This document shows, one piece after another, positions 1 to 64,000 of a DNA stretch of 64,000 nt. The stretch is from the IMG/VR virus record IMGVR_UViG_3300047491_001507. One strand, 5' to 3'. The stretch is from a virus. The position numbers and the translations under genes are program-made. The number at the start of each line of letters is the position of its first letter. Position 1 is the first letter of the stretch. The notes under the pieces were generated by a model. That model was not told the origin of the DNA. It saw nothing but the letters and a program-made list of their open reading frames with translations, and made no database searches.

Positions 1-1
1 T

Positions 2-268
2 TATTCTTTAACAACAATTGCAAGTCAAGTAGTAATTGCACAAGTAAAAGCCAATTTAACTTTATCTGGCACTGCCAATCACACAGTGACTCTTACTTAC
101 AATGGAGTAACCAAGGACACATTGACTGTAAAGGGAGCTAATGGCTATATTATTCCAGTTACGCTGCATTATACAGAAACACCTGGAGCAGCCACCGCAA
201 ATGTCGTCATTGCAACTTCCAATGGCACATTAGGTAACATTGTGCATATTATCCAGAAAATTTCCTAA
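2..268 (+). CDS. C-terminal fragment of a protein whose start lies upstream of the window; Thr/Val-rich, probably beta-rich
   Basis: Frame of ORF 86..268 stays open back to base 2 with no stop, so this is a 3' partial gene. Confidence 0.45.
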   Translation, partial: YSLTTIASQVVIAQVKANLTLSGTANHTVTLTYNGVTKDTLTVKGANGYIIPVTLHYTETPGAATANVVIATSNGTLGNIVHIIQKIS

Positions 269-326
269 AAACACTTTCCAAAAATTGTTTTTGTGGTACA
301 ATTTGGTATGATTTGTATTCAAAATT

Positions 327-398
327 GGGGCGTTAGTTTAACGGATAGAACAAAAGTCTTCTAAACTTTAGATAGAGGTCCGATTCCTCTACGCCCTA
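327..398 (+). tRNA. tRNA-Arg (anticodon UCU)
   Basis: Cloverleaf folded by hand: acceptor GGGGCGT/ACGCCCT, D-stem GTTT/GAAC, anticodon stem AAAGT/ACTTT with loop CTTCTAA, T-arm AGAGG-TCCGATT-CCTCT. Confidence 0.8.
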
Positions 399-404
399 TT
401 TTTC

Positions 405-479
405 GAGACCATAGCTCAAATTGGATAGAGCAACGGACTTTTAATCCGTAGGTTGCGGGTCCGAATCCCGCTGGTCTCA
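405..479 (+). tRNA. tRNA-Lys (anticodon UUU)
   Basis: Acceptor GAGACCA/TGGTCTC, D-arm GCTC..GAGC, anticodon stem ACGGA/TCCGT with loop CTTTTAA, T-arm GCGGG-TCCGAAT-CCCGC. Confidence 0.85.
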
Positions 480-492
480 TTAGGAAATTCTT

Positions 493-669
493 ATGAATAA
501 TGAATATTGGAAAAATCCTGTAAAAGTCACAATTACTACAAAATGTCCACAATGTCACGAATTGTTTAGTCGTCTTGTCTATTCTATAGAAATTGCACCA
601 TATCAAGCATTGACATTGTGTCCAAAATGCGAAATCAACCCCGTTATTATGGTCAGTAAAACATATTAA
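493..669 (+). CDS. 58-aa C4 zinc-ribbon mini-protein (CPQC...CPKC)
   Basis: ATG to TAA ORF below the track cutoff, with two CxxC pairs, in the gap between the tRNAs and the HD gene. Confidence 0.45.
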   Translation: MNNEYWKNPVKVTITTKCPQCHELFSRLVYSIEIAPYQALTLCPKCEINPVIMVSKTY

Positions 670-682
670 TGAAAGGCTCGAA

Positions 683-1654
683 ATGACCGATCAAGAAATG
701 CTAGAAATTGCTCAATTGATGGTTGAATATTACACGGACAAAATTAACACAAAGCCATTTGTACTTCAATATCGTTTTCGTTCCCAAAATGAACGTGAAG
801 CTTGGTATGATAATGGAGAATGGCTTCCTAGTTGGGATTATGAAACAATTGAATATCGCAGAAAACCAGCAAATGAGGACTTTTATCAAAAAACACTGGA
901 AAGAACATTGGAAGAAATGTTATCCGCTTCCAAATTGATGGTCGAGTACTATCAAAATAAAATTAGTGGCACTCCCATTGAAGTTCAGTGTTGTCTTCGC
1001 ACTCCTACATTTGATAACAACTGGGAAGATGTTTCTTGTTCGGGTTGGGATATAGTAAAATACAAATATCGCAAGAAGCCTAAATTTTCAGACGATTTAG
1101 AATTTGCAATAGTAGTTGACTTTGTAGCAAATGCTCACAAAGGACAATTGCGTAAAGGCAGTAAATTGCCTTTTGTAATTCATCCATGTTCTGTTCTTAA
1201 AATCATCCGTAGTTGGGAAATTTCTGACAATACAATGCTAAAAGCTGTTTTGGCTCATGATGTTATTGAGGATTGTGAAATTTCTTATGACAAAGTTGAA
1301 GAAATTATTGGAACAGAAGCAGCAATAATTGTCAAAGAATTGACTTTTATCCCCAACAAACTTCGTTTAGTATCTGTTTCAAAGCAAAAAGCAGAATATC
1401 TTAGTAGTTTTAGCAAAAGATCATTGCAAGCATTAGTCATTAAATTGGCTGATCGTATTGATAATACTATGGATTTTTATTTGGATAATGACGCATATGC
1501 TTTGAAATATTGGGAAAAAGCAGAAGTTCTTTTTTATGCTTTTTATTCCAGAAAAAAAGAAATCGTAGAAGCATTTGGAGAAAGAACATATAAATTAATT
1601 GAAGAAAGTATTAAACAGGTGGAAGATCGGATTTATGTTAAAAAAATGGCGTAG
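683..1654 (+). CDS. HD-domain phosphohydrolase, SpoT/RelA-hydrolase-like (possible (p)ppGpp or small-alarmone hydrolase), with a duplicated N-terminal domain
   Basis: Motifs AHKGQLRKGSKLPFVIHP and LAHDVIED match the HD hydrolase domain of RelA/SpoT/Mesh1; N-terminus holds two ~65-aa internal repeats (LMVEYY..KI...WD..Y.YRKKP). Confidence 0.7.
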   Translation: MTDQEMLEIAQLMVEYYTDKINTKPFVLQYRFRSQNEREAWYDNGEWLPSWDYETIEYRRKPANEDFYQKTLERTLEEMLSASKLMVEYYQNKISGTPIEVQCCLRTPTFDNNWEDVSCSGWDIVKYKYRKKPKFSDDLEFAIVVDFVANAHKGQLRKGSKLPFVIHPCSVLKIIRSWEISDNTMLKAVLAHDVIEDCEISYDKVEEIIGTEAAIIVKELTFIPNKLRLVSVSKQKAEYLSSFSKRSLQALVIKLADRIDNTMDFYLDNDAYALKYWEKAEVLFYAFYSRKKEIVEAFGERTYKLIEESIKQVEDRIYVKKMA

Positions 1655-1988
1655 AATAATTTCTGAGGCAGGAAAGCCTAAACACGAATTTAATTTAGAA
1701 ACAAATAATTCTACTTGTGAAAATTGCAAACATTGGGAAGAGTACCCCAAAGAACCTTATGGGTTTCGGGGTCGTTGTCATCGATTTCCTCCATTTTCCT
1801 CTCACGATGAAATCTCTCGCAGAGTCACAGAGTATGGGTATTTTGGATATCAGCCCATCACAAATCACAACGATTGGTGTGGCGAATTTAGAAACAAAAA
1901 TTACAAAAATTGGCTCTGGAATACACTAAATGCTCTAGGTCTTGGAATTTTCTTTTATGTGGCTTTGAGACTTTTTCTGAATGTGTAA
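1635..1988 (+). CDS. hypothetical Cys/His-rich protein with C-terminal TM helix
   Basis: ORF 1599..1988 trimmed to the internal ATG at 1635 to limit overlap with the HD gene; CENCKHW...CHRF motifs, hydrophobic C-terminus. Confidence 0.45.
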   Translation: MLKKWRRIISEAGKPKHEFNLETNNSTCENCKHWEEYPKEPYGFRGRCHRFPPFSSHDEISRRVTEYGYFGYQPITNHNDWCGEFRNKNYKNWLWNTLNALGLGIFFYVALRLFLNV

Positions 1989-2083
1989 AGTGTTACCCAG
2001 CAACCACTTACGTCAAATTTTCATAGTTATATAGTCAATGTGGGCGGTTATGGGGTATAATATAGCAGAATTAGGAGATTAAA

Positions 2084-2551
2084 ATGCATTCGCCAACAGT
2101 AAATCATGAAATGCCAGAAGGTCCGTGGATGAGACGGTTGCAAAAAGACTCGTGGATTTGGCTCTGCAAGGAACAGCAGTATGCCAAGACAGTGTTTCCT
2201 TGGCAACCACCGCCACCAGGACGTAGATGGGGAGAATTAGCGTTATCGAGGATCGATGAACAATATGATAAAATACAAATTTGGTATGTTGGTCCACGAG
2301 GCGAAGGATTTGATGGAACACAATTGATTCTTCCTTGTGAGGGACATTTGTCAGAAACATTGGCAGAGATTATTGACAAAAAAGAAACAGATCTGTTTAT
2401 AATTTTGGAACGAATTCAAAACCGTTTAGACTTACACCATATAGCTTTATCGCAAATGAACGCAGAAATGCTGTTTCTTCTTAAAAAAATAGAAGAATTG
2501 GAAGAAGTACAAAAAAAGCAAATTTTGCCGTTGCGTTTTCCTTTTAACTAA
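2084..2551 (+). CDS. hypothetical protein
   Basis: 155-aa ORF; GGAG Shine-Dalgarno 8 nt upstream. Confidence 0.5.
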   Translation: MHSPTVNHEMPEGPWMRRLQKDSWIWLCKEQQYAKTVFPWQPPPPGRRWGELALSRIDEQYDKIQIWYVGPRGEGFDGTQLILPCEGHLSETLAEIIDKKETDLFIILERIQNRLDLHHIALSQMNAEMLFLLKKIEELEEVQKKQILPLRFPFN

Positions 2552-2561
2552 GGAGAGAAAG

Positions 2562-2879
2562 ATGGAGAAAGAAGTAGCTAAATGTGGATTGTGTGGTGAG
2601 CCAATGCCACCTGGGGAAGAAATGTTCAAATACCATGGTTATAGTGGAAATTGTCCAAAACCTCCTCTGCAAAAACCGAAAGTTCCTCGTCAAAACAGCT
2701 TGGTAGAAGCTAATAAAGAATCTCCCCACGTAGAAGGAGAACAATATATTTTTCTTGGGGAAATTCCCAATGTGCCAGGACGTTGTGTTATAGCTGATTT
2801 GACGGGGCGAATTTGTACAGGTCGCACAGAACACTTTGTTGAAGTGCCAGAAAATAAAGAGGAAACTTCCAATGGGTAA
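2562..2879 (+). CDS. small zinc-ribbon protein
   Basis: AGGAG SD upstream; CGLCGE...NCP motif. Confidence 0.5.
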   Translation: MEKEVAKCGLCGEPMPPGEEMFKYHGYSGNCPKPPLQKPKVPRQNSLVEANKESPHVEGEQYIFLGEIPNVPGRCVIADLTGRICTGRTEHFVEVPENKEETSNG

Positions 2880-3069
2880 GCTTGACGAAATGTTCGGCCA
2901 GATAATGTCTGCTCCATGGCTTACTGAAAAAAACAAAAGAAGCCTTCAAAAACTACTCGATAGAGCTAAGCGAGAGGTGGAAGAATCAGGAAAAACTGAA
3001 GACGAAGTAATAGAAACGATGACAAAAATGGTATTGTACGAATCATCCCGAAGAAGGGAGTTGAATTGA
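2872..3069 (+). CDS. hypothetical small protein
   Basis: ORF 2836..3069 trimmed to the ATG at 2872 preceded by a GAGGAAAC SD. Confidence 0.4.
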   Translation: MGKLDEMFGQIMSAPWLTEKNKRSLQKLLDRAKREVEESGKTEDEVIETMTKMVLYESSRRRELN

Positions 3070-3578
3070 TGAACAAACCAATTAAAGATGATGAAATCGT
3101 TGCTAAACTTGAAGAGTTTCAGCAATTGGAACGAGATACTAAGGACTATTTTCGTCTTCATTCGCCTCTTTGGAAAGCGATTGTTAATTACATTACAGAT
3201 TCTAAGCCACATAAGTGTGTATTGGGAGATAAAAAACTTCCTGTCCGAATTTTTAAAGGAAGTGGAGCAGGAGTCCATATCAAAAAAATCTATGCAAAGC
3301 CACCTGGAGCTTTTCCTGATCACGAAACTACGTTACGATTTGTTGTTGATGTGAATTTCGTTGATGTAGACGACGATGAAAGAGATTATGCAAGCATTTG
3401 GGGAATCGATGTTCCAATTTCCCTGGTCGAGCATTTTACAAAAGAGGGATTTAATAAATGGATTGCTGAAAAGGAAGCAGAGCATCTTAAGAAAGAAAAT
3501 GAAAAAGATCTCAAGGAATTAAAGGCAATTATTAAACGAAACCCAGATATTTTAAAGCTTTTGAAGGATAAAGGATGA
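3066..3578 (+). CDS. hypothetical protein
   Basis: 170-aa ORF; GGGAG SD; ATGA overlap with the neighbouring gene. Confidence 0.5.
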   Translation: MMNKPIKDDEIVAKLEEFQQLERDTKDYFRLHSPLWKAIVNYITDSKPHKCVLGDKKLPVRIFKGSGAGVHIKKIYAKPPGAFPDHETTLRFVVDVNFVDVDDDERDYASIWGIDVPISLVEHFTKEGFNKWIAEKEAEHLKKENEKDLKELKAIIKRNPDILKLLKDKG

Positions 3579-3766
3579 AAACAGTTCCAGATGATCTATG
3601 CGTTAAATATCAAAGGATTGATGGCGTACTCACGGTAATACTTCCAAAACTTATCTCGAAACAGGATTTTTTAGATTGGTTAAATGACAAGCCAAATAAA
3701 AAGCCATTGAAAGTTAAAGAATTGCCAGACACATGGACTTCAGCGGAGGATCAAAATGACGCATAA
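3575..3766 (+). CDS. hypothetical protein
   Basis: 63-aa ORF; AAGGA SD; overlaps the previous gene's stop. Confidence 0.45.
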   Translation: MKTVPDDLCVKYQRIDGVLTVILPKLISKQDFLDWLNDKPNKKPLKVKELPDTWTSAEDQNDA

Positions 3767-3986
3767 CGAAATTATTCAAGATTTTTTAGAATGCACAAGA
3801 TCCTTAGATAAAGCAATTACCGATGCTGGCGGGAGTAAGCTGGATATAGATGATTTGGAAAGAATGACCGCATTGGAACTTATTTCTTTGATTTGTACCA
3901 ATGGGATTCGTTTTCATGTTAAGCAAACAGTGAGTGCCAAGGTATTGAAAAAAACAGATCTTATTATTGAAAGCTGTAGAACATGA
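3756..3986 (+). CDS. hypothetical protein
   Basis: 76-aa ORF; GGAGG SD. Confidence 0.45.
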   Translation: MTHNEIIQDFLECTRSLDKAITDAGGSKLDIDDLERMTALELISLICTNGIRFHVKQTVSAKVLKKTDLIIESCRT

Positions 3987-4522
3987 AAGAAGATATATTT
4001 GATATACCTGATGAAATCTCGATAGATTTGCCAAAATTTTGTAAATTAGGCGGTAAAAACTTCGCTATCAAGGTGCTTTCTCGCAAAGACGCTGCAAACT
4101 TTACATGTGAAGTGCCATGGGCTGCAATTAGTATTGCATCTTTTCCTAATGAATGGCCAAATTTATCGGAAGACAACAGAGTAAATCTGCTTCAGTTGTA
4201 CTTTTTCGATCAAACAGTGCCAGGGGAACATGCTTTTACAGAAAATCATGCTAAAGAAATTATTCGATTTGTCGGAGAAGCATGGGGAAAAATCGATTGT
4301 TTGTTAGTTCATTGCGAGGCAGGACTTTCCAGATCGCCTGGAGTAGCTGCTGCTATTGCTAGGATTTTTCAAGGTGAAGGTCAGGATGCAGCTTATTTTA
4401 AGCAGTATTATCCAAATTATCTGGTTTACAAGATTTTGTTGGAAACTTACTTTGGAAAAAATGTGAATTTACATCCACAAAATGAAGAAACATATTGGGA
4501 CGACAATGATTTTATAGGTTAG
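3983..4522 (+). CDS. Cys-based phosphatase of the dual-specificity/PTP superfamily (could be a protein or an RNA 5'-phosphatase)
   Basis: Active-site signature VHCEAGLSRSPGV, i.e. the HCx5R(S/T) P-loop of PTP/DUSP enzymes. Confidence 0.7.
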   Translation: MKEDIFDIPDEISIDLPKFCKLGGKNFAIKVLSRKDAANFTCEVPWAAISIASFPNEWPNLSEDNRVNLLQLYFFDQTVPGEHAFTENHAKEIIRFVGEAWGKIDCLLVHCEAGLSRSPGVAAAIARIFQGEGQDAAYFKQYYPNYLVYKILLETYFGKNVNLHPQNEETYWDDNDFIG

Positions 4523-4530
4523 GATGTACA

Positions 4531-4788
4531 ATGTATGATCCTGAATTAGCATTGCAAAAAGAACAAGATCTAATTAGAGATAAAGTCCTGTTGGAAAGAG
4601 TTTCCAAAAGACTTGGAAGTGATCATCCTTGGACAAAACGAATCAAGTTGATGACAGATATCTTTCAAACTTTGTCTCAAAAAGAAGATGATCTAGACAA
4701 CTGTTTTGATCCAGATGTACAATATCGTCTTGAAAACGAAATAGACGAACTAATTCGTATTGCACGAGAAGTATTAAAAAAGAGCTAA
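4531..4788 (+). CDS. hypothetical protein
   Basis: 85-aa ORF in the co-oriented gene chain. Confidence 0.5.
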   Translation: MYDPELALQKEQDLIRDKVLLERVSKRLGSDHPWTKRIKLMTDIFQTLSQKEDDLDNCFDPDVQYRLENEIDELIRIAREVLKKS

Positions 4789-4790
4789 AA

Positions 4791-5057
4791 ATGTTTACTA
4801 TAGAATGGATTACTCCTAATGAGGATATTGGCGTAAAAGGAATTGTTATTTGTGAAACGCAGTTTAAAGTAGAGACTCGTTTTTGTAATGCTGAAACCAT
4901 GAATGGATTTAAAGAAATTGGGCTTTTAATGATGCCAGAGGCAACACGGCTCAGTGTTTTGCTTGGTGATACAAGATTCATTTTGAAAGATGGAGTTGGG
5001 TTTAATTGGGAAATTTCAACTAAAAAAGAGAACTCGTTTTTCTTACAAAAGGATTAA
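4791..5057 (+). CDS. hypothetical protein, paralog of the C-terminal domain of 5060..5398
   Basis: GIVICETQFKVE...MPEATRLSV matches GIVICETPSTFKFE...LPEATRISV of the next gene. Confidence 0.5.
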   Translation: MFTIEWITPNEDIGVKGIVICETQFKVETRFCNAETMNGFKEIGLLMMPEATRLSVLLGDTRFILKDGVGFNWEISTKKENSFFLQKD

Positions 5058-5059
5058 AA

Positions 5060-5398
5060 ATGCTGACACGACGAAACGTTCTGAAATGGGCTGCTGGATT
5101 ATTTGCATCATTTCCTTTTATGAAAGGAATGACAAAGGAAGCAGTTTCTAATAAGAACTATGGCATGGCAGGAATTGTTATTTGCGAAACACCATCTACA
5201 TTTAAATTTGAGGTTCGCAAAGCTCAAACCATGAATGAGTTTACTAAAATTGGACATCAGATTTTGCCAGAAGCAACACGAATTAGTGTTGTATTTTCTG
5301 AAACAAGATATAATGCTCCTAACAGATATATTTTATACGTTTTATTGGATGGGCCTGGGACGGAATGGAAAGTTCTCAACGGAGTAGCCATATCATGA
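5060..5398 (+). CDS. putative Tat-secreted protein
   Basis: N-terminal TRRNVLKWAAGLFA resembles a twin-arginine signal; C-terminal domain paralogous to 4791..5057. Confidence 0.5.
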   Translation: MLTRRNVLKWAAGLFASFPFMKGMTKEAVSNKNYGMAGIVICETPSTFKFEVRKAQTMNEFTKIGHQILPEATRISVVFSETRYNAPNRYILYVLLDGPGTEWKVLNGVAIS

Positions 5399-6225
5399 GC
5401 AAAGACAGTTTAGGCGATAGAATGAAGTTTTTTGAACAGAGATTTTCCATCTCTGTCATGCCCAAAACCCCTATTCTTGCGAGAATAGATGGACGTTCCT
5501 TCCACAGCTTTACCAGAGGTTTGGAAAGACCTTACGACATTCGGCTTTCCAACCTAATGATAGCAACTACTAAATTTCTGGTTGCCGAAACCAATGCACG
5601 TTGTGGATATACACAAAGTGACGAGATTTCTTTGGTTTGGCTAACAGAAGACGATCATGAAGAGACGTTTTTTGGCGGAAAACTCTCTAAATTAACTTCT
5701 GTGATAGGCTCGTTAGCAACAGCATATTTCAATAAGCATTTATCTGCTTATATCCCAGAAAAGGCAGATGCGATGCCGGTTTTTGATAATCGGGTCTGGG
5801 AATTGCCTACTTACGAAGAAGTAGCAAATTATTTCATCTGGCGGGAACAGGATGCTGTAAGAAATAGCATTCAAATGTCGGCCAGATCAGTATTTAGTCA
5901 CAGTGAATGCCACAAAAAGAACACATCTCAATTACAAGAGATGTTGTTTTCTAAGGGAATTAACTGGAATGATTATCCTCGATTTTTCCGTCGAGGCACC
6001 TATATTCGTCGTAGGGTGGTGGAACGGGAATTTACTCCAGAAGAATTAGCTAATTTGCCACCGAAGCACAATGCTTTGAAAGACCCAAATCTTCCTATTC
6101 GTCGTACAGTGATTATGGAGGAGGACTTTCCGATTTTGACGAAGGTTCAGAATCGGTCTGGAGTAATTTTGTTTGGTGCTGATCCCATAGTACAAAACGA
6201 TGTATTGGTGATTGATGAAGCATGA
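5395..6225 (+). CDS. Thg1-like protein (tRNA-His guanylyltransferase family, 3'-5' nucleotidyltransferase)
   Basis: RIDGRSFHSFTRGL and GYTQSDEISLVW match conserved Thg1/TLP motifs; start set at the ATG at 5395 (ATGA overlap). Confidence 0.7.
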   Translation: MSKDSLGDRMKFFEQRFSISVMPKTPILARIDGRSFHSFTRGLERPYDIRLSNLMIATTKFLVAETNARCGYTQSDEISLVWLTEDDHEETFFGGKLSKLTSVIGSLATAYFNKHLSAYIPEKADAMPVFDNRVWELPTYEEVANYFIWREQDAVRNSIQMSARSVFSHSECHKKNTSQLQEMLFSKGINWNDYPRFFRRGTYIRRRVVEREFTPEELANLPPKHNALKDPNLPIRRTVIMEEDFPILTKVQNRSGVILFGADPIVQNDVLVIDEA

Positions 6226-6422
6226 GTAACAAAGATAGAATCGGCATGACAGAAGTCATGAAAGATTGTTTGTCTGTATTACTTGATGCTGGCTTAACAG
6301 CAAACCAACTTAAGATTGCACAAGAGTGTTTGGCTAACTATGCACTATGTGCCTGTATGGACTCTAAAGTACATGAAGAATCTTTAGAGATTCTAAATTA
6401 TAGGAAAATTAAATCATTATAG
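6222..6422 (+). CDS. hypothetical protein
   Basis: 66-aa ORF; ATGA overlap with the Thg1-like gene. Confidence 0.45.
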   Translation: MSNKDRIGMTEVMKDCLSVLLDAGLTANQLKIAQECLANYALCACMDSKVHEESLEILNYRKIKSL

Positions 6423-6443
6423 TCGAAAGTCTCTAGGTGCTCA

Positions 6444-6653
6444 ATGAATAAATGGAAAATCGTTCAATATTATGGATGGACTGAAAATGGCAAACCGCTC
6501 TTGCCCAGTATGGACAATAAGGCGATTGCCACGTTTAAGTCATATTGGCGTGCATGGATTTACAAGTTTTTCCATTACGATTTTGCAGCGGAATCTGCTT
6601 ACAAAACGTCATTTATTTGGAAGATTGAGAAAGCAAAGGAGATCAAAAGATGA
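6444..6653 (+). CDS. hypothetical Trp-rich small protein
   Basis: 69-aa ORF ending in an ATGA overlap with the next gene; preferred over the overlapping 6472..6657 frame. Confidence 0.45.
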   Translation: MNKWKIVQYYGWTENGKPLLPSMDNKAIATFKSYWRAWIYKFFHYDFAAESAYKTSFIWKIEKAKEIKR

Positions 6654-6946
6654 TTAAGTTATTTCACAACACTCTTTCTGAGGACGAATATGCTGGTTGG
6701 TACATTTGTGAGGCTAGAGATCTTTCATTTCAAGTTGAAGATAATAAGTCTTGTTACGAATTGATTCAAAAAGCCTTAGAGCAAGAAATTCTAGATGTTT
6801 GTTTGCAATTAAAATTGGATGTAGGAGAAGAAGACGGTTTTACTCCAATTCTAGATGAAGAAAACGGAAAGAAATTGACTGAAGAATTATTGCGTCGAGA
6901 TTGGAAAAAAGAGTTTATTCCTATTGAGGGCCATGAAAATGATTAA
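6650..6946 (+). CDS. hypothetical protein, tandem duplicate pair (copy 1)
   Basis: MIKLFHNTLSEDEYAGWYI...EILDVCLQLKL is almost identical to the next gene. Confidence 0.5.
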   Translation: MIKLFHNTLSEDEYAGWYICEARDLSFQVEDNKSCYELIQKALEQEILDVCLQLKLDVGEEDGFTPILDEENGKKLTEELLRRDWKKEFIPIEGHEND

Positions 6947-7238
6947 GTTATTTTACAACGCCCTTTCTTACGACGAATATGCTGGCTGGTACATTAGTGA
7001 GCCTAGAGAACTTCCGTTTAAATCAGAAGGGCTAAAAGATGATGAATTTTATGCCAAATTGGCAATCATTCGAAAACATCTAGAGCAAGAAATTTTAGAT
7101 GTTTGTTTGTATTTAAAATTAGAAGTTGAAGAGGTAGGTGGTTATACTCCAGTTTTAGATGAAGAAAACGGGAAGAAATTGACTGAAGAGTTATTGCGTC
7201 GAGGTTGGAAAAAAGAGTTTATTCCTATTGGACCATGA
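6939..7238 (+). CDS. hypothetical protein, tandem duplicate pair (copy 2)
   Basis: Starts MIKLFYNALSYDEYAGWYI; paralog of 6650..6946. Confidence 0.5.
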   Translation: MIKLFYNALSYDEYAGWYISEPRELPFKSEGLKDDEFYAKLAIIRKHLEQEILDVCLYLKLEVEEVGGYTPVLDEENGKKLTEELLRRGWKKEFIPIGP

Positions 7239-7960
7239 AAATGAAAATCTTGATCACATCTGGCGGAACAAAAGTCCCAATCGATAAGGTTAGAGACATC
7301 ACAAACATGAGTCATGGAACCTTTGGCTCCAGAATTGCTTCTGTTGCATTGGAAGAAGGGCATGAAGTTTGTTTCTTGTGTGCCAAAGGATCTCGTACTC
7401 CATTCCGAAACGACTTCGATTTCTATAATAATAGCAAAGCAATCAATAAAGCAATGGAGTACTTTTTGTTTTGCGAAGAATATTGCGAACAATATTCCGA
7501 AACAGAATTTAGAAATTATGATGATTATGAAAAATTGCTTAGATTGCATTTAGATTGGAAGCCCGATGTGGTGATTTTGGCGGCTGCTGTAAGCGATTAT
7601 GGCGTTGCCAATTATGTGGATGGCAAAATCCGTACTCAAGATAATCTCCAAATTAATCTGGAACCGTTGCCTAAAATCATCGCTACAGTTAAGGAACGTC
7701 TTCCTGATTGTTTTTTGGTGGGATTTAAACTGTTGGTTTATGCTTCAGAGACAGAATTGATTGAGGAAGCTAACAAGAGCATCATGAATAATCGTTGCGA
7801 TTTGGTGGTTGCTAATGATTTAGCGTCACTTCAAGCCGACAATCATCGGTTATTTTTGGTTCGTCCTGATCAAGTTCCAGTGAGGTTTTGCAAGAATGAT
7901 GCACTGGAAGATCCTTACTATTTGGCACGCAAAGTGATTGAAGCAGCTACAGAAAGGTAA
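7235..7960 (+). CDS. coaB: phosphopantothenate-cysteine ligase (CoaB / PPCS)
   Basis: MKILITSGGTKVPIDKVRDITNMSHGTFG at the N-terminus and LVGFKLLVYASETE...CDLVVANDL, matching the CoaB nucleotide-binding and GFxAET motifs. Confidence 0.8.
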   Translation: MKMKILITSGGTKVPIDKVRDITNMSHGTFGSRIASVALEEGHEVCFLCAKGSRTPFRNDFDFYNNSKAINKAMEYFLFCEEYCEQYSETEFRNYDDYEKLLRLHLDWKPDVVILAAAVSDYGVANYVDGKIRTQDNLQINLEPLPKIIATVKERLPDCFLVGFKLLVYASETELIEEANKSIMNNRCDLVVANDLASLQADNHRLFLVRPDQVPVRFCKNDALEDPYYLARKVIEAATER

Positions 7961-7964
7961 CGAG

Positions 7965-8798
7965 ATGATAAATATTACGCCACAACGGGCCTTTCAATGT
8001 GCATTAAATCAAGGAAAGCGTTTTCCTGAAATGGAACCAGCTATCCTTGCCGATCCATATTGCGCTTATTGTTATGTTTTACATATTTTAAATAAACGTG
8101 TACGCAAAAAACCTAAACGTTGGGCAGAAGCAGAGAAGGTAATTATTGATGAAAAAAGAGCAGAATTGGCTTTCAATTATGCCAAAGAAATAATCCAAGG
8201 TCGTTGGGAAGAAGCAGAAGAGGTAATTGCTGCCAGCCCAAGATTTGCTTATTTATATGCTAATTATATAATTCAGGGACGTTGGCCTAAAGGTGAACTG
8301 GTAATTGCACAAAGTCCACATTATGCATATTGTTATGCAAAAGATGTGCTAAAATCTCGTTGGTCTGAAGCGGAGAAAACAATTGCAAAAGATCCAGAGT
8401 ATGCTTATAAGTACGCTTACTACGTAATTAAAGGTCGCTTTTCTGAAGCGGAGAAAACAATTGCAAAAGATCCAGAGTATGCTTATAAGTACGCTTGTGA
8501 CGTAGTTTGTGGCCGCTTTCCTGAAGCAGAAGCAACACTTGCAAAAAGCGATTATTATGCTTACAGATATGCTAGTGACGTAGTTCGTGGTCGTTGGGCT
8601 AAAGGCGAAAGAGCAATAATTACTGATCGAAATTGTGCCTGTTCATATGCTAAGGATGTGCTAAAATCCCGCTGGCGTAAAGCAGAGCCATTAATTGCTC
8701 AAAATCACTATCTCGCTTATGAATATGCAAGCCATTTTAAGTTAGAAATGTTTATTACTTTTAAATCCAAGAAACAAAAAAAAGGTGTCAAAAAATGA
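7965..8798 (+). CDS. 33-aa repeat family protein (YAxxYAxxVIKGRWPEGExAIA repeats)
   Basis: About seven tandem copies of the ~33-aa repeat; paralog of 25121.., 27273.., 32708.. and the - strand copies. Confidence 0.6.
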   Translation: MINITPQRAFQCALNQGKRFPEMEPAILADPYCAYCYVLHILNKRVRKKPKRWAEAEKVIIDEKRAELAFNYAKEIIQGRWEEAEEVIAASPRFAYLYANYIIQGRWPKGELVIAQSPHYAYCYAKDVLKSRWSEAEKTIAKDPEYAYKYAYYVIKGRFSEAEKTIAKDPEYAYKYACDVVCGRFPEAEATLAKSDYYAYRYASDVVRGRWAKGERAIITDRNCACSYAKDVLKSRWRKAEPLIAQNHYLAYEYASHFKLEMFITFKSKKQKKGVKK

Positions 8799-9148
8799 TC
8801 GTTGACAGACGAGAATTTGATTTTTTTACCGTAGAGGCAAAGAAAAATACTAACCATGTAGATTTTATAATTTACGAGGGAATAGGATATCTGGAAGCTT
8901 TTGAAAAACAAATAGAACTAGGCATCGATCCAGCACTTGGTCCTAATTATGACGACGGGCCATTGGTTAAAGGCTATGTTAAATGGGATGGATGTTCAAA
9001 TTGGGACTTCCCTCATGAGGCCAATACAACTCATCCATTGCATTTTTGTGGTAAACTAGAAGCAGCATGTTTTGGCAAAATGATTGTTGAACTTTATGAG
9101 TGGGCGGCTGAATTGATGCCAGAACATAAAAGCATGATATTAGAATAA
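8795..9148 (+). CDS. hypothetical protein
   Basis: 117-aa ORF; ATGA overlap. Confidence 0.5.
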   Translation: MIVDRREFDFFTVEAKKNTNHVDFIIYEGIGYLEAFEKQIELGIDPALGPNYDDGPLVKGYVKWDGCSNWDFPHEANTTHPLHFCGKLEAACFGKMIVELYEWAAELMPEHKSMILE

Positions 9149-9156
9149 ACACACTT

Positions 9157-9471
9157 ATGAAAGGGTTGAAAATGTACGTTTTTGTATCGTTTAGCAATGT
9201 AGATACTAAGAAAAATCTTGGCTGTTGTATTGTTCGGAGCAATGAAGAAAATTGGCTTGATGATTGTGATAGATTAGGTCTAAGACCAAATGGAGCAAAT
9301 AATATTATAGGCTATCCATTAAACGAAGAAGAATTTCAAGCACAAGGAATAGAATTGAATCGTTTTTATACTCGTGAAGAAATGCTTCAAGAAGGCTTTG
9401 AAAAAATAAGTCCAAACAATGAAACGCATAGCGTTCACCGATTCGTTTGTGTCAAAGAAAGAACAACATGA
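9157..9471 (+). CDS. hypothetical protein
   Basis: 104-aa ORF in the + gene chain. Confidence 0.45.
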   Translation: MKGLKMYVFVSFSNVDTKKNLGCCIVRSNEENWLDDCDRLGLRPNGANNIIGYPLNEEEFQAQGIELNRFYTREEMLQEGFEKISPNNETHSVHRFVCVKERTT

Positions 9472-10022
9472 TTATACCAATCTGGACTGATGTGGATGGC
9501 AAAGACTGGGAAGAATGCCTGTCTGATCTAAATCTTATTGATTTACTTATCGAGGCTTATGCTAAACAATTAAAGAATGATGTTTTTCAGTATTTACAGG
9601 ATCAAGGACATCAGCCTGTTCCCGTAATGCCACAACGTATGTCAGCGGACGTTGCTCAGTTTATTGGGAATAATGAGATTTTGGCTGAAGCCATCAAAGT
9701 CTGCAAGGAAAAAATCAAGATACAAAATGAAAAGGATGCATGTGAAGCTTGGGCTAGACATGAAGCATGGATTGATGGTCCATATAAGAAAAATTGTCAA
9801 AAAGCCCGCAATCTTGGCATACAAGCCAGAAAAGATGGATTGCCAAGGATTTGTAATATTACTGATGATCCTGAACTTTGCCATAACGGTACGATTTTCA
9901 GATGTTATGCTGATGCTTGGTGTTCTGGTTGGGATGGATTTACTATTCCTAAAGAATTTCTTCAAGTAGAACAAAATTTAGCCAAATTGCCAACAAGACC
10001 AATGACCGAAGAGGATTTCTAA
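9468..10022 (+). CDS. hypothetical Cys-rich protein
   Basis: ORF 9447..10022 trimmed to the ATG at 9468; TAATG junction with coaC. Confidence 0.5.
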   Translation: MIIPIWTDVDGKDWEECLSDLNLIDLLIEAYAKQLKNDVFQYLQDQGHQPVPVMPQRMSADVAQFIGNNEILAEAIKVCKEKIKIQNEKDACEAWARHEAWIDGPYKKNCQKARNLGIQARKDGLPRICNITDDPELCHNGTIFRCYADAWCSGWDGFTIPKEFLQVEQNLAKLPTRPMTEEDF

Positions 10023-11131
10023 TGTACAACATTCTTCTAGGCGTCACAGGTAGCGTAGCTTCCACCCTGACAGTAAAAATTGTTAAAGCTTTGCAAAGCT
10101 TAGGAGAAGTACGGGTTATTGCCACTAAATGTGGGGAACAATTCCTACGTCCCGAAGACAAAATTGAAATTGGCAAAGTTTATCTGGAAGAAGATGAATG
10201 GCCTGATTTCTATTGGGAAAAAGATGATCCCGTCATGCACATTGAACTGCGTAAGTGGGCAAGTGCTTTAGTAATTGCTCCATTATCCGCCAATACAATG
10301 GCAAAAATGGTTCATGGAATTTGCGATAATTTGCTAACAAGTGTTTTTCGTGCTTGGGATCACCAAAGACCCGTAATTGTGGCTCCTGCCATGAATTCCA
10401 TTATGTGGGAGAATAATCCTACAGGAAATCAAGTAGAAATTTTGAAGAATTGGGGTATTAAGGTTGTGTCTCCACAATCTAAAGTTTTAGCCTGTGGAGA
10501 CGAGGGCATAGGTGCTATGGCAGATATTTCTAAAATAGTGGAAGTAACTGCCGCTAGTTTGGTTTGGGATTTCCCGTTAAAAACTATCTATGGAGTTCCA
10601 ACTTGCAATGGAATTCCTATCAATCATCATCCAGGGGCTTTTGGGTTTCACCGAAAACACAATTTCCATACAGGCGTTGACCTTTATACTGAAGACAAGG
10701 CTTCAGTGAGTGCGGTAGAAAATGGCAGAATAGTAAAATTGGAGCAATTTACTGGCCCAGAAGTAGGTCATGAATGGTGGGAGAAAACCTGGGGATTGAT
10801 GATTGAAGGACCGTCTGGAGTAGTAAATTATGGCGAAATCAGCATGCCGCCTTCGTGGATTAATGTAGGTGATAAAGTCATCAAAGGACAATATATTGGT
10901 AGTGTGAAACGGGTTTTGTTTCCTGATCGGTTACGTCCTGATATCCCAGGTCATTCATGCAGTATGCTACATATAGAATTGTATAAGCATGGGGTTAGGG
11001 ATTTTACAGGTTGGGAAGATCCTGCCAAAAATCCTGATTTGCTTGATCCTACGCCTTATTTGATTAAGGCAAGATATGCACCAAATAAGACATTAACTTG
11101 GGATAATCCAGAGGGAAAGGAAGTAGGATAA
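10022..11131 (+). CDS. coaC: phosphopantothenoylcysteine decarboxylase (CoaC flavoprotein) fused to a C-terminal M23 (LytM-type) peptidase domain
   Basis: N-terminal half has LLGVTGSVAS, APAMNSIMW (PxMNxxMW) and VLACGDEGIGAM (the ACGD catalytic Cys of PPC-DC); C-terminal half has HTGVDLY...NGRIV and HSCSMLHIELY (HxxxD / HxH M23 motifs). Confidence 0.75.
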   Translation: MYNILLGVTGSVASTLTVKIVKALQSLGEVRVIATKCGEQFLRPEDKIEIGKVYLEEDEWPDFYWEKDDPVMHIELRKWASALVIAPLSANTMAKMVHGICDNLLTSVFRAWDHQRPVIVAPAMNSIMWENNPTGNQVEILKNWGIKVVSPQSKVLACGDEGIGAMADISKIVEVTAASLVWDFPLKTIYGVPTCNGIPINHHPGAFGFHRKHNFHTGVDLYTEDKASVSAVENGRIVKLEQFTGPEVGHEWWEKTWGLMIEGPSGVVNYGEISMPPSWINVGDKVIKGQYIGSVKRVLFPDRLRPDIPGHSCSMLHIELYKHGVRDFTGWEDPAKNPDLLDPTPYLIKARYAPNKTLTWDNPEGKEVG

Positions 11132-11132
11132 T

Positions 11133-11324
11133 ATGCTTAAAATTACACTCAGCAATGGAGCAGAATTTACAGTTGATAAAGAACGATGGACTGAAAATGG
11201 TCTTGTAGGTCACTTTATCATGCCTGATGGCGAACTCACATGTGGAGAATGTGTGTTTTTTCATAAAAATTCTGCCAAAAGAAAATCTGATACACCATAC
11301 ATTGTAATGTTAGTGGAGAAATAA
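11133..11324 (+). CDS. hypothetical small protein
   Basis: 63-aa ORF immediately after coaC. Confidence 0.45.
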   Translation: MLKITLSNGAEFTVDKERWTENGLVGHFIMPDGELTCGECVFFHKNSAKRKSDTPYIVMLVEK

Positions 11325-11626
11325 TGACAGAAGAAAACGAAATTATCAAACAATATCTTGTGGATAATCCTTATGATCCAAACGACCCAAGTACTTTGCC
11401 GCCAGGATGGGAAGTTAGATTTAACCGAAGAGGTCGTTTTTATCAATATAAAACCATTGAAGAGGTAGAGCGAAGGAATAACTTGTCGTTTAGCGATGAG
11501 TGGGAAAAAATGAAGGCAAGTATGCAAGAAGGAGACGAGGTTTGGTTGTATGGCAATGATGTAGAAATACTTTGTTTAGTACGAAATAATGAAATCATTA
11601 AAGAAATATGTTTTACGTGTTTATAA
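11324..11626 (+). CDS. hypothetical protein
   Basis: 100-aa ORF. Confidence 0.5.
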   Translation: MTEENEIIKQYLVDNPYDPNDPSTLPPGWEVRFNRRGRFYQYKTIEEVERRNNLSFSDEWEKMKASMQEGDEVWLYGNDVEILCLVRNNEIIKEICFTCL

Positions 11627-11636
11627 GGAGATTTAC

Positions 11637-11918
11637 ATGATTACTGGAGAAGGGGGGTTTATCAGTAGGATGATGCCGCCTACTGATTGGAATCATGGTC
11701 CGATACCGGTAGAGTGTTTTGATAAGTCACTAAGTAAACAACAGATATTTGAAATGCTAAAATCTGTCTATCTTGAGCCAGATCGTGTTAGGAAATTGGC
11801 AGCAAGTGATGATGAAACAGAAATTTGGCGTACAAAATTTGCTATAGAAATTGTAGCAGAAATGGATGCTGATACGATTTGGTTTTTCAATTTGCAGAAT
11901 GAGAAGGAATCGGGATAA
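11637..11918 (+). CDS. hypothetical protein
   Basis: ORF 11589.. trimmed to the ATG at 11637 preceded by an AAGGAG SD. Confidence 0.5.
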   Translation: MITGEGGFISRMMPPTDWNHGPIPVECFDKSLSKQQIFEMLKSVYLEPDRVRKLAASDDETEIWRTKFAIEIVAEMDADTIWFFNLQNEKESG

Positions 11919-12196
11919 TGCGTATTTTTGACTGTGACCAAGACCAAGAAAAGATGAAAGGAACGCATGGTTTTGGCTATGATACAGAGTTTGGCACAGG
12001 CACAGGTTATGGCCGAGGCAATGGCGGCGGTCCTTGTGATGGAATATTGTCAGATTGCAATGGGCTTGGTGACGTATGTGGCCGTGGACATGGAAACGGC
12101 ATGTATGAAACTAATTATGGATTTCCCGAAAGTTGCAATAAAATCTTTGAAATTCCCAAATTGGCTGGAACTTTCGGTTTAGAAGTATATGATTGA
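11918..12196 (+). CDS. Gly-rich GxGxG small protein family member
   Basis: GFGYDTEFGTGTGYGRGNGGGPCDG...GHGNG low-complexity, like the 55-62 kb array. Confidence 0.5.
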   Translation: MRIFDCDQDQEKMKGTHGFGYDTEFGTGTGYGRGNGGGPCDGILSDCNGLGDVCGRGHGNGMYETNYGFPESCNKIFEIPKLAGTFGLEVYD

Positions 12197-12205
12197 GGAA
12201 AAATA

Positions 12206-12541
12206 ATGAAAGAAAAATTATTCAAAGAATGTTATGATTCTGTTGTTGCCAGAGGCAAAACAATAAAAAAATTAGAGAAACGGATTAGCAAACTTCGCCG
12301 TAAAAGTGCTAGTCAGCATCGTTATTTGAGCAAACCAAGAGTTAAAGTAACAATTGCCAATGCAGAAGAAGAAAATGTTGTTTTGCAAATGCAAATTGCA
12401 CAATTGGAAAATGCCAATAAAGTTTTGAAAAAACAGGTCGAAGAACTGAAAAGTCATCGCATGAGTAAAATGGATCTATATTTGATTAGATTCTGTATGA
12501 TATCCTTGGTTGCAGTTGCAGTATACATTTGTTGTCGATAA
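12206..12541 (+). CDS. RKSASQH-motif family protein with coiled coil and C-terminal TM
   Basis: GKTIKKLEKRISKLRRKSASQHRYL is shared with 13666.., 29587.. and 29751.. Confidence 0.5.
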   Translation: MKEKLFKECYDSVVARGKTIKKLEKRISKLRRKSASQHRYLSKPRVKVTIANAEEENVVLQMQIAQLENANKVLKKQVEELKSHRMSKMDLYLIRFCMISLVAVAVYICCR

Positions 12542-12551
12542 AGGAAAAAAT

Positions 12552-13187
12552 ATGCCTAGATTTGAATTTGATGCAACTTGGAAAATGTCTGGGAACGTCT
12601 CAGTAGAAGCAGAAAATCTAGAAGATGCTTTAGGAAAAGTAAGGACTGAAGTGCCGGTTTTTGAAAATGGCAATTTTGTTCTTGGTTCGCTAGAGCCAAA
12701 TTTAGAAATTTTGACAAATCTTTTGATTCAAAATATTAATCAAAATTTAGAAGAATTAACTCGATTAAAAGCCACCACAAAAGATGCGGTTTATAACGAA
12801 TTAAGAAAACTGCTTTTCCCTCATACGTATTTGTTATTGTGGCCTGAAATGAAAGCTGAATGTACTGTTGCAGATGCTTTTGTGGAGAAAATGAAAGCTG
12901 ACGACAAGATAGATCCAGATGAAGCTTTTTGTCAGGCAATAGATGCCATAAGAGAATATATGAGTCAAAATTACCTCTCAACATTTGAGGTTATTAAACA
13001 ATTTGGAGATTATTTTGTAGGCGATTGTACGGCAAAAACAAATTACGAATGTGGAAGTCTTTATAAAACTTGTAAGTGTGCCTTTCACAGAGCACTAAAT
13101 GCTTTTGTGAAATATATAGAAATCACTGGGAAGAAGCCATCTGAAGCCTTGGGAGAAGTTAGGGTTTTTTTGCTCAATAAGGGTTGA
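12552..13187 (+). CDS. hypothetical protein
   Basis: ORF 12510.. trimmed to the ATG at 12552 with an AAGGAAAA SD. Confidence 0.55.
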   Translation: MPRFEFDATWKMSGNVSVEAENLEDALGKVRTEVPVFENGNFVLGSLEPNLEILTNLLIQNINQNLEELTRLKATTKDAVYNELRKLLFPHTYLLLWPEMKAECTVADAFVEKMKADDKIDPDEAFCQAIDAIREYMSQNYLSTFEVIKQFGDYFVGDCTAKTNYECGSLYKTCKCAFHRALNAFVKYIEITGKKPSEALGEVRVFLLNKG

Positions 13188-13278
13188 AAAATCGCCAAAT
13201 TAGTATTGCCTTGAAAATTGCATTCTGGTATTATCTTTGAAATCGATTTTGGTTCACAATTTTTAGGAAGGAGCCATT

Positions 13279-13593
13279 ATGGCTAAAAAAGTTGCGTCGA
13301 AGAAAGTTGCGAAGCGTTATGTCATCGTCCGCACCTACTCTGCTGGAGTATTTGCAGGCATTCTAGAATCTCGTTCAGGACGAGAAGTCGTGATGACAAA
13401 TGCCAGGAGAATTTGGTACTGGGAAGGTGCTGCTTCTCTTTCTGAATTGGCCCAGAGAGGCACGAGCAAGCCTGACAAGTGTAAGTTTCCCTGTCCAGTA
13501 GACAGAGTGGAACTTCTGGAAGCAATTGAAATTCTGGATTGCACTCCTGAGGCTCGTGCTAATATTGAGAGCGTGCCAGTTTGGTCTGCATGA
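13279..13593 (+). CDS. hypothetical protein on a GC-rich island
   Basis: AGGAG SD; local GC is clearly above that of the surroundings; a hairpin follows. Confidence 0.5.
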   Translation: MAKKVASKKVAKRYVIVRTYSAGVFAGILESRSGREVVMTNARRIWYWEGAASLSELAQRGTSKPDKCKFPCPVDRVELLEAIEILDCTPEARANIESVPVWSA

Positions 13594-13609
13594 TTTTCGG
13601 TTTGTCTCT

Positions 13610-13655
13610 GGCGGATTTGTTCTTTTTTGGGGGCAAATCCGCCACTTCGTTTTTG
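13610..13655 (+). terminator. possible intrinsic terminator hairpin
   Basis: GGCGGATTT...AAATCCGCC 9-bp stem followed by a TTTTT run downstream. Confidence 0.3.
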
Positions 13656-13665
13656 GAGTGAAAAA

Positions 13666-13884
13666 ATGAGTCTTTATGAAAAATTGGAAGTGGCTCAAGC
13701 AGGCTTAGACGAATCCAAAAAAGATACAAAATCCACAGAAATAAAACGGTTAGGTAAATTAATCAATAGACTTCAGAGGAAGCTTTCAAAGAAAAACAGG
13801 AAAAGTGCATCCCAGCATCGAACTCTTGTTAAATTGCATAGAACAATTGAAGATCAAGTAGACTTTCAAGGAAAAAAATTATGA
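13666..13884 (+). CDS. RKSASQH-motif family small protein
   Basis: LINRLQRKLSKKNRKSASQHRTL; GGAGTGAAAAA SD before the ATG at 13666. Confidence 0.45.
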   Translation: MSLYEKLEVAQAGLDESKKDTKSTEIKRLGKLINRLQRKLSKKNRKSASQHRTLVKLHRTIEDQVDFQGKKL

Positions 13885-14120
13885 AAAAATGGATATTTGG
13901 CATTTTGCCGTTACTAGCGTTTGTATTAATTCCATTGACATTTACTAGTTGTGATTTTACTGAGACATCATACGAAAATAATATTGAAGTCTTGGAATTT
14001 TCCCATAATGGACATCAATATCTGAAGTTTTATTTTCCAGAACATCTTGCCGACACAGGTACAGTTCATAATCCTGATTGTCCTTGTTTTAAGGAAAAAT
14101 CAAATGGGAAAACACCATGA
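13881..14120 (+). CDS. putative lipoprotein or secreted small protein
   Basis: Signal peptide with a lipobox-like LTFTSC. Confidence 0.5.
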   Translation: MKKWIFGILPLLAFVLIPLTFTSCDFTETSYENNIEVLEFSHNGHQYLKFYFPEHLADTGTVHNPDCPCFKEKSNGKTP

Positions 14121-14359
14121 GTCAACCAATAAAATCCGATGATCCAGCAATACGATTATTAAAAGATGATTTTATTTCAATTCCTACTGTTTTTCGAAAA
14201 GGATGTTATATCTGCGAAGATCCAGAGTATGCTCGGATGGGACTGCCATTATGCAGATCTTGTCCAAAATGTGGACATCGTGGTGGTGGGCATATTCCTG
14301 CTGATGATTCTATTTGTGATGAATGTGGGTATGATGAGGAACATGAAAGTGAACAATGA
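14117..14359 (+). CDS. zinc-finger small protein
   Basis: CYIC...CRSCPKCGH...CDECGY. Confidence 0.5.
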   Translation: MSQPIKSDDPAIRLLKDDFISIPTVFRKGCYICEDPEYARMGLPLCRSCPKCGHRGGGHIPADDSICDECGYDEEHESEQ

Positions 14360-14537
14360 GCGTTCCCAGGTGGTTAAATTGACATTTCGAGTCAGAGACA
14401 CTAATCGTTGTGGGAATTGTTCTCATTATTATGTGGATTGGTCGGCACAATCGCCACGATGCAGATTATGTGATCGAATTACGCCAGATCCTCAATTCGG
14501 CATTTGTGATGAGTGGGAAATGGAATCAGGAGGTTAA
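14344..14537 (+). CDS. zinc-ribbon small protein
   Basis: C-terminal part of ORF 14166..14537 starting at the ATG at 14344; CGNC...CRLC. Confidence 0.4.
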
Positions 14538-14538
14538 C

Positions 14539-14817
14539 ATGAAATTCCCTATTCACGTTCTGAAACAGACTGATGACAATTGGGGACCTTCATTTAAAGT
14601 TGAAGGTGCCCACCTTAAATTCGTGGAAGTCAGTCTGCTTAAAGGTCCACACAAATCTGGTTTTCGAGTTTGTGCTTGGGGAGATGATGATTATGGGTTG
14701 GAAAAAGATTTTACATATGCCGAAAGAGGACATGCTGTACAACACTTTATTCAAATCATTTCTCTAGAAAAAGTGAATGTAGATATTTTGAAAAAAATGG
14801 GATTTCGTCAAGCTTGA
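14539..14817 (+). CDS. hypothetical protein
   Basis: GGAGG SD before the ATG at 14539 (ORF 14410.. trimmed). Confidence 0.5.
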   Translation: MKFPIHVLKQTDDNWGPSFKVEGAHLKFVEVSLLKGPHKSGFRVCAWGDDDYGLEKDFTYAERGHAVQHFIQIISLEKVNVDILKKMGFRQA

Positions 14818-14824
14818 GGTAAAA

Positions 14825-15178
14825 ATGAATCAGAGTATTGAACTTTTAACAAAATTTATTGAAGAAAAACAACGCAAAAAGAATGACACCAACGCTGTGT
14901 TGGATGGAATTATTAAATTTCTTGACGAAGTTAGTCATTTGCGTATAAAAAGTAAAAGAGTTAAAGATTATGTAAAGTTTTCAGCAGGCAATATAAGGAT
15001 TGATATACTTACAATAATATTAGATTTTGCTGCTGTTTGTGACGATGATGGAAACTCGTATATCGTTCAACGACATGCAAATCGTTTGCTTGATTTGGAG
15101 ACTATGGCAAAGGTCTCTGAAGAAGAAGCAATTAAATCTATTATGGAATTGCTTTATAGAAGCGGAGTTGAACTGTAA
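14825..15178 (+). CDS. hypothetical protein, paralog pair with 15178..15615
   Basis: IELLTKFIEEKQRKK...GIIKFLDEV..LRI matches IELLKQHKQRKK...GIIDFLKDVAGLRI. Confidence 0.5.
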   Translation: MNQSIELLTKFIEEKQRKKNDTNAVLDGIIKFLDEVSHLRIKSKRVKDYVKFSAGNIRIDILTIILDFAAVCDDDGNSYIVQRHANRLLDLETMAKVSEEEAIKSIMELLYRSGVEL

Positions 15179-15615
15179 TGGCCGCTTGTCTTGAATGCGG
15201 AACAAATTTGCCCCCTTTGAGGACTAGTGTTTACCATTGTCAAAAGTGTGATGATAAATTTTGGAAAGAGGATGAAAGCATGACCAACAAAAGCATTGAA
15301 CTTCTAAAACAACACAAACAAAGAAAAAAAGAAGACTTAGAAAGACAAAAGGCAGCTTTAAAAGGAATTATAGATTTTCTTAAAGATGTTGCTGGATTGC
15401 GTATACATAAAGGAACGGTGAGAGATTTTTTCTCTATCGACACAGACAGAGTTACAATTTCTGTTGATAGCATTGCAAAGCCTTTAATTTTTTATAGCAC
15501 TTGGTCTTATCCAAATCACTATCAAATTACTAATGGAAAAGGAACAGTAACCGAAGAAGAAGCTATAAAACAAATTATGGATGTACTTTTGAAGCATCAT
15601 GTAGTAATCCCTTAG
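15178..15615 (+). CDS. hypothetical protein with N-terminal zinc ribbon, paralog of 14825..15178
   Basis: CLECG...CQKC, then the shared domain. Confidence 0.5.
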   Translation: MAACLECGTNLPPLRTSVYHCQKCDDKFWKEDESMTNKSIELLKQHKQRKKEDLERQKAALKGIIDFLKDVAGLRIHKGTVRDFFSIDTDRVTISVDSIAKPLIFYSTWSYPNHYQITNGKGTVTEEEAIKQIMDVLLKHHVVIP

Positions 15616-15619
15616 AAAA

Positions 15620-15874
15620 ATGACGTACATTACTCCTCAAGATATATTTGCTCGTTTAGTTCGCCGTCATCCTCATTGGTTTGAAGGTTCGCCAAAAGTA
15701 GAATTAGTGGGCGAAAATCATGATTTTGGTACTTTGAGCTTTGATTTTGGCGACGAAATAGTTGAATATCGACTTTATATCGATGATCGAGATGAAATAC
15801 TGGCTACTGCTCAGTATTTTATAGAACATTACCAACAAATGTGTAAAGAAGAATGGAATGAATACAAGCATTGA
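15620..15874 (+). CDS. hypothetical protein
   Basis: 84-aa ORF. Confidence 0.5.
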   Translation: MTYITPQDIFARLVRRHPHWFEGSPKVELVGENHDFGTLSFDFGDEIVEYRLYIDDRDEILATAQYFIEHYQQMCKEEWNEYKH

Positions 15875-15892
15875 CCCAGGAGATGGAGCAGC

Positions 15893-16267
15893 ATGAAAAC
15901 TGCTAATCTGTTTCAAAGCGTGTGGTATATATGCCCTCAGTGTGGTGTGGAAAATACTGTTTGCTGTACAGATCCGCTTTTTAACAAAGGATTTAAATGC
16001 TCTGGCTGTCAATCGACTTGGACTTGTGATGGGCTTTTTACCTTGTGTTATGATGGCACTCCAGTTCCACCAAAAGATAAAATGGCAGTGGCTGGGATAT
16101 GGTACTGTGAATGTGGACGCAAAAATTTAATTTTACCCCGAACAGAAAAAATTGTAAAATATAGCGATAGTGACAGATGCTGCATTGAATACGTGGAAAT
16201 TCCAAAATACGGTTTGTGTGAAGACTGTTTTGCTGAATATGATTTAACTACAAGTGAGGAAAAATGA
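15893..16267 (+). CDS. Cys-rich zinc-binding protein (intact copy of a duplicated gene)
   Basis: CPQCGVENTV...GFKCSGCQSTW...YCECGRKNLILPR...GLCEDC. Confidence 0.5.
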   Translation: MKTANLFQSVWYICPQCGVENTVCCTDPLFNKGFKCSGCQSTWTCDGLFTLCYDGTPVPPKDKMAVAGIWYCECGRKNLILPRTEKIVKYSDSDRCCIEYVEIPKYGLCEDCFAEYDLTTSEEK

Positions 16268-16684
16268 AAACTACAACATCGTTTAATTGCCTATGGTATG
16301 TGTGTCCAGAATGCGGCACAGAAAACACAGTAAACATTTTAAATAATCCTGCGTTGTGCTCAGGATTTAAATGTTAGTGGTTGTGAGTCAGTTTGGACTT
16401 ATATCAAGTTGTGCCGTGAATATTTTGATGGCACTCCAGTTCCGCCAAGAGACAAATTGTTTGCAGGAGCATTGGAGTGGCATTGTGAATGTGGACGAAA
16501 AAATATCATTTTGCCAAGAATAACAAAAGTAGAGACTGTAAAAGTAGATGAAGACCTGAATCGACAAACAGAACATATAGAAGACTCAAAATTTGGTTTG
16601 TGTGAAGATTGTCATGCTGAATATGAATTAGAAAATGAACATTCTAAGATCATTTCATGTATGTTCAATTCGGAGGAAGAATGA
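16264..16684 (+). pseudogene. frameshifted tandem paralog of 15893..16267
   Basis: The N-terminal 38 codons (CPECGTEN...GFKC) run into a TAG at 16375; homology resumes in the +1 frame (SGCESVW...ECGRKNIILPR...GLCEDC = ORF 16409..16684). Confidence 0.5.
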
Positions 16685-16845
16685 GCATTGCCAAAGATCT
16701 TCTTGAAGGATTGGAAGAATTTCTGGATAAATTGAAGAGTGGCAAACCCATCAAGACCACTCGTGTCACTCGCAAAATGACACCAGACGGTCCCATGCAT
16801 GAGTTTTCCGAATCGGAAATCAAGCCAAAAGAAAAGAAGCAATAA
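16681..16845 (+). CDS. hypothetical small protein
   Basis: ORF 16657.. trimmed to the ATG at 16681 with a GGAGG SD. Confidence 0.4.
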   Translation: MSIAKDLLEGLEEFLDKLKSGKPIKTTRVTRKMTPDGPMHEFSESEIKPKEKKQ

Positions 16846-17175
16846 ATGACCAAATTAAAAATGGAAGATTTGTTGAAAAAACATGGACATGATTTTACTT
16901 GTAGATCAGGTTTTGGTTTTGGTGATGATTCTGCTTGTGGTGGCGATAAAAAGGGTACTGGTAAAGGATGTGGTTTTGCTGTAGGTGCTGGCACAATATC
17001 TGATCAAAATTCTGCCACTTTCAGAGATGATATTTATAATGGAGGAGGTTATGGAGGAGGTTATGGAGGAATTGAAGGGTTTGGAAACCACAATGGTCAA
17101 GACTCATTTGATTATTTTGGCTATGGACAGAGAACAGGACTTTTCGGAACGGAAGATGGCAGAGGCATAGGATGA
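16846..17175 (+). CDS. Gly-rich GxGxG small protein family member
   Basis: GFGFGDDSACGGDKKGTGKGCGFAVGAG...GGGYGGGYGG. Confidence 0.5.
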   Translation: MTKLKMEDLLKKHGHDFTCRSGFGFGDDSACGGDKKGTGKGCGFAVGAGTISDQNSATFRDDIYNGGGYGGGYGGIEGFGNHNGQDSFDYFGYGQRTGLFGTEDGRGIG

Positions 17176-17462
17176 TTTACAGAGATTTTGGTAGCGGCTG
17201 TCTTTCTGGTAGGGGCGATCTGGAAGGAAGAGGTTATGATGCAAGTGGGGATATAATTTCTTATGGTTATTCCCATGGTGTTCCGCTTGGAAGCGAGAAT
17301 GGACATGGGCATGGTTCAGGTGATGATTGGTTTGTAGGTAAATCTTGGTTTATAGATAAAAAAGGCATTGGCAGTGGCGAAGCTTTTGGTAGTGGAGATA
17401 ATAATGGCAGGGGAGATGGGTCGGGTGGTTTGGGTTTGTCTATAGGCACAGGTCATTCTTAA
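17172..17462 (+). CDS. Gly-rich GxGxG small protein family member
   Basis: GRGDLEGRGYDASGD...GHGHGSGDD...GSGEAFGSGDNNGRGDGSGG. Confidence 0.5.
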   Translation: MIYRDFGSGCLSGRGDLEGRGYDASGDIISYGYSHGVPLGSENGHGHGSGDDWFVGKSWFIDKKGIGSGEAFGSGDNNGRGDGSGGLGLSIGTGHS

Positions 17463-17476
17463 ACAAGGAAACAGAA

Positions 17477-17926
17477 ATGTTTTCACGAAGACAATTTTTG
17501 ACAACAACAGCGTTGGGCGTAACATCCTTAGGCACAACATCTTTAGCGTCTACACAAAATTTGGATGATAAGACTTATCTCCGTAATAGAACTGTTTGGC
17601 TTGTTGTGGAGAGTTGCCAGGACATGGTTTTCACTGGGGCAATTGTTGGATATGACATTATAGATAAAATAATTAAAGCTACTACTATGTTTAATTCTGT
17701 CTATAAGCTTATCCGTTATCCTTTTGTTACTGATATTTCAAAGATAAAGTCCGAAAATAGTCAAAATGTATATTATCTTTGGGCTATGCATGATCTTAGT
17801 CTTCGTCCTGCATTAGTGCTGATGGATATGATGTCGGGAGATTTCCAATCAGTACTTGAACATGCTTTAAAAACATATCCAAAACAATTTGTTTTGATCC
17901 GTCGCTCTTGGAAGGAAAGGGAATGA
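17477..17926 (+). CDS. putative Tat-secreted protein (paralog of 30346..30786)
   Basis: MFSRRQFLTTTALGVTSLG is a twin-arginine signal (SRRxFL); C-terminal ALKTYPKQFVLIRRSW is shared with its paralog. Confidence 0.55.
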   Translation: MFSRRQFLTTTALGVTSLGTTSLASTQNLDDKTYLRNRTVWLVVESCQDMVFTGAIVGYDIIDKIIKATTMFNSVYKLIRYPFVTDISKIKSENSQNVYYLWAMHDLSLRPALVLMDMMSGDFQSVLEHALKTYPKQFVLIRRSWKERE

Positions 17927-18360
17927 TCAACAGACCTGTTGTTGGCGTAGCATTAATCGTTCGAAAAAATTATCAGATTTTGCTCCATAAGCGAATAGGA
18001 AAACATGCTCCTGGCACTTGGTCTTGCCCAGGTGGTCATCTGGAAATGTGGGAAGAATTTGCAGAAGCCGCTTTGAGAGAATTGAAAGAAGAAGCTGGTC
18101 CCGTAGAAGTTACGGAACCAGTTTTACTTACTGTGTGTAATACCATGTTTAAGTCCGAAGACAAACATAGTATTACCATCTTTTTGGTATCTGATTGGAT
18201 AAGCGGAGAGCCAAAAGTTACTGAGCCAGATAAATGTGAGGAATGGCTATGGTTTGATTATGACAATCTTCCTGAGCCACTTATGTTGGGCATTCAGAAG
18301 ATTAAGGAGCAGAAATTATTGAAAGTGGTTATGACTAAACCATATGATTTGTTAGTTTAG
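17923..18360 (+). CDS. Nudix hydrolase
   Basis: Nudix box GGHLEMWEEFAEAALRELKEEAG (Gx5Ex7REUxEExGU). Confidence 0.75.
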   Translation: MINRPVVGVALIVRKNYQILLHKRIGKHAPGTWSCPGGHLEMWEEFAEAALRELKEEAGPVEVTEPVLLTVCNTMFKSEDKHSITIFLVSDWISGEPKVTEPDKCEEWLWFDYDNLPEPLMLGIQKIKEQKLLKVVMTKPYDLLV

Positions 18361-18383
18361 TAGATTGGATGTGGAATCAATGA

Positions 18384-18728
18384 GTGGGAACAACCATGAA
18401 CGATAGTTTTCTCAAAGAATTAGACAAATTGTTCGATTTAGTAGAATCAGGAGTGCTGCCTGAATCTGCTATACCTCGTATGTTTTATTTTGGTCATACT
18501 GCACTTCATTCAACTTATAAAAAAGTGAGAAGTTATAAATGCATAAGTTGTATGAATGTTTGGGAGTCAGAAACTTCCGATGTATGCCCAACATGTTTAA
18601 CACATGAAAATGTGTACGACATTACTGGCGATAGCCAAATGTCTTTTTGGGAATGCAAAGCTTGTAAACATCAATTTGAAGCAAAAGATGGGACTGTATG
18701 TCCAAAATGCGGAGATGTTCGTAAGTAG
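18384..18728 (+). CDS. double zinc-ribbon protein
   Basis: CISC...CPTC and CKAC...CPKC. Confidence 0.5.
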   Translation: MGTTMNDSFLKELDKLFDLVESGVLPESAIPRMFYFGHTALHSTYKKVRSYKCISCMNVWESETSDVCPTCLTHENVYDITGDSQMSFWECKACKHQFEAKDGTVCPKCGDVRK

Positions 18729-18773
18729 CTCAGGATCTGGATTAGAATTTCAATCAATTTACAGGAATGACAA

Positions 18774-19037
18774 ATGAAAATCTATGGCTGGCATGAAATG
18801 AACACCATTTCATGGTGCATTGTCTCAAAAGATGTCAAACCGAAAAATATCAATAAGATTGATGAAGAAGGCAGAGTCTTTTTGCTTTATAATAGCGAGG
18901 ATGATGAGACTGATGGCTGTTGGTGGACAACATTTAGCCAAGCTAAACGTGAAGCGATTGCATATTGGCGAGAACAGAAAGACATTGCAATAGAAGCTTT
19001 GAAGTATGTAAAACGTATAAAGAAATCACAAGTCTGA
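18774..19037 (+). CDS. hypothetical protein
   Basis: 87-aa ORF. Confidence 0.5.
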   Translation: MKIYGWHEMNTISWCIVSKDVKPKNINKIDEEGRVFLLYNSEDDETDGCWWTTFSQAKREAIAYWREQKDIAIEALKYVKRIKKSQV

Positions 19038-19041
19038 AGGA

Positions 19042-19260
19042 ATGCCAATTATGAATCCATTATGGCTACTGCTGATAATTCCAGTTGCAGTGATATTTGG
19101 GATTGCTATTGCATCAGGATTTTTTTATATTTTGTTGCTGGTAATTTCCAAAGGTGGTATAATTGCTATGTCGGAAGACACGGAGAATTGTGATTCCAAA
19201 AATTGCAAATGTGAAAAATCTCCGTGGATTAACCCATGGGAAAAAAATTCAGAAAATTGA
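19042..19260 (+). CDS. small membrane protein
   Basis: Two hydrophobic helices, Cys-rich tail. Confidence 0.45.
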   Translation: MPIMNPLWLLLIIPVAVIFGIAIASGFFYILLLVISKGGIIAMSEDTENCDSKNCKCEKSPWINPWEKNSEN

Positions 19261-19270
19261 AAGGTTTAAA

Positions 19271-20344
19271 ATGGTTAAGATGCGTAGTTTGATGTATGTC
19301 TTTTTGATGGCAAGTATGGTCTTTTTGACCGATACTCCACAAATTTTTGCAAAAGGCGGATCGGGCGGTCGATCTTTCTCCTCAGGAGGTAGTCGATCTT
19401 TCTCCTCAGGTCGATCATCGTTTTCTTCAGGAAGTAGTGGTCGATCATTTTCTTCAGGAAGTAGTGGTCGATCATCGTTTTCTTCAGGAAGTAGTGGTCG
19501 ATCATCGTTTTCTTCAGGAAGTAGTGGTCGATCATCGTTTTCTTCAGGAAGTAAGCCATCGGGTAGTAGTGGAAAATCATTTTCTTCAGGAAGTGGAAAA
19601 TCATTTTCTTCAGGTAGTTCAAGCTCGACAAAAAGTTCTGGCAGCAAGACATATTCTTCTAGTTCAGGATCATCTGCCAGCAATAGCAGAAAACCAATTA
19701 GCAGTGGATTTAATAGCTCTATGAGCAATTCTGCAAAACGTGCAGAAAGTCAGAAAATATTTAAAGCAGCGACGACGCCAAAATCCACTTATACCTCCAA
19801 AGGTTCAGACGGTAAAGTTGTTCAACAGACAATTAAACCAGACTCACCTTCGGTTCAAACGGTGCGAAAATACGTTACCCATGAGCGATATGTCACCTAT
19901 GATAACCGTGCTAGCACTTTTTATGGTGGATTTTATGGGTCGCCAGTTTATTATCACGACCCATTTTCGCCATTTTTGATGGGCTGGTTGTTTTCGGATG
20001 CCATTAATACTCACCAGCGGGCATTATGGATGTACAATCATCAGAGTGACATGGATGCAGCAAGATATAAAGAGATGCTTGCCAAGGATGCAAAACTTCA
20101 GGCAGAAATTGATCAGCTAAAAGCCAAAAATACGCCTCAAGATGCAAGCTATGTTCCACCTGAAATGGCTAGTAATCCAGATTTGATGTATAATAAAGAA
20201 TTCGTTAATGCCTCGTACAATCCTGTAGAAGTGCCAAATGATGCCCAAGAAAGAGCCAACATAGCAGGCACAATCATATTCTGGGCAATTATTCTATTTT
20301 TCTTGGGTGGTATGGCTTATCTCTTCTTTATTAAGGAATATTGA
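19271..20344 (+). CDS. secreted/membrane-anchored Ser/Gly-rich tandem-repeat protein
   Basis: Signal peptide; about 9 repeats of SGSSGRSSFSS, encoded by a ~33-bp DNA tandem repeat at 19390-19560; C-terminal TM helix. Confidence 0.6.
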   Translation: MVKMRSLMYVFLMASMVFLTDTPQIFAKGGSGGRSFSSGGSRSFSSGRSSFSSGSSGRSFSSGSSGRSSFSSGSSGRSSFSSGSSGRSSFSSGSKPSGSSGKSFSSGSGKSFSSGSSSSTKSSGSKTYSSSSGSSASNSRKPISSGFNSSMSNSAKRAESQKIFKAATTPKSTYTSKGSDGKVVQQTIKPDSPSVQTVRKYVTHERYVTYDNRASTFYGGFYGSPVYYHDPFSPFLMGWLFSDAINTHQRALWMYNHQSDMDAARYKEMLAKDAKLQAEIDQLKAKNTPQDASYVPPEMASNPDLMYNKEFVNASYNPVEVPNDAQERANIAGTIIFWAIILFFLGGMAYLFFIKEY

Positions 20345-21030
20345 AAATGAAGTTGTATGAAGTTCTTCTGAGGAAGATTGGTTTGTGGAAAGATCCTGCT
20401 GATAAACCAGAGAAACCACAAGAAGATATGATTTATAATCCAATTGGATGTAAAGTCGGGGATGTATTAAAGATAGGTGTTTTGGATCTGAGAGATTGCC
20501 GCTTCACAGTGAGAGAAATTCTGGAATATTCGATTGTCCTTTGTGGCAATAAACATCGGATGGTCGATTATATTTTGGATATAAATCATGCTGACAAGCG
20601 TAAGCTTCGTATTGCTCCCGATCCAGACAGTAAAAGTCAAGCAATTTATGGAGCTTTGTTACTATCATTATATGATGAATTTGTTTATAATGAAGATCTA
20701 CACGCTGTAGTTCAAGATGATACAAAAAAGCTCGTTATTGATGACGAGACCAACCCTGATAATGCTATTCATGAAGAATTTTGGCGAGTAAATGATGTAG
20801 GTTCTTCTTATAAAGCCGATGTTAAAAAACTTGTTGATATTGATGGCGATGGCAAAATAAGCGAAGAAGAGGTAAAAGCATCTTCAGTTGAATTTTGGGA
20901 TTATTCCCGAATGACTAACGTAGAGGGTGTGGAAATTGAAGAGTTTATGATAGTTGAGATGGATGAAACGGGATATTTTACTCTGTGGCGAGGTTCAGAA
21001 GTTAACCCTGAACGGATTAGTGTATTTTAG
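20341..21030 (+). CDS. EF-hand-containing protein
   Basis: DIDGDGKISEEE is a canonical EF-hand Ca-binding loop. Confidence 0.55.
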   Translation: MKMKLYEVLLRKIGLWKDPADKPEKPQEDMIYNPIGCKVGDVLKIGVLDLRDCRFTVREILEYSIVLCGNKHRMVDYILDINHADKRKLRIAPDPDSKSQAIYGALLLSLYDEFVYNEDLHAVVQDDTKKLVIDDETNPDNAIHEEFWRVNDVGSSYKADVKKLVDIDGDGKISEEEVKASSVEFWDYSRMTNVEGVEIEEFMIVEMDETGYFTLWRGSEVNPERISVF

Positions 21031-21054
21031 TTCTTTAACTTGAGAGAGGGAATT

Positions 21055-21804
21055 ATGTTTACGACAATTTTGATTGCTGTGGTTGTGGTGGTTTGTTTGG
21101 CTGCGATTAGTCCTCCTGCTCGTCGTTTTTTCAAGGCAATTGGACTATGGGGTGGGGCACAAGCGGATAAAGGAGCAGAGGCAGTTCTGAATGCTGATCC
21201 TCTTGGCGTCCTAAAAACCCAAATCAAAAATGCTGCTGAAAATGGCAAGCAAGCTAATGCTGTGGTAGTGGCTGCTGCTAAACAGTTGGTTTCTTTGGAA
21301 AATCAAATTGCCGATGACCTAAAGGAACAGCAACGACTTACCACTCGTATTGAATCGGTTTTGGCTAAAGGCGATCCCAATAAGAATGCCGCAAAGTACG
21401 CTGCTGATTTGGCTCGGGTTGAAGAAAATCTGAAAGCCAATGAAGAACAGAAGGCAATCGCTCAACAGCAATATGATGACAATCTGAAGTTGGTTGAACG
21501 ATTTGAACGGGAGATTCAAGAAGCCCGAAAGGATGCGGCTGCTCTTGGGGCTCAATTGCAGCAATCTGAGGCAGAAAAGAATTTGAATCAAATGTCTGCT
21601 GCCCTCAAGGATCGGCTTAATGTTGGCGATTTGGCTGCGGCACGCCAGAGAGTTAAGGACCAAATTAATGAGAATCGAGGAGCCTCCAAGGCATCTCGTG
21701 ATCTAAATCGAGTTGCTCTGGCTGAAGAAGAAGATGAGGAATTGGAGCGATCTGCTGCGGCAGAAGCTGTTCTGGCTAGGTTCCAAAAACCCGTAACAGA
21801 ATAA
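21055..21804 (+). CDS. PspA/IM30/Vipp1-family protein (ESCRT-III-like membrane remodelling) with hydrophobic N-terminus
   Basis: Long coiled-coil with PspA-like segments (...LENQIADDLKEQQRLTTRIE...); GAGGGAA SD; higher-GC codon usage than the surroundings. Confidence 0.65.
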   Translation: MFTTILIAVVVVVCLAAISPPARRFFKAIGLWGGAQADKGAEAVLNADPLGVLKTQIKNAAENGKQANAVVVAAAKQLVSLENQIADDLKEQQRLTTRIESVLAKGDPNKNAAKYAADLARVEENLKANEEQKAIAQQQYDDNLKLVERFEREIQEARKDAAALGAQLQQSEAEKNLNQMSAALKDRLNVGDLAAARQRVKDQINENRGASKASRDLNRVALAEEEDEELERSAAAEAVLARFQKPVTE

Positions 21805-21816
21805 GGTCTTTATAAA

Positions 21817-21856
21817 CCCTACCCCAGAAGTGGGGTAGGGTTTTTTTATTTTTTGG
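21817..21856 (+). terminator. rho-independent terminator
   Basis: CCCTACCCC-agaagt-GGGGTAGGG 9-bp GC stem followed by TTTTTTTATTTTTT. Confidence 0.75.
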
Positions 21857-21863
21857 TGAATAA

Positions 21864-22148
21864 ATGAGATGTTTTGATTTTTGTGCTAATATGATGCTTC
21901 GCTGGAAGAATGGTCAATTAAAATCGAGATTAGCTGTAGTAGAAGCTAAAATTGAAGATTTGCAAGCAGAAAATGTGAAATTGAAAGAACAGGTGCAAAA
22001 ATTGCAGTGGGGGGAGATCACAGGAACTATCGTTGCAACCGCTGGTGATAGAGTTCCCGCAGAAATTGAATACAAAGATTGTAAAGGTAATGTGATTGGG
22101 TATTGGGCGTATGGCTATTTTCATCCAGGCTATCCCTTCCAAGGTTGA
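21864..22148 (+). CDS. hypothetical protein
   Basis: 94-aa ORF with a coiled-coil N-terminus. Confidence 0.45.
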   Translation: MRCFDFCANMMLRWKNGQLKSRLAVVEAKIEDLQAENVKLKEQVQKLQWGEITGTIVATAGDRVPAEIEYKDCKGNVIGYWAYGYFHPGYPFQG

Positions 22149-22159
22149 AAGGCAGATCC

Positions 22160-22474
22160 ATGAATCCAGTCCGTTCAATTCTTTATAATGGCAAAACTGT
22201 TTCTATTAGAGCCATTGAAGACAGCGAGAAATTCATCCAGAGCAGGATTCGGATTTTTGGCAAAAAAGACATTTGTCCATTATGCCGACAACATATTGAT
22301 TCTGGCGATATTACTTTGATAGTCTCCAATCAAGCAAACATTCCCAACAGGATTGCACACAATGCTTGTTTTGCAGATAAGACAGACGAATATGCTTTTC
22401 GTTTAATTGCCGAAGATTATCAGCGATTTCAACAATTTGAGAAGGATTACGAAGGTTGGATGGAGATGCATTGA
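22160..22474 (+). CDS. hypothetical zinc-finger protein
   Basis: ORF 22103.. trimmed to the ATG at 22160; CPLCRQH...HNAC. Confidence 0.45.
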   Translation: MNPVRSILYNGKTVSIRAIEDSEKFIQSRIRIFGKKDICPLCRQHIDSGDITLIVSNQANIPNRIAHNACFADKTDEYAFRLIAEDYQRFQQFEKDYEGWMEMH

Positions 22475-22899
22475 TGATTGTCAAAAAGACTGAGTGGCTT
22501 GAGTTGCGAGTGCGACATAAAAACCTGTATTTTATCAATAAAAAAAATACTCTTTTAATATGTTTCGGTGGCGTTGTAGCTTTTTTTGATCTTCCCAAGG
22601 ATGTTAAGAGAATCAGGTTTATTGTTTACAATAAGCCTACCAAGATTAGTCATGAAATATATCTGGGCAGAACACAGGTGTATTCAGGCGGAAATGATGG
22701 ATATATGATTACTTCTGCCAATTATGCTGTTGAAATAGACAAATATCTGTCTGATAAGACATTGCGACAATTAGGAGGCAAAAATTATCACATTGAATGT
22801 GAGTACGAATGTTATTCTGAGCGGGAATACGAAATTTTTCAGATTTTCTTTTTAAAGCTATTTAACTCGGTTTTTGAACATGATGCTAATTCAATTTGA
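22474..22899 (+). CDS. hypothetical protein, paralog of 23121..23573
   Basis: MIVKKTEWLELRV...FINKK matches MLIKKTDWLELRD..FINKK. Confidence 0.5.
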   Translation: MIVKKTEWLELRVRHKNLYFINKKNTLLICFGGVVAFFDLPKDVKRIRFIVYNKPTKISHEIYLGRTQVYSGGNDGYMITSANYAVEIDKYLSDKTLRQLGGKNYHIECEYECYSEREYEIFQIFFLKLFNSVFEHDANSI

Positions 22900-23131
22900 C
22901 GCAGATCCTCAACAGGTTTTATTGGGAAATTTACAAACAGGAATGCAAATAGTAGCAACTGTTAACGTGGAAAATATTATTGATGGAATTGCAATAAACG
23001 GAAGAGCATTTATGGCTTCTGCTCTTGGCGAGGAATTGTTGAAATTGCTGGCCAATAAAGGAAGCTTGGTCAATACCATTGATCCATCAATACATATTGC
23101 AAATATACGGGCACACAAAAATGTTAATTAA
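22874..23131 (+). CDS. hypothetical protein
   Basis: 85-aa ORF between the two paralogs. Confidence 0.4.
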   Translation: MNMMLIQFDADPQQVLLGNLQTGMQIVATVNVENIIDGIAINGRAFMASALGEELLKLLANKGSLVNTIDPSIHIANIRAHKNVN

Positions 23132-23573
23132 AAAAACTGACTGGCTTGAATTAAGAGATATAAATTTCATCAATAAAAAAGAAAATTTCTGGGTATGTGC
23201 TGACGGTCCCAGGAAAATATTTAGACTTCCAGAAAATACTAGAAAAATTAGATTTTACATCTATGATGAGCCTACTGCAAAAAGCACAAGAATTAAAATT
23301 GTTGAAAATATAAATTTGCGTTATTGGGAAATCGCTATTGGCAATATGCGTATTTCCGCAGATCATCATTTTATGTCCCAAGAAAGATTGCAAGAATTAG
23401 CTAAAAGACAAAGATTCTATTATGCCGAATGCGAATATCAATGTTTCACAAAACATGAATATGAAGTTTGGTTGTTAAAATCTAGAATTAAAGAACTTGA
23501 GGAAAAAAATCAAGATCTGAGAGATCAATGCTATTATTTAAGAGCACATTATGTGTGGAGTAAATCATGCTAA
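23121..23573 (+). CDS. hypothetical protein, paralog of 22474..22899
   Basis: Shared N-terminal motif and ECEY...EYE segment. Confidence 0.5.
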   Translation: MLIKKTDWLELRDINFINKKENFWVCADGPRKIFRLPENTRKIRFYIYDEPTAKSTRIKIVENINLRYWEIAIGNMRISADHHFMSQERLQELAKRQRFYYAECEYQCFTKHEYEVWLLKSRIKELEEKNQDLRDQCYYLRAHYVWSKSC

Positions 23574-24148
23574 AAATTGGCTTTGATATTGGCGGTGTTT
23601 TAAGTAAATATCCCGATACATTTGAACAATTAATCTCATCTTTAAGTGCTTGTAGTATTTTTTGCATTACAGATCAACACCCTAAAGAAGAAGTCATTAA
23701 AACATTACGAGAGAATAAATTTGATCGTTGGTTTGGAGTGAATAATGTTTTCTGTGCCAATTATGAACAGCATGGAAACATGTGCAAGTCTATTTTGATC
23801 AAAGAATTAGGATTGGATATATTCATAGATGATTTTGATGGGTATTTACAATGGGATTCAAGTTTAGGCAGACAGCCAATTTTGTTGAAAGTTATGCCAG
23901 ATGCCTTTTTGCCATATTGGGCGAATAATTGGTTTTGTGAAGGTGGGGAATTTGGCCGAAGAAAATTTGACTCAAAAGAAGATATTTCGGAACAATTACG
24001 AGTACTGTCTGAATCGCTAATGGATTGTGAGTGGAATCACCCCATCACAGCCGTGGAAGATTGTTTGTCAGCGGGAATTGAGCTTAAATTGCTTAGGGAA
24101 GAAAATGTTAAATTAAAAAAAGAACTCGAAAAATTCAGGAAAGGTTGA
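23567..24148 (+). CDS. possible divergent HAD-like hydrolase
   Basis: N-terminal GFDIGGVL (a DxDG-like motif I lacking the second Asp) and DIFIDDF (motif IV-like); weak. Confidence 0.4.
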   Translation: MLKIGFDIGGVLSKYPDTFEQLISSLSACSIFCITDQHPKEEVIKTLRENKFDRWFGVNNVFCANYEQHGNMCKSILIKELGLDIFIDDFDGYLQWDSSLGRQPILLKVMPDAFLPYWANNWFCEGGEFGRRKFDSKEDISEQLRVLSESLMDCEWNHPITAVEDCLSAGIELKLLREENVKLKKELEKFRKG

Positions 24149-24154
24149 ATTTTT

Positions 24155-24355
24155 ATGTTCAAAGTTGAACATTGGGAAGATGAGGATTTTGTCGTAACTG
24201 GAAAATGTGGTATAATCCATGAAGGGGTTTTGTCCAAGTCGAACGCCAAAGCACTGTGCGATTGGCTGAATGAGTTGGTTCCCAAGTTGCAAAACATTCA
24301 ATTTGAAGAAATCAAGTCAATTGTCAAAACCCTCCTTGGAAAAAGAAAGAATTAA
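24155..24355 (+). CDS. hypothetical small protein
   Basis: 66-aa ORF. Confidence 0.45.
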   Translation: MFKVEHWEDEDFVVTGKCGIIHEGVLSKSNAKALCDWLNELVPKLQNIQFEEIKSIVKTLLGKRKN

Positions 24356-24358
24356 ATT

Positions 24359-24955
24359 ATGCATCACTTAGTATCAAAATTGTTCTGGGCTGTGGCTTCA
24401 TGTGATCGTGATCCCTATGAGGCGTTGGACTATTCTCATGATATCACTCTTGAGCCGACGACTGTGGGATCGATTCTGGAAACATTAAATGCTTATGATT
24501 TATCTTTGCATGGACTAATTAAGGTTGATCCTAAAGGCTTGAGCAAAGAAAGCATTGATGCATTGAAGGAAATGGGCTGGGTTCATCCTAGCACAGTTAA
24601 AAGCCGTAATGAACGTAAAGAATTAGAACAGCATTTTTGGCTTTTGGTTGCAAGTGGCAATTATGGTTCTTATCCGACATTTGAAAAGTTAGATTTAGAC
24701 AACATTTCTGATTATCAGATTGAAAAATTAGTAGAACGAAATGGAGATATTGTTCAAAAAGTGTCAGTAAAAAGTGTTTTGCCTGAAAAGGCATACAAGC
24801 GATATTTGGCTGCTAAAAAGAAGAAAGAGGAAAAGGATCTGAAGAAAAAATTGTCTGCGGAGAAAAAGAAAGCTGAGAAAAAAGCCAAGGAAGTAGCTCA
24901 AGCTAAACAGCTTTTAATTGAAGCAGGAGAATTGACACCGGAGGAAGAGTCATGA
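24359..24955 (+). CDS. hypothetical protein with Lys/Glu-rich C-terminus
   Basis: 198-aa ORF; KKKKEEKDLKKKLSAEKKKAEKKAKE tail. Confidence 0.5.
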   Translation: MHHLVSKLFWAVASCDRDPYEALDYSHDITLEPTTVGSILETLNAYDLSLHGLIKVDPKGLSKESIDALKEMGWVHPSTVKSRNERKELEQHFWLLVASGNYGSYPTFEKLDLDNISDYQIEKLVERNGDIVQKVSVKSVLPEKAYKRYLAAKKKKEEKDLKKKLSAEKKKAEKKAKEVAQAKQLLIEAGELTPEEES

Positions 24956-25119
24956 TGATCAGTGATATTATCGTCTTGTTAGTCGAAAGACTCGCTAACG
25001 ATGGTAATCAAGATGTTAAATTTTTGAGATTAGAAGACACAATAAGCGAAAATAATATTCCAAAGCGGGATATTATTTTTGAGTATGAGCCTAAAAAATT
25101 GACACCAAAGGGGAACTGA
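24952..25119 (+). CDS. small protein resembling the N-terminal module of repeat-family protein 46407..47009
   Basis: MMISDIIVLLVERLANDGNQDVKF matches MKISEVIALLVKRLAEDGDQDLGR; ATGA overlap upstream; immediately precedes repeat protein 25121.. Confidence 0.35.
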   Translation: MMISDIIVLLVERLANDGNQDVKFLRLEDTISENNIPKRDIIFEYEPKKLTPKGN

Positions 25120-25120
25120 A

Positions 25121-26881
25121 ATGGAATTTACAAGTGCATCTGAAGCTCTTAAGTATGTGATGAAAAATGGAACAGGCGGTCGTGATGGAACTGACGCACT
25201 CAATGAAATTGCAACAAGTGCAGAATGTTCTTATCTTTGTGCTGCGAATGATTTTAAGGGACGTTTTCCTTTGGGAGAACCAGCAATTGCCACCGATGCA
25301 TATTATGCTTATATGTATGCCAATCATGTAATTAAAGGCAGATTTCCTGAAGCCGAAGCAACAATTGCTAAAAGTCCAATCTACGCTTTTTATTATACCA
25401 GAGATATAATTAAGCGTAGATTCCCTGAATGTGAAAAAGCAATGGTGTCTAATTCGTACTATTTAGGCCAGTATGTTGATTTTTTGGGATTGGATATTGC
25501 AATTGTGGAAAAACCAACAATGACTGCCAAGGATGTAATTAAGGGCAGATTTCGAGAGGAGGTAATTGCACAGGACGCACAATATGCTTATATGTATGCC
25601 AATGAAGTAATTCATGGTCGTTTTGCTGAAGGCGAAGCAGCAATTGCCACCGATGCACAATGTGCTTATATGTATGCCAATGAAGTAATAAAAGGGCGTT
25701 TTGCTGAAGGTGAAGCAGCAATTGCTCAAATTGCCAATTATTCTTATATGTATGCTAAAAATGTAATCAAAGCTCGTTGGCCTGAGGGCGAAAAAGCAAT
25801 TGCACAGCACGGATATCTTTCTTATTTGTATGCCAAGGATGTAATAAAAGGTAGATTTCCTGCTGGAGAACCGGCAATTCTTAAAGGTGATTCAGAATGG
25901 ATAAAAGGATATATAAAAACTTTCAAATTAAATCTTGTTAGTAGTTTTCTAGAAGATGATTGTTCTTTCGAGGAACAGCAGATTGTTGCAGAAAAACCAC
26001 GTTTCACAACTGCTGAAGAAGCTTATAGTTATGCTTTGAGTAAAAACCAGCCATCTCCTGAGTGTGAAGCGGTAATTGCTCAAGATGCCAAATGGTCGCA
26101 TTTGTATGCTTATGATATTATTCATGGACGATTTCCCGCTGGAGAACCAGTAATTGCTCAAAGTGCCAGTTATTCTTACGCATATGCAATAAATGTAATA
26201 AAAGGGCGTTTTGCTGAAGGTGAACCAGCAATTGCTAAAAATACTGATCATGCTTACAAATATGCCAAATATGTAATAAAAGGGCGTTGGCCAGAAGGCG
26301 AACCAGCTATTGCTAAAAATGTATTATGTTCCTTTGAATACGCTAGAGACGTAATTCATGATCGTTTTCCTGCTGGTGAACCAATCATTATGGGAAACCT
26401 CTGGTATTCTAGGGAATATCGAAACGTTTTCAAATTAAAGCTTGGTTTTCTAGAAGACGAACAGCAGATCCCAGCCGAAGCTTTTTCATCTCCTGAAAAA
26501 GCATATAGGCATGCTCGTGAAGTAGCTAAAGTACGTTGTCCGAAATTAGAGCCAATAATCAAAGAAGATGCGGAATGGGCTTACAAATACGCCAATGAAG
26601 TAATAAAAGGGCGTTTTGCTGAAGGCGAAGCAGCAATTGCCAAAAGTCCACTATATGCATGTTATTATGCTTGCGATGTACTCAATGGACCATTTCCAGC
26701 AGGAGAGCAGGCAATTCTTGGAAGTGTGGAATACATCTACAAATATGCCTTGAATGCACTAAAGGGGCGTTGGAGAAAAGCAGAGCCAATGATTGTTAAG
26801 GATCGTTATTTTGCACTAGGCTATGCTCGATTTTTCAATTTGGAAGTTACCACTGGTTTTACAGAGAAAGAATCGAAATGA
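25121..26881 (+). CDS. 33-aa repeat family protein (about 16 repeats)
   Basis: Iterated ...AIAxDAxYAYMYANEVIKGRFAEGE... units. Confidence 0.65.
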   Translation: MEFTSASEALKYVMKNGTGGRDGTDALNEIATSAECSYLCAANDFKGRFPLGEPAIATDAYYAYMYANHVIKGRFPEAEATIAKSPIYAFYYTRDIIKRRFPECEKAMVSNSYYLGQYVDFLGLDIAIVEKPTMTAKDVIKGRFREEVIAQDAQYAYMYANEVIHGRFAEGEAAIATDAQCAYMYANEVIKGRFAEGEAAIAQIANYSYMYAKNVIKARWPEGEKAIAQHGYLSYLYAKDVIKGRFPAGEPAILKGDSEWIKGYIKTFKLNLVSSFLEDDCSFEEQQIVAEKPRFTTAEEAYSYALSKNQPSPECEAVIAQDAKWSHLYAYDIIHGRFPAGEPVIAQSASYSYAYAINVIKGRFAEGEPAIAKNTDHAYKYAKYVIKGRWPEGEPAIAKNVLCSFEYARDVIHDRFPAGEPIIMGNLWYSREYRNVFKLKLGFLEDEQQIPAEAFSSPEKAYRHAREVAKVRCPKLEPIIKEDAEWAYKYANEVIKGRFAEGEAAIAKSPLYACYYACDVLNGPFPAGEQAILGSVEYIYKYALNALKGRWRKAEPMIVKDRYFALGYARFFNLEVTTGFTEKESK

Positions 26882-27270
26882 CACTGACACTGACGCCAGC
26901 AGAAGCTTTTAGGATTGCCAAATCTAGGATGCAACCTTGTCCAGAATTAGCAGATATTATCGCTACTGATGCCTACTTTTCTTATGAATATGCCGCAGAA
27001 GTTCTTGGTGAACGTTTTCCCAAGGGCGAACCGGCAATTGCTAAGACACAATATGCTTATGATTATGCTTGTGGAATAATCAAAGGAAGATTTCCTGAAG
27101 GCGAGGAGGCTATTTCCAGTGACGCATATCTTGCCTGTTATTACGCTTTAAACGCCCTTGGGGAAAGATTTTTGGCAGGAGAACCAACGATTATTCGCAA
27201 TCCTGAATTTGCTCAGATTTATGCAGATGCGTTTGGTTTGGAAATGATTTTTATTGAGAAAGGAAAATAA
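26878..27270 (+). CDS. 33-aa repeat family protein (short, ~3 repeats)
   Basis: ATGA overlap with 25121..26881; same repeat. Confidence 0.6.
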   Translation: MTLTLTPAEAFRIAKSRMQPCPELADIIATDAYFSYEYAAEVLGERFPKGEPAIAKTQYAYDYACGIIKGRFPEGEEAISSDAYLACYYALNALGERFLAGEPTIIRNPEFAQIYADAFGLEMIFIEKGK

Positions 27271-27272
27271 AC

Positions 27273-29504
27273 ATGAACGTGAATCCTGAAATAGTACGAA
27301 AAGCTTACAATTGTGCTGTGAGTTCTGACAATCGTTGTCCTGAATGGGAAGCAATCATTGCTACTGATGCATCTCACTCTTATAAATATGCTCTTAATCA
27401 TCTTGAAGGTCGTCGTTTTCTAGAAGGCGAAGCGGTAATTGCAAAAGACGCACAATGTGCCTTTTTTTATGCTAGAGATGTGATTGGTGGACGCTGGCCT
27501 GAAGCAGAAGAGGCAATTGCTACAGATGTACAATATGCCTTTTATTATGCTCGTAATGTGATTAAGGGTAGATTTCCAGAAGGCGAAAAGGCAATTGCCA
27601 CTGATGGTCATCTTGCTTTTTTATATGCTAAATTCACAGGAATGGATATTACTTTTGTTGAAAAACTTAAGTTTGCTAATCCAGCAGATGCTTATCGTTA
27701 TGCTTTCAATCATCCAGATAAGCGTTATCCTGAAGCGGAAGAGGTAATAGTAACAAATGCATATGTATCATATCTTTATGTCTGCAATGTTCTGAAAAGG
27801 CGTTGGGCAGAAGGTGAAGCGGTAATTGCAAAAAACGCACAAAATGCCTTTTTTTATGCTAGAGATGTGATTGGCGGACGCTGGCCTGAAGCAGAAGAGG
27901 CAATTGCTACAGATGCAAAATACGCCTGTTTGTATGCTATGGATGTAATTAAAGGGCGTTTTGCTGAAGGCGAACCAGCTATTGCTCAGAGTGCAGATTG
28001 GGCTTGGCTTTATGCTAAGAGCGTAATTAAGAGAAGATTTCCTGAAGCAGAAAAAGCAATTGCTCAGGTTAAATCTATTAATAGGGAATATTGTGATAAA
28101 TTCCCGTTGAAATTTGATAGTCCATCAAGTGCTTATCGTTATGCTATTGCCCACCCAAAGCAATGTTGTCCTGAAGTAGAAGATAAAATAGCAGAAAATG
28201 CCTACATGTCATATCTTTATGCTCTTCATGTTTTAAAATCTCGATTTCTTAAGGGAGAGAAAGCAATTGCTCAAGCAGCACCAACTGCTTATATTTATGC
28301 CAAAGACATTATTAAAGGTAGGTTTCCTGAGGCAGAACCTGCTATTGCTAAAGATGCATATTATGCATTTCTTTATGCTTTGCAGATAATTAAAGGACGT
28401 TGGCCCGAAGCAGAGCCAACAATTATCAAAAATGCGGAATGGGCTTATCGTTATGCCGAAAAAATAATAAAGGCACGTTGGCCTGAGGCAGAAGCAGTAA
28501 TTGCTAAAAGCTCACCTTGGGCTTATAATTATGCCGTAGATATGATTAAGGATCGTTGGCCTGAGGCAGAATCTACGATCCTAGCATCAGCAGATGCATC
28601 CAAATATGCCAATAACTTTAAATTAACAATTACGCTGGAAAAACCGAAATTTACAACGCCAGTAGAAGCTTATGGCTATGCTAGAGATATAGTGAAAGGT
28701 CGTTGTCCTGAAGCAGAGCCGATGATTGCTCAGGATGCACAGTTTGCTGCTCTTTATGCCAAGAGCATAATTCAGGGTCGTTGGCCTGAAGGCGAAAAGG
28801 TGATTGCTCAGGATGCACATTGGGCTTGTTTTTATGCTATAAATGTAATCAAAGCTCGTTGGCCTGAGGGCGAAAAAGCAATTGCTCAGGATGCACATTA
28901 TGCTTATAGATATATTAAATATGTGATAAAAGATCGTTGGCCTGAAGCAGAGCCGATGATTGCTCAGGATGCATATTACGCTTGTTTTTATGCTATGAAT
29001 ACAATCAAAAGCCGTTGGCCTGAAGGTGAAGAGGCAATTGCTACAGATTCGTATCTTTACAAGAAATATTGCAAGGAATTTTCAATAGCAGAAGGTTATA
29101 ACCCGAAATTAATGACTCCAGTAGAAGCTTATAGTTACGCTAAAGATGTGTTAAAAGGTCGTTGTTCCGAATGCGAAGCAACAATTATTCAAAGTCCAAT
29201 TTTTGCATATCGTTATGCTCAAGATGTGTTAAAAGGTCGCTGGATTGAGGCAGAACCAGTAATCGCTACTGATCCTGGCATTGCATATCTCTATGCAGAC
29301 AAGATAATTAGAGGAAGATTTCCTGAGGCAGAAGTAGAAATTTCACGATCTGTATTTGCCTCCAAATATGCTGCTCTTTTTGGATTGGAATTTGCTGGTT
29401 TTAAACCAGAATTGACAAAAAGTAAAGAATCTGTTACTTTGGATGAAATTCTGACAAGACTTGAAAATTTGGAATCAAAATTGCACAATATGTTTTTATG
29501 CTAA
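27273..29504 (+). CDS. 33-aa repeat family protein (about 20 repeats) with C-terminal coiled coil
   Basis: Iterated VIKGRWPEAEExIA units over 743 aa. Confidence 0.65.
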   Translation: MNVNPEIVRKAYNCAVSSDNRCPEWEAIIATDASHSYKYALNHLEGRRFLEGEAVIAKDAQCAFFYARDVIGGRWPEAEEAIATDVQYAFYYARNVIKGRFPEGEKAIATDGHLAFLYAKFTGMDITFVEKLKFANPADAYRYAFNHPDKRYPEAEEVIVTNAYVSYLYVCNVLKRRWAEGEAVIAKNAQNAFFYARDVIGGRWPEAEEAIATDAKYACLYAMDVIKGRFAEGEPAIAQSADWAWLYAKSVIKRRFPEAEKAIAQVKSINREYCDKFPLKFDSPSSAYRYAIAHPKQCCPEVEDKIAENAYMSYLYALHVLKSRFLKGEKAIAQAAPTAYIYAKDIIKGRFPEAEPAIAKDAYYAFLYALQIIKGRWPEAEPTIIKNAEWAYRYAEKIIKARWPEAEAVIAKSSPWAYNYAVDMIKDRWPEAESTILASADASKYANNFKLTITLEKPKFTTPVEAYGYARDIVKGRCPEAEPMIAQDAQFAALYAKSIIQGRWPEGEKVIAQDAHWACFYAINVIKARWPEGEKAIAQDAHYAYRYIKYVIKDRWPEAEPMIAQDAYYACFYAMNTIKSRWPEGEEAIATDSYLYKKYCKEFSIAEGYNPKLMTPVEAYSYAKDVLKGRCSECEATIIQSPIFAYRYAQDVLKGRWIEAEPVIATDPGIAYLYADKIIRGRFPEAEVEISRSVFASKYAALFGLEFAGFKPELTKSKESVTLDEILTRLENLESKLHNMFLC

Positions 29505-29510
29505 ATCTTT

Positions 29511-29576
29511 AAATGAAGGTTGCAACTAGAAATGAAGGTTGCAACTAGAAATGAAGGTTGCAACTAGAAATCAAGG
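29511..29576. repeat. 19-bp direct repeat x3 (plus a degenerate fourth), each carrying the 8-bp palindrome GTTGCAAC; candidate operator or iteron
   Basis: AAATGAAGGTTGCAACTAG appears 3 times head-to-tail, then AAATCAAGG; lies between 27273..29504 and the next gene. Confidence 0.6.
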
Positions 29577-29586
29577 TAGGAGTAAA

Positions 29587-29754
29587 ATGACTTTATCTGA
29601 TCAAGAATACATCGAATGTCTGAATAAAGAAGTTAAAGGTTTGTGTGAATGGGTTACCAGTCGAGGTAAAACCATTCACAAATTAGAAAAACAGATCCGA
29701 AGAATGCGAAAAAAGATCAGAAATCTACGTCAAAATTTGAAGGATAAAACATGA
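29587..29754 (+). CDS. small RKSASQH-family-related protein
   Basis: AGGAG SD; GKTIHKLEKQIRRMRKKIRNLRQNL resembles the family N-terminal motif. Confidence 0.4.
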   Translation: MTLSDQEYIECLNKEVKGLCEWVTSRGKTIHKLEKQIRRMRKKIRNLRQNLKDKT

Positions 29755-30305
29755 AAACATTAGCACTTACTTGGCAGCAATTAAATATCGAAATTAAAAC
29801 TATCTATGCTAAATTATTAGCCAGAGGTAAAACTATCGACAAATTGGAACGGAAACTCAAAAAACTGCGAAGAAAAAGTGCTAGCCAACATCAATATCTG
29901 GGCAAATATTCAAAATTTGAAGATGAGAATTCTGAATTAAAAACCAAAAATATAAAATTGGAGGATGCATGCAGTGAATTAGTTAGACGATTAAATGAAC
30001 TGACAAACAAAAATGAAGGACTTGTGGCTGAAAATGAAGAACTAAGACGATCAAATGCGAATTTGGCGGAAATTAATTTTAAATTTGAAAGATTTGAATC
30101 CAAAACAGCATCGAAAAAAAGATGGTTGCCAGATCACTATCAGTGGAGTCTTTTCAATAGTAAATTAGATTTTTTTCTAAAAAATATAGTCGAGACCACT
30201 TTTTCCGTAGTGTGTATCTTAATTGCTTTGGCCATATTGGGTTTTAGTTTAGGCTGCTTCGGTTATGGAGTCTATTTTTGTCTTGGTTATTTAGGTTTAA
30301 GATAA
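29751..30305 (+). CDS. RKSASQH-motif family protein with coiled coil and C-terminal TM helices
   Basis: GKTIDKLERKLKKLRRKSASQHQYL; hydrophobic C-terminus. Confidence 0.55.
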   Translation: MKTLALTWQQLNIEIKTIYAKLLARGKTIDKLERKLKKLRRKSASQHQYLGKYSKFEDENSELKTKNIKLEDACSELVRRLNELTNKNEGLVAENEELRRSNANLAEINFKFERFESKTASKKRWLPDHYQWSLFNSKLDFFLKNIVETTFSVVCILIALAILGFSLGCFGYGVYFCLGYLGLR

Positions 30306-30345
30306 TATGTTATATATTCCAGGCACTACAAGGGAAAGGGCACGG

Positions 30346-30786
30346 ATGATTTCACGAAGAGAATTTTTGGTAACAACCGCTTTGGGTGCAACTTTAGGCG
30401 TAACAGGTTTAAATGCCCAAAAAACTGACAGTCGGCATGTGTGTTATGTTGTTTACAAGGGAGACTATATTGGGGCAATTGTTGGATATAATCCAAATGA
30501 AGCGTGGAAAATCGCTTTGAAGCAATTTCCAGACTTCCATTTCTTAAGTCATTGTTGTCCACTTGATTCACAAAACAATAAGGACAATGGTCAAAAAGGC
30601 GAAGAGATTTTCTATAATCTTTGGACAGAAGATGGAAGTGAATTTTTTGGATCTGTTCTTACTTCAAAGGGTTTTGTGCCAGCACTTCGACACGCTTTGA
30701 AGACTTGGCCTGATCGACAATTTGTATTTGCAGATTGGGATCAGATGAATCCTTGTAAAAAACTTTCTTGGGGAGACATTTCATGA
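30346..30786 (+). CDS. putative Tat-secreted protein (paralog of 17477..17926)
   Basis: MISRREFLVTTALGATLGVTG is a twin-arginine motif. Confidence 0.55.
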   Translation: MISRREFLVTTALGATLGVTGLNAQKTDSRHVCYVVYKGDYIGAIVGYNPNEAWKIALKQFPDFHFLSHCCPLDSQNNKDNGQKGEEIFYNLWTEDGSEFFGSVLTSKGFVPALRHALKTWPDRQFVFADWDQMNPCKKLSWGDIS

Positions 30787-31046
30787 CACCAGACGAACGA
30801 ATTGCTGAACTTGAAGCACAAGTCGAAAAGTTAACTCGTGAAAATGAGAAATACACCCTTTTCTTCAAAGACTTGAGTAAAAAATACGAAGAATGTACCG
30901 AAGGTCTGAATTTTGAAGAAGAAGATTTGCTGCAAGCACAGGCTCTATTATCTCTGGCTACACTTGGGATGGTGGATTCCGAAATGATTGCTTTGGCACT
31001 TGCTTCTGCCAGATTGAGGGAAAAGTTGAAATCAGCGGAAAGGTAA
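30783..31046 (+). CDS. hypothetical coiled-coil protein
   Basis: ATGA overlap at the ATG at 30783. Confidence 0.45.
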   Translation: MTPDERIAELEAQVEKLTRENEKYTLFFKDLSKKYEECTEGLNFEEEDLLQAQALLSLATLGMVDSEMIALALASARLREKLKSAER

Positions 31047-31049
31047 ACA

Positions 31050-31217
31050 ATGTGTTTATTTCATAAATGGGATAATAATGATTGTCGCTGGCCTAGTTTA
31101 AGCGTATCACTTGAACCAGAAAATAAAGAAAGAACCTGCTTGAAATGTGGCGAAAAACAGGAATGGATACAATATCCTCTGCATATCGGTTTTATGACTG
31201 ATCAGCCTTGGGGTGTT
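31050..31217 (+). CDS. zinc-ribbon-like N-terminal portion of the 160-codon ORF 31050..31532 (no stop before the tRNA-like element)
   Basis: CRWPS...CLKCGEKQEW; the reading frame continues through the tRNA-like sequence, so the gene boundaries are uncertain. Confidence 0.3.
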
Positions 31218-31233
31218 TGGAGAAGAAAAATAA

Positions 31234-31308
31234 GCCAGTGTAGCTCAAATGGAAGAGTCTCGTGTCATTGTGGCATGGGAGATGTTGGTTCGAATCCAAC
31301 CACTGGCT
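31234..31308 (+). tRNA. tRNA-like element (possible degenerate tRNA or tRNA remnant); anticodon arm non-canonical
   Basis: Exact 7-bp acceptor GCCAGTG/CACTGGC, D-arm TAGCTCAAATGGAAGAGT and T-arm GTTGG-TTCGAAT-CCAAC at correct tRNA spacing (75 nt), but the middle 25 nt fold into an 8-bp hairpin with a 5-nt loop. Confidence 0.45.
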
Positions 31309-31319
31309 TGGAGGAAAAA

Positions 31320-31532
31320 ATGAAAAAATTTGATTCAAAAGAGGAATTAGACTTATTTTTGAGATCTAAACATCGTCCTTATGATGTTGATACCCATTGG
31401 CAAATGGAAGATATGGAATATCAGTTTCCCATTTGGACAGAATTTTTAGGGACCACCCATCTGGGGGCTGCATTCAAAGTAAGAAATCGTGAACAAATGT
31501 TGGCTCTTAAACAAATTTTTATGGATTTATAA
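31320..31532 (+). CDS. hypothetical protein (C-terminal portion of ORF 31050..31532, or an independent gene)
   Basis: ATG at 31320 preceded by GGAGGAAAAAA; in frame with the upstream ORF. Confidence 0.4.
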   Translation: MKKFDSKEELDLFLRSKHRPYDVDTHWQMEDMEYQFPIWTEFLGTTHLGAAFKVRNREQMLALKQIFMDL

Positions 31533-31534
31533 AC

Positions 31535-31768
31535 ATGGCGGCATCCACTGGAATTGACGGCCTGATCGAGGCATTGAAAATCTTTCGAAAGTATGGGAAC
31601 CCACCGTATCCAACCGCCTGCCGATTCGATGAGTTGATCATCGTTGGCATTACGCCTGAGCAGGTTAGTGATGAGGACAAGGCTAGTCTCGATAAACTAG
31701 GGTTCATTGTCAGCAATGAGGATGACGAGTGCGAGTGTTTCAAATCGTTCAGATATGGATCGGCGTAG
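31535..31768 (+). CDS. hypothetical small protein on a GC-rich island
   Basis: 77-aa ORF with ~50% GC against ~36% background. Confidence 0.5.
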   Translation: MAASTGIDGLIEALKIFRKYGNPPYPTACRFDELIIVGITPEQVSDEDKASLDKLGFIVSNEDDECECFKSFRYGSA

Positions 31769-31769
31769 A

Positions 31770-32012
31770 ATGGCTGAAAAAGAAATTGAAATTACCATTA
31801 TAGTTGAAAAAAATCATGAAAATTATAATGGCGGTTACGACGAATATCGAAGTGTTATTAGAGATCCTAAATCTACATCTGACATTTGGCAGTCAGATTG
31901 GTGCGATTCACCTATGACGGTATTTAAAAAAGCTGCCAAGATTCTAGCGAAAATGCCCACAGATTTTCTCTATGCAGCTAAACATAATATCCAAATAAAG
32001 GACGAGGAATGA
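31770..32012 (+). CDS. hypothetical protein
   Basis: ORF 31707.. trimmed to the ATG at 31770 directly after the upstream stop. Confidence 0.45.
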   Translation: MAEKEIEITIIVEKNHENYNGGYDEYRSVIRDPKSTSDIWQSDWCDSPMTVFKKAAKILAKMPTDFLYAAKHNIQIKDEE

Positions 32013-32287
32013 TTGGCGAAAGGGTTTGTTGGTTTCAGCTTCATCTTAATTCATCAACCGACTACGGCTATACTGTTTTTTATGGCACATGTGTTGGAGA
32101 ATCTCCTTTAGAAGATGGCTATATTTGTGAGCCTGATAACGGGAAAGTCACCAGATGGGTTCCCAAGGCAGATGTAAAAATTGATCCTAAAGAACTAAAA
32201 CAAGCAGCATTAGATCGGCTTGAATGGCTGCGTAGAGAATATAATGCTGGGTTGGATAATTTATTCGACTCAATTAGTCAATGGTGA
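32009..32287 (+). CDS. hypothetical protein
   Basis: 92-aa ORF; ATGA overlap. Confidence 0.5.
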   Translation: MIGERVCWFQLHLNSSTDYGYTVFYGTCVGESPLEDGYICEPDNGKVTRWVPKADVKIDPKELKQAALDRLEWLRREYNAGLDNLFDSISQW

Positions 32288-32290
32288 TTT

Positions 32291-32512
32291 ATGAGAGAGA
32301 CTGTGCATAGAAGATGGAAAGATTTTACTGATCGATTTGTATTTAGACGAAATATTAAGCGAGATATTGCTTATCGTTTAATGAGAGAGGGAGAGGAAGC
32401 TAGACAAAAAGCCAGGGAAGAAGCGGAAGACGCTAAAAGAAGAGAGCGTATTCGTGAATATGAATACCAACAAGCATTAAGACTTTTTAGTATATATCAG
32501 GGTGGTGATTGA
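32291..32512 (+). CDS. hypothetical basic coiled-coil protein
   Basis: 73-aa ORF, Arg/Glu-rich. Confidence 0.45.
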   Translation: MRETVHRRWKDFTDRFVFRRNIKRDIAYRLMREGEEARQKAREEAEDAKRRERIREYEYQQALRLFSIYQGGD

Positions 32513-32694
32513 TGTCCAAAGAAAAGAAATGGTTGGAATACGCCCATCTTCATCCTGTAGAATGGAAATCCTACTTAGGTAGCTGTAATTGTTATGTTTG
32601 TGTGAAATATCGAGCAGATTTTGAACAGTGGCTAAAAAAACAAGACATTTCTCAAATTAATTCCATGAAATGGAAGGGAAATCGTGTCATCTAA
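32509..32694 (+). CDS. hypothetical small Cys-containing protein
   Basis: 61-aa ORF; ATGA overlap. Confidence 0.45.
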   Translation: MMSKEKKWLEYAHLHPVEWKSYLGSCNCYVCVKYRADFEQWLKKQDISQINSMKWKGNRVI

Positions 32695-32707
32695 AGGAGT
32701 TGAAGTC

Positions 32708-34048
32708 ATGAAATTTAAATCACTACAAGAAGCTTATAATCATGTTCTTGTTTATGGGCCTTCTCCTGAAGCAGAATCTGTCATTGCTACAAATTCAGCA
32801 TGGTCTTATGTTTATGCTCGTGATATAATTAAAGGCAGATTCCCTTTGGGCGAGGCAGCGATTGCCACAGATACAATCAGATCTTATGAATACGCTCTCA
32901 ATGTGCTTAAAGGTAGATTTCCTGAAGGCGAGAAAATAATTGCCACAAATCCACGGTGGTCATATGAATATGCTCTCAATGTGATTAAAGGCAGATTTCC
33001 TGAAGGCGAACCGGAAATTGCTGCAAGTAGTGTTTATGCTTGGCTTTATTCTAGAAGTGTTGGCTTGCTCAAACCGGAATTGAAATTTATGAAACCAGCA
33101 GAAGCTTACGATCATGCTAAAGATGTGGTAAAAGGTCGTTGTCCTGAAGCAGAAGTAGAAATTATTAAAAGTGCAGAATATTCTTATTATTATGCAACAA
33201 ATGTTTTGAAGTCTCGCTTTCCTGAAGGCGAAGCAACAATTGCTCAGGATGCACAATGGTCTTATCATTATGCTCTTTATGTTTTGAATGGGCGATTTCC
33301 GTTGGGCGAAGCAGTAATTATTCAAGATCCATTTTATGCATGTTACTATGCAGTAAATGTTATGAAAGATCGTTGGCCTGAAGCAGAGGCGACGATTTCA
33401 AGGTCTACTAACCTTGTCAGTAAATATGCAGATCAGTTTAAATTGGCGGTGACACTTGCTGACACACCGTTGAAATTTGCAACAATAAAAGAAGCTTATA
33501 GTTATGCTCAGAATCATCCAAGAGAACATTGTCCTGAAGCAGAAAAGATGATCGCTCAAGATGCTTCAACTTCTTATTTGTATGCTAGATATGTGATTAG
33601 AAAGCGTTTTCCAGAAGGCGAAGTAACAATTGCAAGAAACCCCTCTTCTGCTTATTATTATGCCAACGAAGTGATTGGTGGACGTTGGCCTGAATGTGAA
33701 GCAGAACTTGCTAAAAATGTACAATATGCTTATCTTTATGTTGTAAATATAATCAAGGGTCGTTGGTTTGAAGCTGAAGCAGCGATTGTTCAAAACCCAG
33801 AATATGCTTGCCTATATGCGATAAATGTTCTAAAGGCTCGTTGGCCTGAAGCAGAAGAAGGAATTTTGAAACATTCTGATCCTGTTCATGCTTATAAATA
33901 TGCTGAACATTTTAAATTGACATTCTCTAGTTTCATGCCGAAACCGAAATCCGAATTGACACTAAGTTCTGCAATTGATAAAATTGACACCATAGAAAAA
34001 CAAATAGCAAGTTTGGAAAAAAGACTTTCTAATTTGGAAGAACAATAA
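32708..34048 (+). CDS. 33-aa repeat family protein with C-terminal coiled coil
   Basis: AAGGAG SD before the ATG at 32708 (the track start at 32684 is a GTG); iterated VIKGRFPEGE units. Confidence 0.65.
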   Translation: MKFKSLQEAYNHVLVYGPSPEAESVIATNSAWSYVYARDIIKGRFPLGEAAIATDTIRSYEYALNVLKGRFPEGEKIIATNPRWSYEYALNVIKGRFPEGEPEIAASSVYAWLYSRSVGLLKPELKFMKPAEAYDHAKDVVKGRCPEAEVEIIKSAEYSYYYATNVLKSRFPEGEATIAQDAQWSYHYALYVLNGRFPLGEAVIIQDPFYACYYAVNVMKDRWPEAEATISRSTNLVSKYADQFKLAVTLADTPLKFATIKEAYSYAQNHPREHCPEAEKMIAQDASTSYLYARYVIRKRFPEGEVTIARNPSSAYYYANEVIGGRWPECEAELAKNVQYAYLYVVNIIKGRWFEAEAAIVQNPEYACLYAINVLKARWPEAEEGILKHSDPVHAYKYAEHFKLTFSSFMPKPKSELTLSSAIDKIDTIEKQIASLEKRLSNLEEQ

Positions 34049-34246
34049 ATGACGACAAAACAAGAAAATACTTTGCAATTTTTTGAAATTTTTTCAAAAC
34101 TGATAGACGAGCCAGAGGAATTTGATCTCAAACTGATGATTGAATTACTTGACGGCAAAAATCCTGATGATGATTACGCACTGATAGCAATAGAAGAACT
34201 TTCCATATATGCAGAGACTAAAAATCACGAGCTAACTGGAGACTAA
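34049..34246 (+). CDS. hypothetical acidic small protein
   Basis: 65-aa ORF; TAAATG junction. Confidence 0.45.
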   Translation: MTTKQENTLQFFEIFSKLIDEPEEFDLKLMIELLDGKNPDDDYALIAIEELSIYAETKNHELTGD

Positions 34247-34247
34247 A

Positions 34248-34499
34248 ATGTCACCTAAAGTGTTTTCAGCATTGAAGTTTCTTCATGTTGTGGATTATTG
34301 TCCTAATTGCGACAGTGCCTGGACAGGAGGCAACCCTGATCCTGCAAATCGCACTTTTTGTATGGTTTGTGGAGATAGAAAAGGTAAAATTACTGGTTGG
34401 GTCTGGGGCAAGGCAATCGATCCGTTTTGTTGGATCGGTCGATTAATTGTTGATAGAAATTTTGAATACTATCAAAGGAATAAACAAAATGCCAAATGA
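34248..34499 (+). CDS. zinc-ribbon small protein
   Basis: CPNCDSAW...CMVCGD. Confidence 0.5.
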   Translation: MSPKVFSALKFLHVVDYCPNCDSAWTGGNPDPANRTFCMVCGDRKGKITGWVWGKAIDPFCWIGRLIVDRNFEYYQRNKQNAK

Positions 34500-34782
34500 T
34501 CCAAAACGACCTTATCCCGAAGGTATAGCCTGGGATGAAGCATGGAGACAAAGACAAAGAGCAGATTTGCTGGAGAAACAATTGAAACGATTAAAACCTT
34601 TAGAGTTTGAGAATTATGTCTGTAAGTATGGACAATTGTACGAATTTTTAATCGCTGATGCACTTTCTTTCTTAGATGAAAGAGAAACAAGTTGGTGTTT
34701 GGATGAGCCCATAGATCGTGATGAATACATTGAAGGTCTTATCAAAGCAGCAAAGAAGGGAAGAGAAAATGGGAAGTGCTGA
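34489..34782 (+). CDS. hypothetical protein
   Basis: ORF 34447.. (TTG start in the track) trimmed to the ATG at 34489. Confidence 0.45.
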   Translation: MPNDPKRPYPEGIAWDEAWRQRQRADLLEKQLKRLKPLEFENYVCKYGQLYEFLIADALSFLDERETSWCLDEPIDRDEYIEGLIKAAKKGRENGKC

Positions 34783-35068
34783 GTACAAGGCTTTTAACAA
34801 TTTTATCAAAAATACTTGTGGATTGAATAAGGCTGAAATTCATGAAATGGTCAAGACAATCATCCAAAGTATGGTTGAAGAAGAAATACGAAACTATTTT
34901 AAATCTCGTTCATTTCTCGGCCAAATTACGGCAACACTTGCCAAATATCGCTCCAGTACATTTGAGGATGTAATTCGGGCTGATATCACCAAAGCAGTTG
35001 AAACAGTGATAAGAGAAAAGATGGATGAGTTGGGATTTAAGTTTGTTTTCGAAAAAAAGGAAAAATAA
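34769..35068 (+). CDS. hypothetical protein
   Basis: ORF 34718.. trimmed to the ATG at 34769 with a GAAGGGAAGAG SD. Confidence 0.45.
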   Translation: MGSAEYKAFNNFIKNTCGLNKAEIHEMVKTIIQSMVEEEIRNYFKSRSFLGQITATLAKYRSSTFEDVIRADITKAVETVIREKMDELGFKFVFEKKEK

Positions 35069-35412
35069 TGATTACTGTAAAGATTGATGTGGAACCGACT
35101 AAAAGTTATTCTTTAAGGGAATTGCTTGGGAAAAGTTCTGATAAGAATGCATTTATTGGTCGATGCGGCAATGGTCCAGCCAGTCTTTATATTATTGGAC
35201 TTACTGGAATATTTCTTGCTGAAGATCCCAGGCGTTTTTGGAACTCTCCCAATTGCTCAGTTGTTGTTACTAAATTTGTAGATCTGGTTATTACTGTCAA
35301 AGATGACTCAATACCGAGCGATGATGTGGATGTTATTCGATGTAATTTAGAGGGCATGGGGGTCGATCTTTCGGATTTTTTCGGCTGCGATTTTGTAGAA
35401 AGAAAAGAATAA
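35068..35412 (+). CDS. hypothetical protein
   Basis: 114-aa ORF; TAATG junction. Confidence 0.5.
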   Translation: MITVKIDVEPTKSYSLRELLGKSSDKNAFIGRCGNGPASLYIIGLTGIFLAEDPRRFWNSPNCSVVVTKFVDLVITVKDDSIPSDDVDVIRCNLEGMGVDLSDFFGCDFVERKE

Positions 35413-35413
35413 C

Positions 35414-35695
35414 ATGAAATACGCATCACCTTTTAAACGAGATTTGTTATGTTTGGTATTATTTGTATTGGGATTGTTATGGGGAAGTTATATAATGGCT
35501 AAAATAATACCAATAATATATTCAAAAAAACATTCAGAACAACAAAAATCAATTGCTGTTCAAGCACTTGAAGAACACATGAAAACATGTCCAGAGTGTA
35601 ATAAAGAAGTAGATAACGGTCCTCCCCCAATATGTGAAAAAGGCTTTGAATTACTTAAAAAAGCCATGAAAGAGGAAAAAGATGCTAAAACTTAA
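35414..35695 (+). CDS. small membrane protein with zinc ribbon
   Basis: N-terminal TM helix; CPECNKE...PPICEKG. Confidence 0.5.
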   Translation: MKYASPFKRDLLCLVLFVLGLLWGSYIMAKIIPIIYSKKHSEQQKSIAVQALEEHMKTCPECNKEVDNGPPPICEKGFELLKKAMKEEKDAKT

Positions 35696-35819
35696 GTGGT
35701 GGGAACGATTATGGCTTAAACATACTTGGCTGCGACCGTATTGGATTACTGGAGAACTGATTGGCCTTGTTATACTAGTAATTTTTTGTTTACTTTGTAT
35801 TTTTAGCTTTTGAAAGGAA

Positions 35820-36383
35820 ATGAAAATGGAAATGTTGAAATCTGACTTGTTGAAAGTCGTAAGTCTAATGGCCCAAAAAGGCACGGTAATGACACCAGAT
35901 GAGGTGGTGAGCATCTTGCAGGAAGTTAAACCCGATCTTGAAATTATAGAAGATATTGTGGAAGATGAGGATGATGCAAAGCCTGAATTGGTTAAGCTTT
36001 CTGATGAGCAAATTGAAACAAAGAATGAGATTGCAAAAAATCTAGAAAAAGCTTGTGGAGAATTAAGGGAATCTGTTAAAAAATTTAATGAAATTGTTGT
36101 GGAATTAGAGAGCAAACAGGAAGCTGTGAATGTATTGATTTGGGATGTTAATAATTGGTTAGATAGTGTTACAGATGAACTTAATGATTGTTATAGAAGT
36201 AGCTCAAGAACATGGAGGGGAAGTGAAGAAGGAGCAAAATACATCAATTGGATAGAAAATATTGAAAATACATTTGATGATGTGGGCATAGATGTTCCTG
36301 ATACAATTGATGATTGGGAAATCAGTGACTCTGAAGAAGCTGCTATTTTTCTAAAAAATCTGCCCGAAAGTCCCGAGGTTTAA
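35820..36383 (+). CDS. hypothetical acidic protein
   Basis: 187-aa ORF, Asp/Glu-rich. Confidence 0.5.
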   Translation: MKMEMLKSDLLKVVSLMAQKGTVMTPDEVVSILQEVKPDLEIIEDIVEDEDDAKPELVKLSDEQIETKNEIAKNLEKACGELRESVKKFNEIVVELESKQEAVNVLIWDVNNWLDSVTDELNDCYRSSSRTWRGSEEGAKYINWIENIENTFDDVGIDVPDTIDDWEISDSEEAAIFLKNLPESPEV

Positions 36384-36386
36384 ACA

Positions 36387-36713
36387 ATGCAAATTCGCTT
36401 AGGTAAAGACTGGTTTGAAACCAACATCACTTTGGAAAAAGAGGAAGTTTCTCGTGGGATGTTCTGTCCGTTAGAAGACGAACATAACAAAGAAGCGGCA
36501 ATTAAACATGAATTGTTGAAGATTATCGCAGAACTTGTTGTGCAATATGATGCACTTCTAGGGGGACATCCTGAAAATTGCTATGAAGGATTAAGTTTTT
36601 ATAAATTTGTTTGTGAAAAGCTAGATGTTGAAAATGCATTAGGTGTTATCCCAAATGACTTAGTAAACATGCACCAAAAAACCTATTCCTGGTTGTTTGG
36701 AAAAGACGAATGA
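36387..36713 (+). CDS. hypothetical protein, paralog of 37021..37326
   Basis: QYDALLGGHPENCYEGLSFYKFVCEKLD matches QYDSLGPSFPEGLCFYEFVCNVLD. Confidence 0.5.
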   Translation: MQIRLGKDWFETNITLEKEEVSRGMFCPLEDEHNKEAAIKHELLKIIAELVVQYDALLGGHPENCYEGLSFYKFVCEKLDVENALGVIPNDLVNMHQKTYSWLFGKDE

Positions 36714-36886
36714 GTGAAAATTGGAGTGTTTCTTGTAGTCCATATGCTCAAAAAGTTCTTTTGCAGATGGCTGAAGATCTGAAAAAAGAACGCACTAAAC
36801 ATCCTGAAATGAATGATCAAGAATGGGGCGAATGGGTTAAATCACAGATAGAATGGACAGAATTAAATGAAGTGCGAGAAATGTGA
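36710..36886 (+). CDS. hypothetical small protein (58 aa)
   Basis: ATGA overlap; below the track cutoff. Confidence 0.4.
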   Translation: MSENWSVSCSPYAQKVLLQMAEDLKKERTKHPEMNDQEWGEWVKSQIEWTELNEVREM

Positions 36887-37031
36887 TTTGTATGATGAAC
36901 TGTCCTATGGGATGAATTTGGGCTGGGGTGAGATATATTTGTGCAAAAATTGCCATCCAACTAAAACCCCAGAAGAAATCATAGAAGAAATATCCAATTT
37001 CATGTTTCCAGTAAAGGAAAATGATGACTAA
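36867..37031 (+). CDS. zinc-ribbon mini-protein (54 aa)
   Basis: MKCEKCDL...CKNCHP; below the track cutoff. Confidence 0.4.
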   Translation: MKCEKCDLYDELSYGMNLGWGEIYLCKNCHPTKTPEEIIEEISNFMFPVKENDD

Positions 37032-37326
37032 CACACAATTTCTGGATTTAATTAAAAAACTTGCTTTGCAATATGATTCGTTAGGGCCTTCCTTCCCAGA
37101 AGGTCTTTGTTTTTATGAGTTTGTATGTAACGTTCTAGATTTTCCGCCAGAAGATTTGCAAAACACACATAAAGAAGTTTATGATAGATTTCGTGATGTG
37201 TCAAAAGTTGTCGGAATATCTCCAGAGGAAATAAACGAACAACAGGAAAAACAGGAAAAACGTAGACGTTTATACGAACAATTTAAACAAGATTTTAAAT
37301 TAATGTTGCAGGAGCATCAAAAATGA
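37021..37326 (+). CDS. hypothetical protein, paralog of 36387..36713
   Basis: Shared QYDxL...FYxFVC motif. Confidence 0.5.
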   Translation: MMTNTQFLDLIKKLALQYDSLGPSFPEGLCFYEFVCNVLDFPPEDLQNTHKEVYDRFRDVSKVVGISPEEINEQQEKQEKRRRLYEQFKQDFKLMLQEHQK

Positions 37327-37823
37327 ATTGGAGAATTGGAAGCATTTCTGATAAATGCCATGAAGCATTTTTGGAATTGGTAGAAGTTCTTAAAAATTGG
37401 AAACCTCCTAAAGAAGAGCCCGTTCAAGAAATGAACGCAGGGCTTGAGCTTTTAAAGGAAAGCATGGAAGAAAGACAGCGAAATAAAGAAAGTACAGAAA
37501 GGGTTTTAGCTGGAATTTTTGAATTTATTAAACAGGTGGGAGATGTAACCATATATTCCAAGATGGCAGTACACCCCATGGCAACAAAGCCTGATACAGG
37601 AAAGAAATTCAAGCATTGTGTTACTTATGATCCAGATACAGCCACTATCTCTTTAAATGATGGATACTATAGCTTGCAATTTTGCGGCATGACTTTTAAT
37701 GATGGAAATACTTATATTACTCGATACCGTGTTAAAATAACAGAAAAACAAGCCATTGAAGCAATTATTGATTGGCTTATTGAACGAAAGGCTCAACTCC
37801 CTAAAGTAAAGGAAAATGTATGA
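37323..37823 (+). CDS. hypothetical protein
   Basis: 166-aa ORF; ATGA overlap. Confidence 0.5.
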   Translation: MNWRIGSISDKCHEAFLELVEVLKNWKPPKEEPVQEMNAGLELLKESMEERQRNKESTERVLAGIFEFIKQVGDVTIYSKMAVHPMATKPDTGKKFKHCVTYDPDTATISLNDGYYSLQFCGMTFNDGNTYITRYRVKITEKQAIEAIIDWLIERKAQLPKVKENV

Positions 37824-38044
37824 AACAGTTTACGGCCAAAGAAGCTAGAGAAATGGATGAAACTTTTGCTTATAAGTTCGGAAATATTATGGGACGTATT
37901 GAAAAAGCAGCAACAAAAGGGGATCGTAAAATCAAATTGGAGGATTTTGATCAAAATGCATACAGGACAATGATCAGAGAAAAACTTGAAGAACTAGGAT
38001 TCGTGGTTCAAGAAGCTTTTAGTGATGCTGAAATTTCTTGGTAG
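37820..38044 (+). CDS. hypothetical small protein
   Basis: 74-aa ORF; ATGA overlap. Confidence 0.45.
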   Translation: MKQFTAKEAREMDETFAYKFGNIMGRIEKAATKGDRKIKLEDFDQNAYRTMIREKLEELGFVVQEAFSDAEISW

Positions 38045-38053
38045 GAAAACAAT

Positions 38054-38326
38054 ATGATTACAGGAAAACAAGCCAGAGAATTGGCTCAAAGAACATTTGA
38101 CCAGATAATTAACGATATTCTTCTAGCCATTGAAGAAGAAGCAAAAAATGGCAATTTTGAACTGCAAACTGAAAGAGATTACAAAAAAGACAGAGGCTTT
38201 TGGTCCGAGACAACAAGCCGTGAATGGAAAAAAGCTCGTGATCATCTTTCAAATTTAGGTTTTGCCGTCGATTTTAACGAATGCAGCTTTGCTAATTCGA
38301 AGTCGTATACCGTAATTTACTGGTGA
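38054..38326 (+). CDS. hypothetical small protein
   Basis: 90-aa ORF; similar theme to 37820..38044 (FVVQEAF / GFAVDFNE). Confidence 0.45.
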   Translation: MITGKQARELAQRTFDQIINDILLAIEEEAKNGNFELQTERDYKKDRGFWSETTSREWKKARDHLSNLGFAVDFNECSFANSKSYTVIYW

Positions 38327-38329
38327 ACT

Positions 38330-38509
38330 ATGAGTACTGAGTTTATCGTAGGGATTCAAGTCGTTTTTGCCTTTTTTGCCACTATAGGCACTGTATGGTG
38401 TATTGGTTGTATTTTTAGAACAACCGATGAACTGAACAAATGTGCCCATGAACTGAACAAACTGAACAAACTGAACAAATACGCTGCAAAACAAAAGGAA
38501 AGCAAATAA
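38330..38509 (+). CDS. small membrane protein with ELNK heptad-like repeats (59 aa)
   Basis: TM helix then ELNKCAHELNKLNKLNK, encoded by a GAACTGAACAAA DNA repeat; TAAATG junction with the next gene. Confidence 0.4.
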   Translation: MSTEFIVGIQVVFAFFATIGTVWCIGCIFRTTDELNKCAHELNKLNKLNKYAAKQKESK

Positions 38510-38776
38510 ATGTCGCCTGTTACAAGATTGTGTGGAAAATGCAAGCAACGTATTGATGAAGATCTGGTTCAAAATACCAGACTTGGATATTTCTGCTCAT
38601 CATGTATGGCTGAACATCTAGAAAAAGCTGTTGGATTATTGGCAGATGCAGCAAATGTTATTAAGCCCACTGGATGGGTTGCGGGTTGGTATGCGATATT
38701 TACAGATGAAATTTGGAAAAATGATACTCTCACTTTCCTCAAAGAACTAGAAGCACAAGGCAAAAAGGAAAAATAA
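38510..38776 (+). CDS. zinc-ribbon protein
   Basis: CGKCKQ...CSSC. Confidence 0.5.
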   Translation: MSPVTRLCGKCKQRIDEDLVQNTRLGYFCSSCMAEHLEKAVGLLADAANVIKPTGWVAGWYAIFTDEIWKNDTLTFLKELEAQGKKEK

Positions 38777-38778
38777 AC

Positions 38779-38961
38779 ATGGGCGGTCCCTCAAAGGAAA
38801 ATCCCTTTTGGAAAGATTGTCAAGATTATTTGCCATCTAGAGAATCATTGTTAGGATATGTTATTCCTGAACCAATTGAGGAAGAAGAATGTCTATCAGA
38901 AGATGAATTGAAAATTGAAACAGAAAGGAAATTGAAGGATGATCACGAAAGAACAATTTGA
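38779..38961 (+). CDS. hypothetical small protein
   Basis: 60-aa ORF. Confidence 0.4.
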   Translation: MGGPSKENPFWKDCQDYLPSRESLLGYVIPEPIEEEECLSEDELKIETERKLKDDHERTI

Positions 38962-39418
38962 GTCACTGTACAGTGATGATATTACTAAAAAACAATATGA
39001 CGCCATCATTGAATTAATCGATGAGCGATTTGGAGAAATTTGCAGTAAATTTCTTGTAAATAAAAATGCTAATTTTTGGTTCTCTTATGGCAATGCAAGT
39101 TGGGACGATCAAGATGATGAAGGGTATTTTGATCCTGAAGAATATAGAGAAAACATTAGAATAGGTTGTGATTGTGATTGCACAAATCCTCCTGCTGGTT
39201 ATGATTATGAATTTCCCACTCGTTGGTTGTGGGAAGAAAACTGGCAAGAAGAAATGCAAAAAGTAAGCAAAGAATACACAGAAGCTCTTGAATTAAAGAA
39301 AAAGAAAGCCAAAGAAAAGAAAGAAACACGAAAAAAAGAAGTAGAAGCCTTGAAGGCCAGTATTAAGAGCAAATTAACACCAAAGGAACTTAAAATCGTT
39401 AAATTCACAGGAAAATAA
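38939..39418 (+). CDS. hypothetical protein with Lys-rich C-terminus
   Basis: 159-aa ORF. Confidence 0.5.
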   Translation: MITKEQFESLYSDDITKKQYDAIIELIDERFGEICSKFLVNKNANFWFSYGNASWDDQDDEGYFDPEEYRENIRIGCDCDCTNPPAGYDYEFPTRWLWEENWQEEMQKVSKEYTEALELKKKKAKEKKETRKKEVEALKASIKSKLTPKELKIVKFTGK

Positions 39419-39419
39419 T

Positions 39420-39668
39420 ATGAGAGAATCTGGATTTTATTGGGTGAAAATTCATGAACATTGGTCAATAGGCGAATTTTTCGATGATACAGAACATTGG
39501 CTTATTATTGGTGATGATTGTGCTTGGAGCGATCAGCACTTAGATGCTATTGGCGATAAAATAGAAGATCCTGAAACAAAAATGACATTGCCAAATACAG
39601 GATATTTCTATGAACGTGCCATGAAAAGATCTGCGGAAATTAAAGCAGGAATAAATACTGATACATAA
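39420..39668 (+). CDS. hypothetical protein
   Basis: 82-aa ORF; last gene of the + block. Confidence 0.5.
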   Translation: MRESGFYWVKIHEHWSIGEFFDDTEHWLIIGDDCAWSDQHLDAIGDKIEDPETKMTLPNTGYFYERAMKRSAEIKAGINTDT

Positions 39669-39706
39669 ATAAACTGACCTATCCGCCATGTGTGGAAAAG
39701 GATCTT

Positions 39707-39735
39707 TCGCCGTTCCTTGGAGCGGCGATTGTTAT
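39707..39735. terminator. possible bidirectional terminator at the convergent strand switch
   Basis: TCGCCG-ttccttggag-CGGCGA hairpin flanked by T-runs on both strands, between the last + gene and the first - gene. Confidence 0.35.
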
Positions 39736-41213
39736 TTTAATACCACAAATGTTACATCTTTGCCCTGCATGTCCTCTTGAGCATCCTCATAACTGTTACA
39801 AATCGGCTTTCCTGCTCGATTTAAAGAAGTGTTGATAAAACACTCATGTCCAGTTAATTTGCCGTATTCAACCAAAAGTTCATGTAGCCAAGGGTCTTTT
39901 TCTTTATAAACGACCTGTGGCCTTGATGAAAAATCACGATGCACTATGGCTGGTAAATATTGCTTGGCCATATCAGTACAAATACAACGATATTGCATGT
40001 ATTCGCCTTTGGGACCAATGAAATATTGATCAAAAGCTTCTGATGTCACTACAGGAGCCAAAGGACGATAAAACTCTCTCCCTTTTATGCCTTCTGAAAC
40101 AATTTTGAGGTTTTCTGCCTTGGCAGAAGCGAAAATAGATCTAAATCCCAAAGCTCTTGGCCCTGCTTCGCTTTTACCCCTCATTAAAGCTACAATTTTG
40201 CCCCTAGCAATGAGTTTGGCGATCTCTTGGGGTTCCTGTGCCCCTATTTGAGGCAAAGGCGTCTGAAGGGCATTAATGGCCGCAGAATTGATTTTGGGCC
40301 ACTTCTTATAAACATGGAAATAAGCAAGAGCAGCAGCACCTAAAGCAAGACCACTATCATTAATTGGCGGTCCAAAGACCAAGTCTTGAGTCATATTGTA
40401 AATCCTGGTGTTTAGCTCCAAAGCTAATGCAGTACCTCCACCAACAACCACTCCACGATTGCTGCCAAATTTTTCTATGTTTTCTTTGATATTGACCCAG
40501 ATTTGCTCAATAAGGAACTTGTAAAAACCAGCAATAAACTCCATATCGTTTGAATTTGGATTTTTGAACTCAATATAACACGGAACTATACTGTTCCAAT
40601 CATAAGAAACATTCAATAACTTCATGACATTTTTTGCATCCCACTCAATTGGGGGGATGTGTGGCAAATAACCAGCCAATCCCATGGCTTTTCCTGCCGA
40701 ATTATGTCCTAGAAGAGTGCAAATTGGAACACTTGAAGGGACAGGAAGGGCATCTTCTATTTTGTAAAAGCCTTTTTTGTTTATTACGCCTACAAGAGAA
40801 GCTTTATTGGGTTGAGTAGGATCGATGCCATATCCACAGCCATCATAGGCTAAAAAAAGCCTTTCTTTGTCATCTGGTCGATAAAGCCAAGAAGAAACAG
40901 CATGTGCTAGATGATGATCTACGACAAGATTGAATTTGGAGTCAGGAAAAAGATGGTGAGGAGATTTTAGGTATCTAATTAAAGATGGATCGTATTTAGG
41001 AGTTGGATAATTCTCTTCGCCTAAAGAAGTGATAGCAGTAACATAGTTTCCGTTTAATAAATCTGGAAAAGCGTTGAGAATGGGATCGGGGGTATGGTAA
41101 TGGTTTTTATTTCTTGGAAAGAATCTTTCAGCTTGAGCGTAAAATTCTAACTCCGAATCGTTAAAAATAGCAATGGAAACGTCATGTTTACCGTGATATC
41201 CTATAAATCTCAT
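39732..41213 (-). CDS. carbamoyltransferase of the NodU/CmcH/TobZ family
   Basis: VVDHHLAHAVSSWLY (the DHHLAHAASAF motif) and C-terminal GPRALGFRSIFAS (GPRALGNRSIL motif). Confidence 0.75.
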   Translation of the reverse strand: MRFIGYHGKHDVSIAIFNDSELEFYAQAERFFPRNKNHYHTPDPILNAFPDLLNGNYVTAITSLGEENYPTPKYDPSLIRYLKSPHHLFPDSKFNLVVDHHLAHAVSSWLYRPDDKERLFLAYDGCGYGIDPTQPNKASLVGVINKKGFYKIEDALPVPSSVPICTLLGHNSAGKAMGLAGYLPHIPPIEWDAKNVMKLLNVSYDWNSIVPCYIEFKNPNSNDMEFIAGFYKFLIEQIWVNIKENIEKFGSNRGVVVGGGTALALELNTRIYNMTQDLVFGPPINDSGLALGAAALAYFHVYKKWPKINSAAINALQTPLPQIGAQEPQEIAKLIARGKIVALMRGKSEAGPRALGFRSIFASAKAENLKIVSEGIKGREFYRPLAPVVTSEAFDQYFIGPKGEYMQYRCICTDMAKQYLPAIVHRDFSSRPQVVYKEKDPWLHELLVEYGKLTGHECFINTSLNRAGKPICNSYEDAQEDMQGKDVTFVVLK

Positions 41214-42019
41214 AGCAGTTCGTCAGCTTGTTTGTTGTCTAATGTAAATTTCTTCATTAAATGGCCTTTGATGGCTTGGTCAGATAGTCCTTGTTTTCTA
41301 AGCAATTGAATGAATTCTTGTGGTGTAAACTCTTGTTTTGGTTTAGACAGTGGTTTGCTTGCCTGTTTTTTGGCAGAATCTACAATTCTCTGAGTTGTTT
41401 GGGCGATATTTGCCTCAACATGATCTTGATGTCTTCCAGATTGATCTGCCCACATAATAATCAGAAGCAGCTTAATTCTTTGATTATTGATAATCTTTCC
41501 ATTGACAAAAAAGTCTTTAAGGAACTTTTTGGAGAAAATATTGCCACAAAGATGCATGTGGTTTTCTACTAGCCAATCAATTAGGGCTTCATGCTGGTGA
41601 TAAATTTGCTTGACCGCTGGATCAAAATCCTCTGAAACATACGCAATAAGAGGCTTGAAATGCTTAGATTCTTGATGTCCATAAGAGGTAATTTTGCCAT
41701 CTCGTTCTTCTGTACGAGTAGCTTTGGCAATATCATGCAAGAAAGCAGCCAGGGTCAATATGTCTTTTTCTTCATCAGATATATTGAAGTCTATATCTGA
41801 AATAACAGGACACAATGGATGATTGGGGTCTTTTTGAATATTTTGCAGCTTCAACCTTACTGGCTCTAAAGCAGCAACAACCATTTTGGTGTGGGTGAGT
41901 ACATCCCCTTCTTTATGGTGTTTTGCGTCTTGTTTGATATTGTCCAACAATTGGAGAAATTTACCCCCCAATTGGGAAATATCAATACTTTCTTGTAATA
42001 GCCAGTTTTTAAATTTCAT
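41210..42019 (-). CDS. HD-domain phosphohydrolase
   Basis: HHKEGDVLTHT...LAAFLHDIAKA, an H...HD metal-binding pattern. Confidence 0.6.
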   Translation of the reverse strand: MKFKNWLLQESIDISQLGGKFLQLLDNIKQDAKHHKEGDVLTHTKMVVAALEPVRLKLQNIQKDPNHPLCPVISDIDFNISDEEKDILTLAAFLHDIAKATRTEERDGKITSYGHQESKHFKPLIAYVSEDFDPAVKQIYHQHEALIDWLVENHMHLCGNIFSKKFLKDFFVNGKIINNQRIKLLLIIMWADQSGRHQDHVEANIAQTTQRIVDSAKKQASKPLSKPKQEFTPQEFIQLLRKQGLSDQAIKGHLMKKFTLDNKQADELL

Positions 42020-42035
42020 ATGTAATATATAGAGT

Positions 42036-43019
42036 ATGGAAGTTCAAAAACTCACATGTCGTTGGGTAAGAAGCGGATTGACCTTCGGAATAGATAAACT
42101 ACATGTTTGCTGTATAACTCATCATACAAATCTAGGTTTTGTTCCGATTTGCGAATATCATGGTGGAGATTTGCCAATTGACAAAATAATGCTTAAAAGA
42201 CAAGAATTATTGGTGCAAAACGTAATTGATGGATATGATTCCTGTAAGGGATGTATTTTTCAAAATGCTGAGCCATTCAAGTCAGAATATCTATTTGATC
42301 AGTTGAATTTTTCTCATTATACGCTTTGCAATCTTAGATGCAAGTACTGCTACATAGGGATTGACTGGAATAAAGGTGGAAACCTTGGGTTGAGGAAAAA
42401 CTATTACGATGTAATGCCAGCTTTAGAACAATTGACAAAAAACAACTGGTTGGACCCTCGATCTGCTATTTATTGGGGTGGTGGAGAGCCAACATTATTG
42501 CGTAGATTTGATGAGATTCTGGGTCTTCTTTTGGATTATGGAACATACAACTTCTTGAACACCAATGGAACGGTATTTTCTCAAGCAATATTTGATAAAT
42601 TAGGACAAGACAATCTGCACATAATATATGGAATTGACAGTGGACTAAATGAGACATACAAACAAATGAAAGGCAAAGACTTTCTAGATCAAGTGTTTGA
42701 GAATTTAAAAAGATATGTTAGTGTACATGGCGATTCAATCATTGTAGCGAAATATATTATAACAGATATTAATCATAGCATTCCTGAACTAGAAGAATTT
42801 TTTAGAAGAGTTTTGGAGACAGGGGTCAAAAATCTTTATATCGATTTAGATTCAACAATAAATGCAACCCAAGAGCATATAGATGCAATGGAATATTTGA
42901 GAGATTTATTTAAAGAGACAGATGTTGATGTAAAGTTTTGTGGCTGTGGAGTAAATGCTCTACACAACCAATCTATTCATTACCATGGCGACAAAATCTT
43001 ACCTAGCTTAATTGTGTAA
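42036..43019 (+). CDS. radical SAM enzyme with Cys-rich N-terminal extension
   Basis: CNLRCKYCY (CX3CX2C) and YWGGGEPTLL; the only sizeable + strand gene inside the - block. Confidence 0.7.
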   Translation: MEVQKLTCRWVRSGLTFGIDKLHVCCITHHTNLGFVPICEYHGGDLPIDKIMLKRQELLVQNVIDGYDSCKGCIFQNAEPFKSEYLFDQLNFSHYTLCNLRCKYCYIGIDWNKGGNLGLRKNYYDVMPALEQLTKNNWLDPRSAIYWGGGEPTLLRRFDEILGLLLDYGTYNFLNTNGTVFSQAIFDKLGQDNLHIIYGIDSGLNETYKQMKGKDFLDQVFENLKRYVSVHGDSIIVAKYIITDINHSIPELEEFFRRVLETGVKNLYIDLDSTINATQEHIDAMEYLRDLFKETDVDVKFCGCGVNALHNQSIHYHGDKILPSLIV

Positions 43020-43470
43020 ACAATTCTTTCAAATAGCCTTTTGCTGCTTCGTAACTGCCAGGAGCAGTTTTTTCAGAGTTTCCTGCGACATTTAGTGTTT
43101 TAATGTTGTTTTCGTTTAGCCAGTTGACCACATCTTCTACAGGTCTGGGATTTGCCAGATCTACATCAATGTAAGGTTTTTTATAGTATTTAATGGCTTC
43201 AAATGTGCAGATTTCTCCAGGGCTTGAGAAATCAAAAGCCAAACGGATTGTTCCATCACTATTTTTAACATTTAGCTTTGTTCTAGGAACATAGCTGCTG
43301 GATGTATGGGTGGTGCATCCGAATAGGTCTTTGTATTCTGGTTTACAACCATCTAAGGTTTTAAAACCATAAGGCATTAATCCTCCGGTTCTAAATCCAA
43401 ATTCTTTGGCTGTTTCTAATCCAGCAAAATCACTGCCTGTCTGACCGCCTGATATTACTTTTTTCAACAT
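43003..43470 (-). CDS. SLOG-superfamily / MoCo-carrier-like (YpsA-like) protein
   Basis: ISGGQTGSDFAGLETA...GG..P and LNVAGNSEKTAPG match the MoCo-carrier/SLOG signature. Confidence 0.55.
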   Translation of the reverse strand: MLKKVISGGQTGSDFAGLETAKEFGFRTGGLMPYGFKTLDGCKPEYKDLFGCTTHTSSSYVPRTKLNVKNSDGTIRLAFDFSSPGEICTFEAIKYYKKPYIDVDLANPRPVEDVVNWLNENNIKTLNVAGNSEKTAPGSYEAAKGYLKELFTQLS

Positions 43471-44183
43471 TATTTTTCCTCACATTTTAATAATTCATTT
43501 AGTAGCACTTTGTAAACATGTTCATTGCCAGGAGCACATTTCGGTTCTTTTGACCCATAACCATAAAATTCACAGATTGCTCTAGCAACTCCCAGCGAAA
43601 CGTTAAGGAAAGCATGAGTTATTAGCAAAACATCGATTTTTTCCCAGTTTTTGTCCAAGAATTTTTTGATTAGGGATGCATGATGTTCAGAAAACGGATT
43701 CGGTCCAGCGAATTCTCTGGCACCAGTAACACAAAACTTTAGTGTATCAAAATTATTATCTGCACTTAAATTGTAACCAAAATATATTCTTGCTACCTCG
43801 TGCGGATCTGCATCCTCATGCCAAAATCGCATATTGATGTGTGCCCAAGGTTTATCACATTTAAATTCTTTGGTTTGTTTTGGAGTCAAACACAGAGTTT
43901 TGTGAATGACAGGTGTTCCCACATATCGTTCCACTGGCACAATTATTTGATTGCCAGACTCGTCAGCAACACAAATTTGATCATGTTCTGCCATGTGTGT
44001 CAATAAATCATTTTCAAAAATTTCATCCATATTGGTCTCTTTTTTTCTTCTTTGATATTGATGATGAAAGGGACAATGATATCCGCTGACATGGTCCGAT
44101 AAAAGACAAATCGATTCATCTGGCTTAGTGGTTTTAATTGTTATTTTTTTTGGTGTTTCAGCCGACATATCATTCTTTCTCAT
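43470..44183 (-). CDS. hypothetical protein (several His/Cys clusters)
   Basis: 237-aa ORF; an alternative ATG 15 nt inside the track start. Confidence 0.5.
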   Translation of the reverse strand: MRKNDMSAETPKKITIKTTKPDESICLLSDHVSGYHCPFHHQYQRRKKETNMDEIFENDLLTHMAEHDQICVADESGNQIIVPVERYVGTPVIHKTLCLTPKQTKEFKCDKPWAHINMRFWHEDADPHEVARIYFGYNLSADNNFDTLKFCVTGAREFAGPNPFSEHHASLIKKFLDKNWEKIDVLLITHAFLNVSLGVARAICEFYGYGSKEPKCAPGNEHVYKVLLNELLKCEEK

Positions 44184-44685
44184 CCCACCAACGTTTTCCA
44201 GAGTAATATCCTGCCTCGTCCATCGCTTTTGCTACAATCTTGCACTCTTCACAACGACAAGTTTCTCCTGGCATTATACCCGATTCAAGAACCACATGAG
44301 CATTTGCATGCATATCCATCTGTGTTTTTTCAAGTTGTTCTCGCAATTGTTTATTATCCTCTGCCATTTGTTTCATAGTTGCCCGATTGCCAGCAACTAT
44401 TGACCACAATCGATGATGGGGTTGTGGTTCGGATATTTCTTCTTCGCCGTCTAGCTTTTCCGCAACTTCAATAATATGTTCTAGTTGTTTAATGTAGTCT
44501 TCGACATAAATCTTTTCTTCTCTATTGTATTTGACTGATATTACTTCTAAGTCTAGACATTTGGCTAATTTTTTAATAGCCCATCTGGCTCTGGCAAAGG
44601 AACCCTGTCCTGCATAGTCCTGATAGTCATATTCAAACCAAGCATTAAGCAAATCTAAACATTCTTTATATTCTTCAGGGTTCAC
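44170..44685 (-). CDS. hypothetical protein with C-terminal CRCEEC motif
   Basis: 171-aa ORF. Confidence 0.5.
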   Translation of the reverse strand: MNPEEYKECLDLLNAWFEYDYQDYAGQGSFARARWAIKKLAKCLDLEVISVKYNREEKIYVEDYIKQLEHIIEVAEKLDGEEEISEPQPHHRLWSIVAGNRATMKQMAEDNKQLREQLEKTQMDMHANAHVVLESGIMPGETCRCEECKIVAKAMDEAGYYSGKRWWDEKE

Positions 44686-44700
44686 TATTCCGCTCTCTTT

Positions 44701-44910
44701 CTAAGGCACAAAAACAATAAAATCGTAATAAGTCAACATACTAACAAATATAATTGTAGCCGATATAATAAAAACTGCGATTGTGTGTTTGGTTCTTGGA
44801 TGATACGGATATGCAATAACTGCTGTAACTAACATCATTACTACAAAAAGCACTACAAATAGTAGTAGCCAGAAAATGACAGAGAGAATTGGTTGAGTAT
44901 GAATAACCAT
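44701..44910 (-). CDS. small membrane protein (2-3 TM)
   Basis: Highly hydrophobic 69-aa ORF. Confidence 0.45.
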   Translation of the reverse strand: MVIHTQPILSVIFWLLLFVVLFVVMMLVTAVIAYPYHPRTKHTIAVFIISATIIFVSMLTYYDFIVFVP

Positions 44911-45002
44911 TTTTAAGAACGCTCCTTGGAACCTCTACTTTTAAATATTAACAAAAACACGATTGCCACCATCATCAAAACATTCAACTCGTTGATAACA
45001 TC

Positions 45003-45191
45003 TCAAAACCCTTCTACTCTGATCTTGAAATCGTAAACCGGTCCCAGTTGATCAGGAATATCAGTCGATTTATACACTGGCACTTCTACTGTTTTAGTTG
45101 TGCCATCTGCATTTTTAACTTCAATTTTCATAAATCTTACCGGAGCAACTGTTTTAGTTGCGTCATCTGCATTTTTAACTTCAATTTTCAT
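45003..45191 (-). CDS. small protein with an internal tandem duplication
   Basis: MKIEVKNADDATKTV...MKIEVKNADGTTKTV, from a ~57-bp DNA tandem repeat. Confidence 0.4.
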   Translation of the reverse strand: MKIEVKNADDATKTVAPVRFMKIEVKNADGTTKTVEVPVYKSTDIPDQLGPVYDFKIRVEGF

Positions 45192-45219
45192 AATTAATTC
45201 CTTTCATTTTCAAACATTC

Positions 45220-46008
45220 TCATATATCTGTTCCTGCTTCGGTTGCCAATGGCAAGCCAAGGACTGATTTGAACGATTCTTTCCATCTTATCTTAGGTTC
45301 GTCCTTGAGAATATTGTAAATCTCATGAACACGTTCGTCAGTCTGTCCCATTTCAATACGAGCAATTTCTTGAGGATCAGTGTCTGGTTGTACTCTGGTT
45401 CGAACATGGTTCATTTTGCCGATCCAGAAAGTGCCTGTAATCCATGGTTCTAGTTTGTGAAACAATTCAACGACATTCTTGCTGTCTAGCATTGGTTCCA
45501 CGCTGACACTTGTCTGAAACCCCTGCTCCCAAGCATATTTTAGACAATTGAAACGTTCAGCATAAGTAGGTGCCCCTGGCTCCCAATAGGCTAAAATATT
45601 ATCATCATAAGCTCCGATGGTGAATCGGAATTGAATTTGATCTTTTTGTTCAGCGAATTTTTCACAAATAGCTTTAATCACTTCCATGTACGGTTTAGAA
45701 ACTAACAGGATGTTATTGCCTGCTTTTGTTAATCGCTGAATGGCTTCTAGAGTTTCGGGCAGTATGTCTGGTGTAAGATCATGGGCCGTGGGAAACATTA
45801 CCACGCCATCATATTTTTTACTGAATCCAGTAAAAGGTCTTTCCTTGAGTTGATTATAAGTTGTTCCCCATGTTTCTGAATCACATTTGCCTAATCGAAC
45901 TGTACGTTCACGAGCATAGCAGTATCGACAACGATGAACGCACCCCAAATGAATGTTGAGTGAAACTTTTGCCCACTCCAAGGTGCCACTGATTTTTTTC
46001 TTTGTCAT
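45220..46008 (-). CDS. radical SAM protein, SplB/COG1533-like (spore-photoproduct-lyase-type DNA repair fold)
   Basis: GCVHRCRYCYAR (CX3CX2C followed by Y-A). Confidence 0.65.
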   Translation of the reverse strand: MTKKKISGTLEWAKVSLNIHLGCVHRCRYCYARERTVRLGKCDSETWGTTYNQLKERPFTGFSKKYDGVVMFPTAHDLTPDILPETLEAIQRLTKAGNNILLVSKPYMEVIKAICEKFAEQKDQIQFRFTIGAYDDNILAYWEPGAPTYAERFNCLKYAWEQGFQTSVSVEPMLDSKNVVELFHKLEPWITGTFWIGKMNHVRTRVQPDTDPQEIARIEMGQTDERVHEIYNILKDEPKIRWKESFKSVLGLPLATEAGTDI

Positions 46009-46163
46009 GATTGTTTCCTAAGACTTTTTTCCATTACAATGATGGTCAAAATAGCAATTATTGCTGTAATCCAGGCTAAGGTTTCGTGAAAGCGACCTTT
46101 TGATATGCTTATGCTTAAACATATTAGGCCGCATACAACACTAATATAATATAATATCATCAT
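46005..46163 (-). CDS. small membrane protein (53 aa)
   Basis: ATGA overlap with the radical SAM gene; hydrophobic; below the track cutoff. Confidence 0.35.
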   Translation of the reverse strand: MMILYYISVVCGLICLSISISKGRFHETLAWITAIIAILTIIVMEKSLRKQS

Positions 46164-46186
46164 CTTTAATCTGCAATTTCTAGTAC

Positions 46187-46384
46187 TTAATTCCTTTCCT
46201 TAAACTTTCTAATAATATCTAAGTTGAATATATCAGCATAATTTTGTGAAGGTATTGAATCCGAAAGAATCGTTGCTTCAGCTTCAAGCCAACGTCTTTT
46301 AAGTGTGTTTTTAGCATACAGATAAGCATAAGTTGGACTTGAAGCAATTATCGCTTCACCTTCAGGAAATCTGCCAAACAACAC
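46187..46384 (-). CDS. 33-aa repeat family, short or truncated copy
   Basis: Two repeats plus the family C-terminal ADIFNLDIIRKFKERN motif, downstream of the full-length copy. Confidence 0.45.
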   Translation of the reverse strand: MLFGRFPEGEAIIASSPTYAYLYAKNTLKRRWLEAEATILSDSIPSQNYADIFNLDIIRKFKERN

Positions 46385-46406
46385 ATCTCTAGCGTAAAAA
46401 ATTCTG

Positions 46407-47009
46407 TCATGTTGTTATTCTTTCCGCAAACTTCCTGATAACATCCAAGTTAAATTGCTTGGCGTAACAACGAGTACAATCATCACTTGTAAAAATTACC
46501 TTTTCTGCTTCAGGCCAACGTGCTTTAATTATTTCTTTGGCATATCTGACGGCACAATGTGGATCTTTCGCAATTGCCGCTTCGCCTTCAGGAAATCGAT
46601 CTTTTATTATCTTAATCGCATATTCACAAGCATAATATGCACTGGTGGCAATTACTGCTTCGCACTTAGGCAAACGTTCTTGAACTACTTCTTTGACGTA
46701 ATTATAACACCATTCTGGATTTTTTAGGATTGCTGGTTCGCCTGTGAGCCAACGTCCTCGCACAATATTCTTGGCATAAAAAAAAGCATATTGCGGATTT
46801 TTCGCAATAAGCTCTTCTGCTTCAATAATTTCACGAAAATGAGTGCCATTTTTGATTATGTAATTATAAGCCTCATATGCCGTTGCAAATTCAATTCTAC
46901 TGACACCGAGTATATCACCGAGTATATTATCGAACTGCCGACCCAGATCCTGATCTCCATCTTCAGCAAGCCTCTTAACCAGAAGAGCAATCACTTCGCT
47001 AATTTTCAT
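46407..47009 (-). CDS. 33-aa repeat family protein with N-terminal ISEVIALLVKRLAEDGD module
   Basis: 200-aa ORF with 4-5 repeats. Confidence 0.6.
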   Translation of the reverse strand: MKISEVIALLVKRLAEDGDQDLGRQFDNILGDILGVSRIEFATAYEAYNYIIKNGTHFREIIEAEELIAKNPQYAFFYAKNIVRGRWLTGEPAILKNPEWCYNYVKEVVQERLPKCEAVIATSAYYACEYAIKIIKDRFPEGEAAIAKDPHCAVRYAKEIIKARWPEAEKVIFTSDDCTRCYAKQFNLDVIRKFAERITT

Positions 47010-47038
47010 GTTGTTGTCCCTTTCAAGGATAAACTCAC

Positions 47039-47362
47039 TTATTTGTACAAATCGCCACTATCAATAAGATCTTGAAGTTCTTGAGATTTTTTGGATACGT
47101 ATTTTATATCGACCGCCACTAGGCAATTTTGTCTATAATCCAGAATGAATACTATGCCATTGCCATGGTTTACAATATATCCCAAACAAACTTTTGGGTA
47201 TTGCAGATCAATATAATAATAAGATAATCCTATTACATCTTCCCCATCTTCTATAAGATCCCCTAAAGAAGGCTCTTTGTATTTTTCTGCTTTTGGTGTT
47301 TTAATTGGCTTTGCTTGTTTTGCTTTAATCTTAGCCATGATTTGACTCTTTTCTAAATACAT
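47039..47362 (-). CDS. hypothetical protein
   Basis: 107-aa ORF; overlaps the radical SAM gene's stop. Confidence 0.5.
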   Translation of the reverse strand: MYLEKSQIMAKIKAKQAKPIKTPKAEKYKEPSLGDLIEDGEDVIGLSYYYIDLQYPKVCLGYIVNHGNGIVFILDYRQNCLVAVDIKYVSKKSQELQDLIDSGDLYK

Positions 47363-48351
47363 TCTTCAATAGGAATTGTGTCAAACGGACGGGTTCCAGA
47401 AAGAAGTGCATTCCCACAGGTAATTCTTCCTTCATCTTCAGCACGAGAAGCAATAAATACTAATACATCGTATCCTGCCTTTTTCAGTGCTTCCTCATGT
47501 TCTGTGTACGGATGGTATGTTGTATAATCTCCACATGTTTCAATACCCCATGAATTACATGAAAATGTCTTGTGCATGGGAGTTAATTTGCAAATAAACT
47601 TATCAGGATCAAAGTATTTCAGTAGGATATATGGATCAATTTCATAACCCGCAACTGCAAAATTCAAGGTAATCTTGCGGCCAAGAACGTCCAAATCTTC
47701 AACAATCTTGGCTATGTCTTCTAGACTACAAGCGTTTCCGTTAAACATCTCCTCTCGTTCTTTTTCATTCGTGGAATTGATGCTTAATTGCAATCCTGCA
47801 TCGCCACTCATGACAGTATTCTTAAACTGCATCCACTCGTGAATAAAAGAACTGAGGTTGCGATTGTTCTTTGGCATCATCGTAGATACCACTTGGTGAA
47901 CTACATCGAATTTGTAGCTCAACATTACATTCATATGTTTGGCTACAGCAAGCACTGATGGATTAAAGGTGGGCTCCCCCATTCTGGCATAATGAATGTT
48001 GAGCCGTTTTCCATGATTTACATCAGGATGTAAACTAAGACCAGCACTCACTTGTTCGATCATATCAGAACCAGTGGCATTTCTTCCTGGCCCGACATGT
48101 GGAACGTCACAAAATCTACAACCAATTGAGCATCCATATTGTGTGCTAATGGTCACGACCCATTTCTCTTCCAAAGGAAGCATTTGGGTGTGCAAAACAG
48201 GTTTTGGGCTACGAGTTAGGCCCATAGCGTCACACTTCAGATTGACTTCTTTGCCATAATCACCAATTGACAGGCACTCCAATAGACCATACTTTCCTTG
48301 AATGACAAGAATATCGCCAGTGGGAACACTAAATTGTTCGTGAATTTTCAC
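47353..48351 (-). CDS. radical SAM enzyme of the RlmN/Cfr family (rRNA/tRNA adenosine C-methyltransferase-like)
   Basis: STQYGCSIGCRFC (SxQxGCxxxCxFC), YARMGEPTFN (MGMGEPLxN) and C-terminal RITCGNAL (the DIDAACGQL Cys). Confidence 0.65.
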   Translation of the reverse strand: MKIHEQFSVPTGDILVIQGKYGLLECLSIGDYGKEVNLKCDAMGLTRSPKPVLHTQMLPLEEKWVVTISTQYGCSIGCRFCDVPHVGPGRNATGSDMIEQVSAGLSLHPDVNHGKRLNIHYARMGEPTFNPSVLAVAKHMNVMLSYKFDVVHQVVSTMMPKNNRNLSSFIHEWMQFKNTVMSGDAGLQLSINSTNEKEREEMFNGNACSLEDIAKIVEDLDVLGRKITLNFAVAGYEIDPYILLKYFDPDKFICKLTPMHKTFSCNSWGIETCGDYTTYHPYTEHEEALKKAGYDVLVFIASRAEDEGRITCGNALLSGTRPFDTIPIEECI

Positions 48352-48640
48352 AATTTAATCCTTGCTGTCCAAAATAATAAGTTCTTCCATGATGACTTTT
48401 CTCGTTTATTACAATCTTGTATGTTCTGGCGTAAGGATGAAGAGCAATGGCTTCTTTGTAAAATGATATAAGATCTTTTTGAACAGAATCATACACAACA
48501 GCATAATTACATAAATAAGCGGTTACTGTTGCTCTTAAAAGCGTTGCTTCTTCTAAGACCTTTGCCTGCGTAAACTTGACTGGTAGTAACAAAGATGCCA
48601 AACCGCCCAACACTGTTTTCAGAAGATTTCTACGATTCAT
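48329..48640 (-). CDS. putative Tat-secreted protein (paralog of 50354..50833)
   Basis: MNRRNLLKTVLGGLASLLLPVKFTQA is a twin-arginine signal; ORF trimmed to this Met. Confidence 0.55.
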   Translation of the reverse strand: MNRRNLLKTVLGGLASLLLPVKFTQAKVLEEATLLRATVTAYLCNYAVVYDSVQKDLISFYKEAIALHPYARTYKIVINEKSHHGRTYYFGQQGLNCENSRTI

Positions 48641-48881
48641 TTGATTTTTTTCTTTCTGAAAATTTGATGTTGATATCCAGATTGAATTCTTCAGCATAAA
48701 GACCGGCATACATGTAAGGAAGCAATAATTCGCCTTCAGGCCAACGATCTTTGATTACATGTCTGGCATACATGTATATCCATCCTCTGTCCTCTAGAAT
48801 CATCTTTTCTGCTTCCGCACAACGTCCATACTTGTAAGCATAATCATAGGCTTCCATTGCTGTTTCAAATTTTTTTGTCAT
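48630..48881 (-). CDS. 33-aa repeat family, short copy
   Basis: 83 aa with ~1.5 repeats plus the EEFNLDINIKFSERK C-terminal motif. Confidence 0.5.
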   Translation of the reverse strand: MTKKFETAMEAYDYAYKYGRCAEAEKMILEDRGWIYMYARHVIKDRWPEGELLLPYMYAGLYAEEFNLDINIKFSERKKSNES

Positions 48882-49104
48882 TACTTAATATTCTTTCTAC
48901 GGTACATTTTTGACAAATCAAGCCACGAGGTTTTCCACCAGTTAAATGGCGGATTCTCAACTTGCCTTCCTTGATCGGCTTATCTTTGGTATACCAGCCA
49001 GGAAGAGGTTCGTTTGTTGTCGTCACTTGTCCGACAAATGTTGCTTGTCCTTCAATTTTTTCTTTACAGATCAGACAAATTTCACTTACTTGTGTAACAG
49101 CCAT
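48865..49104 (-). CDS. zinc-ribbon protein (possibly a degenerate HNH-like finger)
   Basis: CLICKEK...RHLTGGKP...LICQKC. Confidence 0.45.
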   Translation of the reverse strand: MAVTQVSEICLICKEKIEGQATFVGQVTTTNEPLPGWYTKDKPIKEGKLRIRHLTGGKPRGLICQKCTVERILSNDKKI

Positions 49105-49217
49105 TGATTATTTTTTCTGCTCTTAGAAAACGACTTAGAAAACGAGCATCAAGAACATTTATAGCATACTCACAAGCATGTCTTGCATTAGTCGCAATAA
49201 CTGCTTCCCAGCAAGAG
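49105..49217 (-). pseudogene. degraded fragment of a 33-aa repeat family gene, interrupted by an inverted-repeat element
   Basis: The reverse strand translates to ...CWEAVIATNARHACEYAINVLDARFLSRFLRAEKI* with no start codon. Confidence 0.35.
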
Positions 49218-49323
49218 AATTGTATCACGAGGGAGATTTCGTTACAACTGCATCCGACAGAGGTTTCCCCGTGTACTTAGGGGGCGTGACGGCGTTCCCT
49301 AATATCTCCCTCGTGATACAATT
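49218..49323. mobile_element. MITE-like inverted-repeat element (20-bp perfect terminal inverted repeats around a 66-bp GC-rich core)
   Basis: AATTGTATCACGAGGGAGAT ... ATCTCCCTCGTGATACAATT; the core is ~58% GC in an AT-rich context and sits at the break point of the degraded repeat gene. Confidence 0.5.
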
Positions 49324-49348
49324 TTTGTATTTTCATCAGAAAATTCCT

Positions 49349-49570
49349 TTAGTAGTAATCGAAGTAATATGTTCCAAGTTCTACTCGTTCACCAAGTAAT
49401 GTAAGTTTTTTCTTGAGATTTGCTATCTCATTTTCCAGGCAGATGATTCGACATTTTTCCGATTGTGTCACCCTACCAGAAGTAGTATACCGCTTGGTTT
49501 TACATTTGTAAACACAAAATTTTTCGTTTACGAGTACAGAATTACTACCGCATTTAGGACATTTTCCCAT
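49349..49570 (-). CDS. C4 zinc-ribbon protein
   Basis: CPKCGS...CVYKC...CRIIC. Confidence 0.5.
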   Translation of the reverse strand: MGKCPKCGSNSVLVNEKFCVYKCKTKRYTTSGRVTQSEKCRIICLENEIANLKKKLTLLGERVELGTYYFDYY

Positions 49571-49850
49571 CGGATTGCCTCAATTCTGACAGTAATTGTT
49601 TGCCGCTTTCGGTTAATTTCCAGTGACATGCCCATTTGTCGTTTCTAGGATCAGGAAATTGTTCAATGAAACCATGTTTTTCTGCTTCTGTTAATTGATG
49701 TTCCTGCATGGCAAAAGCATCAATTTGGTCTTGTTCACAGAACCATACATCGTAACTGCCACGATAAATGTCTTTGCGTCCGCTACTTTTTCCTTCTAAG
49801 GATTCAATTTTTTCTAAAACCCAATACATCCAATAAAATTCAGAAGTCAT
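49554..49850 (-). CDS. hypothetical protein
   Basis: 98-aa ORF. Confidence 0.5.
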   Translation of the reverse strand: MTSEFYWMYWVLEKIESLEGKSSGRKDIYRGSYDVWFCEQDQIDAFAMQEHQLTEAEKHGFIEQFPDPRNDKWACHWKLTESGKQLLSELRQSDGKMS

Positions 49851-50353
49851 TTACTGACCCAACCCCTTAAAAGATCTACTTCTATACGAAGAGAATTTAT
49901 ATCCATAATAAGTTCCTTGGTTTTTTCATGAACCTCATTACGAATATTATTTATTTGAGTGTTTAAATCTCTATGTAATAAGAGAGTGTATCTGGCAACA
50001 AAATTAAATTGTCCATGTTTGAGAATTGCCTCCTCCCCTTCTGGCCAACGTCCTTTTATTACTTCTATTGCGTATAGACAAGAATAATCTGGATGAGTGG
50101 CAATTACTGCCTCGCCTTCAGGGAATCGGCCTTTAAGTATTTTTTTTGCATAATAATAAGCAAGCACAACATTTTGAGCAATCGCTGCTTCGCCTTCAGG
50201 GAATCGGCCTTTAAGTATTTCACCTGCATATCGAAAGGAGTATTCTGGATCAGTGGCAATTTTGGACTCAAGTTCGGGACAACATCCCTTAACTTCATTT
50301 AAAACGTATATGTAAGCTTCTTTTGCTGTTTCAAATTCAGGTACTTCGCTCAT
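49847..50353 (-). CDS. 33-aa repeat family protein with C-terminal coiled coil
   Basis: 3 repeats, then a DLNTQINNIRNEVHEK coiled coil. Confidence 0.6.
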   Translation of the reverse strand: MSEVPEFETAKEAYIYVLNEVKGCCPELESKIATDPEYSFRYAGEILKGRFPEGEAAIAQNVVLAYYYAKKILKGRFPEGEAVIATHPDYSCLYAIEVIKGRWPEGEEAILKHGQFNFVARYTLLLHRDLNTQINNIRNEVHEKTKELIMDINSLRIEVDLLRGWVSK

Positions 50354-50833
50354 TTAAATTGCCCCATTAGTTTGTTTTGGCCATTCATACATCCTGCCTG
50401 GATGTGTGAACCGTGCAGCTTCTTGAAATTCTACACGACGACAGTTTTCGTTTTTCTTTGTAAATGTGATGGACTGTTGTTGTGAAAGCTGGGCATCAAA
50501 ACAATCAGTTTTTAGATTTTTTCCTTCTTCTTTTAATCTATTCACCTGATTTAAAGGTACTTCCAGTATTACAACACGAAACGTATGGGCAAGATAGCAG
50601 TCTTCCATGGCTTTTTTAAAGAATGATGCGAGATCATTATGTGTGCAATCACTTATTACATGAAAATCTTTAGCACACCAGACTACCTCGCCGTCCTTAA
50701 GATAATGTCCTTGAGAATAATAGCATATTATTCTTCCTTTTAAAGCTACTGGTCTTGCCTGTGCGAACTTGATCGGCAACAACAAAGATGCCAAACCACC
50801 CAATACTGTTTTCAGAAGATTTCTACGATTCAT
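50354..50833 (-). CDS. putative Tat-secreted protein (paralog of 48329..48640)
   Basis: MNRRNLLKTVLGGLASLLLPIKFAQA. Confidence 0.55.
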   Translation of the reverse strand: MNRRNLLKTVLGGLASLLLPIKFAQARPVALKGRIICYYSQGHYLKDGEVVWCAKDFHVISDCTHNDLASFFKKAMEDCYLAHTFRVVILEVPLNQVNRLKEEGKNLKTDCFDAQLSQQQSITFTKKNENCRRVEFQEAARFTHPGRMYEWPKQTNGAI

Positions 50834-50835
50834 TT

Positions 50836-51390
50836 TTACCCCCATCTAACATGAACATTGTCACGAAGATAATTAATTTCTTCATGAATTCTCTCTATAT
50901 CATTTTGAAAATCGTTCATTTGATCACATAAAATCCGCAGCAAAAACAACGAATATTTAGCAGCTAAATCTGGTTCCGTATTAATTGCTGCTTCGCCTTC
51001 AGGAAAACGTCTCTTTGTAATTTCGGTCGCATATGCATAACTCTTCCCTGCATCTTTAGCAATTGCGTTTTCGCCTTCTGGGAAGTGTCCTCTCATTATT
51101 TCTATAGCATAACAGTAAGCATACCAAGCATCTTGGCCAATTGCATATTCGCCTTCATAATATCTGCCTTTAATTATGTCAACGGCATACCAATAAGCAT
51201 ATTGTGGGTCTTTAGCAATTGCCTTTTCGCCCTTAGGAAATCTACCTTTAAGTATATTCTTGGCATACTCATAAGCACTTTTAGCATCTCTAGCAATTTT
51301 TGACTCAAGTTCAGGACAACGTCCCTTGACTTCATATAAAACGTGTGTGTAAGCTTCCCATGCTGTTTTAAATTGAGACGATTTAGTCAT
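50836..51390 (-). CDS. 33-aa repeat family protein
   Basis: 4 repeats plus a C-terminal coiled coil; near-duplicate arrangement of 49847..50353. Confidence 0.6.
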   Translation of the reverse strand: MTKSSQFKTAWEAYTHVLYEVKGRCPELESKIARDAKSAYEYAKNILKGRFPKGEKAIAKDPQYAYWYAVDIIKGRYYEGEYAIGQDAWYAYCYAIEIMRGHFPEGENAIAKDAGKSYAYATEITKRRFPEGEAAINTEPDLAAKYSLFLLRILCDQMNDFQNDIERIHEEINYLRDNVHVRWG

Positions 51391-51565
51391 TTAAATTTTC
51401 CTTAGCTCTTTTCATCTCTGACAACCAAGATTTTAGACGTTCAAGAATAGTTGGATCATGTTCATACTCGCTGTGGATAAAAACACGCAAAATTGGAAAC
51501 ATGTCCTCGTCTTTATAATCTTGAAGGTACTGAAATTCAAATATTTCTTTGGAGGTTTTGCTCAT
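51383..51565 (-). CDS. hypothetical small protein
   Basis: 60-aa ORF. Confidence 0.4.
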   Translation of the reverse strand: MSKTSKEIFEFQYLQDYKDEDMFPILRVFIHSEYEHDPTILERLKSWLSEMKRAKENLND

Positions 51566-51722
51566 TTATAATTCTTCTTTTTATTTCTTTTTGCAACCTC
51601 TCATTTTGTTCCAGCAAAATTAAATTGACTTTATATTGACAGTTAATTCTGATCATATTGACCAGAAAATTGACCATGCCCATCAAAATAACGCCAGTCC
51701 ACATGCCAAACAAGTAATCCAT
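51537..51722 (-). CDS. small membrane protein
   Basis: One TM helix, then a coiled tail. Confidence 0.4.
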   Translation of the reverse strand: MDYLFGMWTGVILMGMVNFLVNMIRINCQYKVNLILLEQNERLQKEIKRRIINEQNLQRNI

Positions 51723-51731
51723 GACTACCTT

Positions 51732-51950
51732 TCAGTTGCACAATGTCTTTTGAGCTTCTTTGATCGTCTTTCTCAATTGAAAATTTTCATTTTCAAGTTT
51801 ACGCACATCGTCTCCAAGTCTGATGGTTTCGTCATAGTAATATTGCCTATTTTGTGTATGTCGAATATCTCTTTTGTGCAATATAAATGCATCAATAATT
51901 GCCATCACAGCACAACCAAGCATAAAACTTCCGCCCATAGCAATCCACAT
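51732..51950 (-). CDS. small TM-plus-coiled-coil protein, paralog of 51960..52190
   Basis: MWIAMGGSFMLGCAVMAI...EAQKTLCN matches MPVIIGGAFMLGCAITGI...EAQKTLLN. Confidence 0.45.
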   Translation of the reverse strand: MWIAMGGSFMLGCAVMAIIDAFILHKRDIRHTQNRQYYYDETIRLGDDVRKLENENFQLRKTIKEAQKTLCN

Positions 51951-51959
51951 AGCATCTCC

Positions 51960-52190
51960 TTAGTTTAATAGTGTTTTTTGAGCTTCGCTAATTTTCCGCT
52001 TTAATTTGCAGTTTTCTATTATAAATTCGCCTGCCTCACGTTGAAACCTAAAGGCTTCACAACGCTGATGCTCCAAATCACATGCATTTTGAACGGCTCT
52101 TCTGTGTATGATATACATACTCAGGGTTCCAATTGTTATTCCTGTTATGGCACACCCAAGCATGAACGCTCCACCAATAATCACTGGCAT
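51960..52190 (-). CDS. small TM-plus-coiled-coil protein, paralog of 51732..51950
   Basis: See the paralog alignment above. Confidence 0.45.
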   Translation of the reverse strand: MPVIIGGAFMLGCAITGITIGTLSMYIIHRRAVQNACDLEHQRCEAFRFQREAGEFIIENCKLKRKISEAQKTLLN

Positions 52191-52555
52191 TATTTCATTT
52201 CCTTTGACGTTCTGAGAAAATCTACTTCATCTTTCAAATCAACAACTGTTTCTGCTAATTGCCTTACCAATTCGGGAATTTTTAATCGTATTGGCGAGTC
52301 ATGTGTAAAGCCATCATCGCTTTTATATGCCTCTTCTTTTAAAACGCCAAGATTATTTGCACATTCATCGAGCAAACCCCTGTAAAAATCAGCATTTCTT
52401 TCATTTTGTGCAGCAATAGTCATCCAAGAATTGATTCTTTTAGCAATTGCTTCAGCTAAAACAGAATCCATTTCTATTTTAGAAGTTTCCTCATCACACC
52501 AACACTGTGCAGCGATTTGTCTAGCTAATTCCATCCACATAATTTTTCCTTTCAA
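52190..52555 (-). CDS. hypothetical protein
   Basis: 121-aa ORF. Confidence 0.5.
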   Translation of the reverse strand: MKGKIMWMELARQIAAQCWCDEETSKIEMDSVLAEAIAKRINSWMTIAAQNERNADFYRGLLDECANNLGVLKEEAYKSDDGFTHDSPIRLKIPELVRQLAETVVDLKDEVDFLRTSKEMK

Positions 52556-52803
52556 CAGTGATAAGTTCTATAAGATTGATCTAAGAAAATTACATTGCCA
52601 TCCTGATCCATGTATTCGCTACAAAAAGTATTATCGTCATTAGGACAAGACGGTACAAACTTCGAATAACATGTGACCGTCATTGTTTCGCTATGCCATC
52701 TATAAGGAGCATCTGGGCCTTCCCAGACCCATTTGCCAGGGAATTGTTTTCGTAATTGGTCGATTACTCGACGCATTTTGGGCTTTTTGCCATTCAATTT
52801 CAT
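52552..52803 (-). CDS. hypothetical protein
   Basis: 83-aa ORF; ATGA overlap. Confidence 0.5.
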   Translation of the reverse strand: MKLNGKKPKMRRVIDQLRKQFPGKWVWEGPDAPYRWHSETMTVTCYSKFVPSCPNDDNTFCSEYMDQDGNVIFLDQSYRTYHC

Positions 52804-53222
52804 GGCTTTTTTTCTTCCAAAGATTTGGCAATTTTATTTAAAGATTCCATTTGTATGGCAATTGCCTCCTGTTGTTTCTGAAGAGCAGAATAATCAATAG
52901 TAATTCCATGTTCGTGAATAAATGTCATTGCAGCTTCATCGTTGTCAAAAATCAAATACATAAAATCATCAGCATAAAGCAATTCAACTGTGTGATAATC
53001 ATAGACTATTTCTTTCCCAGATTTTTTTCGAATTCGTTTTTCACATGCCAAAAAATAATGTTCGTGACAACTTGGACAAAGCAATTCTTCCAATTGTGAG
53101 AAACCATTACGTCTAGCAGCCAACTTGAAAGTGCTGGCTCTTGGTAGTTCAATTCTACAATATGCCCAAGGACTTGCAGCTAAAAGTTGCTCTTCTTTAA
53201 TAATCTGGACAAATAAATCCAA
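52800..53222 (-). CDS. hypothetical protein with CPSCHEH motif
   Basis: 140-aa ORF. Confidence 0.5.
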   Translation of the reverse strand: MDLFVQIIKEEQLLAASPWAYCRIELPRASTFKLAARRNGFSQLEELLCPSCHEHYFLACEKRIRKKSGKEIVYDYHTVELLYADDFMYLIFDNDEAAMTFIHEHGITIDYSALQKQQEAIAIQMESLNKIAKSLEEKKP

Positions 53223-53469
53223 CTTTCTGACTCTTGTTTTTCCTGTTCTTTATATAATTGCTGTATTGACTTTTGTAAGTTGTCAATGCCTTTTTGGATT
53301 TTTGTTAATTGTTTACGAAGACTCATGATTTTCTCCTTCTTTCTCACAGCCTGCATTAAACATAGTTTTTAATTCACTGTAAATAGCAACCCAGGCTACA
53401 TCTGGGATTTCTACGCAATTTGATTTGCACCAATCACGAATACGCTGAAGACTTGCTGCAATGTATTTT

Positions 53470-53709
53470 TCACTCATCACAAATCCCTTTTATTAAAACT
53501 ATTTTGCCTGCTATGGGAATGCGAGTTTCGTCACACAAATTTCGTATTTCGAAAATTCGTTCTCGCAATGCGATGATATCAGAAGTTAAATCTTTTATAT
53601 TTTGATGTTGTTTGATTATTAAATCAAATTTTGATTCCAAAGAATGTATGTGGTATATCAATACGACAATCAAACCAAACAAAAAACTCAGTAAACATGG
53701 CAAAAACAT
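53470..53709 (-). CDS. small TM protein
   Basis: N-terminal TM helix and coiled region; theme similar to 53731..54072. Confidence 0.4.
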   Translation of the reverse strand: MFLPCLLSFLFGLIVVLIYHIHSLESKFDLIIKQHQNIKDLTSDIIALRERIFEIRNLCDETRIPIAGKIVLIKGICDE

Positions 53710-53730
53710 GATTATTCTTTCGTTATTTTT

Positions 53731-54072
53731 TCATTCATCATCGAAACAACCCCTGATTACTCGCCAAATTTCTTCCCTATCTCTATCACAAATTTGATCA
53801 AATTTAACATATCCTTGTAAGACCAAGGTTTGTGCTGCTTTGATACATTTTTTATCTAAATCCGAACGATGAATTGGTTGTTTGTCCAATAGTCTGATTC
53901 TTGATTCTAATGTTGTAGTTAATGCTTTGAGAGAATCTAGTTCTTGTCGAACTGTAAGGAAATGATCATTTTCCAAAAATAATTTTATAGTGCCGACATC
54001 ATTGTGCATGTACAAGAAAAACAATAACAAAAGTATAAAACCAATACTCAATAATAATACTGGAAACCACAT
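53731..54072 (-). CDS. TM protein with coiled coil
   Basis: 113-aa ORF with a hydrophobic N-terminus. Confidence 0.45.
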   Translation of the reverse strand: MWFPVLLLSIGFILLLLFFLYMHNDVGTIKLFLENDHFLTVRQELDSLKALTTTLESRIRLLDKQPIHRSDLDKKCIKAAQTLVLQGYVKFDQICDRDREEIWRVIRGCFDDE

Positions 54073-54190
54073 TAAATTATCCTTCTAAAAAGACTCTCTT
54101 TAGTATGTACAACAAGAGACACACATCAGCAAATATCAAAAAACTCACTATAATTGCCAGAGTTTTCCAAATTCGATCATGCATGTTAAA

Positions 54191-54454
54191 CTATTCCTCA
54201 AAGAATTCTATGTCAGTGACGCTTGTTTTAACTTCTGTCTTTACACATCCATCATCATCACTAAAACCACCAGCTTCAGTTAAAATTTCCGCAATATATT
54301 CTAAATTATCAATCTCCGAAGATAGCAATTGTTTAGCACTCAAGTTTTTTACGCCATAATCTGCTACTTCTGTTTCAAACCAACCAGTGATCGTTAAACT
54401 GGATTTAAATCTGACTTTCTTTGTCATTATTTTTGCCTTTTTCATCATTTCCAA
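54191..54454 (-). CDS. hypothetical acidic protein
   Basis: 87-aa ORF. Confidence 0.4.
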   Translation of the reverse strand: MEMMKKAKIMTKKVRFKSSLTITGWFETEVADYGVKNLSAKQLLSSEIDNLEYIAEILTEAGGFSDDDGCVKTEVKTSVTDIEFFEE

Positions 54455-54818
54455 TTGTGTACACCATGGCTATATAAGCACGTTTACTACTACTGGGAAT
54501 TTCCTTAATGATGTTTTCTTCATTCCTGACAAATTCAATAAATCTGTTGATGTCAGCGAATTCGGATTTCATACCGCCTCTTTTTTCGCTAACCCAATAC
54601 AAAATCCCGCACCAACCATATTTAAAGAATAAATCTCCTACCTCGCTTAATTCTTCATCAGAGACATATTCGCAATCAGCAAGTGCCCAACCCCAAGTAT
54701 CATTCATATTGAGGGTTTGCAACCACTTTGGCCCTTCATCTTCCAACAATTCTGATTCCTCATCGAAATAGAAAACTCCTGCTGCCCGTAACATCTGTCT
54801 TGCTTTTTCTGTATTCAT
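54405..54818 (-). CDS. hypothetical protein
   Basis: 137-aa ORF, Trp-rich. Confidence 0.5.
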   Translation of the reverse strand: MNTEKARQMLRAAGVFYFDEESELLEDEGPKWLQTLNMNDTWGWALADCEYVSDEELSEVGDLFFKYGWCGILYWVSEKRGGMKSEFADINRFIEFVRNEENIIKEIPSSSKRAYIAMVYTIGNDEKGKNNDKESQI

Positions 54819-55037
54819 TTACCATTCCTTTCCAATAGCATCATATACACACGTTGTTATCGCCAAAAAACCTACAGCATACAAAACAATTGCCGACCAG
54901 AAAGCCAATGTAGCTCCAGTAAATGCAGCTTTGCTTAGCCATTCTACCAAAAAAGGCCAAGCTACGAAAACTCCTACGATCTGAATTGAATTAAAAACTC
55001 TTAACATAAAAGACTCCTTTAGTATACAAAATTTCAA
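54819..55037 (-). CDS. small membrane protein (2 TM)
   Basis: 72-aa hydrophobic ORF just downstream (on the - strand) of a terminator hairpin. Confidence 0.45.
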   Translation of the reverse strand: MKFCILKESFMLRVFNSIQIVGVFVAWPFLVEWLSKAAFTGATLAFWSAIVLYAVGFLAITTCVYDAIGKEW

Positions 55038-55047
55038 CTATTTAAAA

Positions 55048-55092
55048 AAGCCCATTTCGAACAAAAACTATCGCTTGAAATGGGCTTTTTGG
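55048..55092. terminator. bidirectional rho-independent terminator
   Basis: AGCCCATTTC ... GAAATGGGCT 10-bp stem with T-runs on both strands. Confidence 0.55.
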
Positions 55093-55275
55093 AAAAATTT
55101 TTACTAAAAATCTTCTGTTTTTTCTTCTGGCTTTTCCTCTGGCTTTTCTTTAGGCTTTCCAAGCAAAAGCAAAAGGTCACGAATACTCACAACAGCAGAG
55201 CATCCAATGCCTTCTTTAGCCAAGTTTTCTTCCAAATCTTTACATCGCATGTCTTCTGGGATAGGCACATCCATT

Positions 55276-55659
55276 TCATTCCTCCAAATTCATAAAAGGG
55301 AAACCAAAAAAATCGTTTGTCATATATCCACAACCATATCCACGACCATCACCATCATAACTTCCTTGTCCTGAACCCAATTGATCAGAACTAAAATTTA
55401 ATCCATCGTGTCCAGGTATGCCACAGTATCCAGGCATGCCGCCATATCCAAACCCATGGCAATTTCCTAAACCAAACCCATTGCCACAACACACAGCGTC
55501 TTCGTTACGGCCAAGCCATTTGTCATTATATAATTTAATGCTTAGTATCTGAACATCATCATCGCCATGCCCATCTCCATTGTCAAAACCTCTCCCTGGA
55601 GTATTGCAGTTGTGATCTCCAAGCCCTTTGCCGTCACCGAAACCATCATTAGATTTCAT
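55276..55659 (-). CDS. Gly-rich GxGxG family protein
   Basis: GFGDGKGLGDHNC...GNGFGLGNCHGFGYGG...GDGRGYGCG. Confidence 0.55.
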   Translation of the reverse strand: MKSNDGFGDGKGLGDHNCNTPGRGFDNGDGHGDDDVQILSIKLYNDKWLGRNEDAVCCGNGFGLGNCHGFGYGGMPGYCGIPGHDGLNFSSDQLGSGQGSYDGDGRGYGCGYMTNDFFGFPFMNLEE

Positions 55660-55661
55660 AC

Positions 55662-55880
55662 CTAATTTACTCCAAATTTACAACCACAATTTGGACAACC
55701 TTCTATATATTCTGGGTCTTCTTTTGAAACAATCGTATCACAATGTTCATGGCAGTAAAAGCCTATTTCTCCAGCTTCTCTGTCATAAGCAATTGCTTCT
55801 ACAGGGTTTTGACAGTCATCATACTGACATCTATCTGGATATTCAAGCGGTTCATCTCGATTAACAATTTTAATTGTCAT
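55662..55880 (-). CDS. Cys-rich zinc-binding small protein
   Basis: CQYDDCQ...CHEHC...CPNCGC. Confidence 0.5.
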   Translation of the reverse strand: MTIKIVNRDEPLEYPDRCQYDDCQNPVEAIAYDREAGEIGFYCHEHCDTIVSKEDPEYIEGCPNCGCKFGVN

Positions 55881-56158
55881 ACTTTTACCTCCAAGCCATG
55901 TAATTCTGAATTTATTCCTTCGTACATGCTAGTTAGGTCATTGGCACGATGAGTGTCAATTTCATGTTGTTCAAACGGTAATGGCATGCATCTAAACCAA
56001 ACCGACACCACTTGTCCATTATAAGTTTCCACATCTAGATGTGTCGAACTATGGACTGTACCCCCATCACCGTAATATCGTGTGCCAGTTTTTGCGAATT
56101 CTTTTTGACGTTTTCTATAATTTCTGTCATGCCAGTAGTTTTTTAACCAGCCAAACAT
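55877..56158 (-). CDS. hypothetical protein
   Basis: 93-aa ORF; ATGA overlap. Confidence 0.5.
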   Translation of the reverse strand: MFGWLKNYWHDRNYRKRQKEFAKTGTRYYGDGGTVHSSTHLDVETYNGQVVSVWFRCMPLPFEQHEIDTHRANDLTSMYEGINSELHGLEVKV

Positions 56159-56418
56159 GTTAAATCACTTTCTATTTGAAGAAGAAAATAAACATAATTT
56201 ACAGCCTAATGCTACGGCTAGTCCTGTCTCTTGTATAAATTCAAAAAACGTACCGAAACTTGCAATACAAGAAATAAGAAATAAAAATGCCAAAATTAAA
56301 ATATGATTTTTATCCCAATTTAATAACATTTTTAACCTCTTGTGTAAGCTTTAAACTAGTTATGCTTGAAATGTATCAATTTTGAATACTAATTTCAATT
56401 CCAAAACGTAAATAATAC

Positions 56419-56700
56419 ATGAAATTCAAAGATTTTTTAATTGAAAGCTGCAAAGAGCCCGATTTCAACACCCTCAAGAAAAACAAAGTCAAATTAACAG
56501 ACGAAGAACGAAAAGAGGTGATGAAATCAGATGCAGTCTGGCATCATGGGTCGAATGGAGAACCGACTGCGGCTGTGTGGAAATCAGAAGTCGATGGTAA
56601 AATTTGGTACGTTACAAATACTCATCGAGCTTATAATGTTCGACCCACTCTAAAAGGTGCTATCAGCAGATATCACAAATTCATTAAAGGCACAGCTTAA
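56419..56700 (+). CDS. hypothetical protein (lone + strand gene in the - block)
   Basis: 93-aa ORF after an AT-rich gap (56160-56418) that may hold divergent promoters. Confidence 0.45.
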   Translation: MKFKDFLIESCKEPDFNTLKKNKVKLTDEERKEVMKSDAVWHHGSNGEPTAAVWKSEVDGKIWYVTNTHRAYNVRPTLKGAISRYHKFIKGTA

Positions 56701-57000
56701 TTACTTTGTTCTTACAAGTTTTGTCTCTATTAATTGGTTCTTTGGCCCTCTGACATAGAAATAATATCTAGAAACATATGTTTTATCCATATCTACATTG
56801 TGCCATTCCCCCATCCCCGTTCCACACCCTTCACCATTAATTACATCAAAAAACACATATCCGCTCCCGTCCTTGTGTCCTGAGCCATAACCACAGCCAA
56901 AACCTACTCCACTTACATCGCCACATATAATGTTTCCCTCTCCAAATCCACATCCTCTTTCGCTATCGAACTTAACACGACCGCTTAATATTGAATCCAT
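56701..57000 (-). CDS. Gly-rich GxGxG family protein
   Basis: GCGFGEGNIICGDVSGVGFGCGYGSGHKDGSGY. Confidence 0.5.
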   Translation of the reverse strand: MDSILSGRVKFDSERGCGFGEGNIICGDVSGVGFGCGYGSGHKDGSGYVFFDVINGEGCGTGMGEWHNVDMDKTYVSRYYFYVRGPKNQLIETKLVRTK

Positions 57001-57010
57001 AATTCTCCCA

Positions 57011-57286
57011 TTAATCTAAAAAAGGACATGTTCCACAACCATAAGCGTCATCCTCAATACATCCACAACCATAACCAGCTTCTAATCCACCACCTGAACC
57101 TGATCCATATCCTAGACCATGTCCGATGTCAGAATTAGGACCATATCCAGCATCCATGCCGCCACAAAATCCTGATTCGACGCCACGACCGCATCCAAAA
57201 CCAGTACTCCAGTTATTTCCCTGACCTGTAGCTGATCCACAGCCGTGACTTCCGCCAAGTAATTCATAAAGTTCAATATCATTCAT
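57011..57286 (-). CDS. Gly-rich GxGxG family protein
   Basis: ORF trimmed to MNDIELYELLGG...; ATGA overlap with the upstream gene. Confidence 0.5.
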   Translation of the reverse strand: MNDIELYELLGGSHGCGSATGQGNNWSTGFGCGRGVESGFCGGMDAGYGPNSDIGHGLGYGSGSGGGLEAGYGCGCIEDDAYGCGTCPFLD

Positions 57287-57579
57287 AAACAATCCTTTCC
57301 ATTCCCATTTCCCTCTCCAGCACCAATGCCACGCCCACACCACTCAATAGTATCTAAATCAATAATATCGTAATATTGTAATTCCTGAAGAATTCCTGCA
57401 CCAGAGCCATCTCCCCAAATATTTCCTGCACCAGAGCCATCTCCCCAATTGTATCCACAACCAGTAATACAATCGCAATAATCAAGATTTGATACACGGC
57501 CAAAAGCCCAACCATGATCTGAAGAATCTATTCCAGGGCTAATGCCATGACCCCAGCCACAACCATCAGGTTCGCTCAT
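57283..57579 (-). CDS. Gly-rich GxGxG family protein
   Basis: GCGWGHGISPG...NWGDGSGAGNIWGDGSGAG carries an internal duplication. Confidence 0.5.
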   Translation of the reverse strand: MSEPDGCGWGHGISPGIDSSDHGWAFGRVSNLDYCDCITGCGYNWGDGSGAGNIWGDGSGAGILQELQYYDIIDLDTIEWCGRGIGAGEGNGNGKDCL

Positions 57580-57851
57580 AAATCACCACCTCCAAATCCA
57601 GTTCCATCCTCATCACATCCAAATTCGCCATCTAGTCCATATTCACTTTCACTTCCACCGCCACGCCCATCATCTTGGTCACTTACATCGCTCTGATTGC
57701 CATAGCCACTACACAAAAACGTACCAGATCCATCTCCGTCTCCATAGCCATGACCTCGACCTGTTTCTGTTTCCATGTCAATACTAGGAATGCAGCCTGG
57801 ACCACTAGAAATACATTCAAGAAATGCATGGGTTTCCATTTCCGTCTCCAA
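57576..57851 (-). CDS. Gly-rich GxGxG family protein
   Basis: GRGHGYGDGDGSG...GRGGGSESEYG. Confidence 0.5.
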   Translation of the reverse strand: METEMETHAFLECISSGPGCIPSIDMETETGRGHGYGDGDGSGTFLCSGYGNQSDVSDQDDGRGGGSESEYGLDGEFGCDEDGTGFGGGDL

Positions 57852-57853
57852 AT

Positions 57854-58093
57854 CTATGGACCACTAGTTTCGTAGTTGTAATTCTGATTTCCATTTCCAG
57901 ATCCTTTTCCATAACCCCACCCGTCGCCACATCCTTCTCCATAACCTGTGCCTCTCATACTGCCAAATCCACAACAATCTTCATGGCCGCAGCCATGACC
58001 GCTTTTTGTGTAGATCCATAAATCGTCACCACCACCACAACCGGTGCCATCCTCTGAACCATGACCAGCAAAACTATTTAAACATTCTTCCAT
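57854..58093 (-). CDS. Gly-rich GxGxG family protein
   Basis: GHGSEDGTGCGGGDD...GHGCGHEDCCGFGSMRGTGYGEGCGDGWGYGKGSGNG. Confidence 0.5.
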   Translation of the reverse strand: MEECLNSFAGHGSEDGTGCGGGDDLWIYTKSGHGCGHEDCCGFGSMRGTGYGEGCGDGWGYGKGSGNGNQNYNYETSGP

Positions 58094-58404
58094 TAATATT
58101 CTCCAATTCCAATTGCAGTTTCATGACCTCTTTGGCCTAATCGAACCACTCGCTCAAGTTCAAGTCCATGTCCATAGCCATCATTATAATACGAACCAGA
58201 ACCAGTGCCTATTCCTGAGCCATGACCATCACTGCCATAACCGTACCCATCTGTACAGCCATTGCCATAGCCATTGCCGATATTATCACCTTCGCAATAT
58301 ATTCCAGCACCTTTTCCGCTGCCAATCTCTGTATCGCAACTGTGTTGGGCACATCCTGAACCATCGAGATAGCCCATTCCGCTTCCATTATTCATTAGAA
58401 TCAC
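58093..58404 (-). CDS. Gly-rich GxGxG family protein (close paralog of 61673..61966)
   Basis: GNGYGNGCTDGYGYGSDGHGSGIGTGSGSYY. Confidence 0.5.
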   Translation of the reverse strand: MILMNNGSGMGYLDGSGCAQHSCDTEIGSGKGAGIYCEGDNIGNGYGNGCTDGYGYGSDGHGSGIGTGSGSYYNDGYGHGLELERVVRLGQRGHETAIGIGEY

Positions 58405-58767
58405 CTATACAATTAATAATTCCTTTTTTCCATAACAATGATCGAAACAGTGTTCCTCTCCTGTCCCATCATGTTTACTATAAGTAAAACTGTCGCCTGA
58501 GCCATATCCTTTGCCAGAAAATACACCAGAACCAGAGCCAGGATTAATTCCAAAGCCTGTTCCACAACCTGTATAATCAAATCCAGTATGTCCTTCAGCA
58601 TTGCCTGTTCCTGCTTCAGAATCCATGTGGCCGTGAAGTCCATAGCCTGTTCCACTCACAGAACAAGAACCGCCAGCATGCCAGCCATCTCCAGAGCCCA
58701 CTCCTGCATTGAACATATAACCAAAACCTGAACTACGACCACAACCAAATTTACCATTAATCTTCAT
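58405..58767 (-). CDS. Gly-rich GxGxG family protein (close paralog of 58781..59134)
   Basis: MKINGKFGCGRSSGFGYMF...; GGTGAGGAAAAA SD. Confidence 0.55.
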   Translation of the reverse strand: MKINGKFGCGRSSGFGYMFNAGVGSGDGWHAGGSCSVSGTGYGLHGHMDSEAGTGNAEGHTGFDYTGCGTGFGINPGSGSGVFSGKGYGSGDSFTYSKHDGTGEEHCFDHCYGKKELLIV

Positions 58768-58780
58768 GATTTTTCCTCAC

Positions 58781-59134
58781 CTATACAATAAACAATTCAT
58801 TTCCATTACTATAGTCCCTTCCTGTTCCTGCTCCATCATGTTCGCTATAAAGATAACTTTCGCCATAACCATACCCATCGCCCTTACCAGTGCCAGAGCC
58901 TGTTCTTACTCCAGAACCTGTTCCACAACCTGAATAATTAAAACCAGTATGACCTACAGTATTACCTGTGCCTTTATCAGAATACCATCTGCTGGTAAGC
59001 CCATATCCTGTTCCCCTTTTAGAACAAAAACCGCTAACAAAAAACAAACCATCTCCATTGCCTGTTCCTGCCTCAGTAAACATATAGCCAGAACCCGAAC
59101 TACGACCACAACCAAATTTGCCAATATTATTCAT
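58781..59134 (-). CDS. Gly-rich GxGxG family protein
   Basis: Trimmed to MNNIGKFGCGRSSGSGYMF... Confidence 0.5.
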   Translation of the reverse strand: MNNIGKFGCGRSSGSGYMFTEAGTGNGDGLFFVSGFCSKRGTGYGLTSRWYSDKGTGNTVGHTGFNYSGCGTGSGVRTGSGTGKGDGYGYGESYLYSEHDGAGTGRDYSNGNELFIV

Positions 59135-59544
59135 GATTTTTTCACACAATAAGAAAAACTGCTGTAACTAGCTTTTTTATAAGAAACTATCCAGGTGGGT
59201 ATAATATTTCCCTCTTCAAAAATAGAATTCTCTCGATCTAATTCCATTTCAACATCTTCAAACTTCCATTCTTCAAGAAGATCTCCAATTCCATCATATA
59301 ATCTAAGAGTTGCCGTTATTGCCTGAGATGCATTGCTGAATTTATCAAATTCTTCTTTTGCTTTGTCTTTTTCTTCATACATCGTAAAATACTGTATTAT
59401 CTTGATTTTTCCGTCTAAAAACTTTAACTCGCCATTATTTTCTTCGGCAACTGGACGTTCATCCAGTCTTACAAAACTTTCTCGAAATACTATGTTGCTG
59501 TTTTTATCACTCGCTTCAAATGTCCATCGGAATTTACGCATCAA
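59131..59544 (-). CDS. hypothetical protein (not Gly-rich) embedded in the Gly-rich array
   Basis: 137-aa ORF. Confidence 0.5.
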   Translation of the reverse strand: MMRKFRWTFEASDKNSNIVFRESFVRLDERPVAEENNGELKFLDGKIKIIQYFTMYEEKDKAKEEFDKFSNASQAITATLRLYDGIGDLLEEWKFEDVEMELDRENSIFEEGNIIPTWIVSYKKASYSSFSYCVKKS

Positions 59545-59569
59545 TATTCTCCATTATTAAACAAAATTT

Positions 59570-59881
59570 TTATCCATTTCCAGTGCAATCTTGAATTACT
59601 CCCGCTCCCTCTCCACAAATTCCACGACCTAAATCAATATGTAAGCCTTCGCCATGGCCAGTGCCAGTGCCATATCCATCAGAGCATTCGCCGTAGCTAC
59701 AACTATGACCTACTCCTTCTTTTCGCCCAAAACCGCTTACTAAAAAAGATTCTCCAAAACCCTTGCCATCTTTATGTCCAAAACCACTTGCTATGCCAGA
59801 ACTAGCGGCAAGCATCTTCGGCAACGATGGTACAAATGCTAATTTTTCTTCCAACTGTTTCAGGTCAATTGTGTGTTTCAT
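59570..59881 (-). CDS. Gly-rich GxGxG family protein
   Basis: SGFGHKDGKGFGE...GYGTGTGHGEG. Confidence 0.5.
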   Translation of the reverse strand: MKHTIDLKQLEEKLAFVPSLPKMLAASSGIASGFGHKDGKGFGESFLVSGFGRKEGVGHSCSYGECSDGYGTGTGHGEGLHIDLGRGICGEGAGVIQDCTGNG

Positions 59882-60188
59882 TAATTAAATTCCTCTTGTG
59901 TAGAAGTCCATAGCCTGTTCCAATCATAGAACAAGTGAATCTTGGAGTGTCATAATGTAAATCTTGTACAAGATGTTTTTCATCATCATCACCATAACCA
60001 GACCCATCCTCTAAACCATGACTTGAAACATAGTCGCAAAAATTTCCACTTGACCCGCCACAATCTTCGCTCCCAAATCCATTGCCAATACCATATCCAA
60101 ATCCAAATTCATATTCTGATCCAAATCCACTACTAAAATCATCAATATCACTTAAACCACAACCAAATCCATTACTATCACTGTTCAT
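59865..60188 (-). CDS. Gly-rich GxGxG family protein (paralog of 60938..61222)
   Basis: Trimmed to MNSDSNGFGCGLSDIDDFSSGFGSEYEFGFGYGIGNGFGSED. Confidence 0.5.
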   Translation of the reverse strand: MNSDSNGFGCGLSDIDDFSSGFGSEYEFGFGYGIGNGFGSEDCGGSSGNFCDYVSSHGLEDGSGYGDDDEKHLVQDLHYDTPRFTCSMIGTGYGLLHKRNLINETHN

Positions 60189-60466
60189 GTATAATCTCCA
60201 TGACCACAACATTTATCTTTAGTACTTTCGCCACCAGAACCTGAAGGAATACCAAATCCATAACCATGATTTAGCAGGAAGTCTGCATATTCATCTCCTT
60301 CTCCATAACCTATGCCTAAATCGTAATTTTGTACATAATGAAGTCCATGGCCCGTTCCGTCTTTATAACCATAACCGTTTGCGAAAACGCCAATTCCATA
60401 GCCATATCCATTTCTATGACCGCTTTCTAGACCAACACTTTCAGGATAACCACAATTTTTCGTCAT
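60185..60466 (-). CDS. Gly-rich GxGxG family protein (paralog of 60463..60741)
   Basis: SGHRNGYGYGIGVFANGYGYKDGTGHG...HGYGFGIPSGSGGESTKDKCCGHGDY. Confidence 0.5.
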   Translation of the reverse strand: MTKNCGYPESVGLESGHRNGYGYGIGVFANGYGYKDGTGHGLHYVQNYDLGIGYGEGDEYADFLLNHGYGFGIPSGSGGESTKDKCCGHGDYT

Positions 60467-60741
60467 TCAATACTCCTTGTGCATTCATATTCATTATAAT
60501 CTCCATGACCACAACATTTATTTTTAGTACTTTCTAGACCAGAACCTTCAGGGTTACCAAATCCATAACCATGATTTAGCATTGATGCATCTGCATCTTC
60601 CTCTCCATGACCTATGGTTCCGTCATAATCCTCGATATTTCCATAACCTGACCCATCTCTATAACCATGACCATTTGCGAAAATGCCATTCCCATGACCA
60701 TTTCCATTTCTGTGACCACTTTCTAAATCAGAATAACTCAT
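60463..60741 (-). CDS. Gly-rich GxGxG family protein
   Basis: SGHRNGNGHGNGIFANGHGYRDGSGYG...KNKCCGHGDY. Confidence 0.5.
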   Translation of the reverse strand: MSYSDLESGHRNGNGHGNGIFANGHGYRDGSGYGNIEDYDGTIGHGEEDADASMLNHGYGFGNPEGSGLESTKNKCCGHGDYNEYECTRSIE

Positions 60742-60922
60742 GTGTGTATTCCTTATTTGAATTGTAAACTTCTACATGGCCTTCTTCGGTATACTTCCCA
60801 ATACTATATGATTTGCATAAACCTGATTCTTGCAAAGAAATAGCACAATTCTTAGCGTCTGCCAAACTTTTAAAAGAAGTTCCATAGCACGCAATTTGAG
60901 TAGTATCTGTTAAAGTAAACAT
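60728..60922 (-). CDS. hypothetical small protein
   Basis: 64-aa ORF. Confidence 0.45.
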   Translation of the reverse strand: MFTLTDTTQIACYGTSFKSLADAKNCAISLQESGLCKSYSIGKYTEEGHVEVYNSNKEYTHELF

Positions 60923-60937
60923 TGTAAATAATTCCTT

Positions 60938-61222
60938 TCATACCCACATATACTTTTTGGTGCTTCCATGACATCTACCACCGCATGGGGCACCTTGCCC
61001 CTGTGCCCATCCTTCATCACTACCATAACCAGACCCATTTTCTGAACCATTAGTAGAATGGTATTTATAAAAGTTTTCACTCGATCCATTGTAATTGTCA
61101 TTGCCATATCCTGAAGCAATGCCATACCCGAATCCGCAGCCACATTTTGATCCAAATCCACCACTAAAATCGTCAATATCTCCTAAACCACAACCAAATC
61201 CATCCACCTCAATTTCAGACAT
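60938..61222 (-). CDS. Gly-rich GxGxG family protein
   Basis: Trimmed to MSEIEVDGFGCGLGDIDDFSGGFGSKCGCGFGYGIASGYG with an AAGGTGG SD. Confidence 0.5.
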   Translation of the reverse strand: MSEIEVDGFGCGLGDIDDFSGGFGSKCGCGFGYGIASGYGNDNYNGSSENFYKYHSTNGSENGSGYGSDEGWAQGQGAPCGGRCHGSTKKYMWV

Positions 61223-61306
61223 AAATTTTTCCACCTTTACTCTATTATAACATAAAAAGCAATGAAAAAAGCTGAAGAACTCATGGAAAAACACAAAGGA
61301 GAAGGT

Positions 61307-61522
61307 TTAGATTTTTGATTTTTTAACCAAATCTAAACCAATTTTCACCACAGAAGTCATTGCACAACTTCTGTCAATGTAATGCCTGTTTCTTAATATA
61401 TTTCGCTCTGCACCTCCTTTGCTTATCCACCCCTCATTGCCACAAATGTCACAACGCATTTTAATCTTGTGTTGTGAACTGACTTTTTTGTGTTTTTCTC
61501 TAAATTCTTTAATGTTCATCAC
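61307..61522 (-). CDS. small Cys-containing protein
   Basis: CDICGNEGW...RSC. Confidence 0.45.
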   Translation of the reverse strand: MMNIKEFREKHKKVSSQHKIKMRCDICGNEGWISKGGAERNILRNRHYIDRSCAMTSVVKIGLDLVKKSKI

Positions 61523-61672
61523 TTCCTCTTAAACTTGGAAACGGTTTGTTCAATTCGGGCAAACATATCCTTTTAAGTATGTTCTGGCGACGAAAAATCA
61601 CTTCTTGCATTGAAAGAGTTGAAAACTTCTGCCTTCTTTGAACGCAAATCGAACACTGACATGGTTTGTATT

Positions 61673-61966
61673 TCATCGATATTTCCCCTCTCCATTTGGA
61701 GTTTCAAAACCATCTACTACGATGCCATTTGCATAATCACCACAGTAATAATACGAACCAGCACCGCTCCCGTCTCCTGAACCATGGCCACTAACACCAT
61801 AACCATAACCTTCCGCAGAACCATTGCCATAGCCGGTACAGAATTGATCTCCACAATATGTTCCACCGCCTTTTCCACGACCAGTATCTAATCCTGCTCC
61901 ATTGCAACATCCCTCTCCATGTCCATTGCCATATTCACCACATCCAGAACTGTATGTCCAACTCAT
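61673..61966 (-). CDS. Gly-rich GxGxG family protein
   Basis: SGCGEYGNGHGEGCCNGAGL...GYGNGSAEGYGYGVSGHGSGDGSGAGSYYY. Confidence 0.5.
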   Translation of the reverse strand: MSWTYSSGCGEYGNGHGEGCCNGAGLDTGRGKGGGTYCGDQFCTGYGNGSAEGYGYGVSGHGSGDGSGAGSYYYCGDYANGIVVDGFETPNGEGKYR

Positions 61967-62242
61967 TTAAATACTCCTAGCTAATCTGCCGCTCCCATCA
62001 CCATATTCTTGTGCCTCTATACAATAAAATGGCTCATCAAAAATTACTTTAACACCATCGTATCTTGTTACTTCAGTAACCAAATAAGTAGGAACGGTCA
62101 AAATCTTTGTTCTGTGGACATCCCATCCATTTTCTTTAATTATCTGTATTGCTTCATATTGTCCGTATCGTACTCGCTCCTCATGACCATCAGTATAGAT
62201 GTGAGTGCATGTCGTAGGTTTAGAAAATGTCAATTGTTTCAT
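61967..62242 (-). CDS. hypothetical protein
   Basis: 91-aa ORF contiguous with the upstream gene. Confidence 0.5.
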   Translation of the reverse strand: MKQLTFSKPTTCTHIYTDGHEERVRYGQYEAIQIIKENGWDVHRTKILTVPTYLVTEVTRYDGVKVIFDEPFYCIEAQEYGDGSGRLARSI

Positions 62243-62803
62243 TTACGCTCCACAATACTCTGATAAATGCTTAGGTTGTGGCAACATCTTCTGAAGAACT
62301 TTCCTCAATCTAAATCGATAAGGCTTTTCTTCAACATGTACTATTTCGCCATTTTCTATGCTTTCTTCCTGTACATTATCACATGTAAATCTGATAACTG
62401 CCCAACATAGACTGTCCCAAGGATTAGTGTGTTCTTTAGATAACCATTTCACTCCGCTATATTTAGTTTTTTTCTTTAATTGCCATTTATGATCATCATT
62501 ACAATCCAATTCCCAAGTTTCTGTTTCAAATTCCTCAGGAATTGTTGGAAATTGTACAATTGCCATATTGCCAGTAGAAGCCTCTCTTTCAGTAACAACA
62601 TGATCCAAAACTTGTTTGCCTTCAGTAAATGAAATCAAATCATTACATTGAAACAAATCGCTATTCATTGTGTAATAATCTGGATCATTATAAATGGTTA
62701 CGCCAAGAATTACATTGACATCAATTGGACCACCATGGAGTAACCCCGTCACAAAACTAAAATGTTCCACTTTTGCTCTTAAAAATGTAGCTGTAGTTTC
62801 CAT
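62243..62803 (-). CDS. hypothetical protein
   Basis: 186-aa ORF. Confidence 0.5.
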   Translation of the reverse strand: METTATFLRAKVEHFSFVTGLLHGGPIDVNVILGVTIYNDPDYYTMNSDLFQCNDLISFTEGKQVLDHVVTEREASTGNMAIVQFPTIPEEFETETWELDCNDDHKWQLKKKTKYSGVKWLSKEHTNPWDSLCWAVIRFTCDNVQEESIENGEIVHVEEKPYRFRLRKVLQKMLPQPKHLSEYCGA

Positions 62804-62804
62804 C

Positions 62805-63356
62805 TCAAAATCCCTCCTCTTTTTTTTGAGTTATACTCTTAATACCCCATCCAGCATAATCTCGTTCCTCAACCTTCACCACTATATCCCCTGAATTTTG
62901 TAAGATTTCAATCGCCTCTAACTTGGCCTCTTCAAGAGAATTAGCACAAATGTTCATCTCGACTTCCCGCACAACACCACGATTAATTTCGTCTTTAATT
63001 TTATCTATTTGTTCTTGTGAAAGCGGAGAATGCGTTATTTTACCATTCTCAATTTTTATGTTTTGCATACATGCAAGTGTAGCTGTTGTTTGTTTATAAT
63101 GAATCAACAAGTAGTATTCATTTTTTCTTGGTTCACGCCATGCTAAATATTGTTCGCCACTGTCGCTAATTTCAATCGGCAATCCAGTGCCTTCGCAACA
63201 ACGGCATGGCTCTCCAGCAATCGTTCTGTCACCACCACAAATTTTACAATTTTTCATAACTAACAAATCAGGGTTTTGAATAATAACTTGTAATTTAACA
63301 TCTTCCATAAACTGCTCACGACTAATGCCAAACAATATATCAAACATATCTTCCAT
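62805..63356 (-). CDS. protein with DnaJ-type CxxCxGxG zinc finger
   Basis: CKICGGDRTIAGEPCRCCEGTG. Confidence 0.5.
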   Translation of the reverse strand: MEDMFDILFGISREQFMEDVKLQVIIQNPDLLVMKNCKICGGDRTIAGEPCRCCEGTGLPIEISDSGEQYLAWREPRKNEYYLLIHYKQTTATLACMQNIKIENGKITHSPLSQEQIDKIKDEINRGVVREVEMNICANSLEEAKLEAIEILQNSGDIVVKVEERDYAGWGIKSITQKKEEGF

Positions 63357-63926
63357 TCAAAATCCCTCCTGATTAGCAAACATCACAGCCCAATGCCAAC
63401 CATTTTCAGTAGGCTCATATCGAGCAACAGGCGATCCCTCTTCCCCAAAATGAGGCTTAATTCTGGTATATGGCTCCTGAGGTGCAACATCATTACTAAA
63501 AACCATAATCTTGCTGCCTCTCGGACAATTTGGAAACAAAACCCAAAAGGCTGTAAAATAATGCCCTTTATATACCTTCAAAACCTCAAATACCTCTTCG
63601 TTATGCTCAATCATCTGTTCGTGACCCATAACAAGCTTTCCTTTAATTTTTAAAAAATTCATGTACATACGATAATAGAAAAAATTGCCCCGCATAATTG
63701 CTGGCTCTCCAAATGGAAATCGTGCCTTAAGCACATTAATGGCATACCAGCAAGAATATTGGTCATTCTGTGCAATTACCTTTTCGCCTTCATACCAACG
63801 ACCTTTAATTATATCCTTGGCATAATAATACGAAAGCCTTGCATCTTGAGCAATTTTCTCCTCTCCATCTAACCAACGACCTTTAACTACGTCTTTTGCA
63901 TGGAAATAAGCCTCTTCTGGAGTCAT
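63357..63926 (-). CDS. 33-aa repeat family protein (2-3 repeats) fused to an unrelated C-terminal domain
   Basis: MTPEEAYFHAKDVVKGRWLDGEEKIAQDARLSYYYAKDIIKGRWYEGEKVIAQ. Confidence 0.55.
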   Translation of the reverse strand: MTPEEAYFHAKDVVKGRWLDGEEKIAQDARLSYYYAKDIIKGRWYEGEKVIAQNDQYSCWYAINVLKARFPFGEPAIMRGNFFYYRMYMNFLKIKGKLVMGHEQMIEHNEEVFEVLKVYKGHYFTAFWVLFPNCPRGSKIMVFSNDVAPQEPYTRIKPHFGEEGSPVARYEPTENGWHWAVMFANQEGF

Positions 63927-63936
63927 AAATTCTCCT

Positions 63937-64000
63937 TCAATCCAAATAACGATCTATATCGTCTTCGCCTTGATTTCCATCCCCACAACCATCGCCATAT
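63937..64000 (-). CDS. C-terminal end of another Gly-rich family gene extending beyond the window
   Basis: The reverse strand reads ...YGDGCGDGNQGEDDIDRYLD*. Confidence 0.4.
   Translation of the reverse strand, partial: YGDGCGDGNQGEDDIDRYLD

What the first reader, a model, noticed from the sequence alone, without database searches (positions are those of the whole stretch)
25121..29504. Massively expanded ~33-aa repeat protein family
At least 12 genes are built from a ~33-residue unit of the form ...A(I/K)xDAxYAYxYAxxVIKGRWPE(G/A)ExAIA.... They are 7965..8798, 24952/25121..26881, 26878..27270, 27273..29504, 32708..34048, 46187..46384, 46407..47009, 48630..48881, 49847..50353, 50836..51390, 63357..63926 and a degraded copy at 49105..49217. 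Sizes range from 1.5 to about 20 repeats, with 743 aa in the largest. Together they make up roughly 15% of the window. Members differ in their N- and C-terminal modules, which include coiled coils and a conserved FNLD..KF tail. Truncated, split and degraded copies coexist, so the family is actively turning over. The periodicity and conserved aromatic/Gly/Pro positions suggest an alpha-solenoid, in the manner of TPR, Sel1 or HEAT repeats, used for protein-protein interaction. I cannot assign it to a named repeat class.
Basis: seen in the sequence. Interest (0 to 1): 0.75.

Follow-up and report, generated by a model that had tools for sequence, protein, structure and literature searches.

The report
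Phage 26-residue helical repeat family
About 15% of this stretch of a large, uncultured phage genome encodes a previously undescribed family of proteins built from a 26-residue two-helix repeat with a rigid framework and one highly variable face, which most likely serve as a set of custom binding proteins.

Summary
The repeat family is real. A unit HMM gives 71 significant in-frame hits, against 0 in shuffled controls. All hits lie inside 12 ORFs that cover 15.0% of the window. The period is 26 residues (78 nt), not about 33.

Units are organised into modules: an N-cap, 3-8 units and a C-cap. The large proteins are 3-5 modules joined end to end. AlphaFold2 models a module with pLDDT 97.7 as an alpha-solenoid, each unit being a 12-residue helix plus a 7-residue helix.

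The family has about 6,700 clusters at 50% identity, almost all from metagenomic large-phage contigs, and often sits in tandem gene arrays. Elsewhere the array is usually fused to a conserved N-terminal domain, and occasionally to an AAA+ ATPase.

Framework positions are under purifying selection (dN/dS 0.29). Five positions on one face of the long helix are hypervariable and aromatic-rich, with no recurring "code".

Best reading: a phage-specific binding scaffold expanded into a repertoire for protein targets. The targets are unknown.

The parts
7938..8798 (+). Family member, 286 aa (ATG at 7965 gives 277 aa). One long module with about 8 units; basic (pI 9.3).
   Evidence: Unit HMM hits 8052-8732; architecture; pI.
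24952..25119 (+). 55-aa ORF homologous to the N-terminal leader of the 46407-47009 member. It is separated from the 25121 gene by a TGA stop and a 1-nt frame offset, so this is probably a split gene.
   Evidence: BLASTP 14/22 identical, E 5e-8; sequence of the junction.
25121..26881 (+). Family member, 586 aa, four modules (13 or more units).
26878..27270 (+). Family member, 130 aa, a single module (N-cap + 3 units + C-cap). Its start overlaps the upstream stop (ATGA).
27273..29504 (+). Largest member, 743 aa: five modules (19 full units plus caps) and a heptad-like C-terminal tail. AAGGA lies upstream of the ATG.
   Evidence: The module at 28647-29105 was modelled at pLDDT 97.7.
32684..34048 (+). 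Family member, 454 aa (ATG at 32708 gives 446 aa): three modules plus a heptad-like C-terminal tail.
46187..46384 (-). Truncated copy, 65 aa (GTG start): about 1.5 units plus a C-cap ending FNLDIIRKFKERN. It lies directly downstream of the 46407 member.
46407..47009 (-). Family member, 200 aa: 39-aa leader plus one module (4 units), with tail FNLDVIRKFAERITT.
48630..48881 (-). Minimal member, 83 aa: N-cap + 1 unit + C-cap.
49082..49228 (-). Degraded single unit in a 48-aa GTG ORF; probably a remnant.
   Evidence: Weak HMM hit at 49139-49198, iE 5.5e-4; translation.
49847..50353 (-). Family member, 168 aa: N-cap + 3 units + a heptad-like tail of about 60 aa.
50836..51390 (-). Family member, 184 aa: N-cap + 4 units + a heptad-like tail.
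63357..63926 (-). Family member, 189 aa: 3 units followed by an unrelated C-terminal domain of about 110 aa (phrog_13501, unknown function).

Best explanation
These genes encode a previously uncharacterised class of alpha-solenoid repeat protein that is essentially restricted to large phages. Each 26-residue unit folds into a 12-residue helix, a KGR(W/F) turn, a 7-residue helix (PExExAI) and a short turn. Units stack into capped modules of 3-8 units, and modules are strung together like beads or split into separate, translationally coupled genes. The framework residues are kept constant (I1, A8, Y11, A12, V/I15-16, R19, W/F20, P21, E22, E24). Five positions that lie on one face of the long helix (helix positions 2, 3, 6, 9, 10) are hypervariable and rich in Tyr/Trp. 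Stacked along the solenoid, these form a continuous variable surface. The most likely function is therefore that of a binding scaffold: each paralogue or module recognises a different protein or peptide target, probably host or competing-phage proteins. The multigene expansion gives the phage a germline repertoire of binders. Where the array is fused to another domain, it acts as that domain's targeting part. Shown here: the repeat, its period, the module architecture, the solenoid model, the selection pattern, the virus-restricted distribution, the fusions and the tandem arrays. Inferred: that the variable face is a binding site, that the targets are proteins, and that the setting is phage-host conflict.
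Against: No binding partner, expression data or experimental result exists for any member. I could not read the model coordinates, so the placement of the variable positions on a single exposed surface rests on helical periodicity, not on measured solvent exposure. dS between window units is saturated (about 1.2), so the 0.92 value is only a bound. In L031 the framework also gives dN/dS > 1 (1.35) with very low dS. Gene conversion or unit shuffling could distort both values, and pairwise comparisons are not independent. The window's own members lack any effector domain, so the 'targeting module' logic is borrowed from homologues. The neighbouring genes are uninformative ORFans.
Confidence: 0.55

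Rival explanations
1. The proteins are virion-associated: structural, decoration or packaged/ejected proteins. The solenoid would act as a spacer, scaffold or surface adhesin rather than an intracellular binder.
For: The N-terminal 'WC' domain that most homologues carry is the N-domain of PA5oct gp205 (E 3e-62 to my profile). That protein is annotated 'structural protein, ESI-MS/MS' and lies next to a terminase-like gene. A variable surface would also suit an adhesin.
Against: The window's members lack the WC domain. PA5oct gp205 has no 26-aa units. The same MS-based 'structural' label in PA5oct is given to a protein that, by my inspection of its N-terminal sequence only, resembles the ssDNA-binding protein gp32, so the label may be loose. 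Family genes in the window and on long contigs sit among small ORFans and metabolic genes, not in morphogenesis modules. No signal peptide or membrane segment is visible in the translations.
Confidence: 0.15
2. The arrays are modular nucleic-acid binders in the manner of PUF, PPR or TALE repeats, with one unit reading one base through the variable residues.
Against: There is no small recurrent code: 62 of 64 triplets are distinct in the window and 673 of 909 in homologues. Proteins are near-neutral or acidic (pI 4.6-6.6) with net charge about 0 per unit. PUF, PPR and TALE units are 34-36 aa with different helix counts. There is no sequence match to any such Pfam family.
Confidence: 0.07
3. It is an ordinary, very divergent offshoot of a known short helical repeat (HEAT-like/PBS-lyase, LRV or DUF4116-type) with a generic scaffolding role and nothing special about the variable face.
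Confidence: 0.12
4. The ORFs are non-functional: a selfish or slippage-generated 78-nt DNA repeat that happens to stay open.
For: Truncated and degraded copies exist at 46187-46384 and 49082-49228, and there is a split gene at 24952/25121. Antisense ORFs also stay open across the repeat.
Against: Framework dN/dS is 0.29 with saturated dS. Copies are only 60-84% identical in DNA yet keep the protein framework. All 77 hits are in one frame of real ORFs. The fold prediction is highly confident. There are thousands of diverged homologues.
Confidence: 0.02

Closest known systems
PHROG family phrog_28193 (unknown function)
   Same: The only library family that matches significantly (E 3e-20 for the 743-aa protein). 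Its profile covers the WC N-domain (about positions 117-218) followed by the same repeats.
   Different: It is an automatic cluster with no described function, structure or repeat definition. The window's members match only its repeat part and lack the N-domain.
HEAT and HEAT-like repeats (e.g. PP2A A subunit, symplekin)
   Different: HEAT units are about 37-47 aa, against 26 here. There is no sequence or profile match. The second helix here has only 7 residues. Rmsd is about 4 A at 2-8% identity.
Leucine-rich repeat variant (LRV, 24-residue alpha/3-10 solenoid; my knowledge of PDB 1LRV)
   Same: A very short helical repeat of similar period that forms a right-handed superhelix. Phage proteins with this annotation appear in the BFVD list.
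   Different: Those BFVD matches are not significant (E about 1, TM 0.3-0.4). There is no Pfam LRV hit. The consensus sequence and helix lengths differ.
Designed helical repeat proteins and DARPin-type binder libraries
   Different: Those are man-made. Here the diversity is encoded as natural paralogues in phage genomes.
Lineage-specific repeat-protein multigene families of large viruses (e.g. ankyrin families of giant viruses; my knowledge)
   Same: Large tandem paralogue arrays of a repeat protein in a big viral genome, with variable surfaces and truncated copies.
   Different: A different repeat class and a different host domain (bacteriophage). No F-box or other recognisable adaptor domain is attached in the window.
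EccA-type AAA+ ATPases with an N-terminal TPR domain (my knowledge of the architecture)
   Same: P0105 and P0111 place the 26-aa array N-terminal to a SpoVK/EccA/CbbX-class AAA+ module (TIGR03922 E 2e-72), the position of the substrate-binding TPR domain in EccA.
   Different: The repeat is not TPR. This architecture is rare in the family and absent from the window.

Membership tests
TPR / Sel1 / HEAT / PBS-lyase HEAT-like / LRV (Pfam repeat families) | Significant match to the family's profile HMM | tested here: not met
   hmmscan of four proteins against Pfam-A at E <= 1 lists none of these for the repeat proteins. The only TPR entry is TPR_22 at E 0.17 for the neighbouring non-repeat ORF 24359-24955. 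A profile search against PDB sequences finds nothing.
TPR / Sel1 / HEAT / ankyrin | Characteristic unit length (34, about 36-44, about 37-47 and 33 aa respectively; my knowledge) | tested here: not met
   The unit is 26 aa or 78 nt.
Alpha-solenoid fold class (structural class, not a homologous family) | Tandem helix-turn-helix units stacking into an elongated superhelix | tested here: met
Pfam PF05798 Phage_FRD3 (T4 frd.3) | Homology over the 75-aa family profile, above the gathering score | tested here: not met
   27.6 and 24.6 bits against a cutoff of 28.1, with no individually significant stretch. T4 frd.3 itself shares only the 12-aa motif YIEEIIRNRYPE with the unit, scoring 2-9 bits.
Pfam PF13693 HTH_35 (winged helix-turn-helix) | A winged-HTH domain matched over most of the 75-position profile | tested here: not met
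   The summed score of 37.3 bits exceeds the whole-protein cutoff, but there are 0 significant stretches and the best one covers only profile positions 33-49. The model is a solenoid with no beta-wing. This artefact explains the PF13693 tags and the JGI name 'lambda repressor-like regulator' on homologues.
PHROG phrog_28193 | Significant match to the PHROG profile | tested here: met
   E 3e-20 (743-aa protein), 1.6e-11 (586-aa protein) and 1e-5 to 3e-4 for five smaller members, over the repeat part of the profile only.
PUF / PPR / TALE modular nucleic-acid binders | A small recurrent set of specificity residues (a code) at fixed positions, and family-specific unit length | tested here: not met
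   62 of 64 and 673 of 909 triplets are distinct. The unit is 26 aa and the proteins are near-neutral or acidic. No Pfam match.
PUF / PPR / TALE modular nucleic-acid binders | Sequence-specific RNA or DNA binding | not testable with these tools
   Requires EMSA, SELEX or CLIP.
Known anti-phage defence proteins (PADLOC) | Match to a defence-system protein model | tested here: not met
   No hit for any repeat protein. Only the AAA+ part of P0105 weakly hits IetA/DolB/TRIP13 models.
'WC' N-domain + array architecture (PA5oct gp205-like N-domain) | Presence of the ~230-aa N-domain with the invariant W-C motif | tested here: not met
   A profile of 99 N-domains finds nothing in the six-frame window (best E 0.35). 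The rest of this phage genome is not available.

The most novel reading that the evidence does not exclude
Large phages carry a germline-encoded, antibody-like repertoire. Dozens of paralogous 26-residue-repeat solenoids share one framework, and their hypervariable, tyrosine-rich faces are diversified by duplication, unit shuffling and positive selection. Each would neutralise or hijack a different host protein, for example variants of defence-system sensors. The modules are used free, concatenated for multivalency, or fused to effector domains.
Probability: 0.3. Interest if true: 0.85.

Novelty: new variant of a known kind. Interest (0 to 1): 0.62.

Why it matters
Alpha-solenoid binders are a familiar idea, but this class appears undescribed. 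It has a 26-residue unit and its own cap and module grammar. It has no Pfam or NCBIfam entry, no solved structure and no mention in the searchable literature. It is nevertheless common, with about 6,700 clusters at 50% identity, and it recurs as large tandem gene arrays in phages of 85-480 kb.

If the variable face is a binding site, these arrays are a natural analogue of designed repeat-protein libraries. They would point to a large, unexplored layer of phage-host protein targeting. They could also supply very small, stable, well-predicted scaffolds for binder engineering.

There is a practical gain as well. The 'HTH_35 / transcriptional regulator' and 'Phage_FRD3' tags on many database homologues are artefacts and should be replaced.

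Tried and rejected
- **Phage_FRD3.** I fetched T4 frd.3 and found only a 12-residue motif in common, so I rejected it.
- **HTH_35.** Rejected as a summed-repeat artefact. My comparison with E. coli YdiL found nothing, but RefSeq labels YdiL DUF1870, so it may not be a valid exemplar and I do not rely on it.
- **AFDB Foldseek.** The library was unavailable.
- **tblastn against GenBank phages.** The 743-aa protein and a very regular 442-aa array gave no match. BLAST's low-complexity filter may contribute. A single-module query found only SCTP-2 gp435, which has 2 units.
- **The search for related loci.** The protein query found no relative, and the call with the module alignment (A1) was rejected with an error. 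A back-translated motif search worked instead.
- **Exact-sequence look-up of the 743-aa protein.** Not on record.
- **P0006 N-terminus.** It looked like a PARP-type ADP-ribosyltransferase by eye but has no Pfam, NCBIfam or PADLOC support, so I make no claim.
- **Literature.** Motif strings, family accessions and the Iyer et al. 2021 jumbo-phage survey give no description of this repeat.
Full report
**Observation**

The flagged ORFs translate into obvious tandem repeats. Anchoring on the G-R-(W/F)-x-E-x-E motif gave start-to-start spacings of 26 residues, not about 33.

I built a 26-position HMM from 15 seed units and searched the six-frame translation of the window. It gave 77 hits, 71 with iE <= 1e-3. 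Ten codon-shuffled windows gave none at that threshold. Every hit lies in the coding frame of one of twelve ORFs on the stated strands.

The twelve loci are 7938-8798, 25121-26881, 26878-27270, 27273-29504, 32684-34048, 46187-46384, 46407-47009, 48630-48881, 49082-49228, 49847-50353, 50836-51390 and 63357-63926. Together with the 24952-25119 leader ORF they cover 9,608 bp, or 15.0% of the window. At the DNA level the period is 78 nt and copies are 60-84% identical.

**Anatomy**

Above the unit there is a module:
- an N-cap, K-F-x-T-P-x-E-A-Y-x-Y-A...G-R-C-P-E-x-E;
- 3-8 units with consensus I-A-x-D-A/P-x-x-A-Y-x-Y-A-x-x-V-I-K-G-R-W/F-P-E-G/A-E-x-A;
- a C-cap, ...K-Y-A-x-x-F-x-L....

The 743-aa protein has five modules plus a heptad-like tail. 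The 586-aa protein has four modules. The 454-aa protein has three modules plus a tail. The others have one module with various tails. One of them (63357-63926) carries an unrelated C-terminal domain that matches phrog_13501.

The three genes at 25121-29504 are coupled by an ATGA overlap and by a 2-nt gap preceded by AAGGA. The 55-aa ORF at 24952 matches the leader of the 46407 member, so 24952/25121 is a split gene.

**Structure**

AlphaFold2 on the module at 28647-29105, using an alignment of the window's 18 modules, gave pLDDT 97.7 and pTM 0.89. Each unit is a 12-residue helix, a 4-residue turn, a 7-residue helix and a 3-residue turn.

**Known families**

Pfam gave only sub-threshold or summed hits to Phage_FRD3 and HTH_35, with no individually significant stretch. 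T4 frd.3 shares just a 12-residue motif with the unit. NCBIfam, PADLOC and PDB sequence and profile searches gave nothing for the repeat.

The one real match is phrog_28193, of unknown function. Its profile combines an N-terminal domain with these repeats. Literature searches for the motif, the accessions and jumbo-phage expansions found no description.

**Distribution**

A word-indexed search found more than 430 relatives, all named hypothetical apart from two spurious source names, with a best identity of 45-49%. A full profile search found 6,682 clusters at 50% identity with E <= 1e-3, of which 1,384 had E <= 1e-30. These include giants such as P0121, which is 2,253 aa with about 15 modules.

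A back-translated IKGRWPEAE pattern hit 62 IMG/VR loci, on contigs of up to 478 kb. Among 185,579 species-representative genomes it hit only 8 stretches, all in MAGs.

Multigene arrays recur in other phages. One 85-kb viral contig has six loci. One of these (L031) holds 12 consecutive genes, each with a fixed 56-aa flank, 4-6 units and a 20-aa tail. A 250-kb contig has five consecutive genes with the N-domain plus array architecture.

The window itself looks like part of a large phage. It has three tRNAs, Thg1-like, radical-SAM, carbamoyltransferase and HD genes, many ORFans and strand-blocked genes. It has no close relative in GenBank phages.

**Fusions**

In 111 of 120 homologues another domain flanks the array. 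99 of the 109 N-terminal flanks of at least 150 aa form one family of about 230 aa with an invariant W-C motif. This domain is absent from the window.

The same domain is the N-terminus of PA5oct gp205, which was detected in virions by MS. It also occurs in SCTP-2 gp34, gp37, gp40 and gp435. Its AF2 model has pLDDT 87 and no significant structural neighbour.

P0105 and P0111 fuse the array to a SpoVK/EccA/CbbX-type AAA+ ATPase.

**Selection**

Entropy per unit position separates two groups. The framework is nearly invariant (Y11 96-99%, A12, R19, W/F20, P21, E24). Five positions are hypervariable (6, 7, 10, 13 and 14 of the unit, which are positions 2, 3, 6, 9 and 10 of the long helix). Their spacing places them on one helical face.

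Nei-Gojobori estimates over window units give dN/dS 0.29 for the framework and 0.92 for the variable face, with dS saturated. In the younger L031 array the variable face gives 1.88.

The variable face is 26% aromatic with balanced charge. 62 of 64 triplets are distinct, and the proteins have pI 4.6-6.6, apart from one basic member. Unit pairs in the window are mostly old: the median best identity is 72%, and one pair reaches 95%.

**Interpretation**

Taken together, the evidence supports a new short-period alpha-solenoid class that acts as a binding scaffold with a diversified surface and has been expanded into a repertoire in large phages. This is shown for fold, selection and distribution. 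It is inferred for binding and for the nature of the targets.

The rivals are less well supported, for the reasons given in their entries:
- a virion-associated role;
- a modular nucleic-acid code;
- a divergent member of a known repeat class;
- non-functional repeat DNA.

The class is best rated as a new variant of a known kind. The most interesting reading that remains open is a germline binder library used in phage-host conflict.

Noticed in passing
window 48329-48709 (-) and 50354-50845 (-): Two paralogues (42% identity) share a nearly identical twin-arginine-type signal peptide, MNRRNLLKTVLGGLASLLLP(V/I)KF(T/A)QA. Each lies immediately downstream of a repeat-family gene, which suggests a duplicated two-gene cassette and a possible exported partner.
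   Followed up: partly
window 24952-25119 (+) with 25121-26881 (+): The 55-aa ORF matches the leader of the 46407-47009 protein (14/22 identical). It is separated from the repeat gene by a TGA stop plus one base. This could be a split gene, a frameshift or a recoding site.
   Followed up: partly
window 31233-31309 (+) inside ORF 31050-31532 (+): tRNA-Gln(TTG) lies inside a 160-aa ORF that has no PHROG hit, so the ORF is probably spurious. tRNA-Arg(TCT) and tRNA-Lys(TTT) lie at 326-479.
   Followed up: no
window 39732-48351 (mostly - strand) and 5365-6225 (+): A cluster of modification-type enzymes: a Nol-like carbamoyltransferase, two HD-domain proteins (one elsewhere, at 683-1654), three radical-SAM proteins and a Thg1-like tRNA-His guanylyltransferase homologue. 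This may be a nucleotide or tRNA modification pathway.
   Followed up: no
window 10022-11131 (+): A 369-aa protein combining a flavoprotein domain (PF02441, E 2.5e-30) with a sub-threshold M23 peptidase match. This is an unusual fusion.
   Followed up: no
window ~39.5-44 kb: Genes switch from the + strand to the - strand near 39.5 kb, and GC skew changes sign near 43 kb (cumulative skew maximum). This marks a convergent transcription boundary or a replication-related switch.
   Followed up: no
window, several places (e.g. 14825-15615 with 37323-37823; 22474-23573; 58405-59134; 60185-60741): At least 13 other small paralogue groups occur in the window, so gene duplication is a general habit of this genome and not confined to the repeat family.
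   Followed up: no
window 25463-25810, 25949-26251, 27420-27611, 28623-28898, 32960-33325 (- strand): Antisense ORFs of 60-120 aa stay open across the repeat, and most of them cluster as a 'family' in all-vs-all BLAST. They are mirror artefacts of the 78-nt repeat, not genes.
   Followed up: yes
L020, L022, L024, L025, L031, L038 (IMGVR_UViG_3300035181_001867, 85 kb): This viral contig holds dozens of head-to-tail single-module genes. Their 56-aa flanks and 20-aa tails are almost identical, unit numbers vary and start/stop codons overlap by 4 nt. It is a more extreme and younger expansion than the one in the window.
   Followed up: partly
L064 (Salicola phage SCTP-2 genes 34, 37, 40): The WC N-domain is fused there to a different short helical repeat (about 23 aa, IDNPTE.VQLAAV...), so different solenoid types appear interchangeable behind this domain.
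   Followed up: no
L066, L068, L069, L070 (Promethearchaeota MAG RBin_111, four contigs): Four contigs of one Asgard-archaeal MAG carry the repeat motif. They are probably mis-binned phage contigs, but an archaeal virus is not excluded.
   Followed up: no
Homologues P0009-P0118: Many database homologues carry precomputed PF13693 (HTH_35) or PF05798 tags, and one carries the JGI name 'lambda repressor-like predicted transcriptional regulator'. These come from summed matches of a short motif across repeats and are misannotations.
   Followed up: yes

What the first reader, a model, noticed from the sequence alone, without database searches (positions are those of the whole stretch)
31050..31532. 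tRNA-like sequence read through in-frame by a 160-codon ORF
Positions 31234..31308 carry unmistakable tRNA hallmarks at exact tRNA spacing:
- a perfect 7-bp acceptor stem, GCCAGTG/CACTGGC
- a D-arm, TAGCTCAAATGGAAGAGT
- a T-arm, GTTGGTTCGAATCCAAC

The central 25 nt do not form a canonical 5-bp-stem/7-nt-loop anticodon arm. Instead they form an 8-bp hairpin with a 5-nt loop. The whole element lies in-frame inside ORF 31050..31532 with no stop codon on either side. Possible explanations:
- a decayed tRNA gene, or an attP-like tRNA remnant, fortuitously kept open
- a gene fusion created by insertion
- a tRNA-like structured RNA with a regulatory role

The adjacent GC-rich gene (31535..31768) supports a history of horizontal insertion here.
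Basis: seen in the sequence. Interest (0 to 1): 0.6.

Follow-up and report, generated by a model that had tools for sequence, protein, structure and literature searches.

The report
Odd phage tRNA between two genes
A real tRNA-type gene with a sealed, non-standard anticodon loop sits between two unrelated small genes of a roughly 306-kb phage, and the "160-codon ORF" only looks like one gene because the upstream gene has lost its stop codon.

Summary
Positions 31234-31308 (+) form a cloverleaf that ARAGORN calls and Rfam's tRNA model scores at 43.4 bits (cut-off 29). All 21 body base pairs and the usual tertiary nucleotides are intact. The anticodon region is abnormal: 9 nt instead of 7, with its ends pairing into an 8-bp stem and an AUUGU loop.

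Acceptor stem, discriminator U73 and a UGU triplet point to tRNA-Thr(UGU) descent. ARAGORN's "Gln" call comes from forcing a 7-nt loop.

The 160-codon ORF is open but is not one gene:
- Residues 1-60 match stand-alone 48-63 aa proteins with a CxxH...CxxC motif.
- Residues 91-160 match stand-alone 68-77 aa proteins from their first residue. This part has its own GGAGG and ATG (31320) and folds alone at pLDDT 96.9.
- Nothing matches residues 65-87, and there is no coding signal there.

The expected stop of the upstream gene, TAA 31231-33, lies one base out of frame after an A5 run.

No relative of the RNA was found, so whether it is a decaying tRNA or a selected non-decoding mimic stays open. 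I favour a non-decoding relic that is still processed. Interest is low to moderate.

The parts
31050..31233 (+). Gene A: small CxxH...CxxC (zinc-ribbon-like) protein gene, expected product about 60 aa ending ...GVWRRK. It has no in-frame stop and so runs on into the tRNA.
   Evidence: Residues 1-45/57/64 match stand-alone 48-63 aa proteins P0002 (69% identity), P0009, P0010 and P0011. P0010 and P0011 end 3 residues after the conserved GxW. Codon score is +13 bits in this frame against -19 and -35 in the other two.
31226..31233 (+). A5 run (31226-31230) followed by TAA (31231-31233). The TAA lies in the +1 frame of gene A and immediately precedes the tRNA. One A fewer would end gene A at ...WRRK*.
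   Evidence: Sequence read directly.
31234..31308 (+). tRNA-type gene of tRNA-Thr(UGU) descent, 75 nt, no encoded CCA. Intact acceptor, D and T arms. Non-canonical anticodon region.
   Evidence: ARAGORN. Rfam tRNA 43.4 bits. Fold. The acceptor and D-stem pattern retrieves tRNA-Thr in 112 of 120 other matching sequences in bacterial genomes and in most viral contigs, and those listed are 72-73 nt (bacterial) or 73-74 nt (viral) with a YUUGUAA or YUCGUAA loop.
31259..31279 (+). Anticodon-arm replacement: 8-bp helix (C59-G79 to C66-G72, three G.U pairs) capped by AUUGU. In standard numbering this is C26-G44, a 5-bp stem, and a 9-nt loop UCAUUGUGG whose outer 2+2 nt pair.
   Evidence: pair probabilities 0.989-1.0. 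There is no second copy in the window.
31310..31314 (+). GGAGG Shine-Dalgarno sequence of gene B, beginning 2 nt after the tRNA discriminator and 5 nt before the ATG.
   Evidence: SD cores occur upstream of 23 of 36 confident starts against 16% of random 20-mers.
31320..31532 (+). Gene B: independent 70-aa protein gene of unknown function.
   Evidence: Eight stand-alone homologues: six of 68-77 aa, plus P0005 (108 aa) and P0012 (87 aa). Seven align from their residue 1 or 2 to Met91 (P0001, P0003-P0007, P0013); P0012 carries a 15-residue N-terminal extension and aligns from its residue 16. AlphaFold2 on the 70 aa alone gives pLDDT 96.9 with a strand at residues 2-4. Codon score is +26.5 bits. 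There is no PDB fold match.
31535..31768 (+). Neighbouring 77-aa gene, GC-richer (49%). A shuffled small accessory gene, not part of the tRNA feature.
   Evidence: GC content. Low codon score of 0.11 bits per codon. Homologues of 55-67% identity lie on unrelated contigs with no synteny.

Best explanation
The window comes from a jumbo phage; an identical neighbouring protein lies on a 306-kb contig. At 31234-31308 the phage carries a genuine tRNA-family gene descended from tRNA-Thr(UGU). It lies in an 86-nt gap between two unrelated small protein genes.

What is shown:
- The tRNA body is fully intact: acceptor, D and T arms; U8, A14, G18G19, A21; the A15-U48 pair; G46; and a TTCGAAT T-loop.
- The anticodon region has 9 instead of 7 nucleotides (UCAUUGUGG). 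Its outer bases pair (U65.G73, C66-G72), which leaves an 8-bp stem and an AUUGU pentaloop.
- The 160-codon ORF is a composite. Gene A (about 60 aa) has no in-frame stop, because its expected TAA (31231-33) is offset by one base after an A5 run.
- The tRNA sequence has no stop in that frame, as is true of about a third of frames in tRNA genes.
- Gene B is in the same frame by chance (about 1 in 3) and has its own GGAGG and ATG.

What is inferred:
- The intact body should be recognised by RNase P, by a 3' processing enzyme and by the CCA-adding enzyme, like the phage's two canonical CCA-less tRNAs. The RNA would then be cut out of the long + strand transcript.
- No 7-nt loop has both a usable stem and a standard loop. 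The well-paired register has A33 and U37, with C32 pairing G38. The register that puts U33 before UGU has a poor stem. The RNA therefore cannot present a standard triplet anticodon. It is most likely a non-decoding relic of a tRNA-Thr gene.
- Excision would leave the gene A message without a stop codon, a target for tmRNA. It would give gene B a very short leader. Unprocessed transcripts could yield an A-linker-B fusion.
For: tRNA nature:
-.

Thr descent:
- The pattern GCCAGTGTAGCTC...CCACTGGC retrieves tRNA-Thr(UGU/CGU) in 112 of 120 other matching sequences from bacterial genomes, and 110 of them have U73 as here.
- Most viral hits are also tRNA-Thr(UGU), 73-74 nt with a YUUGUAA loop.
- UGU is present in the loop.

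Composite ORF:
- A phmmer search of 1.84 billion representatives gives only half-length hits: query residues 1-64 or 88-160, none across 65-87.
- Alignments A2 and A3.
- The two homologues sit in different, non-adjacent contexts in other contigs, including bacterial chromosomes.
- Codon scores are +13 (gene A), -2.4 (tRNA stretch) and +26.5 bits (gene B).
- Gene B folds on its own at pLDDT 96.9.
- SD statistics.

Lost stop:
- TAA at 31231 is in frame +1.
- Its position matches the C-termini of P0010 and P0011.

Chance of an open frame:
- 0.33 per frame.

Local norm:
- The other tRNAs in the window also lack CCA and are followed within 14 nt by the next start codon.
Against: - A gene in neutral decay should collect changes everywhere. 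Here all 21 body pairs and all tertiary positions are intact, while the loop differs from the YUUGUAA norm by a 2-nt gain plus two A-to-G changes that together create two new pairs. That pattern hints at selection for a closed arm. The ancestor is unknown, so this is only suggestive.
- No relative exists, so neither decay nor conservation can be measured.
- Processing, CCA addition and non-stop decay are inferred, not observed.
- The A5 run has no independent confirmation. The Logan contig L001 is 100% identical over 12 kb and may derive from the same sample.
- The Thr assignment rests on the acceptor stem, U73 and UGU.
Confidence: 0.62

Rival explanations
1. Selected non-decoding tRNA mimic. 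The intact tRNA-Thr body with a deliberately sealed anticodon arm is kept because it binds tRNA-handling proteins without entering translation. It could act as a decoy or sponge for a host tRNA-targeting defence nuclease. It could also act as a cis element: bound by RNase P or ThrRS, it would control access to the GGAGG 2 nt downstream and so the expression of gene B.
For: - Perfect body and tertiary nucleotides, with all deviations confined to the loop and creating two extra pairs.
- The phage invests in tRNA biology. It encodes a Thg1-like 3'-5' polymerase and HD-domain proteins next to tRNAs. Contigs carrying homologues of genes A and B carry PTH2, Ro60-vWA and RlaP.
- Phage tRNAs are known counter-measures to tRNA-cleaving immunity (PMC10264068, PMC11464382, PMC11555353).
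- The SD abuts the tRNA 3' end.
Against: - It is a singleton, with no conservation or covariation.
- The tight tRNA-to-next-gene spacing is the norm in this phage, so it needs no special explanation.
- Anticodon nucleases recognise the loop, and a sealed loop would not mimic it.
- No defence or anti-defence partner gene was identified nearby.
Confidence: 0.2
2. Unusual but functional decoder. The 9-nt loop opens in vivo, helped by modifications or the ribosome, and the tRNA is charged by ThrRS. It would then read ACA, or a 4-5 base codon such as ACAA or ACAAU, as an expanded-anticodon frameshift suppressor. Alternatively it is a nuclease-resistant tRNA-Thr.
For: - G1:C72, C2:G71, U73 and a UGU preceded by U (31268) and followed by a purine (31272) are all present.
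- ARAGORN calls non-7-nt anticodon loops in 8 of 547 unselected phage tRNA calls.
- Natural 8-nt-loop tRNAs are functional, for example yeast mitochondrial tRNA-Thr1 (PMC3113583).
- Four-base decoding by mutated tRNAs is broadly tolerated (PMC9094753).
Against: - The loop-closing pairs are predicted with probability of at least 0.997 and are worth about 5 kcal/mol.
- No 7-nt loop has both a usable stem and a standard loop. The well-paired 7-nt register has A33 and U37.
- Position 37 is not A in either register. From my own knowledge, tRNAs that read ANN codons carry t6A at position 37.
- The Rfam score is 22-28 bits below the phage's two canonical tRNAs.
- No frameshifted gene that needs such a tRNA was identified.
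Confidence: 0.08
3. Real 160-aa protein. The ORF is one gene, and the tRNA-like sequence is embedded coding sequence serving as a linker. It would have arisen by insertion of a tRNA-derived element into a gene, or by a gene fusion that is now selected.
For: - The frame is open from 31050 to 31532, and gene callers annotate a 160-aa product.
Against: - No homologue spans both halves or covers residues 65-87.
- The halves occur separately and non-adjacently elsewhere.
- There is no coding signal over the tRNA stretch.
- Gene B has its own strong SD and ATG, and its homologues start exactly there.
- The gene A homologues P0010 and P0011 stop where the out-of-frame TAA lies.
- The chance expectation for this arrangement is about 0.1 once the stop is lost.
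Confidence: 0.06
4. attP-type remnant. The element is the phage copy of a host tRNA gene end used for site-specific integration.
For: - The acceptor stem is identical to that of tRNA-Thr genes in many bacteria, including Saprospiraceae, Chitinophagaceae and Verrucomicrobiota.
Against: - Both halves of the cloverleaf are present, not just the 3' part.
- Identity to the retrieved bacterial tRNAs does not extend beyond the 9-10 nt imposed by the search pattern.
- The genome is a jumbo phage of about 306 kb, and no integrase was found among the 29 ORFs scanned.
Confidence: 0.02

Closest known systems
Phage- and bacterium-encoded tRNA-Thr(UGU) genes, for example those on IMG/VR contigs L253-L276
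   Same: - Identical acceptor stem GCCAGUG/CACUGGC and D-stem 5' strand, as imposed by the search pattern, and in most of them discriminator U73.
- A UGU triplet.
   Different: - Those genes are 73-74 nt with a 5-bp anticodon stem and a 7-nt YUUGUAA loop.
- This one is 75 nt with UCAUUGUGG, whose ends pair into an 8-bp stem and a 5-nt loop. It has G instead of A at the two positions 3' of UGU and U25 instead of C25.
Phage tRNA calls with non-standard anticodon loops (ARAGORN 'tRNA-???', tRNAscan-SE 'pseudo/undetermined')
   Same: - A good cloverleaf body with an anticodon loop that is not 7 nt. This is a minority class, 8 of 547 unselected ARAGORN calls in viral contigs.
   Different: - Most of those have 6- or 8-nt open loops. 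Here the loop has 9 nt and is self-complementary.
- None of them is a sequence relative of this RNA.
Expanded-anticodon-loop tRNAs: yeast mitochondrial tRNA-Thr1 (8-nt loop, PMC3113583); sufJ-type +1 frameshift suppressor tRNA-Thr and laboratory 9-nt-loop tRNAs for 5-base codons (my own knowledge)
   Same: - Extra nucleotides in the anticodon loop of an otherwise normal tRNA, and a link to threonine.
   Different: - Those loops stay open and keep U33 and a purine at position 37 in register.
- Here the extra bases pair with positions 37 and 38, and no decoding role is evident.
tRNA-punctuated polycistronic transcripts: phage T4 tRNA cluster and mitochondrial tRNA punctuation (my own knowledge)
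   Same: - A tRNA embedded between protein genes on one strand, presumably released by RNase P and 3' processing, which also separates the flanking messages.
   Different: - Normally the upstream gene keeps its stop codon. Here it does not, so excision would create a non-stop message.
- Processing has not been shown here.
E. coli thrS translational operator, a tRNA-Thr anticodon-arm mimic next to the SD (my own knowledge)
   Same: - A tRNA-Thr-like structure directly upstream of a Shine-Dalgarno sequence.
   Different: - The operator mimics a canonical 7-nt anticodon loop and regulates thrS itself.
- Here the loop is the non-canonical part, and the downstream gene is an unrelated 70-aa ORFan.
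- Tight tRNA-to-gene spacing is general in this phage.
Phage tRNAs that escape anticodon nucleases through anticodon-loop changes (PMC10264068; PARIS and T5 tRNA-Lys, PMC11464382)
   Same: - A phage-encoded tRNA whose differences from the cellular type are concentrated in the anticodon loop.
   Different: - Those tRNAs keep a 7-nt decoding loop and still function in translation. This one does not look capable of decoding.

Membership tests
tRNA (Rfam RF00005) | Score at or above the curated gathering threshold of the covariance model | tested here: met
   43.4 bits against a cut-off of 29, E = 6.4e-6. The window's two canonical tRNAs score 65.5 and 71 bits.
tRNA (Rfam RF00005) | 7-bp acceptor stem, 4-bp D stem, 5-bp T stem, and conserved U8, A14, G18G19, A21 and T-loop UUCGAAU | tested here: met
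   All are present and paired. One pair is G10.U25.
tRNA (Rfam RF00005) | 5-bp anticodon stem with a 7-nt loop, U33 and a purine at position 37 | tested here: not met
   The model's 17-nt arm is replaced by 20 nt. In standard numbering the loop has 9 nt and closes to 5 nt. ARAGORN's forced 7-nt loop CAUUGUG has A33, U37 and a C32-G38 pair.
tRNA (Rfam RF00005) | Processed to a stable RNA of about 76 nt, given CCA and aminoacylated | not testable with these tools
   This needs RNA-seq, a Northern blot or charging assays. CCA is not encoded, as with the other two tRNAs in the window.
tRNA-Thr | Acceptor identity pairs G1:C72 and C2:G71. The acceptor and discriminator should match known tRNA-Thr genes. 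| tested here: met
   G1:C72, C2:G71 and U73 are present. The identical acceptor and D-stem pattern belongs to tRNA-Thr in 112 of 120 other matching sequences from bacterial genomes and in most viral hits.
tRNA-Thr | Anticodon NGU (G35, U36) presented in a canonical loop | tested here: inconclusive
   UGU is present at 31269-71, preceded by U and followed by G. It sits in a 9-nt loop predicted to be closed.
Single protein-coding gene of 160 codons | Homologues that span the whole product, with a coding signal throughout | tested here: not met
   All 13 hits cover only query residues 1-64 or 88-160. The codon score over 31233-31310 is -2.4 bits.
attP / tRNA-fragment integration site | Only the 3' part of a tRNA, identical to the host gene, with an integrase | tested here: not met
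   The full cloverleaf is present. Identity to retrieved bacterial tRNAs does not go beyond the 9-10 nt imposed by the pattern. No integrase is among the ORFs scanned. The true host is unknown.
Expanded-anticodon frameshift-suppressor tRNA | An open 8-nt (or 9-nt) loop with U33 and a purine at position 37 flanking a 4-5 base anticodon, plus a gene that needs suppression | tested here: not met
   The loop is predicted closed. No target gene was identified. Decoding itself cannot be tested here.

The most novel reading that the evidence does not exclude
The sealed-anticodon tRNA-Thr body is kept by selection as a non-decoding tRNA mimic. It could be a decoy for host tRNA-targeting immunity. It could instead be a cis-acting processing switch. 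Excision by RNase P would turn the stop-less gene A message into a tmRNA substrate and free gene B with a minimal leader. The unprocessed transcript would yield an A-B fusion or hide gene B's SD.
Probability: 0.15. Interest if true: 0.65.

Novelty: new member of a known kind. Interest (0 to 1): 0.3.

Why it matters
In practice this is an annotation lesson. Gene callers report a 160-aa ORFan here, but it is really two small genes plus a tRNA-type gene.

Biologically, it adds one clear example to the little-studied minority of phage tRNA genes with non-standard anticodon arms. That minority is about 1.5% of ARAGORN calls in the viral contigs sampled. This example has an otherwise flawless body and sits in a jumbo phage that also encodes tRNA-repair-type enzymes.

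If such sealed-loop tRNAs proved to be conserved, they would be candidates for non-decoding roles in the contest between phages and tRNA-cleaving host defences. With a single sequence, that remains a hypothesis.

Tried and rejected
Searches for relatives of the locus:
- Megablast and tblastn against 50,697 phage records found nothing.
- IMG/VR scans with the 160-aa ORF, the 454-aa repeat protein and the gene A profile found nothing. The gene B alignment was too variable for a pattern search.
- The word-indexed search of the 5.8-billion-protein collection with the 160-aa ORF found nothing. Only the exhaustive phmmer run found the half-length homologues.

Searches for relatives of the RNA:
- The D-loop/T-arm pattern in IMG/VR gave 6 unrelated tRNAs (Trp, Arg, amber suppressors).
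- A length-selective pattern gave 120 unrelated tRNAs.
- Two JGI metagenome scans gave 0 hits and then 2 irrelevant hits.
- There is therefore no alignment, covariation analysis or covariance model.

Other tests that led nowhere:
- Synteny through neighbouring genes: contigs L128, L129, L252 and L277 each share one small gene with the window and nothing else.
- Isotype by nearest neighbour over the arms was uninformative, because the generic D and T arms dominate the score.
- ARAGORN's tRNA-Gln(UUG) label is rejected. It needs an 8-bp acceptor, A33, U37 and a C32-G38 pair.
- The terminator-like hit at 31258-80 is the anticodon hairpin itself and does not exceed the shuffle expectation.
- An Rfam E-value scan of the whole window found no further tRNA-like or other RNA family.
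- Gene B has no Pfam, PHROG, PDB-sequence or PDB-fold match. Gene A has only sub-threshold hits: Pfam ADD_DNMT3 at E = 0.0053 and 17.1 bits against a cut-off of 26, and PDB 2yb5_A at E = 0.33.
- A joint alignment of the 160-aa ORF with both homologue sets was misaligned by MAFFT, so it was not used for structure prediction.
Full report
**1. The observation**

The sequence at 31234-31308 (+) reads as follows:
- GCCAGTG: acceptor 5' strand
- TA: U8 and A9
- GCTC / AAATGGAA / GAGT: D arm
- CTCGTGTC-ATTGT-GGCATGGG: central hairpin
- AGAT: rest of the variable region
- GTTGG-TTCGAAT-CCAAC: T arm
- CACTGGC: acceptor 3' strand
- T: discriminator

Three tools agree that this is a tRNA-type structure.
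- ARAGORN finds three tRNAs in the 64-kb window. Two are canonical, Arg-UCU and Lys-UUU at 326-479, and the third is this one.
- Rfam's tRNA model scores this element at 43.4 bits, above its gathering score of 29, with E = 6.4e-6. It matches everything except the anticodon arm, where 20 nt replace the model's 17.
- The free-energy minimum is the cloverleaf at -30 kcal/mol, z = -3.5.

In standard numbering the element has these parts:
- a C26-G44 pair
- a normal 5-bp anticodon stem, UCGUG/CAUGG
- a 9-nt loop, UCAUUGUGG
- a 5-nt variable region, GAGAU

The total is 75 nt, against 72-74 nt in the retrieved tRNA-Thr genes that share this acceptor. The outer loop bases pair (U31265.G31273, C31266-G31272) with probability of at least 0.997. 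The closed form is about 5 kcal/mol more stable than the open 9-nt loop.

ORF 31050-31532 is open for 160 codons.

**2. What kind of tRNA it is**

ARAGORN labels it Gln(UUG). That label requires an 8-bp acceptor and a 7-nt loop CAUUGUG with A33, U37 and a Watson-Crick 32-38 pair. I reject it.

I searched one genome per bacterial and archaeal species for the exact acceptor and D-stem strands, GCCAGTGTAGCTC...CCACTGGC.
- Of the 120 other matching sequences, 112 are tRNA-Thr(UGU/CGU) and 9 are tRNA-Met; one has no ARAGORN call.
- 110 of them have U73, as this element does.

The same pattern in IMG/VR returns 24 phage loci. Apart from two tRNA-Phe-like loci (one sequence) and one tRNA-Met-like sequence, they are tRNA-Thr(UGU), 73-74 nt with a 7-nt YUUGUAA loop.

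Our loop contains U-UGU-G. The element is therefore best read as a derivative of the common tRNA-Thr(UGU) type. It has two extra nucleotides 5' of the anticodon and G-G instead of A-A 3' of it.

The body keeps every tertiary feature I could check by eye:
- U8 and A14
- G18G19 with the T-loop
- A21
- the A15-U48 pair
- G46
- A9 with the U12-A23 pair

No stem pair is broken.

**3. The ORF is a composite**

The window-level searches found nothing for the 160-aa product:
- Pfam: only one sub-threshold hit, ADD_DNMT3, E = 0.0053, 17.1 bits against a cut-off of 26
- PHROGs
- phage GenBank
- IMG/VR
- the word-indexed protein search

An exhaustive phmmer run against 1.84 billion representative proteins found 13 hits, and every one covers only half of the query.

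Eight hits match the C-terminal half. Six are stand-alone proteins of 68-77 aa; P0005 (108 aa) and P0012 (87 aa) are longer.
- Seven of them match query residues 91-160 (or part) from their own residue 1 or 2; P0001 is 51% identical.
- P0012 matches query residues 88-155 from its residue 13.

Four hits are stand-alone proteins of 48-63 aa that match residues 1-45, 1-57 or 1-64.
- P0002 is 69% identical.
- The shared motif is F-H-x-W-D ... R-x-C-x-x-C.

The thirteenth hit, P0008, is a 280-aa repetitive protein with a weak match (E = 1.9e-05) to residues 26-64. No hit covers residues 65-87, the part encoded by the tRNA.

The alignments show that the homologues of the second half start at Met91, the ATG at 31320. 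That ATG is preceded by GGAGG at 31310-14. SD cores are four-fold enriched before real starts in this window.

Other evidence agrees.
- Modelled alone, the 70-aa product gives pLDDT 96.9, with a strand starting at residue 2.
- A codon-usage score trained on the window's long genes gives +13 bits for 31050-31232, -2.4 bits for the tRNA stretch and +26.5 bits for 31320-31529. The other two frames are strongly negative in the two coding parts.
- In other contigs the two families are never adjacent. P0002 lies in a phage-like tRNA-rich stretch, P0001 lies next to Cpn10 and Ro60-vWA genes, and P0010 and P0011 lie in bacterial chromosomal contexts.

**4. Why it is open**

Two gene A homologues, P0010 and P0011, end three residues after a conserved G-x-W. 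In the window that point is ...GVWRRK. It is followed by TAA at 31231-33, directly in front of the tRNA, but the TAA lies in the +1 frame.
- The sequence is AGA AGA AAA ATA AGC, with an A5 run at 31226-30. One A fewer gives AGA AGA AAA TAA.
- The simplest history is a single-base gain in the A run that removed the stop.
- A +1 ribosomal slip on AAA-A would restore termination, but there is no evidence for one.

Once the stop is gone, the rest is unremarkable.
- One third of sense-strand frames of 549 phage tRNA genes lack a stop.
- The downstream gene has a 1-in-3 chance of being in the same frame.

The only other assembly that carries the locus is 100% identical over 12 kb, so it does not confirm the A5 run independently.

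**5. Context**

A neighbouring protein that is 100% identical lies on a 306-kb contig, so the source is a jumbo phage. The window encodes these products, among others:
- a Thg1-like enzyme
- HD-domain proteins
- CoaBC-type domains
- PspA
- several radical-SAM proteins
- a carbamoyltransferase
- large repeat proteins

It is one long + strand block up to about 39.5 kb. The tRNA must therefore be cut out of a polycistronic transcript.

The other two tRNAs also lack an encoded CCA, and the next start codon follows them after 14 nt. The tight tRNA-SD-ATG spacing at 31308-31320 is therefore the local norm.

The GC-richer gene at 31535-31768 (49% GC) has homologues of 55-67% identity on unrelated contigs with no synteny. 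The region is a mosaic of shuffled small genes.

**6. How it most likely works**

Shown:
- It is a tRNA-family gene with an intact body and a sealed, non-standard anticodon arm.
- It has two independent flanking genes.
- The upstream stop codon is missing.

Inferred from general tRNA biology:
- RNase P, a 3' endonuclease and the CCA-adding enzyme recognise the acceptor/T-arm and elbow, which are intact. The RNA is probably released like a normal tRNA.
- It has no U-turn in register and only a 5-nt loop, so it should not decode triplets.
- Release would leave the gene A message without a stop, a tmRNA substrate. Gene B would start 1 nt before its SD.
- Transcripts that escape processing could give an A-linker-B fusion.

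I consider a non-decoding relic of a tRNA-Thr gene the most likely reading, with about 0.6 confidence for the whole account.

The main rival, at about 0.2, is that the sealed arm is selected as a decoy or a cis-regulatory mimic. All deviations sit in the loop and create pairs, while 21 body pairs are untouched. That is not what simple decay predicts. With an unknown ancestor and no relatives, this cannot be tested here.

The other rivals are less likely:
- a special decoder, about 0.08
- a genuine 160-aa protein, about 0.06
- an attP remnant, about 0.02

**7. Comparison with known systems, and novelty**

Non-standard anticodon loops are a known minority among phage tRNA predictions: 8 of 547 unselected ARAGORN calls in the viral contigs fetched here. 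Related cases in the literature are:
- expanded-loop tRNAs (PMC3113583, PMC7609411)
- phage tRNAs altered in the anticodon loop to escape nucleases (PMC10264068)

This element fails the anticodon-arm criterion of a canonical tRNA and passes all the others. It is a new, solitary member of the class of aberrant phage tRNA genes. It is not a new kind of system.

**8. Limits**

- tRNAscan-SE could not be run.
- Relatives were searched for by exact patterns only, and the source contig itself is absent from the scanned collections.
- Isotype assignment rests on the acceptor stem, the discriminator and the UGU triplet.
- All statements about processing and translation are inferences.

Noticed in passing
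window 31214-31234 and 31352-31372: A 21-nt inverted repeat, 76% complementary with a perfect AAAAATAAG/CTTATTTTT core, brackets the tRNA, the SD and the first 17 codons of gene B. The MFE fold of 31195-31390 uses it as a long-range helix (z = -2.25 for the whole stretch). It could hide gene B's start in unprocessed RNA, or it could be chance in AT-rich sequence.
   Followed up: partly
window 326-479 and 683-1654: Two canonical tRNAs, Arg-UCU and Lys-UUU, sit 6 nt apart and neither encodes CCA. A small gene follows after 14 nt, and then a 323-aa HD_4-domain (RelA/SpoT-type HD) protein.
   Followed up: partly
window 5365-6225: A Thg1-like protein (tRNA-His guanylyltransferase / 3'-5' polymerase family, Pfam E = 3e-31). 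It points to a phage tRNA 5'-end repair or maturation activity.
   Followed up: no
window 7205-7960 and 10022-11131: Coenzyme A pathway domains are split over two genes. One carries the DFP (CoaB-type) domain. The other carries a Flavoprotein (CoaC-type) domain fused to an M23-peptidase-like C-terminus (PHROG endolysin-like hits).
   Followed up: no
window 7938-8798, 25121-26881, 27273-29504, 32684-34048: A family of large proteins built from many copies of a repeat of about 36 aa (...AIAxDAxxAYxYAxxVIKGRWPEAE...). It has only weak Pfam hits (HTH_35, Phage_FRD3) and no close relative in IMG/VR.
   Followed up: partly
window 39732-48351: A cluster on the minus strand with a Nol-type carbamoyltransferase, an HD protein and three radical-SAM proteins. 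The coding strand and GC skew switch at about 39.5-44 kb.
   Followed up: no
L129 2337-3944 and 1059-1811; L128 2862-3269: Contigs carrying homologues of gene B and gene A also encode a Ro60-type vWA protein, RlaP, Cpn10 and a PTH2 peptidyl-tRNA hydrolase. Small genes of these families travel with RNA-repair and tRNA-related modules.
   Followed up: no
L250 about 240-375 (minus strand): A GC-rich metagenome contig has a tRNA-like 5' half (GGTGCCGTGTAGCTCAAATGGAAGAGT...) and a matching 3' acceptor strand (CCACGGCACC) about 110 nt downstream. Neither ARAGORN nor Rfam calls anything there. It may be an interrupted or unusual tRNA.
   Followed up: partly
L136, L160/L190, L170, L148 and other viral loci: Viral contigs hold tRNA-like genes with 6-, 8- or self-complementary anticodon loops. 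One example is L136...ACTCAAATGTTTGAGT..., with UGU at the centre of a 7-bp palindrome. Sealed-loop tRNA-likes may recur in phages.
   Followed up: partly

Follow-up and report, generated by a model that had tools for sequence, protein, structure and literature searches.

An enzyme-rich stretch of a jumbo phage genome is probably a mosaic of accessory units that includes one recurrent carbamoyltransferase-radical SAM pair

Do the enzymes encoded at the 3′ end of this jumbo phage contig's minus-strand arm work together in one pathway, or do they merely share an address? The window, meaning the whole 64-kb stretch of DNA analyzed here, represents about a fifth of the genome, whose contig is 306 kb or longer. 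Between positions 39732 and 48351 it holds genes for a carbamoyltransferase (CT), an HD phosphohydrolase, three radical SAM proteins (rSAM1 to rSAM3), and a SLOG-type protein (cpYpsA), exactly where a preliminary description had placed them. That description read the stretch as a single nucleic acid modification or anti-restriction system; its view that modification-type enzymes abound here is borne out by profile searches, which uphold all of its family calls at the superfamily level. The genes are tightly packed and, except for rSAM1, co-directional. The plus-strand block ends at 39668, and between this point and the CT stop codon at 39732 lies a GC-rich hairpin with a 9-bp stem followed by a T-run (39707 to 39728), a probable terminator where the two blocks converge. 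The window also contains tRNA genes and a gene for a Thg1-like enzyme.

The CT gene (39732 to 41213, minus strand) encodes a 493-aa O-carbamoyltransferase of the TobZ/NodU/CmcH type with a Kae1-like N-terminal and a YrdC-like C-terminal domain, recognized by Pfam, PHROG, and NCBIfam profiles (Carbam_trans_C at 2e-44 plus a Carbam_trans_N match; phrog_1601 at 2e-71 over residues 1 to 492). The solved structures nearest to it are the sugar/antibiotic O-carbamoyltransferases TobZ, NovN, and GdmN, with TobZ the best match (1e-33, 120 bits). CT shares with TobZ, NodU, NolO, CmcH, NovN, and GdmN (PF02543 plus PF16861) a two-domain architecture, the metal-binding HxxxH, D, and D residues, and the YrdC-like carbamoyl phosphate/ATP motifs, and in the TobZ alignment the catalytic motifs HHLAH, DG, NDSG, GPRALGFRS, RPLAP, RPQ, and NTSLN are intact. 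However, its Kae1-like half is highly divergent from these enzymes, with Carbam_trans_N covering the last 80 positions only, and the phage-encoded protein falls short of the 570 aa of TobZ. The stop codon of the adjacent HD-superfamily gene (41210 to 42019, minus strand, 269 aa) and the start of CT share 4 nt, which makes translational coupling of the two genes probable. The HD protein has the residue pairs H34-H35 and H95-D96, and its family match is weak, since it scores 24.8 bits (2.7e-5) against a Pfam HD cut-off of 22. It is an orphan, with no sequence match in the PDB and no relative in IMG/VR, and it is not conserved with CT in other loci.

On the opposite strand, with 16 nt separating it from the HD start and an overlap with the 3′ end of cpYpsA, lies rSAM1 (42036 to 43019, plus strand; Radical_SAM, 1e-17). 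It combines the cluster motif CNLRCKYC (C98xxxC102xxC105) with an N-terminal SPASM/twitch-like domain bearing four auxiliary cysteines (C8, C25, C70, and C73). We regard rSAM1 as a real gene because a phage homologue is 59% identical to it (E = 5e-126); no CT, HD, or cpYpsA gene lies near that homologue. In its core, rSAM1 most resembles MoaA, viperin, and SPASM-type enzymes (anSME, MoaA, BtrN, and peptide maturases; NF033640, "N-terminal twitch"). Although the four-cysteine auxiliary domain is shared with SPASM/twitch enzymes, it is N-terminal in rSAM1, scores against those families fall far under their cut-offs (for example, 26.5 versus 170), and the relatives of rSAM1 occur in polysaccharide clusters rather than in the peptide-maturation clusters typical of SPASM/twitch systems.

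The pairing of CT with radical SAM proteins that carry an N-terminal Cys-rich domain is the only recurrent association among genes of the stretch. Within the CT clade (49 to 62% identity), 8 of 12 loci encode, within 6 kb of CT, one to five radical SAM proteins bearing a SPASM domain at the N terminus, and three of the four loci without one are on contigs of 3.3 kb or less; in one locus (L056), CT is present with no radical SAM gene within 11 kb. The pairing spans about five lineages, often in an alternating-strand, end-overlapping arrangement. The proteins accompanying CT elsewhere belong to subfamily A2, whereas rSAM1 of the window falls in subfamily A1; the two subfamilies are homologous (hhalign probability, 97%; E = 2e-11). 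In bacteria, CT is absent from A1 loci. The genes that neighbor 10 bacterial relatives of rSAM1 include Glycos_transf_2 (10), Glycos_transf_1 (8), ABC_tran/Wzt_C/ABC2_membrane, Epimerase, and RmlD, which places them in O-antigen-type clusters complete with export genes. Two phage clusters with both genes were scanned beyond CT and the radical SAM genes: L053 encodes a Methyltransf_24 protein, a GT1-like protein, and a sub-threshold GT2-like protein, and L003 encodes a GT2. No glycosyltransferase was found beside CT and rSAM1 in the window. Taken together, this glycosyltransferase, methyltransferase, and O-antigen context favors sugar tailoring over DNA modification as the chemistry of the pair.

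The next gene, cpYpsA (43003 to 43470, minus strand, 155 aa), encodes a circularly permuted YpsA (SLOG) nucleotide-binding fold and is a full-length, high-scoring member of PF12694 (2e-30; 106 bits; profile positions 1 to 144 of 145), matching PDB 3imk, a "putative molybdenum carrier protein," at 4e-15. We know of no biochemical function for this family. Homologues in 12 other phage loci stand singly, with no recurrent neighbor. Unlike the family in general, cpYpsA here shows translational coupling with a phosphatase-fold protein devoid of catalytic residues: its start is overlapped by the stop of a gene for a divergent dual-specificity-phosphatase-fold protein (43470 to 44183, minus strand, 237 aa), the true start of which is probably M52 at 44030. 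Only 12 homologues of this protein were recovered among 1.84 billion representatives, 6 of them matched by Pfam DSPc, and none was found in IMG/VR. Where the family reads IHCxAGxSRS, the window protein aligns as ITH-AFLNVSLG, without the catalytic Cys and Arg, and we refer to it as a pseudo-phosphatase. A gene for a 171-aa protein with sub-threshold matches only (44170 to 44685, minus strand) overlaps the adjoining gene by 14 nt.

Small membrane proteins and repeat-family genes lie between the enzyme genes, as the preliminary description had noted. Two are a 69-aa membrane protein, whose translation contains two hydrophobic segments (44701 to 44910, minus strand), and a 62-aa protein with two copies of a 20-aa unit (45003 to 45191, minus strand; 60-nt direct repeat, 96% identical). 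They are followed by rSAM2 (45220 to 46008, minus strand, 262 aa), with the cluster motif CVHRCRYC and a relationship to COG1533 "DNA repair photolyase," Rv2578c, mobile pair B, and SplB proteins. Its initial labeling as SplB-like holds with regard to the radical SAM fold (Radical_SAM, 2e-8), while the profiles that would tie it to spore photoproduct lyase score below threshold (PF20903, 16.6 bits versus 27; TIGR04070, 15.6 versus 400). A core and weak profile similarity are shared with spore photoproduct lyase, Rv2578c, PA0069, mobile pair protein B, and Gp37/Gp68 (PF07505), but every equivalog score falls short of its cut-off by an order of magnitude. Relatives are auto-named "DNA repair photolyase" by JGI, and the "pair A" partner gene of the radical SAM mobile pair was not seen. 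The rSAM2 family comprises at least 1,130 proteins, and three homologue loci hold NAD-salvage or unrelated genes around it. A gene for a 52-aa protein with two transmembrane segments (tm52; 46005 to 46163, minus strand) shares 4 nt at its stop with the start of rSAM2. Two minus-strand genes with 78-nt coding repeats (46187 to 46384 and 46407 to 47009) belong to a genome-wide "[RK][FW]PEGE" family, of which both arms of the window together carry 10 or more paralogues.

The last enzyme, rSAM3 (47353 to 48351, minus strand, 332 aa; phrog_24834), is RlmN/Cfr-like; its stop is overlapped by 10 nt by a gene for a 107-aa protein (unk107; 47039 to 47362, minus strand). With the class A RNA methylases RlmN and Cfr it shares an RlmN-type core, including the cluster triad C74/C78/C81 and C312, the equivalent of RlmN C355. 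However, an invariant Thr stands in place of the RlmN resolving cysteine C118, a small, all-beta N-terminal domain replaces the longer region of RlmN, and the score is 42 bits against a TIGR00048 cut-off of 290. More than 6,400 homologues exist in a family that is essentially phage and metagenome borne, and at nine loci (46 to 62% identity, including Bacteroides phage Versailles) they have no recurrent neighbor. Since RlmN and Cfr are its closest structural relatives, the nucleic acid substrate originally proposed for the whole stretch is plausible for rSAM3 but does not hold for the stretch as one modification system.

We compared 27 loci with close homologues, taking 10 kb on either side of each, to the 207 open reading frames of the window. 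None of them shared anything with the whole 64 kb beyond its bait gene; no other gene of the stretch accompanied rSAM3 (9 loci), cpYpsA (12 loci), rSAM2 (3 loci), or the nearest phage homologue of rSAM1. Most enzymes of the stretch occur singly among unrelated phages. A single pathway would have most or all of these genes hypermodifying phage DNA or host tRNA and so conferring anti-restriction protection, with CT adding a carbamoyl group, HD processing nucleotides, and the radical SAM and SLOG proteins building or attaching the moiety. Such a pathway could draw on the confirmed families, the packing and shared direction of all genes but rSAM1, the RlmN-type core of rSAM3, the tRNA genes and Thg1-like enzyme, and the existence of a phage carbamoyltransferase acting on 5hmC in DNA and RNA (Yang et al., eLife 2021, PMC8670742). 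It could also draw on the position within the stretch of all three of the window's radical SAM genes, its only genuine CxxxCxxC reading frames. Their confinement to 6.3 kb is mildly above chance (p ~0.03 by a rough estimate under random placement), a point against a mosaic of separate units. Yet across about 40 related loci no two genes of the stretch co-occur except CT with a radical SAM gene, and on this point, one by which the preliminary description itself had asked to be judged, the single-module interpretation fails. The stretch is, moreover, broken up into distinct groups of translationally coupled genes, with genes for repeat-family and membrane proteins interposed, no thymidylate-synthase-like gene is present in the window, and PADLOC defense and anti-defense models gave no match except for pVip, through generic similarity of the radical SAM core. 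Phage pathways can be lineage specific, and absent co-occurrence elsewhere therefore does not prove independence in this phage; even so, we consider a single pathway very improbable.

Nearly as improbable, in our view, is that CT alone acts as a DNA or RNA 5-hydroxymethylpyrimidine O-carbamoyltransferase, like the 5hmC enzyme found by MetaGPA. Both proteins are phage-borne members of one superfamily with the same two-domain fold and cofactor motifs, the known enzyme is widespread, and with only 64 kb visible, hydroxymethylase or glycosyltransferase partners could lie elsewhere in the genome. However, CT resembles the 5hmC enzyme neither in similarity nor in specificity residues nor in neighborhood. 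Identity is 28% over 247 aa of the C-terminal half (62 bits, versus 120 bits to TobZ), "PRALGFRS" in CT corresponds to "PRALCNTT," and the specificity-associated TobZ positions W408, G421, and R423 are L, G, and R in CT (TobZ-like at two of three) but I, C, and T in the 5hmC enzyme. Unlike that enzyme, CT has no thymidylate synthase homologue, MazG-like gene, or dCMP deaminase beside it, and no ThyA or ThyX homologue was found within -39/+23 kb, the whole window, by a probe that detected ThyA in a control locus (L020, 1e-69). Members of the CT clade are flanked instead by radical SAM, glycosyltransferase, and methyltransferase genes, and carbamoyltransferases on contigs without cytosine modification are likewise reported to have flanking glycosyltransferases (PMC8670742). 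A more serious possibility, although still an unlikely one, is that every gene is independent, the arm end being a dump of moron or auxiliary genes and the adjacency of CT and rSAM1 a coincidence. The two genes are on opposite strands with HD between them, rSAM1 falls in A1 rather than A2, and neither its bacterial relatives nor its closest phage homologue lies beside a CT, while L056 shows that CT can occur without a radical SAM neighbor. Coincidence accounts poorly, however, for radical SAM proteins of this architecture flanking the CT clade in about five independent lineages, or for the homology of A1 and A2.

We therefore favor, as the probable reading, a mosaic of four or more accessory units, each inherited on its own, in which CT and rSAM1 would be the sole functionally linked pair, likely in sugar tailoring. 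One unit would be a lineage-specific, translationally coupled trio of the 171-aa protein, the pseudo-phosphatase, and cpYpsA, built around an otherwise solitary SLOG protein. Another would comprise tm52 and rSAM2, the latter a stand-alone COG1533/SplB-related enzyme, and a third rSAM3 and unk107, in which rSAM3 probably acts alone on a nucleic acid base by a chemistry that cannot be the full two-cysteine RlmN cycle. In the remaining unit, of CT, HD, and the opposite-strand rSAM1, HD may remove a phosphate from the substrate, or it may act on RNA ends as a phosphoesterase with no connection to the pair. By analogy with TobZ, both of whose active sites are intact in CT, CT would convert carbamoyl phosphate and ATP to carbamoyl-adenylate and pass the carbamoyl group to a hydroxyl, and rSAM1, with its N-terminal auxiliary-cluster domain, may carry out radical tailoring on the same molecule or its precursor. 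The most likely candidate for this molecule, we infer, is a sugar or glycan, which may be a host surface polysaccharide or another glycoconjugate.

Every gene that a preliminary description had listed between 39732 and 48351 was recovered, at exactly the same coordinates, by ORF listing and by Pfam, PHROG, and NCBIfam profile searches. A 9-bp GC-rich hairpin (39707-39728) lies at the convergence with the plus-strand block, and from there the minus strand encodes a carbamoyltransferase (CT; 39732-41213, 493 aa), which matches Carbam_trans_C (2e-44) and, over its full length, phrog_1601, "Nol-like carbamoyltransferase" (2e-71), followed by an HD phosphohydrolase (HD; 41210-42019, 269 aa). The radical SAM enzyme rSAM1 (42036-43019, 327 aa; Radical_SAM, 1e-17) stands alone on the plus strand. 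Back on the minus strand are a circularly permuted YpsA SLOG protein (cpYpsA; 43003-43470, 155 aa; PF12694, 2e-30), unk237 (43470-44183, 237 aa; no Pfam family), unk171 (44170-44685, 171 aa; sub-threshold matches only), and small proteins of 69 aa (44701-44910), 62 aa (45003-45191), and 52 aa (tm52; 46005-46163). A second radical SAM enzyme, rSAM2 (45220-46008, 262 aa; Radical_SAM, 2e-8), has weak similarity to Rv2578c, "mobile pair B," and SPL proteins. Two repeat-family proteins (46187-46384, 65 aa; 46407-47009, 200 aa) and unk107 (47039-47362, 107 aa; no Pfam family) precede the third radical SAM enzyme, rSAM3 (47353-48351, 332 aa), which matches phrog_24834 (1e-105) and, in the first half of its core, TIGR00048 (RlmN; 5e-11). 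The 64-kb window has three genuine CxxxCxxC ORFs, and all of them fall within this stretch. The 62-aa ORF at 45003-45191(-) consists of two near-identical 20-aa units ("MKIEVKNAD..TKTV"), reflecting a 60-nt direct repeat with 96% identity.

The contig to which the window belongs measures at least 306 kb, and elsewhere in the window are tRNAs, a Thg1-like gene, CoaBC-like genes, PspA, and a large family of paralogous repeat proteins; contig size and gene content together mark a jumbo phage, one without a close cultured relative. No near-identical DNA turned up among INPHARED phages when the 8.6 kb were searched by megablast, and a tblastn search with a large neighboring protein was likewise without a match, leaving no cultured relative for synteny. 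An Rfam scan returned no riboswitch, a repeat scan returned no boundary repeats, and promoter-like sites were as numerous as in shuffled sequence. Coding-strand GC skew is lower in the CT and HD genes than in their neighbors, but their GC and GC3 are ordinary; we do not argue for recent transfer of the two genes from composition.

Features of the plus-strand arm (326-479, 683-1654, 3983-4522, 5365-6225, 7205-7960, 10022-11131, and 21040-21804) comprise tRNA-Arg and tRNA-Lys, an HD_4 (RelA/SpoT-type HD) protein, a weakly DSPc-like protein, a homologue of the Thg1-like tRNA-His guanylyltransferase, a DFP (CoaB-like) protein, a CoaC-like flavoprotein fused to an M23 peptidase-like domain, and a PspA/IM30 homologue. 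A 160-aa ORF, 31050-31532(+), encloses a tRNA-Gln on the same strand (31233-31309; 43 bits in Rfam and an ARAGORN call as well) and is therefore probably not a gene. The repeat family, found in both arms, numbers at least 10 proteins with repeats of about 26 aa and a "[RK][FW]PEGE" motif, encoded on the plus strand at 7938-8798, 25121-26881, 26878-27270, 27273-29504, and 32684-34048 and on the minus strand at 46407-47009, 48630-48881, 49847-50353, 50836-51390, and 63357-63926; its Pfam matches, to FRD3 and HTH_35, are both sub-threshold. Between 54000 and 62300, minus-strand ORFs of 70 to 137 aa are dense and no long gene occurs, with a GC skew (-0.3 to -0.4) stronger than that of the remaining minus-strand arm (about -0.13).

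We asked whether the enzymes of this stretch form a single nucleic acid modification or anti-restriction system, as had been proposed from their domain content. For each enzyme, we fetched loci of close homologues together with 6 to 10 kb of flank on either side. When the 207 window ORFs of at least 70 aa were compared with the first 27 of these loci, the bait gene was the sole gene in common in all 27, so that co-occurrence of homologues, the check suggested with the proposal, fails. Homologues of rSAM3 at 46 to 62% identity (eight IMG/VR loci and Bacteroides phage Versailles) are accompanied by none of the stretch's other genes, and their loci have no more neighbor families in common than related phages do; in Versailles, the homologue sits alone between ParB-like and Holliday junction resolvase genes. 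The same absence of other stretch genes holds for cpYpsA homologues (11 IMG/VR loci, Maribacter phage Colly_1, and a fused copy in IAS virus), and the three contexts seen for rSAM2 homologues, a family of at least 1,130 members, are unrelated to the stretch (NAPRTase/NAD synthase, HD_4/thioredoxin, and NADAR). For rSAM1, only 8 matches were found among 5.8 billion proteins, and a phage homologue with 59% identity has no CT, HD, or cpYpsA gene nearby. Single-query scans of IMG/VR returned no relatives of HD, unk237, rSAM1, or rSAM2.

Gene order tells a similar story. Overlapping stops and starts define four coupled units (HD with CT; unk171 with unk237 and cpYpsA; tm52 with rSAM2; rSAM3 with unk107), between which stand repeat-family and membrane protein genes. 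Given these separate units and the lack of co-occurrence elsewhere, we conclude that the stretch is a mosaic rather than a conserved system. The characteristic genes that adjoin radical SAM genes in phage thymidine and 7-deazaguanine hypermodification clusters (5-HMUDK kinase, aGPT-Pplase, DpdA/QueC-E, and others) were not found among the 10 larger stretch proteins with Pfam, PHROG, or NCBIfam. Membership in a defense or anti-defense system was also dropped, as the PADLOC match, of rSAM1 to pVip, reflects only generic similarity of the radical SAM core. What survives of the one-system proposal is a CT-radical SAM sub-unit, whose context points to sugars. All the genes fall into known superfamilies, and the finding is for the most part ordinary, with no new system demonstrated. 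Modification-type domains that crowd together in a jumbo phage need not represent one pathway; here, the gene neighborhood test splits it into independent accessory genes.

The CT carries a Kae1-like N domain and a YrdC-like C domain in a single chain, with scores of 151.6 bits to PF16861 (cutoff, 27) and 27.7 bits to PF02543 (cutoff, 24) and a phrog_1601 match spanning residues 1 to 492. Its closest solved relatives are TobZ, NovN, and GdmN. A phmmer alignment to TobZ (3ver) runs through HHLAH, YDGCG, NDSGLALGAA, GPRALGFRS, YRPLAP, SSRPQ, and NTSLNRAGKPI; the metal-binding HxxxH, D, and D residues and the GPRALGxRS, RP.AP, and NTSxN motifs are kept, leaving both active-site motif sets intact. 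By domains and motifs, this is a TobZ/NodU/CmcH-type enzyme with predicted O-carbamoylation activity that would depend on carbamoyl phosphate and ATP. Assignment as a Kae1/TsaD-type t6A synthase was rejected because no TsaD or Kae1 model in NCBIfam matched at an E value of ≤0.01, the only matches being to NodU and, in trace, to HypF.

A rival reading groups the CT with the 5hmC carbamoyltransferase that Yang et al. described from phages (PMC8670742), to which it aligns at 28% identity over 247 aa. That alignment scores 62 bits, compared with 120 bits to TobZ. At the TobZ positions tied to specificity in that work (W408, G421, and R423), the CT has L, G, and R, whereas the characterized 5hmC enzyme, the single published sequence from which we took the clade consensus, has I, C, and T. 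Probing the whole window for ThyA/ThyX by tblastn gave a best E value of about 2 (a positive control, ThyA in another fetched locus, L020, gave 1e-69), and Pfam scans of 40 window proteins, comprising the stretch's genes and most other window ORFs above 145 aa, detected no TS-like hydroxymethylase, PRA-PH/MazG-like, or dCMP deaminase domain. The low similarity, the differing specificity residues, and the absence of ThyA/ThyX from the window all argue against a 5hmC-type enzyme. The same study noted that carbamoyltransferases on contigs lacking cytosine modification are flanked by glycosyltransferases.

In the two loci with the closest CT homologues, L002 (59% identity, 177-kb contig) and L003 (49%, 459-kb contig), the CT gene stands amid three or four radical SAM genes whose products carry an N-terminal SPASM/twitch domain (N-SPASM), a Cys-rich auxiliary-cluster domain, with strands that alternate and gene ends that overlap. 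Nine further CT-clade members came from a profile search of metagenome contigs. Counting the window, 8 of 12 CT-clade loci, from about five lineages, have one to five N-SPASM radical SAM genes within 6 kb; of the other four loci, three are on contigs of ≤3.3 kb. The N terminus of rSAM1 has four invariant cysteines (C8, C25, C70, and C73) ahead of C98xxxC102xxC105, and its family is homologous to the N-SPASM enzymes (hhalign, 97%; E value, 2e-11). This homology and the recurrent pairing suggest that the adjacency of CT and rSAM1 in the window mirrors a conserved theme. HD was rejected as a conserved partner, its gene or a homologue being absent from all 11 other CT-clade loci. Such clusters occur in large phage contigs (L002, 8804-17655; L003, 8863-16077; L053 and L055, 203-10489; also L048, L051, and L052), and we found no description of them in the literature searched. 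The TobZ-like carbamoyltransferase is duplicated in L002; the cluster radical SAM proteins replace CxxxCxxC with an unusual "HCNIGGE...NPACIMC" cysteine spacing; and the L002 and L003 clusters include a GGACT-fold protein.

Cellular relatives of rSAM1 number 12, in Thermodesulfobacteriota, Geobacteraceae, Planctomycetota, Elusimicrobia, and cyanobacterial single-cell genomes. In a pooled Pfam scan of the neighbors of 10 of them, the families most often matched, behind Radical_SAM itself, were Glycos_transf_2 (10 proteins) and Glycos_transf_1 (8 proteins), with ABC_tran, Wzt_C, ABC2_membrane, Epimerase, and RmlD also common, which is the content of an O-antigen-type polysaccharide cluster. Two phage clusters were scanned beyond their CT and radical SAM genes: L003 has a clear GT2, while L053 has Methyltransf_24, a Glyco_trans_1_2 match barely over its cutoff, and a sub-threshold GT2-like match. 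No glycosyltransferase gene adjoins the pair in the window. Taken together, the glycan-type neighbors, the TobZ-like CT, the failed 5hmC tests, and the remark in PMC8670742 favor a carbohydrate as substrate, and we favor O-carbamoylation coupled with a radical tailoring step as the role of the pair.

The rSAM3 family is well conserved and mostly phage-borne, with more than 6,444 matches, the best 120 at 62 to 89% identity. The description of rSAM3 as an RlmN/Cfr-like methyltransferase stands for the RlmN-type core with its CxxxCxxC motif and for an invariant cysteine, C312 ("ITCGN"), that aligns in MAFFT, at the sequence level only, with the methyl-carrying C355 of RlmN ("AACGQ"), a placement on which phmmer and hhalign agree. 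It does not extend to the resolving cysteine. In RlmN this residue, C118, lies seven residues before the cluster loop, whereas phmmer, hhalign, and MAFFT all place Thr (T67, invariant in 44 of 44 aligned members) at that position. Scores also fall short of every curated cutoff (TIGR00048, 42.1 bits versus 290; Cfr models, about 29 bits versus 468 to 550). Residues 1 to 60 make up a beta-sheet, in contrast to the longer N-terminal region of RlmN, which is largely unaligned in MAFFT; the Foldseek result alone was weak. The protein shares the RlmN/Cfr fold and probably the way these enzymes use SAM; lacking this mechanistic feature and failing all curated cutoffs, it is not a member of RlmN/Cfr. 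The literature searched held nothing relevant on phage RlmN-like enzymes.

Among the remaining proteins, rSAM2 is SplB-like in the loose sense of COG1533 and not an SPL proper (PF20903, 16.6 bits versus 27; TIGR04070, 15.6 versus 400). Its 63%-identical homologue in L043, a phage-like 33-kb Logan contig (ERR13731143), lies between NAPRTase and NAD synthase genes on a contig where Thg1, UDG, and an NMNAT-like gene are also found, hinting that the family may be linked to phage NAD salvage modules. HD appears from its sequence to be a bona fide HD protein (PF01966, 24.8 bits versus 22; of the H...HD...D metal ligands, H34-H35 and H95-D96 are present) that is unclassifiable, with GlnD, CCA-enzyme, and HDIG matches all far under cutoff. 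The SLOG assignment of cpYpsA is firm (PF12694, 106.1 bits versus 26.2 over profile positions 1 to 144 of 145; 3imk, 4e-15), and the literature searched held nothing relevant to its function. For unk237, whose gene is coupled to that of cpYpsA, a search of 1.84 billion representatives detected only 12 homologues. The family alignment, on which we relied after discarding a single-sequence AlphaFold model (pLDDT, 35), shows a Cys-phosphatase loop, IHCxAGxSRS, and 6 of the 12 members match Pfam DSPc. In the window protein the segment reads ITH-AFLNVSLG; the Cys and Arg of the HCx5R(S/T) loop are gone, as in its closest relatives, and unk237 is likely a pseudo-phosphatase.

A broader reading would have the stretch encode at least one unrecognized nucleic acid modification after all, gene by gene and not as one system. 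The rSAM3 family, with the RlmN fold and methyl-carrier Cys kept but the resolving Cys lost, could modify RNA or DNA of the host or the phage with a C-methyl group or some other adduct, through class A radical SAM chemistry in a variant that uses one cysteine. Separately, the CT and N-SPASM clusters of jumbo phages could make a sugar, carbamoylated and radically tailored, that sits on phage DNA or the virion instead of host polysaccharide. We consider this reading unlikely and favor the mosaic. Interest centers on two candidates of predicted function, the phage cluster of CT and N-SPASM radical SAM genes and the RlmN-like family with one cysteine. A conserved phage cluster pairing a TobZ-like CT with one to five N-SPASM radical SAM enzymes would suggest glycan tailoring directed by the phage. 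The RlmN/Cfr-fold family, very large among phages and lacking one of the two mechanistic cysteines, is a tractable target for enzymologists and bears on both radical SAM methylation and phage-host RNA and DNA biology.
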